This document shows, piece after piece, positions 1-39,349 of a DNA stretch of 39,349 nt; positions within the stretch are counted from its first letter, which is position 1, and every line of letters starts with the position of its first letter. Position numbers and translations under genes: made by a program. Below the pieces are notes generated by a model, which saw only the letters and a list, made by a program, of their open reading frames with translations, had not been told where the DNA came from and did no database searches. The stretch spans positions 11,174-50,522 of the forward strand of contig CAZAZY010000003.1 of NCBI GenBank assembly GCA_964489785.1, read 5' to 3'. This DNA is from an uncultured Candidatus Saccharibacteria bacterium. GTDB lineage: Bacteria > Patescibacteriota > Minisyncoccia > Phycocordibacterales > UBA1006.

Positions 1-45
1 ACATCCTCTTGCTTTTTTTATAATTTCCAGTATACTGGCTCTCAT

Positions 46-264
46 ATGGTTATACGAATGCGACATACGCGATCACATACACGCAACAGACGAAGTCATC
101 ATGCTTTGGAATCAATAGGTATTTCTGTGGATGCTGAAACAAAAAGCCCACATTTACGACACCATGTTGATGCTAAAACAGGCCGATATAAAGGCCGACA
201 AGTGATTGATGTTGTTGCCAAAGTGGCAAAGAAACAAAGTAAAGCAAATACCAAGACTGCTTAG
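46..264 (+). CDS. rpmF: 50S ribosomal protein L32
   Basis: 72-aa basic ORF. N-terminus MVIRMRHTRSHTRNRRSHHAL fits the L32 hallmark (xTRSxxRxRRSHxAL). An alternative start lies at 58. Confidence 0.85.
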   Translation: MVIRMRHTRSHTRNRRSHHALESIGISVDAETKSPHLRHHVDAKTGRYKGRQVIDVVAKVAKKQSKANTKTA

Positions 265-318
265 TCAGCGTCCTGGTATTTTTGTTATTTAATTTTTTTG
301 ATCTAGTTTATATTATTT

Positions 319-1221
319 ATGTCTACTCGACATCTTGCTCGTTCAATTGTTATGCAGACCTTGTTTGAATGGGACATGGGATCTCATGATGATAATCAGG
401 TGATGAATCTTTTTCATCGTAATGTTGAAGAATTTGCACCTGGGGTTGAAGATATGAAGTTTTTTGAAGATATGTTGGCTGGTATCATCAAAAAGCGTCA
501 GATTCTCGATGATATATTACAAAAGGCTGCTCCTGAATGGCCTTTGGAAAAAATTTCTTCTGTTGATAGAAATGTTCTTCGTGTTGGGTTATACGAATTA
601 GTTTTTGGTGATCGTACCGAAGTTCCTCCAAAAGTTGCTATTAATGAAGCTATCGAATTGGCAAAAACTTTTGGTGGTGAAAACAGTGGACGTTTTGTAA
701 ATGGTGTTTTGGGTGCAGTATACAAAGAACTAGGGGAACCAGACAAAGATCAGCCTTCTAAAAAAGAAAAAGATCAAAACACAAATAAAAAAGCTTTTCC
801 TATCGAGAAAAAAGGAGGTGCAGTAATCTTTTCTCGGGATGATGTTGGTGTTGTTCGTTTTGCGATGGTACATGATGTATTTGGATATTGGACACTGTCA
901 AAAGGCGGTATTGATGATGCAGAATCAGAAGAAGAAGGAACAAAACGAGAAATCAAAGAAGAATTAGGTCTGGATATTTCTATCATCAAAAAATTGGGTG
1001 AAAATGAATACATGGCATCTCATCCCGAAAAAGGAAAAATACGAAAACAAGTTATGTACTTTTTGGCAGAATCTCCTTATCAATCATTACGTATAGAAAA
1101 CGAATCAGGTGGGTTGGATGATGTACGCTGGTTTACCGCTGATGAAATACCCGGATTGAATATCTATGATGATGTTATGAAGATGCTTGCTTTGGCTTTG
1201 GAACACGTTAAAAATCAATAA
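319..1221 (+). CDS. nusB: NusB antitermination factor fused to a C-terminal Nudix hydrolase domain
   Basis: N-terminal ~140 aa are NusB-like (RHLARSIVMQTLFEWD, DRNVLRVGLYEL, PPKVAINEAIELAKTFGGENSGRFVNGVLG). A Lys-rich linker follows, then a domain with a perfect Nudix box, GGIDDAESEEEGTKREIKEELGL (Gx5Ex7REUxEExGU). Confidence 0.85.
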   Translation: MSTRHLARSIVMQTLFEWDMGSHDDNQVMNLFHRNVEEFAPGVEDMKFFEDMLAGIIKKRQILDDILQKAAPEWPLEKISSVDRNVLRVGLYELVFGDRTEVPPKVAINEAIELAKTFGGENSGRFVNGVLGAVYKELGEPDKDQPSKKEKDQNTNKKAFPIEKKGGAVIFSRDDVGVVRFAMVHDVFGYWTLSKGGIDDAESEEEGTKREIKEELGLDISIIKKLGENEYMASHPEKGKIRKQVMYFLAESPYQSLRIENESGGLDDVRWFTADEIPGLNIYDDVMKMLALALEHVKNQ

Positions 1222-1230
1222 TACTTTACT

Positions 1231-1947
1231 ATGTCTACAAACACGATTGATACAACTGCATATTCTTTATTTGCAGAAAAACTTGGTATTACTTTTCAGG
1301 ATATTCGTTGGTTGGTTCAGGCATGTACACACCGTTCTTTTTTGAATGAAAACAGTGGTGTGGTATCTGAACATAATGAACGTTTAGAATTCTTAGGTGA
1401 TGCGGTTTTGGAATTGGTGGTTACTCATTATCTTTTTTATAAATACCCAGAACGACCCGAAGGAGAATTGACTGCTTTTCGTTCAGCATTGGTAAACACG
1501 AATACTATTTCTCAGGCTGCATCAGAATTGGGTATGAATAATTTGCTCTTATTATCAAAAGGAGAGCAACGCGATATGGGAAAAGCTCGTCACTATATTC
1601 TTGCGAATGTATACGAAGCCATGATTGGTGCATTGTATTGTGACCAAGGGTACGCATCTGCAGAAAAATTTATTTCACAAACATTATTGCCAAAGATTGA
1701 TGAAATTGTTGAACATGGTCTATGGCGTGATGCAAAAAGCTATGTACAAGAAAAATCTCAGGAAATAGAAGGTGTTACCCCGTCATATCGTGTTTTAAAA
1801 GAGGCTGGACCTGATCATGATAAAAATTTTACTATTGGAATTTATTTTGGAGAAACTTGTATTGCTGAAGGTTCAGGAAAATCAAAACAAGAAGCTGAAC
1901 AAGAAGCAGCACGAAAAGCTTTGTCTTTGAGAAAATGGGGGATATAA
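1231..1947 (+). CDS. rnc: ribonuclease III
   Basis: RNase III signature NERLEFLGDAVLELVV. C-terminal dsRBD ends in GSGKSKQEAEQEAARKAL. The 238-aa size is typical. Confidence 0.95.
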   Translation: MSTNTIDTTAYSLFAEKLGITFQDIRWLVQACTHRSFLNENSGVVSEHNERLEFLGDAVLELVVTHYLFYKYPERPEGELTAFRSALVNTNTISQAASELGMNNLLLLSKGEQRDMGKARHYILANVYEAMIGALYCDQGYASAEKFISQTLLPKIDEIVEHGLWRDAKSYVQEKSQEIEGVTPSYRVLKEAGPDHDKNFTIGIYFGETCIAEGSGKSKQEAEQEAARKALSLRKWGI

Positions 1948-1970
1948 TAGTGTTACGTGCTTAATCTTAT

Positions 1971-4256
1971 ATGATACATCGTCTTAAAACACTTTCACTT
2001 TCCGGCTTTAAATCTTTTGCAAAAACTACAGCATTAGATTTTTCTGTTCCCGTGACTGCTATTGTTGGTCCAAATGGTTCTGGAAAATCAAACGTGGTAG
2101 AGGCAATGCGTTTTGTATTGGGAGAACAATCTTTGAAATCTATGCGTGGTTCATCTGGTTCAGATATGATTTTTGGTGGATCTCGAAGTGTTTCAAAAAT
2201 GAATCGTGCATCAGTTGCGATTACTTTTGATAATCACGATCGTATTTTTCAATTGTCGGGTGATATAGGAGAACAAGATGTTTCTTTGGATTTTGATGAA
2301 ATTGTTTTAAAAAGAGAAGTTTTTTCAGATGGTACAAATGTGTACAGTATTAATGATTCTCAGGTCAGACTAAAAGATATCCAGGATTTAGTTTCTCGTG
2401 TGCATGTGGGCGCATCGGGGCATCATATTATTTCCCAGGGTGAAGCAGATCGTATTTTGCATGCATCTCCACGCGACAGACGCATGATGATTGAAGAAGC
2501 TTTGGGTTTACGTATTCACCGAATGAAAATCAAAGATGCAGAACGTAAATTGGAAAAAACTAAAACTCATATGCAAGAAGTCGAAGCGTTGCGCCGTGAA
2601 CTGGCTCCACATATTCGTTTCTTGAAAAAACAAGTAGAAAAGGTAGAACAAACTGCACTGTTGCGACAAGAATATAAAAAACAATTTGGTATGTATGCAC
2701 TGCGTGCACGTACATGGCACAAACAATCTGCAGGACAAGCAGAACAAGAATATGCACGTATTTCAAATGAAAGAAAAATCATAGAAGAATCTATGGCGCG
2801 TGCAAAAACATCGGTGGATGAATCTCCTTTGCGTGTATTGGAACAAGAATTACGAACCTGTGATGATCTGCGTCGCACCTATACTGCAGAACGAGATACA
2901 TTGGGACGTTCATTGGGGCGAGTCGAAGCATTGTTGGATGTTGCTGGGTCAACGCCAGCACCGGTAGCAAAAAAAACATCACAAGATGTAATACTACAAC
3001 AAGAAGAAACATTGGCGTGGTGTGATCATGTATTGGTATTGTGTTCTTTTTCTCCGGATATAACTACGGGTGAAATGTTGTCTAGAATGGAATCACTGCG
3101 AAAAGATATTCTTTTATTCAAAGAAAAGATTCAAAAAGGTTCTTCTATTCCAGAACAGGAAATTCCATCTCGTGTCGTGCATGATGTACAGGCTTTAGAA
3201 CAAGAAAAAAGAGAAATCGAACAAAAAATAAAAAATCTGGAAATGCAAATCCAAGATATTGATACTCGACAACAATCAACCAGAAACCAGATTGCGGAAT
3301 TTCATGAAGAGGGGCGCAAAAAAGAACATGTATTTTATGAACTAGCAACACAGGCACATACACTAAAAAGCAAAGAAGAAACATTACGATTCCACGTAGA
3401 TGCATATGGTCGGTTTTACCAACGATTAATTGATGATGAAGAAGAATCTCGGATATTGGTTGGCTATAATCCGTCAGAAGTAATTTCTGATGCATCGTTG
3501 GTTGATGTGCATGACAATGAAGATATTTTGGCAAACATGCGCCATGAATTAGAAAGAATTAAAATTCGTATCGAAGATGCGGGTGGTGGTTCTGGTGATG
3601 ATATTGTAAAAGAATACAATGAAACTATCGAACGCGATCAATTTTTGGAAAAAGAATTGGGGGACATTTGGGGAACTGTTGTATCATTAGAAGATTTGAT
3701 TAAATCTTTGGTAGAAAGAATCGAACATGATTTTACGTCGGGCGTGAAAAAGATTAACGACCATTTTGGTGAATTAGTTTCTGTTATGTTTGGTGGCGGT
3801 ACGGGGTCTTTGGTTTTAGCAGATATTTCAAAGAAAAAAATTCAGAAAACAGAAGAGGGGGATGAAATTGATGTTGTTGACGAAGAAGAAGCCGAAAAAG
3901 AAATAGGGGTTATTTTAAAAGTGACCTTGCCAAGAAAAAATATCAAATCATTGGATATGCTATCGGGTGGGGAAAGATCATTGGTTTCTATTGCTGCATT
4001 GTTTGCATTATCTCAGGTAAATCCACCACCATTTTTGGTATTAGATGAAACAGATGCTGCATTGGACGAGGCAAACAGTCGCCGATATGGTGATATGTTG
4101 GAAAAATTGTCTACCGTATCTCAGTTGGTTGTGGTGACGCATAACCGGGAAACTATGTCTCGGGCAAATATTTTATATGGAGTAACGATGAGTAATGATG
4201 GGGTATCTCAATTATTGTCAGTAAAATTCGACGAAGCGGTAGCTGTGGCGAAATAA
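1971..4256 (+). CDS. smc: SMC-family chromosome segregation ATPase, short form (761 aa)
   Basis: N-terminal head with Walker A GPNGSGKSNVVEAMRFVLGEQS. C-terminal head with signature LSGGERSLVSIAALFAL and Walker B FLVLDETDAALD. The middle is long and charged, coiled-coil-like. The rnc-smc adjacency is conserved. Confidence 0.85.
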   Translation: MIHRLKTLSLSGFKSFAKTTALDFSVPVTAIVGPNGSGKSNVVEAMRFVLGEQSLKSMRGSSGSDMIFGGSRSVSKMNRASVAITFDNHDRIFQLSGDIGEQDVSLDFDEIVLKREVFSDGTNVYSINDSQVRLKDIQDLVSRVHVGASGHHIISQGEADRILHASPRDRRMMIEEALGLRIHRMKIKDAERKLEKTKTHMQEVEALRRELAPHIRFLKKQVEKVEQTALLRQEYKKQFGMYALRARTWHKQSAGQAEQEYARISNERKIIEESMARAKTSVDESPLRVLEQELRTCDDLRRTYTAERDTLGRSLGRVEALLDVAGSTPAPVAKKTSQDVILQQEETLAWCDHVLVLCSFSPDITTGEMLSRMESLRKDILLFKEKIQKGSSIPEQEIPSRVVHDVQALEQEKREIEQKIKNLEMQIQDIDTRQQSTRNQIAEFHEEGRKKEHVFYELATQAHTLKSKEETLRFHVDAYGRFYQRLIDDEEESRILVGYNPSEVISDASLVDVHDNEDILANMRHELERIKIRIEDAGGGSGDDIVKEYNETIERDQFLEKELGDIWGTVVSLEDLIKSLVERIEHDFTSGVKKINDHFGELVSVMFGGGTGSLVLADISKKKIQKTEEGDEIDVVDEEEAEKEIGVILKVTLPRKNIKSLDMLSGGERSLVSIAALFALSQVNPPPFLVLDETDAALDEANSRRYGDMLEKLSTVSQLVVVTHNRETMSRANILYGVTMSNDGVSQLLSVKFDEAVAVAK

Positions 4257-4285
4257 TTACTGCTACAAAAGGGGTGAATATGTAT

Positions 4286-4314
4286 TTGACATTATACATT
4301 AAATAATGTATAAT
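4286..4314 (+). promoter_or_regulatory. consensus sigma70-type promoter (TTGACA-17-TATAAT) with overlapping inverted repeat
   Basis: TTGACA at 4286-4291 and TATAAT at 4309-4314, with a 17-nt spacer. Inverted repeat CATTATACATT / AATGTATAAT lies at 4290-4300 / 4305-4314. TGAAT(AT)GTATT copies sit at 4275-4286 and 4316-4325. Confidence 0.7.
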
Positions 4315-4362
4315 ATGAATGTATTATCAATTGCAAAATCTTTTTAGTATAATTATATTTAT

Positions 4363-7300
4363 ATGAATGAAACTTTACCCGGTGGTGTTCCTAGATCTAA
4401 AGAAGAGATCTCTGAAGATGCTAAAAATAAAGCATTGGAAAAAATTAAAAAGGGTATTTCAGTTGTAAACATAGAAGAAATTGCAGAAGCAGAAGCAAAA
4501 AAAGCTGCGGATGCATATATGACAGAATCAAAATCTGGAGCTGGGTTTCTTAAAAAACTTTGGAAACATACTTTTTTTGATGAATATTATCGACAACGAG
4601 AAATAAACAAAGTTCGTGAAGAAATAAAAAATACAGGAAATATTTATACACGTAGATCGGAAAAATCAAATCCAGATCATGTTGCTGCTATGAGCGCTAT
4701 TACAGAACGATTTGTTTCTGAATATGAAGGTACGCTAAGTGAAGAAGAAGAGAAAAAAGTTCTCGATGCAAAAGATACAAAAACCATTACTGCAAAAACA
4801 AACATTCAAGATATTGTACAAAAATATGCACAGGGTCTCATATCAAAAGAAGTTTTTATAAACGAAAAAAATCGTGTTTTAAATACATTGGAAAATGATG
4901 ATACGACAAAAGGTCCTAACATGTATGCGGATAATCTTTTGGAAATTGCAGAAAATGCCCGTCTGGCAGTTGAACATGGTGCATCCATAAAAGAATTAGA
5001 TTTGGAAACAAATATTATTTTAGGAAAAGCAAAAAGTAGTCTAAAAACAGAAGCACATTTTAATATGGTTGACCGTGGTGTTGATTGGATGAAAAAATCA
5101 AAAGTCGGACGATTTGTCAGCCCTGCTGTTTTATCTACAGGAGTTGGGATTGCATATTCTCTTAGTGTTGGATTGGGTAAAAAAGCATTAGGATCTCAGG
5201 CTGCTGCGTGGGGTACGTTTGGTGCAGCTGTTGCGGTATCCAGTGCATTTGCTGGTATGAATGAAAGTCAGCGCGTTGCATTAGAACGCGCTCAACATGG
5301 ACTAGAAATGGCCGAGGGTGGAACATTTGAAAAAGATTCAAAACGCCGAGAGCAAATAGACCAGTATCAATACCAAATGGAAAAATCATCTGATTTGGCA
5401 GCTGCATTGCGTGGTCTTGTTTTTGAAAAAGATGCCAAAGGAAATGAAACAATAAAAAATATCAAAGAAGAAGAAATGAGTGCAATCTTTGCACAATTGG
5501 CTGCTATTGAAGCACGAAATTCTTTGAATGCAAAAAAGAAAATCGATCTCATCTCATATACTGATATTGGTAGTGTAGAAAAAGAAAGAACTGATTTAAC
5601 TATTTTGACTGCAAAAGCAAAAGTAGAATTACGAAAGAAAATAGAAGCCGGATTAAAAGGAGGAATTCCAGAAGGGGAAACTTTTGATACCTATCTTGCA
5701 AAACAAGCAAAAACCGTAGAAGATTCTTTGATGGGTGGCGAGCGGGGTATCTCTGCACAAGACAGGGCATTTAGTAAATACAAGGCAAAACGTGTTGCAA
5801 TGAAAGTGGGAGCAACTGCTCTGAGTGGTCTTGTAATTGGCGGTGCTGTACAAGAGGCAGTGGCATTTTTCAAAGATGATACCCAGGGTATTATCGAAGG
5901 TTTCTTAAAAAATGGTGGAGATGAAAATAGGATTCAAACCCCATTGGAACATTTGCGTGGATGGATAATGAATGATCCGTCTACTATGGGTCTCGATAAT
6001 CCTGTAACAACAAATATCGATGGAATCACATTTAATACACCAGAAGGAACCAGTATTATAAAAAATGCAGATGAAACCTTTGACGTTCTCAAGGGTGATA
6101 CTGTTATTTCAGACAATATTAAATTATCTTTTGATGCAGATGGTAATTTAGATGCTGGATCTTTGGCTCGATTAGGGGAAACTGGTGTTGTTGCAAATAC
6201 TACACATACATTGGTAGAAAGTACAAAACAAATAATCCAGACAGCAGCAGAATATGTGGAAACTCATGAAGGAACTCAACATATTACCCGTGATGCTTGG
6301 TATGACAACGATACATCTATTTTTGATAAAAATGAATTACGTCTTGATTGGGGTGGTGGTACAGGAATCGATGCAGATGGTAACTATGTTCTTAATATGG
6401 CGCGTATGGCAGAAGATGGATCTTTTCATGATGGTTTTTTAGTAGATGCACAAGAAAAAATGAAAGATGGGGCATTAAAAATGATTTTCTCGTTATCTCA
6501 GGATACACAACATCATGTATTTGAAGTTCCTATAGATACAAACGGGAATGCAGTAATTGATCCAAATAGTGAAATGGGAAAATTATTTTTTGCTACAGAA
6601 AACGGTCAAGCTGTTTTCAAGGGGCGTTTTGCTGAAGTCGTACAGTCATTTGGTGAGCAAAATGGTGTTGAGCACGTAAAACCATTGGCAACATTGGTTG
6701 GTGAAAATAATGACACTATTGAATCAATAATTCCTGTACACGTTGATCATCCGGTGCATAATCTGGAATTACCATTAGATACAGAGCCTCCTTATTTTAT
6801 TCCCGTTGTTCCACGAACACCATTGGAAACACTAATGAAGAAAAAAGAAAAAGAAGCAGGCAAAAAATCTGGTGGGCCCATTATTGCTCCTATTATTGTC
6901 GAAGATGAAAAGAAAAAGAAGGGAATTGATGAGTCAATAAAAGTAACCCAAGAAGAATACCGGGGTATGCAAGATGATCTGAAAATGATAAACAAAAAAA
7001 TTCAATCATCTGAAGGAATTATTACCGTTACAGAAAATGATTTCAAATCTGCGTATGGAAAGAAACGTTATCGAGAATTATCTTTTATTCAAGAAGGTAT
7101 TCCGGTAACCTTTAATAAAGCCGAAATGCAGGCTATTGGAGATGAACTAGAAGGAATGCTTTCTCGTGCCACTGTAATTATCCCAGAAGAGGCTATAGCG
7201 GTTAGTCCAGAAAAATCACCGGATGCAATGAAAAAAGACATTGAGATGTTAAATAAAAAAATTCAATCATCTGAGGGTATTATTATGATTTCAGAAGGGG

Positions 7301-7770
7301 ATTTTTCTTCTGAGTATGGACGTAACAAATATCAGGAAATGAAAAACATTCCAGATGGTAAGCCGGTGGTATTTAACAAGACCGAATTAGATATTATTGC
7401 AACAGGATTAGAAGCTCTTCTTGTTGGTAATAAAGAAGAAGCGGTAGAGGTGAAGGCAATCAAAGAAAAAGCTGGAGAAACGGCAAAAGTGGGTGGCCCT
7501 ATTGTAGCTCCTATCATCGTACAGGAAAAACCAAAAGATTCTTCGTTAGAGCAGGTATTTACCAGTGCTGATCTATTAAAAACAGGAACAGAATTCGAAG
7601 ATACCAAAAATACCTACAAAATAATCAAAGTTGGGGGTTGGATTTTCAAAGATATGAAAGTTGAAGTTACAAGTAAGGAAACAGGTGAAGTTTCGAAAGA
7701 TAGTTTTAGTGTCAGCGATGCAGAAAATGCATTCAAACAAGGTTCTATTACCATTACAAAAATAATATAA
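4363..7770 (+). CDS. large hypothetical membrane protein (1135 aa) with internal tandem repeats
   Basis: Long uninterrupted ORF. The N-terminus is charged. Hydrophobic segments include VSPAVLSTGVGIAYSLSVGL, AAAWGTFGAAVAVSSAFAG and VGATALSGLVIGGAVQEAVAFF. A large Asp/Gly/Thr-rich region and two 87-aa repeats follow. I recognise no family. Confidence 0.75.
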   Translation: MNETLPGGVPRSKEEISEDAKNKALEKIKKGISVVNIEEIAEAEAKKAADAYMTESKSGAGFLKKLWKHTFFDEYYRQREINKVREEIKNTGNIYTRRSEKSNPDHVAAMSAITERFVSEYEGTLSEEEEKKVLDAKDTKTITAKTNIQDIVQKYAQGLISKEVFINEKNRVLNTLENDDTTKGPNMYADNLLEIAENARLAVEHGASIKELDLETNIILGKAKSSLKTEAHFNMVDRGVDWMKKSKVGRFVSPAVLSTGVGIAYSLSVGLGKKALGSQAAAWGTFGAAVAVSSAFAGMNESQRVALERAQHGLEMAEGGTFEKDSKRREQIDQYQYQMEKSSDLAAALRGLVFEKDAKGNETIKNIKEEEMSAIFAQLAAIEARNSLNAKKKIDLISYTDIGSVEKERTDLTILTAKAKVELRKKIEAGLKGGIPEGETFDTYLAKQAKTVEDSLMGGERGISAQDRAFSKYKAKRVAMKVGATALSGLVIGGAVQEAVAFFKDDTQGIIEGFLKNGGDENRIQTPLEHLRGWIMNDPSTMGLDNPVTTNIDGITFNTPEGTSIIKNADETFDVLKGDTVISDNIKLSFDADGNLDAGSLARLGETGVVANTTHTLVESTKQIIQTAAEYVETHEGTQHITRDAWYDNDTSIFDKNELRLDWGGGTGIDADGNYVLNMARMAEDGSFHDGFLVDAQEKMKDGALKMIFSLSQDTQHHVFEVPIDTNGNAVIDPNSEMGKLFFATENGQAVFKGRFAEVVQSFGEQNGVEHVKPLATLVGENNDTIESIIPVHVDHPVHNLELPLDTEPPYFIPVVPRTPLETLMKKKEKEAGKKSGGPIIAPIIVEDEKKKKGIDESIKVTQEEYRGMQDDLKMINKKIQSSEGIITVTENDFKSAYGKKRYRELSFIQEGIPVTFNKAEMQAIGDELEGMLSRATVIIPEEAIAVSPEKSPDAMKKDIEMLNKKIQSSEGIIMISEGDFSSEYGRNKYQEMKNIPDGKPVVFNKTELDIIATGLEALLVGNKEEAVEVKAIKEKAGETAKVGGPIVAPIIVQEKPKDSSLEQVFTSADLLKTGTEFEDTKNTYKIIKVGGWIFKDMKVEVTSKETGEVSKDSFSVSDAENAFKQGSITITKII
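6967..7488 (+). repeat. in-frame tandem duplication, 2 x 261 nt (87 aa), inside the 1135-aa ORF
   Basis: MQDDLKMINKKIQSSEGIITVTENDFKSAYGKKRYRE... (from 6967) versus MKKDIEMLNKKIQSSEGIIMISEGDFSSEYGRNKYQE... (from 7228). The pair is bracketed by the motif GGPI(I/V)APIIV at 6871-6900 and 7492-7521. Confidence 0.85.
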
Positions 7771-7777
7771 ATACACC

Positions 7778-8083
7778 ATGAATCAAAATCTTAATTTAGA
7801 ATCATTTGTCGATCGATTGTACGAAGAAAAGAAATTTCCAGCAGATTTGGAAAAAGAAGTTGCTGATCAAATTAAATCAGATTTATTAAATCAATTAGAG
7901 GATCGTATTAATGCCGTGATTATTAGTAATTTATCTACTGAAAAATTAGAAGAATTTAATACACTTTTAGATGCCGATACAGCAGATGAGCAAATGCAAG
8001 AATTCTTTCTTTCTGCAATTCCTGATCTATCCCAATTAATTGCGGCAGAATTATTGGTTTTCAAACAATCATATCTAGCATAA
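7778..8083 (+). CDS. small acidic hypothetical protein (101 aa)
   Basis: ORF starts 8 nt after the stop of the 1135-aa gene and is followed by a strong terminator. It is Glu/Asp/Leu-rich and predicted helical. No family recognised. Confidence 0.6.
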   Translation: MNQNLNLESFVDRLYEEKKFPADLEKEVADQIKSDLLNQLEDRINAVIISNLSTEKLEEFNTLLDADTADEQMQEFFLSAIPDLSQLIAAELLVFKQSYLA

Positions 8084-8093
8084 TTACTATATT

Positions 8094-8122
8094 AAAAAAA
8101 CCGCACATTGTGCGGTTTTTTT
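8094..8122. terminator. bidirectional rho-independent terminator
   Basis: AAAAAAA-CCGCAC-ATT-GTGCGG-TTTTTTT between convergent genes. Confidence 0.85.
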
Positions 8123-8125
8123 CAT

Positions 8126-10195
8126 TTATGCTTCGACAGCTACAAGATCATAATCAATAGTTTTTCGTATTTGATTAGTTGCTGAAACTCGAATGGTGAT
8201 AGATTGTCCAATAAAGAATGCTGTTTCGCCTCGGGAATTTTGAATAGTTCGTGTCGCATCGTTGTATTCAACATTGCCTGGCAAATGTCGCATACGAATT
8301 AATCCTTCGGATCGCGTCGTTCTTTCTTGTACAAAGATACCCATCTGAGATACTCCAGAAACAACCCCATCAAAAGTTTCGCCAATACGGGTACTCATGT
8401 ATTCTACTTGTTTGTATTTAATAGAATCCCATTCTGCTTCTTGAGCATCTCGTTCTCGACGTGATGAATGCATGGCTTGTTCTTGATAAAAATGTAATGC
8501 ATTTTTAGGTAGGGGTTTGCCCTGTACGTGATACATTAATAATCGGTGTACCAAAATGTCTGGATATCGTCGAATAGGGGACGTAAAATGCGTATAGTGT
8601 TCAAAACCTAATCCATAATGACCTACGTTGTCGGTGGTATAGATTGCTTTTGCCATAGATCGAACAATAGCAGTTTGAATCATTGATTGTGCATCTTTAT
8701 CAGAAACACTTCGCAATAATGCATTTAAATCTCGAGGATCTACGACATCATTTTTCGAAGAAATAGTGTATCCTAATTGTTCAAGATAAATAATAAGATT
8801 GTGCATCTTTTCTTCATTTGGTGGTTCGTGAATACGATATACGAATATGTTTTCTCCACTTTCTTTTGTCATGAATTCTGCAATCTTTCGGTTTGCCAAA
8901 AGCATACATTCTTCAATCAATTTCATGGTTTCCAATCGTTCCTTTACTGCAGCGCGAATAGGTTTTCCTGATTCATCTAATACGAATTTTACTTCATCTG
9001 AATCCATAATCAGAGCACCATTTTCTTGGCGTGCTTTTTCTAGATATTTTGAAATGGCATGAATATGCTGTAGTTCATTTGCAAATGGACCCTCTTTGGT
9101 ATCCAATACATGCTGAGCTTCGGCGTAGGTAAATCTTTTTTGAGAACGAATAATGGTTCTTCCAAACCATGAATCTAATACAGTACCATCTTTTTTGATA
9201 GTAAAAATTGCTGACATTGCCAGACGGTCAACATCTTGTTTTAAACTACAAAGTTCATTAGAAAGTTTTTCTGGTAGCATGGGAACTGTTCGGTCAACCA
9301 AATATACTGATGTTGCACGTTCTTGAGCTTCGCGGTCCAGGGCACTGCCTTCTTGTACATAAAAAGAAACATCTGCAATGTGAATACCTAATTCATAGGT
9401 GTCATTTTCTAATATCTGCAATGATAGGGCATCGTCAAAATCTTTTGCGTCTTCTGGGTCGATAGTAAACGTTCCCACGCCACGCATGTCTTTTCGATTT
9501 GGTGCTTCGTCTGCAATGGTTTGTTCGTCTAATTTTTCTGCTTCATCCAGAGCGTCTTGCGGATAGTTAATATCAAAACCATGTTCCATGGCAAATGCAA
9601 TCATCTCGGCATTGTTTTCTCCTGGTTTTCCTAATACTTGGCGTACGGAACCAATGATGTGTGACTGATGCCATTCTTGGATTTCTATGTATACTTTTTC
9701 TCCCAATTTTGCATCTTTGATATCTGATTCAGCAATAGAAACCTGCATGTGCATGCGTTCATCATCTGGAATGATGGTGTATTCTTTTCCATGCTTTGCC
9801 AATGTCCCTACAATTCCTGTTTTTGCACGACGAACAATGTCTAATTTGGTAACTTCATATGATGATCCTTGTTGTTCATACGATACAGATACAATATCAC
9901 CATGCAATGCCTGGTGGGGAAGATCTGATGGAATATCGATAACAATATCATCTGATGATTTTTGCCCTTTGATTACTATGAATGGAATACTGTTTCGTCC
10001 AATGCGGAATTTTGATTCAGCGATTTTTGATTCTTTTGGTTTACTGTTGTCTATTTTTTTCTTTGGTGCAGATTGAGATTGAAAAAGGTTTTTCGATCCT
10101 ACTTTTGTGCGGTTTGGTTTTTTATTTTTTTGATATGGGGCTGATTTGCCAGTGTTTTTTTTATGCTCAGAATTGCCTGATTGTTTAGATTTCAT
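8126..10195 (-). CDS. rnr: ribonuclease R (RNB-family 3'-5' exoribonuclease)
   Basis: RNB motifs FTIDPEDAKDFDDALS, HIADVS and LVDRTVPMLPEKLSNELCSL. C-terminal S1-like GETFDGVVSGVSQMGIFVQ. Start reassigned to MKSKQSG (ATG at 10195), because the longer track ORF overlaps rpsP. Confidence 0.9.
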   Translation of the reverse strand: MKSKQSGNSEHKKNTGKSAPYQKNKKPNRTKVGSKNLFQSQSAPKKKIDNSKPKESKIAESKFRIGRNSIPFIVIKGQKSSDDIVIDIPSDLPHQALHGDIVSVSYEQQGSSYEVTKLDIVRRAKTGIVGTLAKHGKEYTIIPDDERMHMQVSIAESDIKDAKLGEKVYIEIQEWHQSHIIGSVRQVLGKPGENNAEMIAFAMEHGFDINYPQDALDEAEKLDEQTIADEAPNRKDMRGVGTFTIDPEDAKDFDDALSLQILENDTYELGIHIADVSFYVQEGSALDREAQERATSVYLVDRTVPMLPEKLSNELCSLKQDVDRLAMSAIFTIKKDGTVLDSWFGRTIIRSQKRFTYAEAQHVLDTKEGPFANELQHIHAISKYLEKARQENGALIMDSDEVKFVLDESGKPIRAAVKERLETMKLIEECMLLANRKIAEFMTKESGENIFVYRIHEPPNEEKMHNLIIYLEQLGYTISSKNDVVDPRDLNALLRSVSDKDAQSMIQTAIVRSMAKAIYTTDNVGHYGLGFEHYTHFTSPIRRYPDILVHRLLMYHVQGKPLPKNALHFYQEQAMHSSRRERDAQEAEWDSIKYKQVEYMSTRIGETFDGVVSGVSQMGIFVQERTTRSEGLIRMRHLPGNVEYNDATRTIQNSRGETAFFIGQSITIRVSATNQIRKTIDYDLVAVEA

Positions 10196-10308
10196 GTTCC
10201 CAGTATACCATAGAATAAGCTTTTTGGTGATATGGGCACCAGGACTTTTATGTGGGGAATCGGGTGCGGGCTTGCTTTTTTTGTTGGCTCGTGATACTAT
10301 CTTTGCGT

Positions 10309-10608
10309 ATGTTAATGATTCGATTACAAAGAACAGGGCGAAAAAATGACCCACAATTTCGTGTGGTTGTAACAGAAAAACAAAACGGCCCAAAAAGCGG
10401 AAAGTTTTTAGAGGTTCTTGGTTCATATAATCCTAAACTTGGAAATTTTGCTGTAAAAAAAGAAAAAGTACAAGAATGGATATCTCAGGGTGCTCAGATG
10501 TCTGATACTATTTTCAATCACTTGGTAAAAGAAGGTGTCATCGAAGGAAAGAAAAAGAATGTTCTTCCAAAGAAATCTCCATCTCCAAAACGAAAAGAAA
10601 AGAAATAA
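10309..10608 (+). CDS. rpsP: 30S ribosomal protein S16
   Basis: MLMIRLQRTGRKNDPQFRVVV...GSYNP is the canonical S16 N-terminus. Start moved to the ATG at 10309. The C-terminal tail is Lys-rich. Confidence 0.9.
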   Translation: MLMIRLQRTGRKNDPQFRVVVTEKQNGPKSGKFLEVLGSYNPKLGNFAVKKEKVQEWISQGAQMSDTIFNHLVKEGVIEGKKKNVLPKKSPSPKRKEKK

Positions 10609-10610
10609 AA

Positions 10611-10639
10611 AATATCCCGCCCATGCGGGATATTTTTTA
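10611..10639 (+). terminator. rho-independent terminator after rpsP
   Basis: ATATCCCGC-CCAT-GCGGGATAT followed by TTTTT. Confidence 0.85.
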
Positions 10640-10648
10640 TTATGTCTG

Positions 10649-10677
10649 TTGACACAGGGTCTTTGTGTAGATACAAT
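10649..10677 (+). promoter_or_regulatory. sigma70-type promoter TTGACA-17-TACAAT for the KH-domain gene
   Basis: TTGACA at 10649-10654 and TACAAT at 10672-10677. Confidence 0.65.
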
Positions 10678-10684
10678 GGATGTA

Positions 10685-10710
10685 TATATCCATGTTCGAA
10701 CATGCATATA
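10685..10710. promoter_or_regulatory. 26-bp near-perfect palindrome just downstream of the -10 (candidate operator or 5'-UTR hairpin)
   Basis: TATATcCATGTTCGAACATGcATATA. The central 14 bp, CATGTTCGAACATG, are perfectly palindromic. Confidence 0.5.
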
Positions 10711-10746
10711 TACTATTAACAAATAAAAAGAAAAGACAGAATTATC

Positions 10747-11082
10747 ATGAATGATCAAGCACAAGAATTTCTTTCGTACGTTATCAAGGGATTAGTTGAC
10801 CATCCAAATGATGTAAAAATCACACGGACAGTTGACGACATGGGAGTACTTTTGACATTGGATCTTAACCCAGAAGATATGGGTAAAGTTATCGGTCGAA
10901 AAGGAAATACTGCAAAGGCAGTACGAACTCTTCTTCGTGTTGTAGGGATGAAACATAATGCACGTGTTAACCTGAAAATCACAGAACCAGAAGGGGGAAT
11001 GAAATCAGTTGCACGACCTGCGGCTGCAGATTCTAGCGAAGTAGATGCTGCAATCGAAGACTTGAAAAACGAACTTGAATAA
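10747..11082 (+). CDS. khpA: KH-domain RNA-binding protein (KhpA/YlqC-like)
   Basis: LVDHPNDVKI...DMGKVIGRKGNTAKAVRTLLRVVG contains the KH GxxG loop (GRKG). It sits next to rpsP as in many bacteria and has a ~30-aa acidic C-terminal extension. Confidence 0.8.
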   Translation: MNDQAQEFLSYVIKGLVDHPNDVKITRTVDDMGVLLTLDLNPEDMGKVIGRKGNTAKAVRTLLRVVGMKHNARVNLKITEPEGGMKSVARPAAADSSEVDAAIEDLKNELE

Positions 11083-11093
11083 ATAAAAATTAT

Positions 11094-11120
11094 AAAAACC
11101 CCGCTACGGCGGGGTTTTTA
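11094..11120 (+). terminator. rho-independent terminator
   Basis: AAAAA-CCCCGC-TACG-GCGGGG-TTTTT. Confidence 0.85.
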
Positions 11121-11146
11121 TAATGGAGAAATGCTATACTGTATAT

Positions 11147-11512
11147 ATGAAGAAAAAAGTTTTATTTATCGTTGTTCTTATTATTGTTGGGATTTTTGTT
11201 ATTACCAGTGATCTGTTTGTATCAAAAGAAATTGCCGAAGCTCCCGAAACGTCAGTAGTATTAGATGAAAAACAAACCGTTGTGGATGAAATTTTTCTAG
11301 TGGAAAATTATATTCGTGAAAATATTACTACAATTGCGCCTGAAGAACCGGTATTGGGTGGAACATTCTATGTAATAGAAATTACCGTAAATGAAACGGA
11401 GCATAATGGGGAATTCGTATACGAAGATGGACATATTCAGGGCCGTGCAAGTTTTACCTATGAGATACAAGATACTGTAGTTGTCTTGCAAAATATTCAG
11501 AAATTAGAATAA
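11147..11512 (+). CDS. hypothetical membrane-anchored/secreted small protein
   Basis: MKKKVLFIVVLIIVGIFVITS looks like a signal or anchor sequence. Start chosen at the internal ATG at 11147. Confidence 0.6.
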   Translation: MKKKVLFIVVLIIVGIFVITSDLFVSKEIAEAPETSVVLDEKQTVVDEIFLVENYIRENITTIAPEEPVLGGTFYVIEITVNETEHNGEFVYEDGHIQGRASFTYEIQDTVVVLQNIQKLE

Positions 11513-11542
11513 TCCCTGATTTATAAAAACTCTCTGGTAAAA

Positions 11543-11573
11543 ATAAAAACCGCATCATGCGGTTTTTATTTTT
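11543..11573. terminator. bidirectional rho-independent terminator
   Basis: ATAAAAA-CCGCA-TCA-TGCGG-TTTTTAT. It serves the + strand ORF and the minus-strand tRNA unit. Confidence 0.8.
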
Positions 11574-11602
11574 GAACCCTGCTTGTTCTTTTGAACATTT
11601 TG

Positions 11603-11800
11603 TGCAGCTGCCAGGACTCGAACCTGGGACCTCGTCATTATTAGGTGAAAAGTGATTAGTGAGCTTTTCACCGCTCTATTTGAAAACTTTGTGCGACTGC
11701 CAGGACTCGAACCTGGGACCTCGTCATTATCAGTGACGCGCTCTAACCACCTGAGCTACAGTCGCACGAAATTTTCAAAGACCACCTGAGCTACAGCTGC
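11603..11800 (-). other. disrupted or split tRNA-like gene that encloses tRNA-Ile
   Basis: The 5' fragment GCAGCTGTAGCTCAGGTGGT (11800-11781) and the 3' fragment ATAATGACGAGGTCCCAGGTTCGAGTCCTGGCAGCTGCA (11641-11603) have mutually complementary acceptor halves. The D-arm 3' half TAGAGCG lies at 11678-11672. The 102-nt insert is at 11679-11780 and a 30-nt replacement hairpin region at 11642-11671. Confidence 0.6.
11692..11765 (-). tRNA. tRNA-Ile (anticodon GAU), 74 nt, no encoded CCA
   Basis: Manual cloverleaf: GCGACTG TA GCTC AGGTGGTTA GAGC G CGTCA CTGATAA TGACG AGGTC CCAGG TTCGAGT CCTGG CAGTCGC A. All four stems are Watson-Crick. Confidence 0.9.
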
Positions 11801-11809
11801 ATGCACATT

Positions 11810-11838
11810 ACTATAGCAAAAAAGCCACAATATCGCAA
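11810..11838 (-). promoter_or_regulatory. promoter for the tRNA unit (TTGCGA-17-TATAGT on minus strand)
   Basis: Reverse complement of 11833-11838 is TTGCGA; reverse complement of 11810-11815 is TATAGT. The -10 ends 9 nt before the outer tRNA 5' fragment. Confidence 0.55.
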
Positions 11839-11884
11839 CTTCGGTTTTGCGCCGGCTGATTCTTTGTGGTGTACTTGCATTTTA

Positions 11885-11912
11885 TAGGCCAAGGTGTATA
11901 ATTATGTGCGTT
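11885..11912 (+). promoter_or_regulatory. promoter for the ATP synthase operon (TTGCAT-16-TATAAT)
   Basis: TTGCAT at 11885-11890 and TATAAT at 11907-11912. This leaves a ~150-nt leader before atpZ. Confidence 0.55.
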
Positions 11913-12066
11913 CGGGATACATGTCTCTTTTACTTGTATCTTGGGTGTTTTTTCCAGGGAAGTCTATTTCGAGATATCTCTCATTAAAACACTCAAGAAA
12001 AATAGAGACTACTTTCTTGGATATAAAAAAGTTACTCATCTAGGATGCGCATAGGGTTTCATTTCT

Positions 12067-12336
12067 ATGGAAGAAAAAAATCAAAAAACACAAGAGCGTC
12101 AAAAATATACTACTCGACTCTTTTATTTTAGTTTCGAAATATTAGGATATTTTGCAGTACCTGCAATAATCAGTGTTTTGGTTGGTAAATATTTGGAAAA
12201 TAATCATGAAATAGATATTGTTATCCCTCTTCTCATTGGTGCATATATTTTATCGTGGATTGTCTTTGTTGCCCGGTATCGTGCATTACAAAAGGATCGA
12301 CCAGATAACAAGGAAAATAGCACCACTATTGAATAA
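12067..12336 (+). CDS. atpZ: AtpZ/AtpI-like small membrane protein
   Basis: 89 aa with two hydrophobic helices, located immediately upstream of atpB. Confidence 0.6.
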   Translation: MEEKNQKTQERQKYTTRLFYFSFEILGYFAVPAIISVLVGKYLENNHEIDIVIPLLIGAYILSWIVFVARYRALQKDRPDNKENSTTIE

Positions 12337-12345
12337 TAAAAATAT

Positions 12346-13146
12346 ATGGAATGGTTTCAATTTAAAAGAGCAATACCCAGCATTCAACCCGATTTTATTT
12401 TTTCAATCGGATCTTTTCAGATATCTAACACCACGTTGTATCTTTTTGCTATTGCATTGTTTCTTTTTGTCGGACTTCTTATTATGCGACCAAAATTATC
12501 TACCTTGCCTGGTAAAGGACAATTAATGCTTGAAATGATGTACGAGGGTGTTATTGGATTAATTATGCAAATTACCGCCAGTGAATATCATGCAAAAAAA
12601 GTTTTTCATATCCTGGGGGCATTATTTTTGTTCATAGGATTTGCAAACTTTTCTGGATTAATACCAGGATTAACCAGTATTACCTATGATGGTGTTTCAA
12701 TCTTTCGAACTCCAACAGCAGATTTTAATACCACATTTGCTTTGGCGTTTGGTTCTGTTATTGTTCTGCATATTGTCAGTATTGCTGATTGGGGATTTTT
12801 TGGACACATGGGGAAATTCTTTAAATTTAAAGAAGTTTTTCAAGGTTTTAAAAAAGGAATTGGTGCTGGTTTCATGTCGTTAATAGATTTCTTTTTGGGT
12901 CTATTAGATATCGTGGGAGAATTAGCAAAAATCGTCTCGCTTTCACTGCGTCTTTTTGGTAATATGTACGCCGGTGAAGTTTTGATGGTTATTTTAATAG
13001 GTTCGTTAGCGTATGCAGTTCCGTCACTGTGGTTTGCTATGAGCATGCTTTCAGCACTTGTTCAAGCAATCGTATTTGGTTCTTTGGTGACGGTATTTTA
13101 TATGCTCGCGATCAAATCAGATTCGTCATCTGAAAAGCGCGCGTAA
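12346..13146 (+). CDS. atpB: F0F1 ATP synthase subunit a
   Basis: Polytopic membrane protein with the a-subunit motif LSLRLFGNMYAGEVL. Confidence 0.92.
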   Translation: MEWFQFKRAIPSIQPDFIFSIGSFQISNTTLYLFAIALFLFVGLLIMRPKLSTLPGKGQLMLEMMYEGVIGLIMQITASEYHAKKVFHILGALFLFIGFANFSGLIPGLTSITYDGVSIFRTPTADFNTTFALAFGSVIVLHIVSIADWGFFGHMGKFFKFKEVFQGFKKGIGAGFMSLIDFFLGLLDIVGELAKIVSLSLRLFGNMYAGEVLMVILIGSLAYAVPSLWFAMSMLSALVQAIVFGSLVTVFYMLAIKSDSSSEKRA

Positions 13147-13164
13147 TTATTAATATAAGGTAAG

Positions 13165-13392
13165 TTGGAAAAATATATGGAAATAGAATCAGCACGATTA
13201 ATAGCAAAAGGTATGGCTATCTTGGCGATGGTGGGAACAGCAGCAGGAGAAGGATACATCATTGGTAAAGCCATGGAAGCAATTGGACGTAATCCTGATG
13301 TAGGAGATTCATTGTTTACAAAAATGATCGTCGGAGTTGCTATGTGTGAATCAACAGCGATTTACGCTTTCGTAGCATTCTTCTTGATGTAA
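13165..13392 (+). CDS. atpE: F0F1 ATP synthase subunit c
   Basis: Helical hairpin with loop RNPD. Helix 1 has GEGYIIGKA and helix 2 has CESTAIYAF. The track start at 13165 is TTG; an ATG at 13177 is the alternative. Confidence 0.9.
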   Translation: MEKYMEIESARLIAKGMAILAMVGTAAGEGYIIGKAMEAIGRNPDVGDSLFTKMIVGVAMCESTAIYAFVAFFLM

Positions 13393-13399
13393 TAACTAT

Positions 13400-13906
13400 A
13401 TGGAAGGACTTTTAGCAATTTTAAGTAAAGTAGGATTTGATTGGCAGGTTGCATTTGCAAACCTTGTTAATTTTTTGATTATCTTTTTTATTTTAAAACA
13501 TCTTGCATTCAAGCCTTTGCAAAAAGTAATAGAAAAGAGAAAATCAGAAATCCAGGCAGGTTTGGATGATGCCGCTTTGGCAAAAACAAATCTACTCACA
13601 GCTGAACAAAAGAAAGAAGAAATTCTTATGTTGGCTCGTCAAGAAGCAAACGATATTATTGCAAAAGCAAAAGAAACTGGCGATAATCTTGTTGTGAAAA
13701 AAACAGAAGAAGCACAGCTGGAATACAACAAGATTATTGCTGATGGAAAAAAGAAATCACAAAAAGAGTTTGAACGTATGGAAGGCGAAGTTCGTAGTCA
13801 AGCAGCTTCTTTGATTGTTTCTGGTGTTGCAAAAATATTAAACGAAGATCTTGATGAAAAACAAGATAAAAAATTACGAGAACGGGCGTTAGATATGATG
13901 CGATAA
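13400..13906 (+). CDS. atpF: F0F1 ATP synthase subunit b
   Basis: A single N-terminal TM helix followed by a long charged helix, between atpE and atpH. Confidence 0.85.
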   Translation: MEGLLAILSKVGFDWQVAFANLVNFLIIFFILKHLAFKPLQKVIEKRKSEIQAGLDDAALAKTNLLTAEQKKEEILMLARQEANDIIAKAKETGDNLVVKKTEEAQLEYNKIIADGKKKSQKEFERMEGEVRSQAASLIVSGVAKILNEDLDEKQDKKLRERALDMMR

Positions 13907-13910
13907 TACT

Positions 13911-14285
13911 ATGATAAACTCTTACGCAATTGCTCGTGCAGTATATGAATTAGCACAAGATTCTGAAAATAAACATGTTGTTGATAATCTCGTAGTATAC
14001 CTTCAGTCTCATAATCTCATGCCTTTGTTGGATTCTATTTTGAATCATGTGGAACATATGCATGCGCGAGCTTCTGCACAAGAGAGTTTGGATATTGTAT
14101 CTGCATATCCATTGTCAGAATCCTTTGTTTCAGAATTAAAGGATGTGCTGGGTGCAAAAAAAACTGGTTCTCAGAAACAGGATCAGGATTTGATTGGGGG
14201 ATTCATTATGGAACACAATGGTGTTATGTATGATGCAAGTATCTCAACGCAACTTATTAGACTTAAAAACGCATTAATTTCTTAA
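13911..14285 (+). CDS. atpH: F0F1 ATP synthase subunit delta (short, 124 aa)
   Basis: Positioned between b and alpha. C-terminal OSCP-like [29 protein letters not shown]. Confidence 0.75.
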
Positions 14286-14290
14286 CTATT

Positions 14291-15781
14291 ATGAGTGTCG
14301 ATACAATAATTTCAAATTTAAAAGAGAAAATACAGAAACATTCAGCGGACATCCATGCTACAGAGTTTGGAATCGTAGTATCGGTTGCTGATGGTATTGC
14401 AAAAATCAGCGGACTGTCATCATGTCAGATGTCAGAGATGCTTGATTTTGGTGCAGGAAACTACGGATTGGCGGTAAACCTAGAAGCTGATTATGTAGGT
14501 GCGATGATTTTGGGTGATTACACAAATGTAAAAGAAGGTGACCGAGTTACACGAACAAAAGAAATTCTTTCAGTTCCAGTATCAAGCGACTTTTTGGGTC
14601 GTGTGGTGGATCCTTTGATGCGTATTGTAGATGGCCAAGGAGAAGTTTCAACAAAAGAACGACGTCCTATTGAAAAAATTGCACCAGGTGTAATGGCACG
14701 TGAACCAGTAAGTGAACCTATGCAAACAGGAATCAAAGCTATTGATGCATTGGTACCAGTTGGACGTGGACAACGAGAATTAATTATTGGTGATCGTCAA
14801 ACAGGAAAAACTGCTGTTGCGATTGACACTATCATTAACCAAAAAGGACAAAACGTAAAATGTGTATACGTTGCTATTGGACAAAAAAAATCAAAGGTAA
14901 TGCGTATTGCACAACAGCTAAAAGAATATGGCGCTTTGGAATATACAACAATCGTTCTTGCTGGGGCATCTGATCCTGCATCTATGATTTATCTTTCTCC
15001 ATATGCTGGTGTTACATTGGCAGAATATTTTATGGAATCAGGTGATGATGTGTTGATTATCTACGATGATCTTTCAAAACACGCTACTGCATATCGTGAA
15101 GTATCGTTGCTTCTTCGACGTCCACCAGGGCGAGAAGCGTATCCTGGAGACGTTTTTTACCTACACTCTCGATTGTTGGAACGAGCGTGTCGTTTGAACA
15201 AAGAAAACGGTGGGGGATCTATCACAGCATTACCAATCATTGAAACACAAGCTGGAGATATTTCAGCATATATTCCAACAAACGTAATTTCAATTACTGA
15301 CGGTCAAATCTTTTTGGAATCAAGTCTTTTCAACAAAGGTATTCGACCAGCGATTAACGTAGGAAACTCGGTATCTCGTGTTGGGGGATCTGCTCAGATT
15401 AAATCTATGAAGAAAAATGCTGGTCCATTAAAATTACAATTGGCACAGTTCCGTGAATTGGAAAGCTTTGCGCAATTCAGTTCTGATTTGGATGCTGATA
15501 CTAGAAAAACTATTGACCACGGACGAAAATTGGTTGAAGTGTTGAAACAAAAACAACTACAGCCAGTACCGGTTGCAAAACAAGTAGCTATTTTGTATGC
15601 AGTAAACAATGGATACGTAATGGATGTAGATAACGCAGTTCTTGCAAGTTGGGAGCATGATTTTTATGCATTTCTTGATTCTGCAAAAGGTGATTTATTG
15701 AATCGATTAACAAAAGGTTGGAGCGAACAAGAAGAAAGTGATCTTAAATCAGCAATTGAAGAATTTAAACAAAATCGTTAA
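14291..15781 (+). CDS. atpA: F0F1 ATP synthase subunit alpha
   Basis: Walker [19 protein letters not shown], plus [21 protein letters not shown]. Confidence 0.97.
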
Positions 15782-15790
15782 TCTTCTTAT

Positions 15791-16696
15791 ATGGCATTAC
15801 AAGGAAAAGCAATTAAATCAAAAATAAAAGCTGTTGGTAATATTAAAAAAATTACTCGCACAATGCAGATGGTTGCCGCCAGTAAAATGCGACGCGCTGT
15901 CGAAGCATCATTATCTTCCCGTGGTTATGCATTGGGTGCCTTGGAGATTTTGGTTAATTTATCTGAAGAGAGAAACATTGAACATCCTATGATTACACGA
16001 CGTGTATCAGGAAAAACATTGTGTGTTATTGTCGCTTCAAACAAAGGTTTGTGTGGTGGATACAATGTGAACGTTTCTCGTCGAGTTTCAGAATATGTCA
16101 AAAACAACCCAACAGAAATTATTGAATGCGTTACGGTTGGAAAACAAGCTGAGAAAATTGCAAAAAGAAATCATCTTACTATTGTAGCATCATTTACAGA
16201 AGCAAAAGATTTTGCCCGAACTGAAGATGCTGCACAATTGGTCTATGTGATGAGCGATTTGTTTATGCGAGATGATGCATATCAAAAAGTTTTTGTTGCC
16301 TACACACAGTTTTTGAAACCATTAACCTACGAAGCAAAGATAAAACCATTATTGCCAATACAACCTGAATCTTTGTATATGATGTTGATGGATGAACCTT
16401 TAACCAACGAAGAAAAACAAGCACTACGAGAATCTAAAAAATTATATAGATTTGAACCCTCGGAAGAACAAGTGATGGAATCAGTTATTCCAGAATTATT
16501 AACGGGGGTCATGTATCAGGTGTTCCTGGATGCCTATGCATCCGAACACAGTTCGCGAATGGTTGCCATGCAAAACGCAACGGACAACGCAGGGGAATTA
16601 CAAGAATCTTTGAAATTATCATTTAACAAGGCGCGTCAGGCGGGGATCACCCAAGAAATTGCAGAAATTTCCGCAGGAGCAAACGCATTGGGATAG
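15791..16696 (+). CDS. atpG: F0F1 ATP synthase subunit gamma
   Basis: N-terminal KIKAVGNIKKITRTMQMVAASKMRRA and C-terminal ARQAGITQEIAEISAGANAL. Confidence 0.93.
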   Translation: MALQGKAIKSKIKAVGNIKKITRTMQMVAASKMRRAVEASLSSRGYALGALEILVNLSEERNIEHPMITRRVSGKTLCVIVASNKGLCGGYNVNVSRRVSEYVKNNPTEIIECVTVGKQAEKIAKRNHLTIVASFTEAKDFARTEDAAQLVYVMSDLFMRDDAYQKVFVAYTQFLKPLTYEAKIKPLLPIQPESLYMMLMDEPLTNEEKQALRESKKLYRFEPSEEQVMESVIPELLTGVMYQVFLDAYASEHSSRMVAMQNATDNAGELQESLKLSFNKARQAGITQEIAEISAGANALG

Positions 16697-16711
16697 ACAT
16701 ATTATTAATAG

Positions 16712-18121
<1,410 letters not shown>

Positions 18122-18140
18122 ATCATAAGCTCTCTTATTC

Positions 18141-18563
18141 ATGAAATCTTCTTCACTCCATTTAAAAATAGCAACACCAGATCGAATCGTATATGACGAT
18201 ATTATTGATCGGGTTACTATTCCTACGCAGTCAGGAGAAATTACTGTATTGCCATTTCATATTCCTATGATCAGCGTGGTAAAACCGGGTGAACTGCGAA
18301 TCGTAAAAGATTCGGTAGTGTTACCGCATTATGTTGCAGGTGGTACATTGGAAATTCGTCCTGATAACACGATTGTTCTTTTGGCGGATGTTGCAGAACA
18401 TGTAGACCATATCGACAGCCAGGCGGCTGAACAAGCATATCAACGTGCCAAAGAAGCCATGGAACGCAAAGACAATGTCGCTGACGTTGATTTTGCAAAA
18501 TTCCAAGCTATTATGGAACGTGAATTGTCTCGTATGAATGTTGCGAAAAAATGGAAAAAATAA
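18141..18563 (+). CDS. atpC: F0F1 ATP synthase subunit epsilon
   Basis: 140 aa, last gene of the operon, with a beta-sandwich-like N-terminus and a helical C-terminus. Confidence 0.85.
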   Translation: MKSSSLHLKIATPDRIVYDDIIDRVTIPTQSGEITVLPFHIPMISVVKPGELRIVKDSVVLPHYVAGGTLEIRPDNTIVLLADVAEHVDHIDSQAAEQAYQRAKEAMERKDNVADVDFAKFQAIMERELSRMNVAKKWKK

Positions 18564-18579
18564 TTTAATGTAAGTAAAA

Positions 18580-18613
18580 CATAAAACCCGCCATTTGGCG
18601 GGTTTTATGTTTT
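18580..18613. terminator. bidirectional rho-independent terminator
   Basis: CATAAAACCCGCC-ATTT-GGCGGGTTTTATG between atpC and the convergent methyltransferase gene. Confidence 0.85.
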
Positions 18614-19228
18614 ACAAAAAAAGATACCGCTTTCGGTGGAGAATATGTTTGATTCTTGTGCGATATGTTCTTTGCACCAATTCATAGCATGTTCTGTTTT
18701 TTCCGGATGTGATAGTACATTATCGATAACAATAATCGCGTTGGGGGACAAATGGGGTTGTAAGAATTCTAAATACATAACATAGTTGCTTTTGTCTGCA
18801 TCCATAAACAACATATCAATATGTTGAAATTTTTGCTCACGTAAGATATCTATAATCTCTCCATTATAAAAACTAACCAAATTTTGCAAATTCGCATTTT
18901 TGATATGTTCTTTGGCAATAGCTGTTTTTTCAGGAATTCTTTCTAATGTATGAATATGTCCGTTATGTTGTTGTACAGCATGTGCCAACCATAATGTAGA
19001 ATATCCAATACTGGTTCCCAGTTCGACAATAATTTTTGGTTTTTCTGTAATAATTATATTGTGTAATAATTCACCAGTTTTTCGGGATATACTCCATGGG
19101 CGCATACCCTTTGTCCCGTCGTCATTCAGATGATCCCCACGTTCTATTTGCGAAGGGGAATACCATACCAGATTTTTTACTTGGTCTTCGGCTTGATCCA
19201 AAATGTGAAGAAAAGAATCATCGAACAT
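18605..19228 (-). CDS. class I SAM-dependent O-methyltransferase (family 3, caffeoyl-CoA OMT/YrrM-like)
   Basis: SAM motif IVELGTSIGYSTLWLA, plus MLFMDADKSNY and VIDNVL. Confidence 0.75.
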   Translation of the reverse strand: MFDDSFLHILDQAEDQVKNLVWYSPSQIERGDHLNDDGTKGMRPWSISRKTGELLHNIIITEKPKIIVELGTSIGYSTLWLAHAVQQHNGHIHTLERIPEKTAIAKEHIKNANLQNLVSFYNGEIIDILREQKFQHIDMLFMDADKSNYVMYLEFLQPHLSPNAIIVIDNVLSHPEKTEHAMNWCKEHIAQESNIFSTESGIFFCKT

Positions 19229-19231
19229 AGG

Positions 19232-20374
19232 TTACTGTATTGGTTTTTCTATCGTGAAGATAATAATTTCTGGACGCGATTCTAATCGGGCTGGTGACAG
19301 GGCGGTTCCTGCACCTATTGTTGTAAAGCTGGGCATGGTTCCTGTTACTGCAAAACCACGTGTGTATTGTTTATAAATAAGTTTTACCAAAATGCTGGCA
19401 GGAAAGAATTGTCCACCATGTGTATGGCCTGAAACTACAAATGACATTCCTGCATCGGACATTGCCTGCATATTTTTCGGGTCGTGTAACAGGGTGATGC
19501 TGGGCATTTCTGATGTATATCCAGAACGGGTGATTCTGTTTTTGGTTTCTTCTACAGATTCGCGCGCATAATCAATTCCTACAATTTGAATACCTAATTC
19601 AGGAATAATATGGGTTGCATCAATCAATGTAGTGACATTGGATGGTATAGATGCGTAGAATAATGCATTTTCTTTGTTATATTGTTCGTGGTTTCCAGGG
19701 GTGAAATAAATACCATCTGCTGCAGATAATGTACCTAATGGAGATAGAAAATCAGCATAGGGTATCTTAGGTCCGTCGATTAAATCTCCGGCAATTAATA
19801 CCATATCTGGTTGTTCTGTCATGATGCTTTTGGTAATACGTTCCAAGAAAGATTTTTTACGAATCATGCCCAGATGAATATCTGAAACCAATGCAATTTT
19901 TTTACCGTACAAAGATTCTGGTAGATTATGTTCAGAAAATGGAATATGACGAACAATAGGGCGTGAAGCATTATAAAAAGAAAATACGCTGACACTAATC
20001 CCAATAAATAAGATACTATACCCAATAATTTGCTCTGGAATAGTATAACCTAATTTATTCACAATCAACCATACCAACGATAATCCAATAGATGCAATAA
20101 AGAGAAAATTAACAATCGTTAGCCAGCCACCAGCTAGGGTATTAAAAAAATTGTTTATAGGATGATACACAACACCACCTAATGCCATGGTTCCAGCCAT
20201 AATAATCGGCATTAATATACCCAACAATGCTAGTCCGCGAAATAAATATGGATTTGAGATAATACCAAAAAAACGAAGAATAACCAATGAAACAAAAAAA
20301 CCAAGAGCAATAATGGAAACCAAAGTGAATAAAAATAGTATGGGTGTAATGAATCGTAGCATGTTGTGTATCAT
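19232..20374 (-). CDS. membrane-anchored metallophosphoesterase (YkuE-like)
   Basis: N-terminal TM helices, then calcineurin-like motifs ALVSDIHLG, IAGDLIDG, GNHE and GHTHGGQ. The start is uncertain: GTG at 20467, ATG at 20374 or ATG at 20362. Confidence 0.8.
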   Translation of the reverse strand: MIHNMLRFITPILFLFTLVSIIALGFFVSLVILRFFGIISNPYLFRGLALLGILMPIIMAGTMALGGVVYHPINNFFNTLAGGWLTIVNFLFIASIGLSLVWLIVNKLGYTIPEQIIGYSILFIGISVSVFSFYNASRPIVRHIPFSEHNLPESLYGKKIALVSDIHLGMIRKKSFLERITKSIMTEQPDMVLIAGDLIDGPKIPYADFLSPLGTLSAADGIYFTPGNHEQYNKENALFYASIPSNVTTLIDATHIIPELGIQIVGIDYARESVEETKNRITRSGYTSEMPSITLLHDPKNMQAMSDAGMSFVVSGHTHGGQFFPASILVKLIYKQYTRGFAVTGTMPSFTTIGAGTALSPARLESRPEIIIFTIEKPIQ

Positions 20375-20412
20375 ACTATGATTTGACCCGGTTTCATAGG
20401 AGCTTATAAGTA

Positions 20413-20441
20413 TTGACGAACTGATATATAGACTGTATGAT
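20413..20441 (+). promoter_or_regulatory. promoter TTGACG-17-TATGAT
   Basis: TTGACG at 20413-20418 and TATGAT at 20436-20441, about 27 nt upstream of the small ORF at 20468. Confidence 0.55.
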
Positions 20442-20467
20442 AATATTAAATCTAAAGAAGAAAGCAC

Positions 20468-20599
20468 ATGAAGAGATTACCGTCTAATGTATCGACCAGG
20501 CAACATTTCCACATCCTGGAACGGATGCACGCCAAATTTTCTGGCCAGAAAAAATCTTTGGGAAAGAATTTCCTTTTTCGATTAAGAATTCCGTCATAA
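20468..20599 (+). CDS. unlisted small basic ORF (43 aa), weakly L34-like
   Basis: MKRLPSNVSTRQHFHILERMHAKFSGQKKSLGKNFLFRLRIPS has its own promoter and a strong terminator. Its length, the MKR start, PSN and RM..K resemble L34, but the HGFR core is not conserved. Confidence 0.4.
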   Translation: MKRLPSNVSTRQHFHILERMHAKFSGQKKSLGKNFLFRLRIPS

Positions 20600-20616
20600 G
20601 GATATTCTGGACCAGA

Positions 20617-20655
20617 AAAGCCCCCGTCACTAATCAGTGGCGGGGGCTTTTTTTA
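20617..20655 (+). terminator. rho-independent terminator
   Basis: AAAA-GCCCCCGTCAC-TAATCA-GTGGCGGGGGC-TTTTTTT. Confidence 0.85.
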
Positions 20656-20662
20656 CATAGCA

Positions 20663-20690
20663 TTGACTTTTAGCCTTTTTACTGTATTAT
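20663..20690 (+). promoter_or_regulatory. promoter TTGACT-16-TATTAT
   Basis: TTGACT at 20663-20668 and TATTAT at 20685-20690, upstream of the ORF at 20724. Confidence 0.5.
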
Positions 20691-20723
20691 AAAAACAGAT
20701 GTTGTTTCATAAATTCTAAGGAC

Positions 20724-21308
20724 ATGTACAAAAAAACTGTTGCTGAAATAAGGGAACTTCCCTGGAATCAGTATGACCCCAAAAAGATTGTCTATCTGAG
20801 CCTTTGCTCTGCGATAGAATTTGCTGAATCACTTCGGTGTGCCATTACGACTTATCCCCAAAATGAAAATCTGGGAGAGATGGCTAATGGTGAATTGAAG
20901 ACAAATAATTTGCGTTTTGAAGATTATGCAACGTATGGAGATCACTGGGAATTCCTGGCTCATTTTTGTAGGAAATACAATATCAATGACATGACTGTCG
21001 GAGATGATTGTGTGGCCGCAAAAAATGAGTATTTGGAATCAGTACAAAATCTGGGCAGTAACAAAGTTCGAGCAATGACTATTTTCAGTCGCGAGCAAGA
21101 ATTGCCAGATATTTTCCATAACATTGTCAAAGCACATGATTGGGATATTCTTGGTCTGGGTTTCTTCAAGTATTACCTTGACCGGCATATTGCTCTTGAT
21201 AGTGCAGATGGTGGTCATGGAGAATTGACCAAAGGTTTTCCCATGGATGATGAGATACTATTGAAATTCTATCAAGTCAGACTTCAATTGTACAAATCGT
21301 TAGAATAA
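20724..21308 (+). CDS. hypothetical protein, possibly with a heme-oxygenase-like/DUF3050-like helical fold
   Basis: 194-aa ORF. YYLDRHIALDSADGGHGELT resembles the HIxLDxxxHg motif that I associate with DUF3050-type proteins. This is a weak, memory-based assignment. Confidence 0.35.
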   Translation: MYKKTVAEIRELPWNQYDPKKIVYLSLCSAIEFAESLRCAITTYPQNENLGEMANGELKTNNLRFEDYATYGDHWEFLAHFCRKYNINDMTVGDDCVAAKNEYLESVQNLGSNKVRAMTIFSREQELPDIFHNIVKAHDWDILGLGFFKYYLDRHIALDSADGGHGELTKGFPMDDEILLKFYQVRLQLYKSLE

Positions 21309-21335
21309 AAGATCTGATTCATTGATCGCCAAATC

Positions 21336-21362
21336 GCCCCCAGAACACTGGGGGCTTTTTTA
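21336..21362. terminator. bidirectional rho-independent terminator
   Basis: GCCCCCA-GAACAC-TGGGGGC-TTTTTT between convergent genes. Confidence 0.8.
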
Positions 21363-21821
21363 TACATGATGATATTTTCCACCACCTAGTAAATTGGTGA
21401 CTCGATATAGTTGTTCTGCCAGAACCAAGCGTGCCAGTTCATGGGGTAGGGTAAAAGATCCCAACCGTAGTACTAAATGTGCCTGTGATTGCAATTGTGT
21501 ATCAATTCCGTATGCACCGCCAATAATACATACCATTCTTTTGATACCTGTGTGCATTTGTTTTTCGATATGATGCGAAAATGCAACTGTGGTAAAATCT
21601 TTACCCGTCTCATCTAATGCAATAATATAATCTCCGGGTTGTAGTTTGGTTGCCAGTTTTTCAGATTCTTTTGTTCTGCATTGTGTGGGATTATCAATTC
21701 CCAATGGTTCTATGATTTCCAGTGATAGGGAAAAAGGGGATACAATGCGTTTTTGATATTCGGCAATCATAGGGTCATAGTCTGATTTTTTCTTGCCAAT
21801 CGCCAGGATGTGTAATTTCAT
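21360..21821 (-). CDS. rlmH: 23S rRNA (pseudouridine1915-N3)-methyltransferase RlmH
   Basis: 153-aa SPOUT protein with IIGGAYGID and TLPHELARLVLAEQLYR. Confidence 0.88.
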   Translation of the reverse strand: MKLHILAIGKKKSDYDPMIAEYQKRIVSPFSLSLEIIEPLGIDNPTQCRTKESEKLATKLQPGDYIIALDETGKDFTTVAFSHHIEKQMHTGIKRMVCIIGGAYGIDTQLQSQAHLVLRLGSFTLPHELARLVLAEQLYRVTNLLGGGKYHHV

Positions 21822-21868
21822 AAAGGTTATAGTAAAGAGAAAGGAGTAAAAAGTAAAGAGTGAGAGAT

Positions 21869-22558
21869 TTATTTTTCTGACCGAAGGCTAGTGACGCTTT
21901 CCCAAACTGCCCACATAGATAAGATAGCCAAAGCATACCACTGCACATTACCTGTGCTCGCTAAATCATAATCACGTAAAAAAATAAAAACGAGCCCGCT
22001 GACTAATGATATCCAGAAAAAAAGACATATCCCCACCCATGTCATATAGGTAATAAAATGAGCCCTCACAATACCTGCATAGATACTACAAATTGCTAGC
22101 GAATTAGGCGATGATGAAAATAAAAATATTACCCCTTTTTCATTTTTTCTGAATCTATTTCCCATTCGTTCAATTGAGCCTTTGGCACCAAGTTTTTCTA
22201 AAACTTTATAGTATCCGTATTTACCCAGCAAATAATTCACCGTAGTGATAGCAATCATCGCTAAAACTCCAACCAAAATAATAAGAAACACATCATAATA
22301 GGTGCGACCAAGGGTAATGACTGCCATAATAGCTATGGCTGACCCCGGAAAATATAGACCGAAAACAAATAATCCTTCCAGCATTAAACCGACCAGCAAG
22401 AATAGTAATCCAAAATTTTCAAAACCTGTTTGCATAATGAGAATAAACTCATTAGCCGAAGGCAATCCTAATAACCGGTATGTGAGTAAATACACAAGAA
22501 AGAATAAAACAATACTCCATTCAAATAGTGCCCCCAGGAAGAATCTTTTGATATTCAT
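21869..22558 (-). CDS. DedA/VTT-family-like membrane protein
   Basis: Polytopic membrane protein. LEGLFVFGLYFPGSA, NYLLGKYGYYKV and SIYAGIVRAHF resemble DedA motifs. Start set at MNIKRFF (ATG at 22558). Confidence 0.55.
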   Translation of the reverse strand: MNIKRFFLGALFEWSIVLFFLVYLLTYRLLGLPSANEFILIMQTGFENFGLLFLLVGLMLEGLFVFGLYFPGSAIAIMAVITLGRTYYDVFLIILVGVLAMIAITTVNYLLGKYGYYKVLEKLGAKGSIERMGNRFRKNEKGVIFLFSSSPNSLAICSIYAGIVRAHFITYMTWVGICLFFWISLVSGLVFIFLRDYDLASTGNVQWYALAILSMWAVWESVTSLRSEK

Positions 22559-22586
22559 GTAGGTAGTATAGCAAATGGGTGCATGC

Positions 22587-22615
22587 TTGCGAAAGACTAT
22601 AAAAATACGTACACT
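22587..22615 (+). promoter_or_regulatory. candidate promoter for tRNA-Glu (TTGCGA-17-TACACT)
   Basis: TTGCGA at 22587-22592 and TACACT at 22610-22615. The -35 hexamer is the same as in the tRNA-Ile unit promoter. Confidence 0.4.
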
Positions 22616-22629
22616 GGTCATGTGATTTA

Positions 22630-22704
22630 GGTCCCATCGTCTAACGGTTAGGACGAATCCTTCTCAAGGATTAAATCGGAGTTCGATTCTCCGTGGGATC
22701 ACCA
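22630..22704 (+). tRNA. tRNA-Glu (anticodon CUC) with encoded CCA
   Basis: GGTCCCA TC GTCT AACGGTTA GGAC G AATCC TTCTCAA GGATT AAAT CGGAG TTCGATT CTCCG TGGGATC A CCA. The stems pair, with one G-U in the acceptor. Confidence 0.88.
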
Positions 22705-22714
22705 TTTAGAGTTA

Positions 22715-22724
22715 GCACGAGAAG
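22715..22724 (+). repeat. 10-bp direct repeat GCACGAGAAG, left copy
   Basis: An identical 10-mer recurs at 23529-23538. Together the copies bracket the 263-aa ORF. Confidence 0.7.
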
Positions 22725-22734
22725 ATTATAATTT

Positions 22735-23526
22735 ATGGATAAATTAAAGAAAAAAGAAGAAAAAAAGATAGCTAAGAAACTAAATAAAAATCTTTCTTTA
22801 ATTTATTCTAAATGTGAAATTATTTTAAAAAAACATACGGAAGGTGAAAGTATTAATGAAAAAGATTATATTTGGTTTGTATTTTCTGCTGATATTTATT
22901 ATAGAATAAAAGATATATCTTTCTTGAATAAAAAACTTAAAGAAACAAAAAATAACTTTGACAGTTCTTTGTATGTGCTAAGTAGGTCAGTATTGGAAAC
23001 TTTTATTTACTTCAAATATCTCCTTTGTGAAGAAAATAAAATAATGTACCGACTGCGTGCTTTCGTCTGTTACTCAACTAGAAATAATGATATAAGTATT
23101 CTTAATTCCCTAAAGACGCTAGGAGGGAAAGGTAAATTTATTTTTAGCAGCGATCCTACTAGTATTCTTTCGGCTGAGATGCTTAATAAAAAAATAGTTG
23201 AATTAAATGATTCAATAACAGAATATAAGAATTTTTACAAAGAAGAATCTGCTTTTACTGATGAAATTGAGGTTTTCAAAAAAATTGAAAGAGTGGCGCA
23301 GAAATATGATGAAATTAAATGCATAAATTCAATCACAGATGGCTCAGAAAATACAAGCATGGAATGGATGTACAATTATGTTTATAGATTTCAGTGTATG
23401 TCTGCTCATCAAAGCCTTAGAGATAAAGAAAAGGTCTTTAGTTTATTTGATAAGAATAAAGAATCAGACAATATACATATCCTCGGACTATTATCTGACA
23501 TAACAGAACAAATTTTAATTTTATAG
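22735..23526 (+). CDS. hypothetical protein in AT-rich insert, possibly a HEPN-like/Abi-type fold
   Basis: 263 aa and very AT-rich. Motifs LSRSVLETFIYFKYL and YRFQCMSAHQS (R-x6-H, at the outer limit of the HEPN Rx4-6H pattern). No confident family match. Confidence 0.55.
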   Translation: MDKLKKKEEKKIAKKLNKNLSLIYSKCEIILKKHTEGESINEKDYIWFVFSADIYYRIKDISFLNKKLKETKNNFDSSLYVLSRSVLETFIYFKYLLCEENKIMYRLRAFVCYSTRNNDISILNSLKTLGGKGKFIFSSDPTSILSAEMLNKKIVELNDSITEYKNFYKEESAFTDEIEVFKKIERVAQKYDEIKCINSITDGSENTSMEWMYNYVYRFQCMSAHQSLRDKEKVFSLFDKNKESDNIHILGLLSDITEQILIL

Positions 23527-23528
23527 AC

Positions 23529-23538
23529 GCACGAGAAG
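23529..23538 (+). repeat. 10-bp direct repeat GCACGAGAAG, right copy
   Basis: Begins 3 nt after the stop codon of the 263-aa ORF. Confidence 0.7.
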
Positions 23539-23590
23539 GGTTAAGTTATTTTTAATAAAAGTATTTAAAATAACCTTACTGGTCAATGAG

Positions 23591-25141
23591 TCAATTAATT
23601 CTATCTGTTGAACTCTCACACTTAGAACACCATAGCCCATTTTTAATATCAGAAATTTTAGCCATCCAAGAGTGACCGTTCTTACATTGCCATTTCATTT
23701 TTACAGATGAATTGATATATTTTTTTGATAAGCAAATACCTCTCATTTTTTCTGCTAGAGCATTTGCTTGCTTAATATTTAATATTCTACCAATATTCCG
23801 ATCTTTGTAGCTACATTTAGGACACCAAGTTCCTCTATTTTTAATATGTCCAGGTTTTGCTTCCCATACATGACCTTCTTTACATTTCCATTTTAGTTTA
23901 GTATTTGAACCTAGATATTCTTTAGAGAGTAATTCTCCTTCATTGGTTAATGCTATATTTTGTAAATAAATTAATTGATTGTCAGGAACATAATAAGTCT
24001 GCTTAATTTCAAAATTTGTATTAATTTTTTTTGAATACGTTTTAGGTAAATTCTCTATAATATATTGTTTTAAATCTTCTGTTTGAATATAGTAAGGAAT
24101 ACCCATTAAAAAAATTCCTTTTGATTTGCAAACCTTCTTTTTAAGTTTATCATCATTGATTCGTTGCTTTAGCGAGTCATTGTCTCTGTGAAAAAAGCCA
24201 TTCTTTTTATAGTGTTGAACACCTTGATATTCAAAAGCTAATGAAAGTTCTTTAGAGTAACCATCTAACTCCATTTTATTTCCCCTAGAATTGACCAACC
24301 ATATGGGCTTAATTTTAATAAATTTTGTGTTAAATAAGCTTTCAAATAGTATTCTTGTGTATCTTTCGTTTAAACCAGCAGAACATTCTGGGCACCAAGA
24401 ATTTCTTCCTTTGATACTTTTTCCAGTTGTTTCCCATATATGCCCAAAGTTACATACGAATTTGAGCTTAGATGCATTATTTTTATATTCCTTAGACAAA
24501 CATTCTCCACCTCGCTCCTTGGCAATTTTGTGGAATTCTTTTATGTTTAGAATTTCTTTTCCAGCACACTTTTTACACCAAGCGTTATTATTTACAATAT
24601 TTATTGGTGAAACTTCCCAAACATGACCTTTTTCACATTTCCATTTTAGCTTAATATTGGAGTTAATATATTCCTTAGACAAACATTCTCCACCTCGCTC
24701 GTTGGCAATTTCTTTCATTTTTTCAATTGTATGTTTTTCTTTACCTGAGCAAATTAGACACCAGCTCTTACTATGCTTAATATGCATAGGTGTTGCTTCC
24801 CAAACATGACCTTTTTCACATTTCCATTTTAGCTTAGTATTGGAGTTAATATATTCCTTAGACAAACATTCTCCACCTCGCTCCTTGGCAATTTTGTGGA
24901 ATTGTTCAATAGATAATGGTTGGCTACCTGCACAAACTGGACACCAAGTTCCTGCTCTTTTGCTGGAACCTTTTATTGAATGAGGAATTGCTTCCCAAAC
25001 ATGACCTTTTTCACATTTCCATTTTAGCTTAGTATTGGAGTTAATATATTCCTTAGACAAACATTCTCCACCTCGCTCCTTGGCAATTTCTTTCATTTTT
25101 TCAATTGTTCCAATTTGTCTTCCCATTTCTAAATTATACAC
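23591..25141 (-). CDS. six-fold zinc-ribbon repeat protein with a central PD-(D/E)xK-like (Vsr/DUF559-like) nuclease core
   Basis: Four N-terminal and two C-terminal copies of A-x-ERGGECLSKEY-x5-KLKWKC-x2-GH-x-WE-x(14-19)-WCP-x-C (CHCC ligands). The core (aa ~258-350) has NERYTRILFE, MELDGY and LAFEYQGVQH. Confidence 0.75.
   Translation of the reverse strand: MYNLEMGRQIGTIEKMKEIAKERGGECLSKEYINSNTKLKWKCEKGHVWEAIPHSIKGSSKRAGTWCPVCAGSQPLSIEQFHKIAKERGGECLSKEYINSNTKLKWKCEKGHVWEATPMHIKHSKSWCLICSGKEKHTIEKMKEIANERGGECLSKEYINSNIKLKWKCEKGHVWEVSPINIVNNNAWCKKCAGKEILNIKEFHKIAKERGGECLSKEYKNNASKLKFVCNFGHIWETTGKSIKGRNSWCPECSAGLNERYTRILFESLFNTKFIKIKPIWLVNSRGNKMELDGYSKELSLAFEYQGVQHYKKNGFFHRDNDSLKQRINDDKLKKKVCKSKGIFLMGIPYYIQTEDLKQYIIENLPKTYSKKINTNFEIKQTYYVPDNQLIYLQNIALTNEGELLSKEYLGSNTKLKWKCKEGHVWEAKPGHIKNRGTWCPKCSYKDRNIGRILNIKQANALAEKMRGICLSKKYINSSVKMKWQCKNGHSWMAKISDIKNGLWCSKCESSTDRIN
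24377..25108 (-). repeat. four tandem near-identical coding repeats (periods 183, 183 and 195 nt)
   Basis: CCTTAGACAAACATTCTCCACCTCGCTC recurs at 24490, 24673, 24856 and 25051 on the + strand. Confidence 0.9.
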
Positions 25142-25314
25142 TTTCTCAATTGATTATTATATAGTTCTATTGTGGTTAACAAGGACTGTCCTTGCTAAAA
25201 CTTTAAAGGTATTTAAACACTCCTTGCATTAAAAAGTATCTTTTGATAAGATGTTTTTTATGTTACTTGGATTACATTATTACTCAAATAAAATCGGCCC
25301 AAATAGGATCTCGT

Positions 25315-25340
25315 AAACCGCCAAAAGCGGTTTTTTTAAT
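25315..25340 (+). terminator. hairpin plus T-run with no listed upstream + strand gene
   Basis: AAACCGC-CAAAA-GCGGTTT-TTTT just upstream of the helicase gene. Confidence 0.5.
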
Positions 25341-25348
25341 ACAATATT

Positions 25349-27172
25349 ATGGAAAAATATAAACAAGAACTTATAGAACAGGTAAAATCGCATATTGGTT
25401 TTATAAAACAAAAAATTCAACAAAGATTGAATGATGTTACAGTATTGGCAAATACCAGCTTATCTCAGATCAGTAAAATGGCTCCAGCGGATCAGGTGGT
25501 ATATATGGATCTGCGCGCAAATGCACAAAAACGGGTAGTTGAACTGGATCATCTGGATGGATCACCGTATTTTATAAAATGTAAAATCATAACGGAACAG
25601 GGACAAGAAGAAGAATATTTCTTTGCTAAACATGAATTTTCTGAACAATCAATTTATTCTTGGGTTGCTCCGGTGGCGGCGATACGTTTTGAATCTCCCG
25701 GTCAGACTTCGTACAAACTTCCCAGTGGTAAAACAAAAACAATAACTATTAAACAAAAAGAACAGTATATGATTGTCGATGGTACATTACTGTTCTTTTC
25801 TTTGGAATCTGAAAACAAACCCCGCGAATTGATCTACCAAGAATATTTTACAAAACAAAAATCAGAATTTGCTCTTCCTGAAATTGTGGCTCAGATGGAA
25901 AAGGCACAAGATCAGGTTATTCGCGCACATCACCGGGGTCCGATGATTATTTCAGGACCCGCAGGTTCCGGAAAAACAACGTTGGCTTTGCACCGCGTGG
26001 CGTATCTGACCCAGGCACCTGATACTGCTGAATTGTATCCTCCACGTTCTATTGTTATTTTTGTACAAGATACTGGAACCAAAGATTATTTCTCGACCTT
26101 GTTACCAGGATTGGGAATACGAGATGTAACCATAACCACATTTTCAGAATGGGCATTTTTGGTATTGAATATGGCGGGATATACCTATGTCGAAAGATAC
26201 GGAGATAACGACGAAGAAAAAGATCTGTATGAATATCAAAAATTAAAAGCACTTCGAGAACATACCTCTTCTGTTTGGAGTAGAAATTATTTTACCGTGT
26301 TGTTTTCTCATTACGAAGATTATTTTTTAGCACAGAACAGTAAGCTATTTGCACGACAGAAAAAAGAGAAAAAACTGGATAGATTTGATTTGACCATTCT
26401 TTTGAAATTATATTTTGAAAAGTATAAAAAATTTGAAACAAAACGAGAATATCAAGTATGGGTAAAAGATAAACTGACCAACAGAACTGAAAATACATTG
26501 ATATCATATTCTTTGGTGATTGTAGATGAATTCCAAAACTATCTTCCCGAACAGTTACGTATTTTCAAAAATTGTTTACAAGAAAAAACACAATCTTCTG
26601 TATATGTGGGGGATATAGCTCAGCAGGTGAAACTGGGAACTATAAAAAATTGGAAAGATATTGACGAAGATGTTTCTTTGGAACGAAATATCCGACTGAA
26701 CAAGGTCTACAGAAATACAAAAAATATATTGGATTACATTCAAACATTGGGATATAGCATTGAAATACCTGATGGATTAAAACAGGGTCCGGTGGTTACT
26801 GAAAAAATTATAGATACCATTCCCGAAGAAATAGCATATATAAAAGAATATCTACCAACATATGAAAAGGGAAGTATTGGTATTCTGGCAAAGAATGATG
26901 CGTATCTGGGCGATTTTAGAAAAGAATTTGCAGATACAAAAAATATTCATGTACTGACTATGGTTGAATCACAAGGGGTAGAATTTGATATTGTATTTAT
27001 TGTGGGAATACACAAAGAAAGTTTCGAGGTCGTGTATCACGATGGCGCCTTGGCAGAATATATCGAAGAAAGAAAAAGAATACAAAAAGATATTTTGTAT
27101 GTGGCATTAACTCGTGCTATCACGGAACTTCATATTTTGGGTAGAGAAAAATTAAAACATTTTGTGAATTAA
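25349..27172 (+). CDS. SF1 UvrD-like helicase, HelD/helicase IV-like
   Basis: Walker A ISGPAGSGKTTLALHRVAYL, motif II VIVDEFQNY, VYVGDIAQQ, ESQGVEFDIVFIV and motif VI LYVALTRAITELHILG. N-terminal YSWVAPVAAIRF resembles the HelD WRAP motif. Confidence 0.75.
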   Translation: MEKYKQELIEQVKSHIGFIKQKIQQRLNDVTVLANTSLSQISKMAPADQVVYMDLRANAQKRVVELDHLDGSPYFIKCKIITEQGQEEEYFFAKHEFSEQSIYSWVAPVAAIRFESPGQTSYKLPSGKTKTITIKQKEQYMIVDGTLLFFSLESENKPRELIYQEYFTKQKSEFALPEIVAQMEKAQDQVIRAHHRGPMIISGPAGSGKTTLALHRVAYLTQAPDTAELYPPRSIVIFVQDTGTKDYFSTLLPGLGIRDVTITTFSEWAFLVLNMAGYTYVERYGDNDEEKDLYEYQKLKALREHTSSVWSRNYFTVLFSHYEDYFLAQNSKLFARQKKEKKLDRFDLTILLKLYFEKYKKFETKREYQVWVKDKLTNRTENTLISYSLVIVDEFQNYLPEQLRIFKNCLQEKTQSSVYVGDIAQQVKLGTIKNWKDIDEDVSLERNIRLNKVYRNTKNILDYIQTLGYSIEIPDGLKQGPVVTEKIIDTIPEEIAYIKEYLPTYEKGSIGILAKNDAYLGDFRKEFADTKNIHVLTMVESQGVEFDIVFIVGIHKESFEVVYHDGALAEYIEERKRIQKDILYVALTRAITELHILGREKLKHFVN

Positions 27173-27240
27173 TAGAGGGTGGGTTAGTAAGACCCTTGCT
27201 AAAAAGACGCCAGTATCTTTTTGTGCTAGTATGTAAATAT

Positions 27241-27588
27241 ATGGAGAATATAAAACCACAACAATCAGAAAAAGTATTATTAGATAGTCTGGCTATGGAT
27301 TTTCAAAATCTGGCGGTAAGTTTTCAAGAAAAAGGCGCTGGAGAAGATATATATACTTTGGCACGAACATTAATGGTTACTTTGCAAAGATTGGGACAAG
27401 CTAATCCTGATGAATCTAAAAAAATGCGAGAATATATCAAAGAAGAATCATTTACTATAAAAGAATTAATCAACCGAGCAATGCATTTTTCTACCGAAGG
27501 TGAATTAGAAAACATTAAAAAAGAAATGAATGAGCTGAATGTTCATATGCAACACAAGGGAATGCTGGATCATACTTCCGGAAATTAG
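27241..27588 (+). CDS. hypothetical protein (115 aa, helical)
   Basis: ORF downstream of the helicase. Start set at ATG 27241 rather than the TTG at 27196. Confidence 0.5.
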   Translation: MENIKPQQSEKVLLDSLAMDFQNLAVSFQEKGAGEDIYTLARTLMVTLQRLGQANPDESKKMREYIKEESFTIKELINRAMHFSTEGELENIKKEMNELNVHMQHKGMLDHTSGN

Positions 27589-27636
27589 TTTATTTATTAA
27601 AATATACTAAACATTACTTACTATTTAAATTATTAT

Positions 27637-27855
27637 ATGAATCAAAAAGCTTTTAATTATGTCACTGGTGCTATTTTCTGTGTTGTTGCAACATTACATC
27701 TGATACGTGCTATTTTGGGGTGGCAAGTATTTGTTGCGGAAACAGAAATTGTTGTAGGAGTTTCTGTAGTCGCATTTATTTGTGCATTATTGTTGGCATA
27801 TTCTGCTTTTGCGTTGAATAAAAAAGAACCAACTGAAAATAATAAAAATCTATAA
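27637..27855 (+). CDS. small membrane protein (2 TM)
   Basis: 72 aa with two hydrophobic helices, followed by a terminator. Confidence 0.55.
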   Translation: MNQKAFNYVTGAIFCVVATLHLIRAILGWQVFVAETEIVVGVSVVAFICALLLAYSAFALNKKEPTENNKNL

Positions 27856-27869
27856 TTAAGTATAAAAAA

Positions 27870-27910
27870 TAAAAAAGGTTGACGCACGATGTGTACGTCA
27901 ACCTCTTTGG
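27870..27910. terminator. bidirectional terminator
   Basis: AAAAAA-AGGTTGACGCAC-GATGT-GTACGTCAACCT-CTTT. The T-run is stronger on the minus strand. Confidence 0.75.
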
Positions 27911-27924
27911 TTGTTGGGATTGTC

Positions 27925-28353
27925 TTAGGTGACGATCCCTGATTTCTCTATGCCCAAGGCCCCCATGAATCCAACAATGCCGGAAAGAACGATTGCGTAA
28001 ACACGCAATTGATCAACCTGGAATGTCGTCATGTCCATCGAAAATGGAATTGGCATGACGATTGAAAAGGCACCAAGGAATATTAATACCATGCATACCG
28101 ACAGAATTCTGATTCCCAGATCAGTGAAAGAAAACCGTTCTCTTTCACCGGTATAGCCACCGTGGTAAGCCAATGACATAAATAGGGTTATGACCGGAAG
28201 ACCGCTGGTGACCATCATTGCCTTGAGCATGATGTTCGTCAACGCATGTACAAATGGTATTTCTGGCATCAGTGAGCAAAGGCAAACAAGAACAATGCTA
28301 CCAACAGCTGAAATTACTGCTGCGATTATCCAAAGGTTTTTCAACGTTTTCAT
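27925..28353 (-). CDS. hypothetical integral membrane protein (about 4 TM)
   Basis: 142 aa, hydrophobic throughout. Confidence 0.6.
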   Translation of the reverse strand: MKTLKNLWIIAAVISAVGSIVLVCLCSLMPEIPFVHALTNIMLKAMMVTSGLPVITLFMSLAYHGGYTGERERFSFTDLGIRILSVCMVLIFLGAFSIVMPIPFSMDMTTFQVDQLRVYAIVLSGIVGFMGALGIEKSGIVT

Positions 28354-28505
28354 GAGATGTATTTCAATTGTGAATGTCCAATGATTGACAGATATATGCG
28401 TTCACTGTCTAAATATATTATATCATATTTGTATAAGAAGTCAATATATGCTGATTATATCTTGTAATGAGATTATAAAGCACATATGTGTGCTATGATG
28501 AATGT

Positions 28506-29519
28506 ATGAATAAAAAAACCATACAATTTGTTGCAAGCTTGTCTTTAGTTGGTTTATTAGTTGTTGCGCCGGTTTCTTTGTTTGCCAATCATCGTGACTA
28601 CGATGGAGGTGATGGTTTTGGACGTGGTACATCAGACTGGCGTGATGGTAATAGTGAGATGCAGGAAAATATTGAAGACTTGGATTCTGATCCAGTAGAA
28701 GATATTTCCATACCTGTTTTGTTTGGGGTGTCATTAAAAAATCTTACAAGAAATTTTGGTGATCAGCGTGCAGCTCATTTACACGCAGGGTTAGATATTA
28801 TGGCTGTCGAAGGAACACCTATTGTTACCCCAACTGATGCCGTTGTAACCCGAATGGGTGATGGATCTGGGTCAGGTTTGTTCGTCGCTACTGCTGTACC
28901 TGGAGATGAATCATTTGTGTATATGCATCTCAGTGAACTTGCTGATATTGACGAAGGGGATGTATTAGAAGCAGGAGATCTTATTGGATATGTTGGACAC
29001 ACCGGTAACGCAGTTGCTGCTGCACCACATTTGCATTTTGAAATCCGGGATGAAGATGGGAATGCGATAGATCCTTATCCACGTTTGACCCAGGTGTTTG
29101 ATTTGGATGACACGATAGAATATCTTGAAAAAATTCTTGACGATGCAGATGATGAAGATGAATTGGCAGAATTTTTGGTGACAAAATTTCGATCAGTTTT
29201 TATCACCGCAATAGCACAAGATATTGATCTTCCTGACGCAATACAAGATGCAATGGGAAAAATAGTTGCCCCTGTTGTCGTGGTGTCGTATGGATCATCA
29301 ACTGGCACATTGCGTGTTGGGTCTCGGGGCCCTGAGGTTGTGATATTGCAAAATTTTCTTGTTAAAAAGGATGTTGGTTCTGCATCTCGTGTAGTTCCTG
29401 ACGGAGCGTTTGGTCCGATTACTCGGCAGGCATTGATTGATTATCAAGCATCAGTTGGGTTGGTTCCTGATGGTATTTATGGATCAAAATCAAAAGCGTA
29501 CGTTACTTCGCAGATGTAA
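28506..29519 (+). CDS. M23 (LytM) peptidase with C-terminal peptidoglycan-binding domain
   Basis: Signal-like N-terminus. M23 motifs HLHAGLDI and GHTGNAVAAAPHLHFEI. PG_binding_1-like GSRGPEVVILQNFL...DGAFGPITRQALIDYQ. Start set at MNKKT (28506). Confidence 0.88.
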   Translation: MNKKTIQFVASLSLVGLLVVAPVSLFANHRDYDGGDGFGRGTSDWRDGNSEMQENIEDLDSDPVEDISIPVLFGVSLKNLTRNFGDQRAAHLHAGLDIMAVEGTPIVTPTDAVVTRMGDGSGSGLFVATAVPGDESFVYMHLSELADIDEGDVLEAGDLIGYVGHTGNAVAAAPHLHFEIRDEDGNAIDPYPRLTQVFDLDDTIEYLEKILDDADDEDELAEFLVTKFRSVFITAIAQDIDLPDAIQDAMGKIVAPVVVVSYGSSTGTLRVGSRGPEVVILQNFLVKKDVGSASRVVPDGAFGPITRQALIDYQASVGLVPDGIYGSKSKAYVTSQM

Positions 29520-29545
29520 AGATTCTTTTTTAAATTTTATTATAA

Positions 29546-29577
29546 AAAGATTGTCCGTATCGGATGGTCTTTTTTTA
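29546..29577 (+). terminator. rho-independent terminator
   Basis: AGATTGTCCG-TAT-CGGATGGTCT with G-U pairs, followed by TTTTTT. Confidence 0.65.
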
Positions 29578-29619
29578 TTTGGAATAGAGGTTTGAGAAAA
29601 TGTGATATAGTATACGCAT

Positions 29620-29961
29620 ATGGCAACCATAGAAGATTTTGAAAAACTGGATATACGATTGGGAAAAATTGTTGAAGTAAATGATTTTCCCGAAGCGAAA
29701 AAACCTGCATTCCAATTGCGTATAGATTTTGGAGATATGTTGGGTATTAAAAACTCCAGCGCTCAGTTGGTTGGTGCCCACACCAAAGAAGAATTACTGG
29801 GGATGATGGTTCTTTGTGTGGTGAATTTTCCTCCACGTAAAATTGCTCATTTTACATCCGAAGTTTTAACACTGGGATTAGAAAATCACAATGGCGATGG
29901 TTGGGTTGTGATTACCGCTTCGCATCTGGATGCTGTGCGTATTGGAGATAGATTACAATAA
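29620..29961 (+). CDS. csaA: tRNA-binding domain protein CsaA
   Basis: FEKLDIRLGKIVEVNDFPEAKKPAFQLRIDFG is typical of the EMAP/CsaA OB-fold. Length 113 aa. Confidence 0.85.
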   Translation: MATIEDFEKLDIRLGKIVEVNDFPEAKKPAFQLRIDFGDMLGIKNSSAQLVGAHTKEELLGMMVLCVVNFPPRKIAHFTSEVLTLGLENHNGDGWVVITASHLDAVRIGDRLQ

Positions 29962-29971
29962 TTATTTTTTT

Positions 29972-31537
29972 GTGAATAACGAATCCTATATCTCAGCACA
30001 AAAACAGCAAATACGACATACGGTTGTTGGGTTTTTGTTATGGGGTGTTGGGGGGATGATGATGTATTTTTTTATGGTTGGGGTACCTGTCTCTACATAT
30101 GCTTTGCAATATCTTCCCGTTTCGCATAATCACGTAGTTGCATCTGTTGGGGATGCGGTGCTGGTCCAAGATATTCAATCTCGTATTTCTGAATTACCAG
30201 AAAAAGTTTTAGCATCAAATATATTCTTATCCGGCGCATGGGGGCAGGGAATTACGATGTTCCGTGGTAATCCATCACGAACATGGTATGGCGACAGTAG
30301 ATTGCCAACAGATCCACAGGTATTGTGGCGATATCCTGATACACCCATGTGTGCAGACAGTACCGATCAGGGTGTTGCAAAAAAATGGTGTGGCAACGGA
30401 TGGACAGGGCAACCCGTGGTGTACGTGCATGATGATATAGCAGAAATTATTTTTGGTGCATATGATAAACAGGTGCATTTTGTTGATGCAAAAACAGGTA
30501 TGGCAACGCGACCCGCATTTGCGACCGGGGATATTATCAAAGGTTCGGTGACACTGGATCCCGATGGATTTCCCCTGATATATTTTGGTTCTCGTGATAA
30601 TAAATTACGCATTGTATCTTTGGCAGAAAATACTCCACAAGAATTATGGTCTTTGGATTCTGCTGATTTACCTGGGATTTGGAATGATGATTGGGATTCT
30701 AATCCAGTGATTATCGATGACATAATGTATACAGGTGGGGAGAATGGTTGGTTTTTTGCAATACAATTAAACCGAAAAAAAGATGGAATGGGAAATGTAA
30801 CAGTTGATCCACAAATTGTATTTAGTACACCATCGTATGACGATGAACTGATTGCACAAGTGGGCAGAAATGTCAGTATCGAAAGTTCAGTCGCTGTACA
30901 TGATGACACTGTATATTTTGCAAATTCAGGTGGACGGATCATGGGATTTTCTATTCCTGGTATACAAACAGGAAATGCAGAACCGGTTTTTGATTATTGG
31001 GTCGGAGATGATACCGATGCAACGGTTGTCATAGACGAAGAGGGATTTTTATATGTAGCAATCCAAGAACAAAGATTAAATGAACGATCAAAAGAAATCG
31101 GACAACTGGTAAAATTAAATCCACGAAAAAAGAATCCACTAGTATGGAGCGTGCATATTCCATCAACAGAAACCGGAATCATGGGTGGGGTGTGGGCAAC
31201 GCCTGCATTGTATGAACATTATCTCTATGTACCAACAAACCCGGGAGAATTATTGGTAGTAGATACTGATACGGGAAAAATAGTTTGGCGAGATGCTATT
31301 GGTTGGCACGCGTGGTCATCGCCGATAATTTCACAAAATGAATTATTGGTTGCAACCTGCACGGGAACATTACGAAAATATTCTTTGAAAAATCCACGTA
31401 CACCTGATTTACTCTATGAATATAAAACACCGGGTGGAAATTGTATTGAATCCACTCCTGTGTTATGGGATGATGTGTTGTATATGGGTTCACGAGATGG
31501 ATATTTTTATAGCATAGGAAATAAAAAACATGAATAA
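29972..31537 (+). CDS. membrane-anchored PQQ-like beta-propeller repeat protein
   Basis: N-terminal TM (VVGFLLWGVGGMMMYFFMVGV), then repeated W/G-rich blades (GGRIMGF, GELLVVDTDTGKIVWR, GSRDGYFYSI). The start is uncertain: GTG 29972 is chosen to avoid overlapping csaA. Confidence 0.7.
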   Translation: MNNESYISAQKQQIRHTVVGFLLWGVGGMMMYFFMVGVPVSTYALQYLPVSHNHVVASVGDAVLVQDIQSRISELPEKVLASNIFLSGAWGQGITMFRGNPSRTWYGDSRLPTDPQVLWRYPDTPMCADSTDQGVAKKWCGNGWTGQPVVYVHDDIAEIIFGAYDKQVHFVDAKTGMATRPAFATGDIIKGSVTLDPDGFPLIYFGSRDNKLRIVSLAENTPQELWSLDSADLPGIWNDDWDSNPVIIDDIMYTGGENGWFFAIQLNRKKDGMGNVTVDPQIVFSTPSYDDELIAQVGRNVSIESSVAVHDDTVYFANSGGRIMGFSIPGIQTGNAEPVFDYWVGDDTDATVVIDEEGFLYVAIQEQRLNERSKEIGQLVKLNPRKKNPLVWSVHIPSTETGIMGGVWATPALYEHYLYVPTNPGELLVVDTDTGKIVWRDAIGWHAWSSPIISQNELLVATCTGTLRKYSLKNPRTPDLLYEYKTPGGNCIESTPVLWDDVLYMGSRDGYFYSIGNKKHE

Positions 31538-32021
31538 TCTGTTGGTAAAAAAGTTAAAAGAAAAAGGGATATTTGTACAAGGTGATTTTGTCTTACGAAA
31601 TGGCGAATCTTCGAATTATTACTGTGATATCAAAAAATCTTTGGGTGATCCAACACTGTTACAACATATTGTTCGTGCATTGTTACCATTGGTCCCATCA
31701 CAAACAACCTGTATCGCTGGTTTAGGATATGGTGGGATTACATTAGCATCTTTGGTTGCATACAAAAATAAATTACCGTTGGTATTGGTTCGCGATAAGG
31801 TAAAAGACCACGGTACGAAACAGGTAATCGATGGATATATCCCAAACAAAAAAGACGTCGTGTGTATTATCGATGATGTATTTACTACAGGCAGTAGTAT
31901 CAAAGATACAAAAGAAAAACTTTTTCCATTGGGGGTAAAATTTACAAAACCGGTTGTTGTTTTAAATCGATCAAAGAGCAAATCTATTATTTGTGTAATA
32001 AATAATAAAGATCTCAAATAA
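31530..32021 (+). CDS. pyrE: phosphoribosyltransferase, orotate PRTase-like (short)
   Basis: GDFVLRNGESSNYYCD and the PRPP-binding loop VVCIIDDVFTTGSS. It overlaps the upstream stop by 8 nt. Confidence 0.65.
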   Translation: MNNLLVKKLKEKGIFVQGDFVLRNGESSNYYCDIKKSLGDPTLLQHIVRALLPLVPSQTTCIAGLGYGGITLASLVAYKNKLPLVLVRDKVKDHGTKQVIDGYIPNKKDVVCIIDDVFTTGSSIKDTKEKLFPLGVKFTKPVVVLNRSKSKSIICVINNKDLK

Positions 32022-32207
32022 TTTATATGGCTGAATTCACTGAGCGATAAAAAGTGACGGAACAACAGGGGATTATAATCGCGGCGGGTCAGAAATGAAA
32101 AAGAAAATGTTAGAAGCAGAAAAAATACGGTAGATTGACATAATGTGTATAGTATGTAAGTATAGAATCAATTCTCATTGGGTCTTTTACATAAAACACA
32201 CATAAAG

Positions 32208-33290
32208 ATGCATTCGATCGACATGTTTTTACTGAATAAATTTCAATCTATTTCTGATTGGTTTCAGGAATGGTTTGGGATTAATAATTTTACCCTTGCA
32301 AGGATTTGCTTGGGTATTATTCCAATTTTAAGTGCGCTATACAAGGTGATATTTATGCTAAGGGAAAACAAGTTTAGTTTCCTTTTAATTATCACCTTTA
32401 TATTCATCTGTTTTATGCTTGGGATAGCTTATTTTATGTTTAACATGGCTGAACAAAGGTGTAATACACAATCTCAATTTGGGAATGCCTTAGCTGTTAG
32501 CTTATTTTCTGCAAGAATGGCGTATCTCTTTTTACTGATTATTCATTTGCCATTGATATTTTCCCAGGATGATCCGTTAAAAGGAGAAGTGTATAATTTC
32601 TGGTTTACTATGGGAAATATTATTTCAGCGATAGAAATTCTTTTTTGGTTGCTTATGATTTACTTTGCCTCCTGTACACCGAAACCATATAAAACCAGTA
32701 AAGTGAAGAAATGGTTAAAATCATTCGTTGAATCTGTACAGGCAACAGTTGCTGGAGTATTCAGTCCTGCTCCTGAATTAGCAACGGTACGTATTGGAAA
32801 AAATCGCAGAGTTGCACAAAGACCGATCCTGGCAACAGGGTCGGTTATTTTTTTTGAATTACTTTACTTTTTTATACTATTATTGTATTATGTGTATGAA
32901 CCAACATCTGTTCCCGTGGAAGAAAATACATTGAAAACATCGATCGAAGTACAGGAAATGACCTGTAAAGAATTTTTGAACACATTTTTGCCAAATAAAA
33001 CATCTGTGAAATACACTCAGGCAAGCATGTATTTCCATGAGCGTATTGCATCTGTTTATTTTGATCATTGGCCAACTGAGCCACTGAAAAGTGTTATTTT
33101 GCTATTGCAAAAAACACCACCAGAAGAAATGGTTGGATATCGTGGCGTTGGAATTGCCCGGTTTAATAATCTTATGGATGCATTTAAGCGTGCTGGGATT
33201 AATTTTGAAGACATTCCAGAATACAAAAAAATGCTGGATGCGGTCTTGAAAACTCCAAACCCTGTTATTAAAAAAGAGAAACGAAGATAA
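32208..33290 (+). CDS. hypothetical membrane protein with soluble C-terminal helix-hairpin-helix-like domain
   Basis: About 6 hydrophobic helices. The C-terminal GYRGVGIARFNNLMDAFKRAGI looks HhH-like. Confidence 0.55.
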   Translation: MHSIDMFLLNKFQSISDWFQEWFGINNFTLARICLGIIPILSALYKVIFMLRENKFSFLLIITFIFICFMLGIAYFMFNMAEQRCNTQSQFGNALAVSLFSARMAYLFLLIIHLPLIFSQDDPLKGEVYNFWFTMGNIISAIEILFWLLMIYFASCTPKPYKTSKVKKWLKSFVESVQATVAGVFSPAPELATVRIGKNRRVAQRPILATGSVIFFELLYFFILLLYYVYEPTSVPVEENTLKTSIEVQEMTCKEFLNTFLPNKTSVKYTQASMYFHERIASVYFDHWPTEPLKSVILLLQKTPPEEMVGYRGVGIARFNNLMDAFKRAGINFEDIPEYKKMLDAVLKTPNPVIKKEKRR

Positions 33291-33310
33291 TATTGTGCTT
33301 TTGCTCTAAC

Positions 33311-33343
33311 GACCAACCCCGGCAACTGGGTTGGTCATTTTTA
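33311..33343 (+). terminator. rho-independent terminator
   Basis: GACCAACCC-CGGCAACT-GGGTTGGTC-ATTTTT. Confidence 0.8.
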
Positions 33344-33400
33344 TTTATCCATTTTTTTATGGTATACTTTTTATATATTTACAAATAATACATATTCGTT

Positions 33401-34213
33401 ATGTCAGAAGAAAAGAATACAAAAACATCGTTACCTTCGCCAGTTGCATTAGTAAAAGAATCTTGGGCTACGTATACAGAACACATTTTGCGTTTTGTAA
33501 CATTAATGGCAATTCCATTTGTGACAGGAATGTTGGTGTTAGGAATATTTTTGGCCTTGGGTTGGATAACTGGTCCATCATTGATCATGGGAATTATCTT
33601 TTCAATCGTGTCAGTTTTGTTGATGATATTGATCCAGGTATGGGGACAGGTTGCTGTTATCATGGGTGTTATTCATGTACAAAAGAAACAAGATATCAAA
33701 ATTATCTATAAAGATGCATGGGGTGTTTTGGGTGTATTTTTTGGAACATCGTTGGTGTCTGCATTGGTAATCATGGGTGGAACATTTCTAGCCATCTTAC
33801 CTGGGATTTTCTTTGGAGGATTGGTTGCATTTTCAAGCTTTATTGTGTTAGAAGAAAAGAAAACTTTTTTTGAAGCATTGATGCAGAGCGCACGATATGT
33901 ATCTGGTCGTTGGTGGGCAGTGTTCGGACGTCTTTTGTTTTTGATCGCTATGGCAATGGTTGCATCTGATGGAACCGCATGGTTGTTTGGATTGATTTCT
34001 CCTATGGTAGGTGATTTGGTTTCAACCGGAATTTCATTTGCATTGGTACCGTTCTTTATTTTGTATGCATACAATATGTACACACATTTGAAACACACCT
34101 ATCATCCATCAGAAGAAAGTCGTTCTATCTCACGTCCATGGTTTGTTGGGTTGGCAACATTTGGTTTGTTGGCACCGATTGCTATGATTGTTATTGTACT
34201 ATTGCTAAAATAA
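33401..34213 (+). CDS. hypothetical polytopic membrane protein
   Basis: 270 aa with about 6 TM helices. Confidence 0.65.
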   Translation: MSEEKNTKTSLPSPVALVKESWATYTEHILRFVTLMAIPFVTGMLVLGIFLALGWITGPSLIMGIIFSIVSVLLMILIQVWGQVAVIMGVIHVQKKQDIKIIYKDAWGVLGVFFGTSLVSALVIMGGTFLAILPGIFFGGLVAFSSFIVLEEKKTFFEALMQSARYVSGRWWAVFGRLLFLIAMAMVASDGTAWLFGLISPMVGDLVSTGISFALVPFFILYAYNMYTHLKHTYHPSEESRSISRPWFVGLATFGLLAPIAMIVIVLLLK

Positions 34214-34230
34214 TATATACTAAAAGAGAT

Positions 34231-34262
34231 AAACAAAACCGGGACATGTCCCGGTTTTGTTT
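34231..34262. terminator. bidirectional terminator
   Basis: ACAAAACCGGGA-CATG-TCCCGGTTTTGT between convergent genes. Confidence 0.85.
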
Positions 34263-35340
34263 ATTCTTCGCCGTCTGGTTTGTCTAATAACAACGGTTCG
34301 ATATTGATTGCTTCGCCCGTGATACGAAGAACATCTTTGTCTACTTTTTTTAATTCTTTTGCAGATGCATTCCAATGGTTTACCACAGTACCCAATGCAT
34401 TACCCATTTTTGCATGATAGGTTTCGTAGGTTTGCAAATGTTTACCCAGTTCGCCAACACGTTTAATAATATGTACTGCCTGTTCTTCGATTTGTAATGC
34501 TTTTAATCCTTGTAATACTGTTTGTAAATAAGCCAAAAACGAAGTAGGAGAAACAATAATGACTTTGTATTTTGATGCTGCACGTTGAATAAGACTTTCT
34601 TCTTCGTCACGTAATGCACCAACGGTATTGGTTAGTAAATCATAATAGATTGCTTCGTGGGGAATAAACATAAATGCAAATTCCATAGTGCCTTTTGCTG
34701 GTTGGATATATTTTGCGGTTTCTGTAATTCGGTTTTTTAAATCGTTTACAAATATTTTTTCCAAACGTTCTTTTTCTTTCAAGTCGCTGGTTTCACTGAT
34801 ACGGTTATAATTTTCCAAAGAGAATTTTGAATCGATAGGAATAATTTTATCTTTTACCCGGACAATTGCATCAGGAATCAAATCATTTCCATTGTCATCT
34901 TTTCCCATTGCGTACTGCATTTCAAAACTGCCTGGCGGTAATGTGTTTTTCAATAATGTTTCCAAATAGTATTCACCCAATATGCCTCGTTGTTTTGGAT
35001 TTTTGAGAATGTCTTGCAAACTTTGTAATTGGTCCGTAAATGAAACAACCTGTTTGTTGGTTTCATCTAATTGGGTCAACCGTTCCGTTACATCACGAAT
35101 AATTTTTATTGATTCGCTGGATTGATGTTTTAATGATTCATACAGACCCTTGCTGGATTCGTGTAATTTAATATTTACCGATTCTTTGAGATCGTCCTGA
35201 CGGCGGATCAATTCATTGAGTTGTTGCATCATTAGTTGCGATGCGGTAGTATCTTCTGGTGGTTTTGCATTGCGTGTTACAATAAGATATACAACAGCGA
35301 TAATTACCAGACCTAATAAAATGATTGTTATAATTTCCAT
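34261..35340 (-). CDS. rmuC: DNA recombination protein RmuC
   Basis: N-terminal TM, a coiled coil, then the RmuC core QRGILGEYYLETLL...PDAIVRV.DKIIPIDSKF. Start set at MEIITI (35340). Confidence 0.85.
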   Translation of the reverse strand: MEIITIILLGLVIIAVVYLIVTRNAKPPEDTTASQLMMQQLNELIRRQDDLKESVNIKLHESSKGLYESLKHQSSESIKIIRDVTERLTQLDETNKQVVSFTDQLQSLQDILKNPKQRGILGEYYLETLLKNTLPPGSFEMQYAMGKDDNGNDLIPDAIVRVKDKIIPIDSKFSLENYNRISETSDLKEKERLEKIFVNDLKNRITETAKYIQPAKGTMEFAFMFIPHEAIYYDLLTNTVGALRDEEESLIQRAASKYKVIIVSPTSFLAYLQTVLQGLKALQIEEQAVHIIKRVGELGKHLQTYETYHAKMGNALGTVVNHWNASAKELKKVDKDVLRITGEAINIEPLLLDKPDGEE

Positions 35341-35391
35341 ATAGGTATAGTATATCAGGTAATAGCTATTCACGAAAATAAGACACAACAC

Positions 35392-36069
35392 ATGATTACA
35401 TTTCATATTATCACCATATTTCCCGAGATGTTTGATTCATATATGAATGAATCGATTTTGGGGCGCGCGATAAAAAATAAAAAAATCGCAATCAAATGCT
35501 ATCCATTGCGTTCTTTTGTGCGTGGTAAATATCGAAAAGTCTGGCCAGACGGAAATATTTCTGCCCAGGTGGATGAAAAACCATACGGAGGTGGTCCAGG
35601 TATGATATTGCGTGCAGAACCTATTTTAGAAGCGGTAAAAAAAATCAAGACAAAGAAAAAAGATGCAAAAGTATTTATCACCGCTGCGGGTGGTGAAATG
35701 TTTACGAATACCTATGCGCAAAAGATGGTTGCGAAAAAAGGTTTGGAAGATATTATTATTATTTGTGGACGCTACGAAGGAATCGACAGTCGTGTAAAAA
35801 AAGCATTACGGGCCACAGAAATTTCTATTGGAGATTTTATACTGACAGGTGGGGAATTGGCCGGAATGGTAATGATAGATGTTATGGCACGACAGATTCC
35901 TGGCGTATTAGGTAAACAAGAATCAATCGAAGAAAATCGTGTTTCCAGTCATGAAATGTATACACGACCCGAAATCTTACCTTGGCAGGGAAAAAACTAC
36001 AAAGTCCCAAAAGTCTTATTATCTGGTGATCATAAAAAAATAGAAAACTGGAGAAAGGGGGAGAAATAG
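35392..36069 (+). CDS. trmD: tRNA (guanine37-N1)-methyltransferase TrmD
   Basis: FHIITIFPEMFDSYMNESILGRA, ICGRYEGIDSRV and IGDFILTGGELAGMVMIDV. Confidence 0.93.
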   Translation: MITFHIITIFPEMFDSYMNESILGRAIKNKKIAIKCYPLRSFVRGKYRKVWPDGNISAQVDEKPYGGGPGMILRAEPILEAVKKIKTKKKDAKVFITAAGGEMFTNTYAQKMVAKKGLEDIIIICGRYEGIDSRVKKALRATEISIGDFILTGGELAGMVMIDVMARQIPGVLGKQESIEENRVSSHEMYTRPEILPWQGKNYKVPKVLLSGDHKKIENWRKGEK

Positions 36070-36083
36070 ATACATAAAAAATT

Positions 36084-36118
36084 ACCCGAACCGTATAACG
36101 GTTCGGGCTTTTTTTTTG
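36084..36118 (+). terminator. rho-independent terminator
   Basis: CCCGAACCG-TATAA-CGGTTCGGG-CTTTTTTTTT. Confidence 0.85.
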
Positions 36119-36133
36119 CAGTTAGATGATAGG

Positions 36134-36463
36134 CTAGTTTTTACAAAGACCCCTGTCATCAAATGAGCTTTTTTCGTGCATTGCCTGTAAAATAAAAGAA
36201 ATCACATCTGATATCTTTTCTGTTTTTCTGCGTACCTCGGGGGTTTCAGTGTTTGGCAGATTACAGGTATTGATATCTTGCATGATCGCTGTTTTAAATG
36301 CTGAATCGATAATCTCATCTCGGATTAATCCATTCAAACACAAAAGAGCATGTTCTTTGCAATATATTGGCAAGCTCATTCCCTGGATTGATGGAATAAT
36401 AAAATGTCCGTGATCAGACTCATTTTCGCAGACGGTAAAGCAAGGGCGTTCCATTGTGTTCAT
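36134..36463 (-). CDS. hypothetical protein (109 aa, Cys-rich)
   Basis: ORF only; no family recognised. Confidence 0.45.
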   Translation of the reverse strand: MNTMERPCFTVCENESDHGHFIIPSIQGMSLPIYCKEHALLCLNGLIRDEIIDSAFKTAIMQDINTCNLPNTETPEVRRKTEKISDVISFILQAMHEKSSFDDRGLCKN

Positions 36464-36574
36464 GTGCAGTTTCTGTTTGGTTCTTTTATATTTAACACAA
36501 TTTCTTTTTTTTTGTCAAGGTTGTGTGTTTGAATGCATTATTGTAGTGTGTATTTGAACCAAAACACCTGTACA

Positions 36575-37087
36575 ATGGAAGATTTACTAAAAAGGATTCA
36601 GTTGATTAACCAGCAAACCGTTGGATGGACTGTTCGCTCTGAAGAATCAGGACATTTTGCCATGAGACGTGGTGGAGGGATAATAAACATCATGACAGTT
36701 GTGAATAAATTTTATGGTGATCCCGTACATAATCGCTTCTCTCTGAATATTAATAATGATAAAGAAAATAAAGATCCTGATCCCAGTATCGGACACGCGG
36801 ATATTTCTCTTTTGTGTGAAATTATTGCATCGGATCCCCATTCTTTTTATTGGGAGAAAAAACAGTACGAAGGAAGAGTTTGGTATTTTCTTGTTCTCAT
36901 GGAGTCCCTTGTTCCAGGGTTGAAGGAGAAAAAAACTATATTTTACTTCTTGGAAAAACATCTTAGGTCCGATTCCAAACAAGAATCACTTCAACTATTG
37001 GAAGACCTTTGTTCTGATCCAGCGAAAGAGAAGGTAAAACAACATTGGAAAGATGTTCCTGATTCTGCATATTGCCTGAAAGAATAA
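36575..37087 (+). CDS. hypothetical protein (170 aa)
   Basis: ORF followed by a terminator. Start set at MEDLLKR. No family recognised. Confidence 0.5.
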   Translation: MEDLLKRIQLINQQTVGWTVRSEESGHFAMRRGGGIINIMTVVNKFYGDPVHNRFSLNINNDKENKDPDPSIGHADISLLCEIIASDPHSFYWEKKQYEGRVWYFLVLMESLVPGLKEKKTIFYFLEKHLRSDSKQESLQLLEDLCSDPAKEKVKQHWKDVPDSAYCLKE

Positions 37088-37108
37088 ATGAATCAGGTTT
37101 ACCAAATA

Positions 37109-37144
37109 CCCCGTCATGCGCATAGCGTATGGCGGGTTTTTTTA
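37109..37144 (+). terminator. rho-independent terminator
   Basis: CCCGTCATGCG-CATAG-CGTATGGCGGG (with G-U pairs), followed by TTTTTTT. Confidence 0.75.
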
Positions 37145-37183
37145 TATAAAAAAGGTGGGCCATCGAGTAAAACTCGATGGCCC
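37145..37183 (-). terminator. minus-strand rho-independent terminator
   Basis: GGGCCATCGAG-TTTTA-CTCGATGGCCC followed by ACC-TTTTTTAT on the minus strand. Confidence 0.75.
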
Positions 37184-37188
37184 AATAT

Positions 37189-37482
37189 TCAAGGTGGTCG
37201 AAGCGACAACCGGATCAGATCCAGAATTCTTCCCGTCCAACCCGTGGTGCAAACAGCCCTGGGTTCTTGGTTGGGAAAAGTGAGAAAGGTCTCGTATTCT
37301 TGAAAAGCAATGAGAGGTTCAACTAATCCAGTCAAAATGCAACAATCGTTGCCTTGAGGGTATGTTTGTTGAGCCTCATTAACAGAAAGGACAATAATTT
37401 CAATTTCAGGATGATCACGATGAATCATCCTGGGCAGGTCAGTTGCTAATGCGACTGACAGCGGAATGATTGCGTAGATCAT
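37189..37482 (-). CDS. hypothetical protein, start uncertain
   Basis: The track ORF reaches 37620, only 3 nt from the divergent helicase ATG. An internal Met (37482 or 37428) is more plausible. The terminator directly downstream supports a real minus-strand transcript. Confidence 0.35.
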   Translation of the reverse strand: MIYAIIPLSVALATDLPRMIHRDHPEIEIIVLSVNEAQQTYPQGNDCCILTGLVEPLIAFQEYETFLTFPNQEPRAVCTTGWTGRILDLIRLSLRPP

Positions 37483-37623
37483 GTGCTGAATGTTTTTATC
37501 TATACTAGCATATCTTTTCAAAAAAGCAAGACTGAATAAGTAGGTATTGACAAATAATATATAATGTGACACATTGTATATCAAGCGGTGAACAAATGAT
37601 CTGCTCCTTGAAAAATTCATACA

Positions 37624-39349
37624 ATGGAAAATCGATTTACGTTAATCGTAGCGAATCTACTATCGTACGTTCCTGTTAATGTATTTCGTAAAGGACAGGA
37701 AACGTTCTATACAAAAATACGTCAGGCTATCATAGACGGATTCCGTACTATGTACATTGAAGGACCAACGGGAATGGGTAAAGCATTCCTTCAGGCTACG
37801 CTTGCCGATGCTATTATCAATGGATCACAGGATATCAAGATTTTGATTCTTGTACCAAAGATTGATCTGCTTTCGCAGATGAGGGATGAATTTACAAAAT
37901 TTGCGGTACGTCTTTTCGTTGGGCTTCGAGGTGGAGGTTGGAAGAGTAATGGTCAACATGTGACTGTTATGACCTACCAAAGCTTTGCCAGATTGAATAA
38001 TGACGAGTTGAAACAATATTCGGTCATATTTCTTGACGAAGCTCACTTGGCACTGGGTGTGGTCACCCGGGCAAAGATAGATGAACAACAGCATGCTATT
38101 ATTATTGGCTTTACTGCCACATCTGAATATTCTGAAGAGAAAAACCTCAAAGAATGGCTAGGACTTGAAGTTCACAAAATTTCAGTTCTCGAAGCCGTTA
38201 ATGTAGGAATGCTGTCAGGTATTCAGGTTATGACCGGTAAGGTAAAAATCAAGATCGCTGGAAGATTACAGGGAGAGGCAACGTCTGAATACACAGAACG
38301 AATAAGTAGCGATATAATCCGCCAAGGTGGAAACATTGCTGCGACACGTTTGTACAAGAAATTGTTTCAACCAAAGGGTCTGCGATTCGTCATGTTTACC
38401 TTAACGGTGGAACAAGGACGCGATCTAGTAGAAGAGTTGGTTCGCCAAGGTGTCACTGCACGACTGATCGAAGGTGCCATGTCAAGGGATGATCGGAAAG
38501 ATCTTTTCGATGACTTCAAGGACAACAAATTTGAAGTTCTTGTTGGAGTCGATGTACCCAAAACTGGTTTCGATGATAAGGGTGTTTGTGGAGTCATATT
38601 TGCTTATCCTGTTGGATCGCTTGTCGGTTTGACTCAGGGGGCAGGTAGGGCAACACGCTTGTGGGAACTGATGCCAGACAAAATTGCATATGTTGTGCAG
38701 TTGATGTTCGAAGGCAGGGATCAGGTGTTCTATTCACAGGTTCTAGAGGGTAATTCTATGGTGTTACCCAAAGTATTAGGAGAAAGAGAAATGAAAGGAA
38801 TGCGCAAGCGCCTTATCTCTACTTCTGATATTGAACAGGATCTGTGTGATGATGTGATTGAATCAGTCCACGTCACCGAAGAAGAGGTGATAAGGGTTGT
38901 GAAAGAATATGCTGATAAGTATGTTCGAGAACAAGCTCAGGAAGGGTGGTATACAGCAAGCCAGATTAGTGAAATGGATGATGTTCAAGGTAACTATGAT
39001 AGGGTCAAAAAACTTGCCGAAACATATCGCAAAGACTACTCAATATGGTTTAGGATGTATTTGTCGGGACCAAGTTGGACTGAACACTACGCACCTGATC
39101 TGGTAGCCATCCTCAAAAAGCTCTGCGCTCGTAAAGAGCAAGCTCCCGAAGGGTGGTATACAGCAAGCCAGATTAGCGACTTTAGTGATGTGCAAGGTGG
39201 AGATATTAAAATCAAAAAGCTTGCCGAAGTCCATCGTCAAGATCATCCTCAGTGGTTTAAGGTATACTTGGTTGGTATTAGTACAAAACCAGGTGAACAC
39301 TACGCTCCTGAGCTAGTAGCTGTTCTGAAAGAGCAATGCGCTCGTAAAG
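37624..39349 (+). CDS. SF2 DEAH-box helicase (ResIII/Helicase_C-like) with C-terminal tandem repeats; 3' partial, runs off the window
   Basis: My hand translation is open for 575 codons with no stop. Motif I EGPTGMGKA, Ia ILVPKIDLLSQM, II FLDEAH, III GFTAT, VI QGAGRATR. It is absent from the supplied ORF track. Confidence 0.85.
   Translation, partial: MENRFTLIVANLLSYVPVNVFRKGQETFYTKIRQAIIDGFRTMYIEGPTGMGKAFLQATLADAIINGSQDIKILILVPKIDLLSQMRDEFTKFAVRLFVGLRGGGWKSNGQHVTVMTYQSFARLNNDELKQYSVIFLDEAHLALGVVTRAKIDEQQHAIIIGFTATSEYSEEKNLKEWLGLEVHKISVLEAVNVGMLSGIQVMTGKVKIKIAGRLQGEATSEYTERISSDIIRQGGNIAATRLYKKLFQPKGLRFVMFTLTVEQGRDLVEELVRQGVTARLIEGAMSRDDRKDLFDDFKDNKFEVLVGVDVPKTGFDDKGVCGVIFAYPVGSLVGLTQGAGRATRLWELMPDKIAYVVQLMFEGRDQVFYSQVLEGNSMVLPKVLGEREMKGMRKRLISTSDIEQDLCDDVIESVHVTEEEVIRVVKEYADKYVREQAQEGWYTASQISEMDDVQGNYDRVKKLAETYRKDYSIWFRMYLSGPSWTEHYAPDLVAILKKLCARKEQAPEGWYTASQISDFSDVQGGDIKIKKLAEVHRQDHPQWFKVYLVGISTKPGEHYAPELVAVLKEQCARK
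38941..39349 (+). repeat. tandem 207-nt (69-aa) coding repeats at the helicase C-terminus
   Basis: GAAGGGTGGTATACAGCAAGCCAGATTAG occurs at 38941 and 39148. The peptides are EGWYTASQISEMDDVQG...HYAPDLVAILKKLCARK and EGWYTASQISDFSDVQG...HYAPELVAVLKEQCARK. The window ends at a repeat boundary. Confidence 0.9.

What the first reader, a model, noticed from the sequence alone, without database searches (positions are those of the whole stretch)
11603..11838. An intact tRNA-Ile nested in the D loop of a second, split tRNA-like gene, all in one transcription unit
On the minus strand, a canonical 74-nt tRNA-Ile(GAU) at 11692-11765 lies inside another tRNA-like gene.
- The outer 5' piece GCAGCUGUAGCUCAGGUGGU (11800-11781) stops in the D loop. 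After a 102-nt insert (11780-11679) the sequence resumes exactly with UAGAGCG (11678-11672).
- The outer 3' piece AUAAUGACG AGGUC CCAGG UUCGAGU CCUGG CAGCUGC A (11641-11603) is identical to the inner tRNA from the anticodon onward, except in the acceptor strand.
- The outer acceptor halves GCAGCUG / CAGCUGC pair perfectly with each other. They do not pair with the inner halves GCGACUG / CAGUCGC. These are compensatory changes at three stacked pairs, so the two outer halves belong together.
- The insert flanks CUUUGAAAAUUUCG and CAAAGUUUUCAAA can pair at about 12 of 13 positions. This would extend the inner acceptor stem into a helix of roughly 20 bp, an RNase III-like substrate; rnc is encoded in this window.
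- The 8 nt that should form the outer anticodon 5' strand are replaced by 30 nt. These form a 9-bp hairpin, GGUGAAAAG-CUCACUAAUCA-CUUUUCACC, whose loop echoes the anticodon arm (UCACUAAU versus UCACUGAU).
- A single promoter (TTGCGA-17-TATAGT) sits just upstream of the outer 5' piece, and a single terminator follows the outer 3' piece.

I see three possible readings. It could be a decayed paralogue disrupted by insertion. It could be a recombination scar. Or it could be a processed tRNA-within-tRNA, or split tRNA-like RNA, of a kind I do not know from bacteria.
Basis: partly seen in the sequence, partly recalled or inferred. Interest (0 to 1): 0.85.

Follow-up and report, generated by a model that had tools for sequence, protein, structure and literature searches.

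The report
tRNA-Ile gene nested in relics
A working isoleucine tRNA gene sits inside the two broken halves of an older copy of the same gene; this Russian-doll layout recurs in several lineages of small Patescibacteria, I found no published description of it, and the broken halves look like relics rather than a split tRNA.

Summary
On the minus strand, a canonical tRNA-Ile(GAU) at 11692-11765 lies inside a second tRNA-Ile copy that is cut exactly between positions 20 and 21. One promoter and one terminator serve the whole unit.

Eleven related loci decide the interpretation.
- Both acceptor types, A (GCAGCUG/CAGCUGC) and B (GCGACUG/CAGUCGC), occur as intact tRNAs at this same locus in relatives.
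- The outer halves are not kept together. L085 has only the 5' piece and L093 only the 3' piece.
- In L109 the roles are reversed and the nesting is three deep: A fragment > broken B > intact A.
- Two non-syntenic lineages (L103, L108) carry the same D-loop nesting, and a third group (L100, L104, L105) nests at the anticodon.
- In L103 and L108 the outer copies carry stem-breaking mutations.

So the outer gene is a relic of a resident tRNA-Ile gene. It was broken by insertion of a compact cassette consisting of a tRNA with a mutually pairing leader and trailer, and the locus was then reshuffled by recombination. It is not a split tRNA.

The leader-trailer helix and the small hairpin do keep their pairing through compensatory changes. 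The insertion mechanism remains unknown. I found no published description.

The parts
11810..11838 (-). Promoter, TTGCGA-17 nt-TATAGT with a TG extension. It is conserved in all syntenic relatives and always abuts the first tRNA-derived piece.
11781..11800 (-). Outer 5' fragment: positions 1-20 of a type-A tRNA-Ile (GCAGCTG acceptor strand, D-stem 5' strand and D loop up to U20).
   Evidence: (repeat D2). The intact type-A tRNA occupies the same place in L087 and L096.
11766..11780 (-). Leader of the inserted cassette, CTTTGAAAATTTCGT. It forms the 5' strand of the leader-trailer helix.
   Evidence: (repeat I1).
11692..11765 (-). Intact tRNA-Ile(GAU), type B acceptor (GCGACUG/CAGUCGC), with no encoded CCA. 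This is the functional gene.
   Evidence: The same body sequence is found in all related loci.
11679..11691 (-). Trailer of the inserted cassette, CAAAGTTTTCAAA. It forms the 3' strand of the helix.
11672..11678 (-). Outer copy resumes here: TAGAGCG, positions 21-27 of the type-A tRNA.
11644..11672 (-). Hairpin 'hp', GGTGAAAAG-CTCACTAATCA-CTTTTCACC. It replaces the 5' strand of the outer anticodon stem. Homologous hairpins occur in L083, L093, L109, L103 and L108.
   Evidence: Four pairs are changed on both sides.
11603..11643 (-). Outer 3' fragment: anticodon loop (GAU mutated to AAU), anticodon 3' strand, variable loop, T arm and the type-A acceptor 3' strand plus A73.
   Evidence: (repeat D1). 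It is confirmed in Logan contig L081.
11584..11602 (-). Trailer of the outer copy, CAAAATGTTCAAAAGAACA. It is homologous to the A-type trailer CAAAGAACTCAAAGAACA of relatives.
11539..11573 (-). Terminator for the unit. It is a perfect palindrome and so could act in both directions: AAAAATAAAAACCGCAT/ATGCGGTTTTTATTTTT.
   Evidence: repeat I2. It is conserved in L083, L085, L096 and L109.

Best explanation
The inner gene (11692-11765) is the cell's working tRNA-Ile(GAU). The outer pieces are the two halves of an older resident tRNA-Ile gene with acceptor type A. That gene was broken exactly between positions 20 and 21 by a 102-nt insertion, made of a second tRNA-Ile gene (type B) plus a 15-nt leader and a 13-nt trailer that pair with each other.

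What is shown:
- The same kind of event has happened repeatedly at tRNA-Ile genes of this bacterial group. Sites used are D loop 20/21, anticodon 34/35 and anticodon stem 39/40.
- The nesting can reach three levels.
- The identical tRNA cores then recombine. This deletes, swaps and multiplies pieces, so close relatives differ in which fragments they retain.

What is inferred:
- The whole unit is transcribed from one promoter.
- The leader-trailer helix, 12 bp stacked on the 7-bp acceptor stem, clamps the true ends of the inner tRNA together. That would keep it from mispairing with the identical outer fragments.
- This helix is the likely entry point for RNase III before RNase P and 3' trimming.
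- The outer halves give no translating tRNA.

The DNA mechanism of insertion is not established. Candidates are a trimmed integrative element that carried its own tRNA, a tiny hairpin-ended non-autonomous element, or self-duplication.
For: Both acceptor types exist as intact tRNAs at the orthologous promoter.
- Type A is intact in L087 and L096, and is innermost in L109.
- Type B is intact in the window, L083, L085 and L093.

The halves are not co-retained.
- L085, and an independent Logan contig L086, have the 5' fragment, leader, tRNA B and trailer, but no 3' half.
- L093 has the 3' half with the hairpin but no 5' fragment.
- L109 has an orphan A 5' fragment.

L109 reverses the roles. B is broken at 39/40 by a cassette holding an intact A tRNA with its own pairing leader and trailer. 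The transcript folds as a perfect nest at -124.5 kcal/mol, z = -8.8.

The complementary junctions are precise, with no missing or duplicated base in the host tRNA. That argues for insertion rather than two independent deletions.

The architecture recurs outside the syntenic group.
- L103 and L108 are syntenic with each other (SLT - RF - cassette) but not with the window. They have 20/21 nesting with 25-31 bp helices of unrelated sequence.
- L100, L104 and L105 nest at the anticodon.

The outer copies decay.
- L103 outer acceptor pairs at 5 of 7 positions and its T stem at 3 of 5.
- L108 T stem pairs at 4 of 5 and its variable region is replaced.
- L104 and L105 have lost whole halves.
- L083 has TGACG changed to CAACG.

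The outer composite is not a valid tRNA.

A leader complementary to the trailer is found only around nested tRNAs, never around promoter-proximal simple ones. It keeps pairing through changes on both sides: L103 against L108 at pairs -3/+2 and -7/+6, and B-stalk against A-stalk at -8/+7 and -9/+8.

Fragment and gene evolve in concert. The L108 outer fragment shares the AGCT D-loop variant of its own inner tRNA, and the L103 fragment shares AGGT.

Supporting checks:
- rnc is present.
- As a control, tRNA-Glu in the window has no fragments around it.
- Independent assemblies agree for the relatives: L084 with L083, L086 with L085, and L110 with L109. L081, a separately listed Logan contig, agrees with the window.
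Against: - No recombinase, transposase or element body lies in or near any of the nested loci. None appeared among 20 window ORFs tested or among the neighbours of L103 and L108.
- There is no target-site duplication and no shared core at the junctions, so no known insertion chemistry fits.
- The modules were found only at tRNA-Ile loci in 802 kb of fetched DNA, so there is no sign of dispersed copies.
- The non-tRNA modules (the hairpin hp, the 22-nt hairpin, the 31-nt hairpin X and the trailers) are about 90% identical between L093 and the window's close relatives. Yet atpB between these lineages is about 50% identical and 4-fold sites are saturated. Neutral relics should have diverged more. 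This needs selection, horizontal spread or gene conversion.
- Derived substitutions in stems of the fragments in the syntenic clade all give G-U pairs (4 of 4). hp also shows covariation. Both hint at RNA-level constraint on at least parts of the 'relics'.
- Polarity, meaning which state is ancestral, cannot be fixed with this few loci.
Confidence: 0.6

Rival explanations
1. Functional nested precursor. The outer tRNA-like shell (acceptor, D stem, hp as a substitute anticodon arm, T arm) is a selected RNA scaffold. It would help process, stabilise or regulate the inner tRNA, or it would yield a two-piece tRNA-like RNA of its own.
For: - The minimum-free-energy folds are clean nests with very low z-scores.
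- hp keeps pairing with four double changes across six sequences.
- hp, the 22-nt hairpin and X are about 90% conserved across lineages whose neutral sites are saturated.
- All five differences between the window and L083 in the outer parts fall in unpaired positions.
- ARAGORN still sees a tRNA-shaped molecule once the insert is removed.
Against: - The shell is dispensable and incomplete in close relatives: L085 has no 3' half, L093 has no 5' half, and L087 has nothing.
- The shells of L103 and L108 carry stem-breaking changes in the acceptor and T stems.
- Palindromes can be created and kept complementary by template switching at the DNA level, without RNA selection. This is established knowledge that I did not test here.
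- G-U pairs (7) against A-C mismatches (at least 4) in the stalks show no clear strand asymmetry.
Confidence: 0.17
2. Stripped-down scar of an integrative element, phage or island, that disrupted the host tRNA-Ile gene and carried its own tRNA-Ile. The essential tRNA was kept and everything else was deleted. Repeated integrations into the current working copy would give the nested layers.
For: - This mechanism is documented in mycobacteriophages as 'tRNA-dependent lysogeny' (PMC10865867).
- An archaeal case has a 5' tRNA fragment beside a recombinase-bearing insert (PMC3293823).
- It explains the target specificity, the different insertion sites in different lineages, the patchy distribution, the foreign acceptor allele, and the extra 3' fragments downstream (L083, L093, L096, L103, L107).
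Against: - None of the loci fetched retains any element body or integrase.
- There is no repeated core at the two junctions, which tyrosine or serine integrases would leave.
- The flanks are complementary along their whole length right up to the tRNA, leaving no element remnant.
- Two IMG/VR scans and BLAST against phages and plasmids found nothing beyond generic tRNA matches.
- In L108 the outer and inner copies share acceptor and D-loop variants, which looks like self-duplication.
Confidence: 0.15
3. True split or intron-containing tRNA. The insert and the hairpin are removed and the outer halves are joined, or they act in trans, to give a second tRNA.
For: - The insertion is precise at 20/21.
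- The outer acceptor halves pair perfectly in the window, L083 and L108.
Against: - There is no bulge-helix-bulge motif at the junctions.
- Removing both inserts still leaves no anticodon stem, and the anticodon is mutated.
- The halves are not co-conserved.
- Bacteria are not known to have the archaeal splicing endonuclease. This is my own knowledge, and it could not be searched in a 39-kb window.
Confidence: 0.02
4. Assembly artefact that joins two strain variants (type A and type B).
For: - The locus contains 34-55 nt exact repeats.
- Logan contigs break at those repeats.
Against: - The junction sequences are unique and shorter than a read.
- The same junctions appear in assemblies from different samples and assemblers. 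These include an NCBI MAG (L085), an ENA assembly (L083), a JGI assembly (L093) and Logan contigs (L084, L086, L109, L110).
Confidence: 0.02

Closest known systems
tRNA-dependent lysogeny (mycobacteriophages such as Fionnbharth; PMC10865867)
   Same: An insertion breaks an essential host tRNA gene without rebuilding it. [quoted passage not shown] The result is host 5' part - inserted tRNA - host 3' part.
   Different: In the phage case the insert is a whole prophage with an integrase and a common core of about 10 bp at both junctions. Here the insert is 102 nt, with no enzyme, no repeated core and flanks that pair with each other. Nesting is repeated up to three levels.
tRNA gene fragments left by integrative elements (att-site duplications; PMC9897764, and the Caldiarchaeum tRNA-Thr 5' fragment, PMC3293823)
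   Same: Partial tRNA copies lie next to an intact gene. They are patchy among close relatives, and several 3' fragments sit downstream of the gene.
   Different: Classical att duplication gives only one-sided repeats that bound a kilobase-scale element. Here complementary 5' and 3' fragments enclose the intact gene at a distance of 13-40 nt.
Archaeal and algal disrupted tRNA genes (non-canonical introns, split and permuted tRNAs; PMC4033280, PMC3978253)
   Same: The tRNA sequence is interrupted precisely at positions such as the D loop or anticodon loop. A helix is formed by the sequences next to the break.
   Different: Those genes are repaired at the RNA level through a bulge-helix-bulge motif, an endonuclease and a ligase, and they give a functional tRNA. 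Here there is no such motif, the outer copy cannot give a canonical tRNA, and the 'intron' itself holds the functional tRNA.
RNase III processing stalks of rRNA precursors
   Same: Leader and trailer pair to form a helix of about 20 to 40 bp that encloses a stable RNA. rnc is present in the genome.
   Different: Such stalks are known for 16S and 23S rRNA, not for a single bacterial tRNA. Here the stalk occurs only where the tRNA is nested. Cleavage is untested.
E. coli tyrT-rtT repeats
   Same: The distal part of a tRNA operon carries repeated units that include the 3' end of the tRNA. These are generated by unequal recombination.
   Different: There are no 5' fragments, no nesting and no hairpin-interrupted tRNA halves.

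Membership tests
Canonical bacterial tRNA (Rfam RF00005): inner gene | Cloverleaf scoring above the gathering threshold with a valid anticodon | tested here: met
   72.8 bits against a threshold of 29. ARAGORN calls Ile(GAU).
Canonical bacterial tRNA (Rfam RF00005): outer copy | Cloverleaf scoring above the gathering threshold with a valid anticodon | tested here: not met
   Only a 12.9-bit partial T-arm hit. With the insert removed in silico, ARAGORN gives 'tRNA-???'.
Split or intron-containing tRNA (archaeal type) | Bulge-helix-bulge motif at the exon-intron junctions | tested here: not met
   In the minimum-free-energy fold the 5' junction lies in an 8-nt single strand and the 3' junction at the blunt base of the stalk. 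There is no 3-nt bulge / 4-bp helix / 3-nt bulge arrangement.
Split or intron-containing tRNA (archaeal type) | Joined exons give a canonical cloverleaf | tested here: not met
   The anticodon 5' strand is replaced by a hairpin and the anticodon is AAU in an 8-nt loop.
Split or intron-containing tRNA (archaeal type) | 5' and 3' halves conserved together in relatives | tested here: not met
   L085 and L109 carry an orphan 5' piece, and L093 carries an orphan 3' piece.
Split or intron-containing tRNA (archaeal type) | Splicing endonuclease and ligase encoded in the genome | not testable with these tools
   Only 39 kb of the genome is available. None was seen among the ORFs scanned.
Integrase att-site duplication at a tRNA gene | Direct repeat of the tRNA 3' part | tested here: met
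   Repeat D1, 55 nt at 91% identity.
Integrase att-site duplication at a tRNA gene | Element with an integrase between the repeats | tested here: not met
   The repeat copies start 89 nt apart with no ORF between them. No integrase lies in the window ORFs tested or in the flanks of the related loci.
tRNA-dependent lysogeny type disruption | Host tRNA split without reconstruction, with a same-isotype tRNA inside the insert | tested here: met
tRNA-dependent lysogeny type disruption | Short common core present at both junctions, and a prophage body | tested here: not met
   No base is repeated at the 20/21 junctions and the insert is 102 nt.
MITE-like transposable element | Terminal inverted repeats | tested here: met
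   TTTGAAAA...TTTTCAAA at the ends of the insert, with the flanks complementary throughout.
MITE-like transposable element | Target-site duplication | tested here: not met
   The outer tRNA is cut precisely with nothing duplicated.
MITE-like transposable element | Multiple dispersed copies in a genome | tested here: not met
   The modules occur only at tRNA-Ile loci in the window and in 802 kb of fetched loci. Whole genomes were not available.
RNase III processing stalk | Continuous helix of about 20 bp or more formed by leader and trailer around the stable RNA | tested here: met
   12 pairs plus the 7-bp acceptor stem in the window, and 25-31 pairs plus 7 in L103 and L108. All are far more stable than with shuffled leaders.
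RNase III processing stalk | RNase III encoded, and cleavage in the stalk | tested here: inconclusive
   rnc is present at 1231-1947. Cleavage cannot be tested without RNA data.

The most novel reading that the evidence does not exclude
Patescibacteria harbour a compact, self-targeting tRNA replacement cassette: a tRNA-Ile gene clamped by a pairing leader and trailer. It repeatedly inserts into the resident tRNA-Ile gene at D loop 20/21, anticodon 34/35 or stem 39/40, takes over its function and leaves nested shells. It would spread horizontally between lineages. Its hairpins (the stalk, hp, the 22-nt hairpin and X) would be functional parts kept by selection, either for mobility or to insulate the working tRNA from its own relics during folding and RNase III processing. 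That would be a new kind of mobile or self-renewing RNA gene in bacteria, and a living model for how disrupted tRNA genes arise.
Probability: 0.25. Interest if true: 0.85.

Novelty: new variant of a known kind. Interest (0 to 1): 0.66.

Why it matters
Disrupted tRNA genes (introns at odd positions, split and permuted genes) are known from archaea and a few algae, and their origin is debated. One long-standing idea is that mobile DNA breaks tRNA genes.

Here a bacterial group shows tRNA genes broken precisely by an insertion that itself carries the replacement tRNA. All stages are preserved among relatives: simple gene, one nest, two nests, orphan halves and tandem arrays. That makes the process directly tractable by comparative genomics and metatranscriptomics.

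There are practical consequences too.
- Such loci can mislead tRNA annotation and break short-read assemblies.
- The leader-trailer clamp suggests an RNase III-dependent route of tRNA maturation in bacteria with minimal genomes.

If the outer shells turn out to be mere relics, the finding is a curious but modest piece of genome natural history. If the cassette is mobile or the hairpins are functional, it is a new class of element.

Tried and rejected
- **Closest species representatives by AtpB.** They are only 33-52% identical and have no tRNA near atp, so they were useless for synteny.
- **Exact look-up of the atpZ-like protein.** It is not on record.
- **P0009, P0010 and P0014 loci.** They are not syntenic, so they were dropped.
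- **Rfam at a permissive threshold, on the window locus and on L093.** Nothing appeared beyond the tRNA and chance-level terminator-like hits, so no known RNA family covers the hairpins.
- **Two IMG/VR scans.** One used the tRNA body and one used a '5' fragment followed closely by a full D arm' pattern. Both gave zero hits.
- **BLAST of the whole unit against phage and plasmid collections.** Only generic tRNA matches came back, and none covered the nest.
- **Search for the modules elsewhere in the window and in all fetched loci.** They occur only at tRNA-Ile loci.
- **Tyrosine or serine integrase chemistry.** I looked for a repeated core or crossover dinucleotide at the two junctions and found none.
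- **Two independent deletions in a tandem A-B-A array.** I rejected this because the two breakpoints are exactly complementary (20 | 21, and 39 | 40 in L109).
- **G-U against A-C asymmetry in the stalks, as a test of RNA-level against DNA-level constraint.** The result was inconclusive at 7 against at least 4.
- **Literature searches for nested or disrupted bacterial tRNA genes.** No description of this arrangement turned up.
Full report
**What is in the window**

Read on the minus strand, the locus runs in this order.

| Feature | Coordinates |
|---|---|
| Promoter TTGCGA-17-TATAGT | 11838-11810 |
| Outer 5' fragment GCAGCTGTAGCTCAGGTGGT, tRNA positions 1-20 | 11800-11781 |
| Leader CTTTGAAAATTTCGT | 11780-11766 |
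| Canonical 74-nt tRNA-Ile(GAU) | 11765-11692 |
| Trailer CAAAGTTTTCAAA | 11691-11679 |
| TAGAGCG, tRNA positions 21-27 | 11678-11672 |
| 9-bp hairpin 'hp' | 11672-11644 |
| Remainder of a tRNA-Ile, from the anticodon loop to A73, with acceptor strand CAGCTGC | 11643-11603 |
| Second trailer | 11602-11584 |
| Perfect 17-nt palindromic terminator | 11573-11539 |

- ARAGORN and Rfam find only the inner tRNA, at 72.8 bits.
- The leader-trailer helix is far more stable than with a shuffled leader: -26.1 against -14.9 +/- 2.0 kcal/mol.
- rnc is present at 1231-1947.

- The two acceptor stems differ at two pairs (3-70 and 4-69), not three.
- The 3' duplication continues 13 nt into the trailer (repeat D1).
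- The outer copy with the insert removed is tRNA-shaped but has no valid anticodon.

**Organism and reality of the sequence**

The gene content is RNase R, S16, a KH protein and the F-type ATP synthase. G+C is 36%. A close relative is named Candidatus Pacebacteria / Paceibacterota. Together these place the window in Patescibacteria.

A separately listed Logan contig from run SRR14492199 contains the terminator and the outer 3' piece. It stops exactly where the 34-nt repeat begins. All junctions are shorter than a read, and they recur in other samples, as described below. An assembly artefact is therefore very unlikely.

**Syntenic relatives**

I found homologues of the small ORF next to the locus and fetched their contigs. 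This gave six further versions of the same intergenic region, all with the same promoter. A script confirmed the module map.

| Locus | Layout after the promoter |
|---|---|
| L087 | A simple intact tRNA with the 'outer' acceptor (type A), and nothing else |
| L096 | Intact A, then an A-type trailer, then positions 40-76 of a type-B tRNA interrupted by a 22-nt hairpin and a 31-nt hairpin (X), then the B trailer |
| L085, plus independent contig L086 | A 5' fragment, leader, intact B and trailer, but no outer 3' half |
| L083, plus independent contig L084 | The window's arrangement, with five substitutions in the outer parts and the B(40-76) module appended |
| L093 | Intact B directly at the promoter, followed by B(40-76), then TAGAGCG-hp-A(32-76), then another partial unit. 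It has no 5' fragment |
| L109 (3' part confirmed by L110) | Three levels: A 5' fragment, leader, B positions 1-27, a hairpin homologous to hp, B 32-39, a second leader, an intact type-A tRNA, its trailer, B 40-76, and the B trailer |

The L109 transcript folds as a perfect nest at -124.5 kcal/mol, z = -8.8.

Three conclusions follow.
- Both acceptor types are real tRNA-Ile alleles.
- Either type can be the working copy inside the broken other.
- The halves of the broken copy are kept or lost independently.

All variants can be derived from two insertion events, B into A at 20/21 and A into B at 39/40, followed by recombination between the identical 65-nt cores. That derivation is inference.

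**Beyond the syntenic clade**

I scanned metagenome contigs for the tRNA body. This returned nine loci.

- L103 and L108 are syntenic with each other (SLT-domain protein, release factor, cassette; RF 76% and SLT 69% identical), but not with the window.
  - They carry the same design: a 5' fragment ending in the D loop, a long leader, the intact tRNA, a long trailer, TAGAGCG, a hairpin homologous to hp, and a 3' half.
  - Their leader-trailer helices have 25 and 31 pairs, with sequences unrelated to the window's.
- L100, L104 and L105 lie downstream of tRNA-Ala. There an intact tRNA-Ile with a pairing leader and trailer sits at the anticodon of an outer tRNA-like gene with its own acceptor (GGGCGAU/AUCGCCC).
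- L107 has an intact tRNA followed by two tandem copies of trailer + positions 40-76, each with a 52-nt insert in the T loop.
- L101 and L106 are simple.

So nesting of tRNA-Ile in tRNA-Ile is recurrent in these bacteria, at three different positions.

**Are the outer halves functional?**

Evidence against function:
- They are dispensable and occur singly in close relatives.
- In L103 the outer acceptor pairs at 5 of 7 positions and the T stem at 3 of 5.
- In L108 the T stem pairs at 4 of 5 and the variable region is replaced.
- L104 and L105 have lost most of one half.
- No anticodon stem can be restored.
- There is no bulge-helix-bulge motif at the junctions.

These points rule out a split or spliced tRNA, and they argue against a conserved tRNA-like shell.

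Evidence for some constraint:
- hp keeps pairing with four pairs changed on both sides in six sequences. The covariation score is 0.344 against 0.132 +/- 0.042 for shuffles, and at most 0.077 for slid partners.
- The stalks differ by double changes between L103 and L108, and between the A and B cassettes.
- All five differences between the window and L083 lie in unpaired positions.
- The four derived stem substitutions in the syntenic clade give G-U pairs.
- hp, the 22-nt hairpin, X and the trailers are about 90% identical between L093 and the window's close relatives. Yet atpB is about 50% identical and 4-fold sites are saturated.

Two further observations bear on this.
- Fragments also track their own gene. 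The L108 fragment has that genome's AGCT D-loop variant and the L103 fragment has AGGT, so gene conversion refreshes them.
- A leader complementary to the trailer is found only around nested tRNAs, never around promoter-proximal simple ones.

**Interpretation**

The best reading is insertional replacement. A compact cassette, consisting of a tRNA-Ile with a pairing leader and trailer, entered the resident tRNA-Ile gene and took over its function. The shells are relics that recombine, convert and slowly decay.

The stalk most plausibly acts at the RNA level. It would clamp the true ends of the inner tRNA so that the identical outer fragments cannot mispair with it, and it gives a 20-40 bp helix suited to RNase III. 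This is inference, and no RNA data were available. The hairpins that replace or sequester strands of the broken copy (hp, the 22-nt hairpin, X) fit the same insulating logic. They could equally be products of template switching at the DNA level.

The insertion mechanism is open.
- There is no target duplication, no repeated core and no enzyme gene in or near any locus.
- No copies lie elsewhere in 802 kb of fetched DNA.
- Nothing turned up in the viral, phage or plasmid collections.

**Comparison with what is known**

- The nearest documented mechanism is tRNA-dependent lysogeny, where a prophage breaks a host tRNA gene and supplies its own copy (PMC10865867).
- The nearest structural analogues are the tRNA fragments left by integrative elements (PMC9897764 and PMC3293823).
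- The disrupted tRNA genes of archaea are a further analogue.

The present case differs from all of them. The insert is about 100 nt with self-complementary flanks. It encloses the working gene between complementary halves of the old one, and it is repeated up to three deep. Four literature searches found no description of a tRNA nested in a tRNA in bacteria.

**Verdict**

The split-tRNA reading is rejected. The reading of a disrupted older copy plus recombination is supported and extended to a recurrent phenomenon across lineages. It is a new variant of tRNA gene disruption, of moderate to high interest. The mobile-cassette and functional-hairpin possibilities remain open.

Noticed in passing
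window 10747-11082: The KH-domain gene is far more conserved than its neighbours, even at 4-fold degenerate sites. Against L087, 48 of 55 sites are the same, while atpB has 16 of 50. Against L093, the figures are 36 of 49 and 20 of 51. Possible causes are a recombination tract or an overlapping constraint.
   Followed up: partly
window 22630-27588: A low-GC stretch (0.30-0.35) lies directly after tRNA-Glu(CTC). Its ORFs match DUF5677, a DUF4379/CapR zinc-finger protein and a UvrD-like SF1 helicase. It looks like an island or defence cluster inserted next to a tRNA gene.
   Followed up: partly
window 22630-22704 versus 11692-11765: tRNA-Glu encodes its 3' CCA but tRNA-Ile does not. tRNA-Glu has no tRNA-derived fragments around it, so the nesting is specific to tRNA-Ile in this window.
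   Followed up: yes
L107 434-449, 1923-1938, 4002-4017; L100 581-596, 807-822: A 16-nt GC-rich palindrome, TCCGCCAGCTGGCGGA, is dispersed in these AT-rich contigs. One copy sits inside the D loop of the outer pseudo-tRNA of L100. This suggests a small palindromic repeat family that lands in tRNA relics.
   Followed up: partly
L107 about 184-430: An intact tRNA-Ile is followed by two identical tandem units. Each unit is an 18-nt trailer plus tRNA positions 40-76 with a 52-nt two-hairpin insert in the T loop. The junction position (39/40) is the same as in the window's relatives and in the second module of L103.
   Followed up: partly
L083, L096, L093, L109 (downstream of the tRNA): Two further conserved hairpin inserts occur in the broken type-B copy. 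One is a 22-nt hairpin between positions 44 and 45, and the other is a 31-nt hairpin (X) between 64 and 65. X is also present on an A-type fragment in L093, so it spreads between fragments.
   Followed up: partly
window 4363-7770 and 319-1221: A 1135-aa ORF has no Pfam match. A separate ORF is an apparent NusB-NUDIX fusion protein.
   Followed up: no
L100 550-790: The 245-nt spacer between tRNA-Ala and the outer tRNA-Ile-like gene holds several strong hairpins and a TTGCAAGG stretch resembling the tRNA-Ala anticodon loop. tRNA-Ala may carry relics as well.
   Followed up: no

What the first reader, a model, noticed from the sequence alone, without database searches (positions are those of the whole stretch)
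37189..39349. GC-rich foreign segment carrying a DEAH helicase ORF that the ORF track omits
From about 37190 to the window end, local GC jumps to roughly 45-55% in the 60-nt stretches I counted. The rest of the window looks mid-30s %. The boundary coincides with two back-to-back terminators at 37109-37183.

The segment contains an open frame from ATG 37624 to the last base, 575 codons with no stop. It encodes a complete SF2 helicase core (GPTGMGKA, DEAH, TAT, QGAGRATR). The supplied ORF track does not list it, presumably because it has no stop codon inside the window.

A compositional break plus a helicase suggests the edge of an integrated element, such as a prophage, a plasmid-derived island or a defence island, or alternatively a chimeric contig. 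The rest of any such system would lie beyond the window.
Basis: seen in the sequence. Interest (0 to 1): 0.65.

Follow-up and report, generated by a model that had tools for sequence, protein, structure and literature searches.

The report
Patescibacterial helicase with swappable repeat tail
The window ends inside a real, intact gene for a DNA helicase found only in ultra-small Patescibacteria (CPR), whose tail is an array of undescribed 69-residue repeats; it is a resident chromosomal gene lying just before the RNA polymerase genes, not the edge of a foreign island or an assembly error.

Summary
The ORF is real: ATG 37624 to the window end, 575 codons, all SF2 motifs present. The ORF list omits it only because it has no stop inside the window.

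The GC rise is real but smaller than stated: 42.3% against 36.5%. It sits mostly at third codon positions. The window's strongest compositional outlier is elsewhere, at 22.6-25.6 kb.

The two "terminators" are an ordinary convergent pair.

Two independent assemblies carry the same junction and continue helicase, rpoB, rpoC, dnaG. So this is neither a chimera nor the edge of a large island. Core synonymous divergence resembles that of flanking trmD, and dN/dS is 0.11-0.20, so the gene is resident and functional.

A more distant relative has trmD, then two small ORFs, then rpoB, with no helicase. The gene therefore occupies a variable slot.

The protein is a RadD/XPB/UvsW-like SF2 core plus tandem 69-aa winged-helix-like repeats that match no Pfam model. 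The repeat occurs in 455 representative proteins, and the few that carry a source name are patescibacterial or unclassified. The repeat array diverges far faster than the core and is replaced by other repeat types in relatives.

Distant family members lie in mobile-element-like contexts.

Verdict: a new variant of a known kind, of modest interest.

The parts
37110..37146 (+). Intrinsic terminator (12-bp stem plus T-run) ending the upstream 184-aa hypothetical ORF (36533-37087).
37146..37184 (-). Intrinsic terminator (13-bp stem, 8 GC pairs, plus T-run) for the minus-strand small ORF. Together with the previous part it forms a convergent terminator pair.
   Evidence: DNA homology with L003 resumes at 37142.
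37189..37428 (-). Small divergent ORF. The 79-aa part (MIHRDHPEI...LRLSLRPP) is conserved in L001 and L003. The mechanical ORF extends to 37620, but that extension carries stops in L001. Coding status is uncertain.
   Evidence: Codon-position differences against L001 are 16/14/24. There is no Pfam, PHROG or PADLOC hit. It is not linked to the helicase in L002 or L005.
37429..37623 (.). Divergent intergenic and promoter region between the small ORF and the helicase. It contains TTGACA (37547-52) and TATAAT (37560-65) hexamers, but their spacing is not canonical.
   Evidence: It is 98.5% identical to L003 and 83.6% to L001. Homology with L002 starts exactly at the ATG, 37624.
37624..38937 (+). 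Helicase core, aa 1-438. It comprises RecA-like lobe 1 (ResIII, aa 21-167; motif I at 37762-37785, DEAH at 38035-38046, TAT at 38113-38121), lobe 2 (Helicase_C, aa 249-345; motif VI at 38635-38658) and a conserved C-terminal extension ending ...ESVHVTEEEV...
   Evidence: invariant columns; AF2 pLDDT 87.4; RadD, XPB and UvsW folds. dN/dS is 0.11-0.20.
38938..39144 (+). Repeat unit 1, aa 439-507. It has a helix, helix, beta-hairpin, helix topology (winged-helix-like).
   Evidence: (pLDDT 92.6).
39145..39349 (+). Repeat unit 2, aa 508-575. The window ends here, inside the array. Full-length relatives carry 3-6 units and then a stop.
   Evidence: In L003 the repeat DNA is up to 88-89% identical at a 207-nt period.

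Best explanation
The segment holds a resident chromosomal gene, truncated by the window end. It encodes a Patescibacteria-specific SF2 ATPase of the dsDNA-translocase/helicase type, with a RadD/XPB/UvsW-like two-lobe core. Its C-terminus is a tandem array of roughly 69-residue winged-helix-like repeats.

Shown:
- The gene is intact and under purifying selection.
- In this lineage it lies in a variable slot between trmD and rpoB.
- Its core has been co-inherited with the flanking genes.
- Its repeat array is mosaic. It is saturated at synonymous sites while the core is not. In relatives it is replaced by two other repeat families.

Inferred mechanism: the ATPase core translocates on or unwinds DNA, while the multivalent repeat array tethers or targets it to a nucleic acid or a partner protein. 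Exchange of the array by recombination re-targets the enzyme.

The modest GC3 excess is a stable property of the gene. It could be a legacy of an old acquisition from a mobile element or a higher-GC relative, or a by-product of frequent recombination.

The window most likely ends here because the 207-nt repeats break short-read assembly. What lies beyond is most likely the remaining 2-4 repeat units and then rpoB-rpoC.
For: Gene and fold:
- ORF and motifs are confirmed, with ResIII and Helicase_C domains.
- The AF2 model has pLDDT 87.4.
- Best structural matches are RadD (1.5e-16), TFIIH XPB/Ssl2, archaeal XPB, UvsW, SauUSI and Hef.
- The best PDB sequence hit is T4 UvsW at 4.8e-10. phrog_16 'DNA helicase' scores 1.8e-45.

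Distribution:
- About 33 close homologues, 640-951 aa when complete. Every one that carries an organism name (four) is from Patescibacteria.
- Only 5 loci appear among GTDB species representatives; the three titles that name a taxon are Paceibacterota or Nomurabacteria.

Synteny:
- L001 and L003 read UPF0259, RmuC, trmD, small ORFs, helicase, rpoB, rpoC, dnaG.
- L014 has trmD, two small ORFs and rpoB, with no helicase.

Evolutionary rates:
- Core dS is 0.18-0.35, against 0.34-0.42 for trmD. Core dN/dS is 0.11-0.20.
- Repeat dS is 1.1-2.9.
- Nucleotide identity is 90-94% for the core and 66-69% for the repeats.

Repeat array:
- Repeat families are swapped on the same core. Relatives carry type A, INT_rpt (PF14882, 4.9e-39) or a third 78-aa type, and P0011 is a chimera.
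- The repeat-unit model has pLDDT 92.6 with H-H-hairpin-H topology.
- The (non-significant) Foldseek list for it includes many winged-helix DNA binders, alongside ribosomal proteins and others.
- The repeat profile hits 455 representative proteins, with up to 14 copies each. Some hits are SNF2-methyltransferase giants.

Composition: GC3 is elevated in all three syntenic genomes.
Against: - No biochemical function can be read from sequence. The fold matches are generic for SF2.
- The repeat unit has no significant structural match (best E 0.26). The tails are not notably basic (pI 6.1-7.8 for type A). DNA binding by the repeats is therefore only a guess.
- The sequence beyond the window is not seen. 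rpoB downstream is inferred from relatives whose flanks are 83-94% identical.
- L002 carries a 92.7% nt-identical core in a quite different, higher-GC context. Movement of the gene among close relatives is therefore not excluded.
- No close relative with an empty site was found. L014 is distant (TrmD 58%).
Confidence: 0.62

Rival explanations
1. Edge of an integrated element. On this reading the helicase is the first gene of a prophage, ICE or defence island that continues beyond the window.
For: - The gene is compositionally atypical and the family is patchy.
- Distant members sit in mobile-element-like contexts.
- L011 carries a serine recombinase, an N6_N4 methyltransferase, an S24 peptidase and an HNH protein.
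- L071 carries two tyrosine integrases, a D12 methyltransferase, RadC and TraG/TrwB.
Against: - In both syntenic relatives the gene after the helicase is rpoB.
- Core dS matches that of the flanking genes.
- No tRNA or att-like repeat lies at the boundary. Only a 15-nt AT-rich terminator-tail similarity was found.
- PADLOC shows no specific system.
- No close relative appears in IMG/VR or in phage genomes; identities there are 30% or less over the helicase core (most 21-27%), with only two short fragments at 34-35%.
Confidence: 0.1
2. Transcription-associated DNA translocase. On this reading the helicase acts with RNA polymerase at promoters or stalled complexes, analogous to XPB/Ssl2, RapA or Mfd. 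The repeat array would anchor it.
For: - The helicase is adjacent to the rpoB-rpoC-dnaG-rpoD cluster in two different arrangements. It is upstream of rpoB in the window, L001 and L003, and downstream of rpoD in L005/L010 and L008.
- A paralogous core (38% identity) is fused to a complete RpoD-like sigma factor (regions 1.2-4) next to family member P0031.
- XPB/Ssl2 is among the best structural matches.
Against: - Six or more other contexts show no RNAP genes.
- Sigma fusions are rare; only 3 sequences were found.
- The structural match to XPB is generic SF2, and there is no RED motif.
- Adjacency may simply reflect a variable slot next to a conserved cluster.
Confidence: 0.12
3. Stand-alone defence or counter-defence helicase. 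On this reading the exchangeable repeat array is a sensor or targeting module in a conflict with mobile elements.
For: - The core is conserved while the array is hypervariable and exchanged like a cassette.
- The same repeat occurs on SNF2-methyltransferase giants typical of mobile elements.
- PADLOC gives weak hits to type IV REase, PbeA, DpdF and BrxH helicase domains.
Against: - There is no nuclease or effector domain, and no conserved partner gene across contexts.
- PADLOC hits are partial and generic.
- Repeat dN/dS is 0.09-0.32, so there is no sign of positive selection by this crude measure.
Confidence: 0.1
4. Chimeric contig or assembly artefact at about 37.15 kb.
For: A compositional step coincides with an intergenic AT-rich palindrome.
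Against: The same junction is present in an independent NCBI MAG, as a single HSP spanning 33308-39257. The right-hand side from 37142 is present in a JGI contig.
Confidence: 0.02

Closest known systems
E. coli RadD (SF2 DNA repair helicase; PDB 6jde, 7r7j, 8h5y)
   Same: Best structural match for the two RecA-like lobes (Foldseek E 1.5e-16, about 380 aligned columns, 22% identity). Both are stand-alone bacterial SF2 ATPases.
   Different: The sequence match covers lobe 2 only (E 4.2e-5). No RadD-like region is detected after the core, which is followed instead by tandem 69-aa repeats; from memory, RadD has a zinc-binding domain and an SSB-interacting C-terminus there, and their absence was not tested.
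XPB/Ssl2/Rad25 (TFIIH translocase and archaeal XPB)
   Same: High-ranking fold matches (E about 2e-15, TM about 0.5) and sequence hits to lobe 1. These are dsDNA translocases rather than classical unwinding helicases.
   Different: There is no RED tripeptide. Helicase motif I lies at aa 47-54, so there is little room for an N-terminal damage-recognition domain. No Bax1-like partner is present. The C-terminus is different.
Phage T4 UvsW (RNA-DNA/DNA-DNA branch-migration helicase) and PHROG phrog_16
   Same: Best PDB sequence hit, 4.8e-10 over both lobes. Phage-genome hits are dominated by UvsW-type genes. phrog_16 scores 1.8e-45.
   Different: Identity is only 22-27%. The match starts at UvsW residue 120, so its N-terminal domain has no counterpart. 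No close relative was found in viral collections.
Helicases with INT_rpt (PF14882) repeats
   Same: Family members P0015 and P0016 carry five INT_rpt units on the same core. The architecture, core plus tandem small repeats, is the same.
   Different: The window's repeats do not match PF14882 or any other Pfam model. They form a distinct 69-aa family.

Membership tests
Superfamily 2 helicase/translocase (ResIII + Helicase_C) | Walker A (motif I), DExH (motif II), motif III (TAT/SAT) and the motif VI arginine finger, arranged in two RecA-like lobes. | tested here: met
   GPTGMGKA, DEAH, TAT and QGAGRATR are present. Pfam gives ResIII 4.5e-21 and Helicase_C 1.7e-10, both above the gathering scores. 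The two lobes are modelled at pLDDT 87.
T4 UvsW family | A UvsW N-terminal DNA-binding domain preceding the helicase lobes, and close sequence similarity. | tested here: not met
   The alignment covers UvsW residues 120-441 only. Query motif I is at aa 47-54, which leaves no room for the N-domain. Identity is about 27%.
RadD family | The RadD-specific region that follows the helicase core (from memory, a zinc-binding domain and an SSB-interacting C-terminus). | tested here: inconclusive
   The sequence match to RadD is confined to Helicase_C (aa 252-347), and the C-terminus consists of tandem repeats instead. No dedicated test for a Cys/His cluster was run.
XPB/Rad25 | RED motif, thumb insertion and an N-terminal damage-recognition domain. 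| tested here: not met
   No 'RED' string occurs in the protein. The N-terminus before motif I is only 46 aa. The thumb was not specifically tested.
Type III or type I restriction helicase subunit (Res/HsdR) | A nuclease domain in the same protein and adjacent Mod or HsdM/S genes. | tested here: not met
   No nuclease domain is found. In the window, L001 and L003 the neighbours are trmD, small ORFs and rpoB, with no methyltransferase.
Known anti-phage defence systems (PADLOC-DB) | A full-length match to a system component, plus the system's partner genes. | tested here: not met
   The best hits are 4.7e-8 to 1e-2 and partial, covering the helicase domain only. Neighbours give no hits.
Integrated mobile element (prophage, ICE or genomic island) at this locus | An integrase or recombinase, flanking att repeats or a tRNA, and element genes adjacent. 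| tested here: not met
   Syntenic relatives show rpoB-rpoC-dnaG after the helicase. No tRNA lies nearby. Only a 15-nt AT-rich terminator-tail repeat is found. The window itself cannot be extended.
INT_rpt (PF14882) repeat proteins | A match to the PF14882 profile. | tested here: not met
   The window's two repeat units give no Pfam hit even at E<=10. P0015 scores 4.9e-39.
Winged-helix DNA-binding domains (for the repeat unit) | A helix-turn-helix plus beta-hairpin wing, with a significant structural match to known winged-helix proteins. | tested here: inconclusive
   The topology is H-H-hairpin-H at pLDDT 92.6. The Foldseek list includes many winged-helix proteins (Xis, MerR-type, SarS, TubR, ArsR, MarR, Zalpha), but the best E is 0.26 and TM is 0.5 or less.

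The most novel reading that the evidence does not exclude
The gene belongs to a Patescibacteria-specific family of XPB/RadD-like DNA translocases that work with RNA polymerase, in promoter opening or in remodelling stalled complexes.

Their targeting would be supplied either by an exchangeable array of winged-helix-like repeats or, in a paralogue, by direct fusion to a complete RpoD-like sigma factor. That would amount to a bacterial analogue of TFIIH-type ATP-driven promoter DNA translocation.

The evidence does not exclude this reading. The gene is adjacent to rpoB-rpoC-dnaG-rpoD in two arrangements, and a sigma-helicase fusion exists. But most contexts lack RNAP genes, and the fusion is rare.
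Probability: 0.1. Interest if true: 0.8.

Novelty: new variant of a known kind. Interest (0 to 1): 0.35.

Why it matters
As first described, the finding is largely ordinary. It is a truncated helicase ORF with a modest GC3 excess. It is not an island edge and not a chimera.

What is worth keeping is the architecture. A conserved SF2 translocase core, so far seen only in Patescibacteria, carries an exchangeable tandem-repeat tail. The repeat unit (about 69 aa, confidently modelled, with no Pfam or PDB match) defines an unannotated domain family. It is present in hundreds of representative proteins, including SNF2-methyltransferase giants; the few with a source name are patescibacterial or unclassified.

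The tail shows cassette-like replacement: its synonymous sites are saturated while the core is 90-94% identical. This suggests re-targeting by recombination. It would be a compact example of modular specificity evolution in organisms that cannot be cultured.

The repeats also explain a practical nuisance: contigs tend to break inside this gene.

Tried and rejected
- **TRF on 37000-39349.** It found no tandem repeat. The window's two units are too diverged at the DNA level. The repeats were found at protein level, and by the repeat finder in L001 and L003.
- **Metagenome scan with TrmD.** This was meant to recover the window's own contig or a close empty site. It returned only relatives at 59% identity or less over most of TrmD (one 31-residue fragment reached 77%). 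One of them (L014) gave a distant empty-site-like arrangement.
- **A two-gene module of small divergent ORF plus helicase.** Rejected. The small ORF is conserved only in the syntenic trio, not in L002 or L005, and its coding signal is weak.
- **Flanking att-like repeats.** Only AT-rich terminator tails were found.
- **Close relatives in phage genomes or IMG/VR.** None were found.
- **Literature on INT_rpt/PF14882.** Nothing useful.
- **PDB sequence search with the repeat profile.** Nothing significant.
- **Search for more sigma-helicase fusions.** The results were swamped by RpoD homologues, with only two further fusions.
- **Rfam.** Only the two tRNAs.
Full report
**1. The observation**

The open frame is as described. 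An ATG at 37624 opens a frame that runs to 39348, 575 codons with no stop. It contains GPTGMGKA, DEAH, TAT and QGAGRATR. Pfam places ResIII on aa 21-167 (4.5e-21) and Helicase_C on aa 249-345 (1.7e-10). The ORF lister states that ORFs running off an end are not listed, which accounts for the omission.

The composition claim is only partly right.
- The segment 37189-39349 has GC 0.423, against 0.365 for the rest of the window.
- That is the highest of all 2161-nt windows. The maximum elsewhere is 0.411.
- 60-nt stretches average 0.42, not 45-55%.
- The excess lies mainly at third codon positions. GC3 is 0.377, against 0.21-0.31 in the other long ORFs.
- By tetranucleotide distance the segment is an outlier (z=2.9, rank 6 of 138).
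- The strongest outlier of the window is the low-GC stretch at 22.1-25.6 kb, with z=4.2.

The two "back-to-back terminators" are one on each strand. The + strand terminator (37110-37136) ends the 184-aa ORF. The - strand terminator (37184-37156) ends a minus-strand ORF whose stop is at 37189. This is an ordinary convergent pair.

**2. What surrounds it**

The window is a patescibacterial (CPR) chromosome segment. It carries NusB, SMC, RNase R, an F-type ATP synthase operon, two tRNAs, RmuC and TrmD.

The helicase has about 33 close homologues, 640-951 aa when complete. All come from metagenomes or MAGs, and the four that carry an organism name are Pacebacteria, Nomurabacteria or Magasanikbacteria. 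Among 185,579 species representatives only five loci were found; the three whose titles name a taxon are Paceibacterota or Nomurabacteria.

Two independent assemblies share the window's gene order:
- L001, an NCBI MAG (GCA_021734445.1).
- L003, a JGI contig.
- Both read UPF0259, RmuC, trmD, small ORFs, a small minus-strand ORF, the helicase, then rpoB, rpoC and dnaG, followed by rpoD in L001.

A single blastn alignment joins window 33308-39257 to L001. L003 is collinear for 33000-36117 and again from 37142 to the end. The interval 36118-37141 is replaced in L003 by a different gene.

This excludes a chimeric join. It also makes rpoB the most likely gene beyond the window.

A more distant relative, L014 (TrmD 58% identical), has trmD, two unrelated small ORFs, and then rpoB-rpoC-dnaG, with no helicase. 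The trmD-rpoB interval is therefore a variable slot, and the helicase is one of its occupants.

**3. Resident or foreign?**

Between the window, L001 and L003, the helicase core has nucleotide identity of 90-94%, like RmuC, TrmD and rpoB (91-94%). Core dS is 0.18-0.35 and trmD dS is 0.34-0.42. Core dN/dS is 0.11-0.20.

The core has therefore been inherited together with its flanks since these lineages split, and it is under purifying selection.

The elevated GC3 is shared by all three genomes. The gene is the top tetranucleotide outlier in L001 (z=3.65) and L003 (z=3.05). It is thus a stable property of the gene, not the mark of a recent arrival.

L002 carries a core that is 92.7% identical at the nucleotide level. 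Its context is entirely different and has higher GC (0.415). Homology with the window begins exactly at the ATG. Relocation among close relatives is therefore possible.

More distant members (42-45% identity) lie in mobile-element-like settings:
- L011 carries a serine recombinase, an N6_N4 methyltransferase, an S24 peptidase and an HNH protein.
- L071 carries two tyrosine integrases, a D12 methyltransferase, RadC and TraG/TrwB.

Other members sit among housekeeping genes. No close relative exists in phage genomes or IMG/VR. Identities there are 30% or less over the helicase core (most 21-27%), apart from two short fragments at 34-35%, and the phage-genome hits are mostly UvsW-type.

PADLOC gives only partial helicase-domain hits.

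**4. The protein**

An AlphaFold model built on a 31-sequence alignment is confident (pLDDT 87.4). Its two RecA-like lobes match RadD best (E 1.5e-16). TFIIH XPB/Ssl2, archaeal XPB, UvsW, SauUSI and Hef follow. The best PDB sequence hit is T4 UvsW at 4.8e-10, and phrog_16 "DNA helicase" scores 1.8e-45. This places the core in the dsDNA-translocase/branch-migration part of SF2 and no more precisely than that.

After a conserved extension ending at about aa 438, the protein becomes a tandem array of 69-aa units. Their consensus is PEGWxTAxQIxxxxDVQGxxxKIKxLAExYRxxHPxWFKxYxxGxxFxEHYAPDLVAILKxxCARKxxA. The window holds two units before it ends, and complete relatives hold three to six.

A single unit models at pLDDT 92.6 as helix, helix, beta-hairpin, helix. 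It has no significant match in the PDB by fold (best E 0.26) or by sequence. The weak fold hits include many winged-helix DNA binders, mixed with ribosomal proteins and others. It matches no Pfam model.

A profile of the unit finds 455 representative proteins at E<=1e-3, with up to 14 copies per protein. Some carry the repeats N-terminal to SNF2 plus methyltransferase modules. Of ten looked up, the only informative organism names were "Patescibacteria group bacterium" and "bacterium".

**5. A mosaic tail**

On the same core, relatives carry other repeat families.
- P0015 and P0016 carry INT_rpt (PF14882, 4.9e-39).
- P0012 and P0013 carry a third unit of about 78 aa.
- P0011 carries one INT_rpt-like unit (by eye; Pfam reports no PF14882 hit for P0011) followed by three type-A units.

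Within the syntenic trio, the first two units are only 66-69% identical at the nucleotide level. Their dS is 1.1-2.9, which is saturated, while their dN/dS stays at 0.09-0.32.

The tail is therefore replaced or shuffled by recombination. It is not diversified by point mutation under positive selection.

In L003 the repeat DNA reaches 88-89% identity at a 207-nt period. This plausibly explains why the window ends inside the array, and why another contig (L070) ends 160 nt after its helicase. This link is an inference.

**6. Mechanism**

- Shown: a functional, conserved SF2 ATPase with a multivalent, exchangeable C-terminal array.
- Inferred: the core translocates on or remodels DNA, the array tethers or targets it, and exchange of arrays changes the target.

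The physiological role could be repair or recombination (RadD/UvsW-like), a conflict function inherited from mobile elements, or a transcription-linked role. Sequence alone does not decide between these.

The transcription idea rests on three observations:
- The helicase is adjacent to rpoB-rpoC-dnaG-rpoD in two arrangements.
- A paralogous core is fused to a complete RpoD-like sigma factor.
- XPB is among the best fold matches.

It is weakened by the many contexts that lack RNAP genes and by the rarity of the fusion, of which only three sequences were found.

**7. Verdict**

The ORF and the terminators are real, and the GC step is real but modest.

The interpretation as the edge of an integrated element, or as a chimera, is not supported at this locus. 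A mobile-element ancestry is plausible at the family level.

The gene is a new variant of a known kind: an SF2 helicase with an undescribed repeat domain. Interest is modest.

Noticed in passing
window 22630-27172: This is the strongest compositional outlier of the window (GC 0.27-0.32, tetranucleotide z=4.2). It starts right after tRNA-Glu(ctc) at 22630-22704. It holds a DUF5677 protein (22735-23526, +), a DUF4379 treble-clef zinc-finger/CapR-homology protein (23591-25141, -) and a UvrD-like SF1 helicase (25349-27172, +). This tRNA-flanked low-GC islet looks more like an acquired, possibly defence-related, island than the segment in the finding.
   Followed up: partly
L011 5153-7846 (GCA_030433255.1, contig JAUIMI010000002.1): An 897-aa protein fuses a complete RpoD-like sigma factor (regions 1.2, 2, 3 and 4; aa 18-273) to an SF2 helicase core that is 38% identical to the window's core. 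It lies immediately upstream of family member P0031, in a recombinase- and methyltransferase-rich region. Only two further such fusions were found (P0194, P0195).
   Followed up: partly
proteins P0045, P0051, P0054: The same 69-aa repeat occurs in 10-14 copies N-terminal to an SNF2-related ATPase, which in P0051 and P0054 is followed by a methyltransferase domain. These proteins are 1485-1831 aa long. The repeat is thus a mobile module that is repeatedly combined with SF2 translocases, and no Pfam model covers it.
   Followed up: partly
window 36118-37141 versus L003 6624-7301: The two hypothetical ORFs between trmD and the helicase unit (109 aa on the - strand, 184 aa on the + strand; no Pfam hits) are replaced in L003 by an unrelated 225-aa minus-strand ORF. 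In L001 the 184-aa protein is only 58% identical, while the flanks are about 97% identical at protein level. This is a small hypervariable patch.
   Followed up: partly
window 4363-7770: A 1135-aa ORF on the + strand, between SMC and a small ORF, has no Pfam match at E<=1e-5.
   Followed up: no
L069 6001-7787: In this relative the helicase core (447 aa) and an INT_rpt repeat protein (137 aa) are separate adjacent ORFs. This could be a split gene, a frameshift or an assembly error in the repeats.
   Followed up: no
L001 9500-9514 and 12192-12206; window 37137-37155: A near-identical 15-nt AT-rich palindrome (TTTT(G/T)TATATAAAAA) lies in the terminator tails on both sides of the small-ORF-plus-helicase unit in L001. 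It is probably just similar bidirectional terminators, but it brackets the compositionally atypical unit exactly.
   Followed up: no
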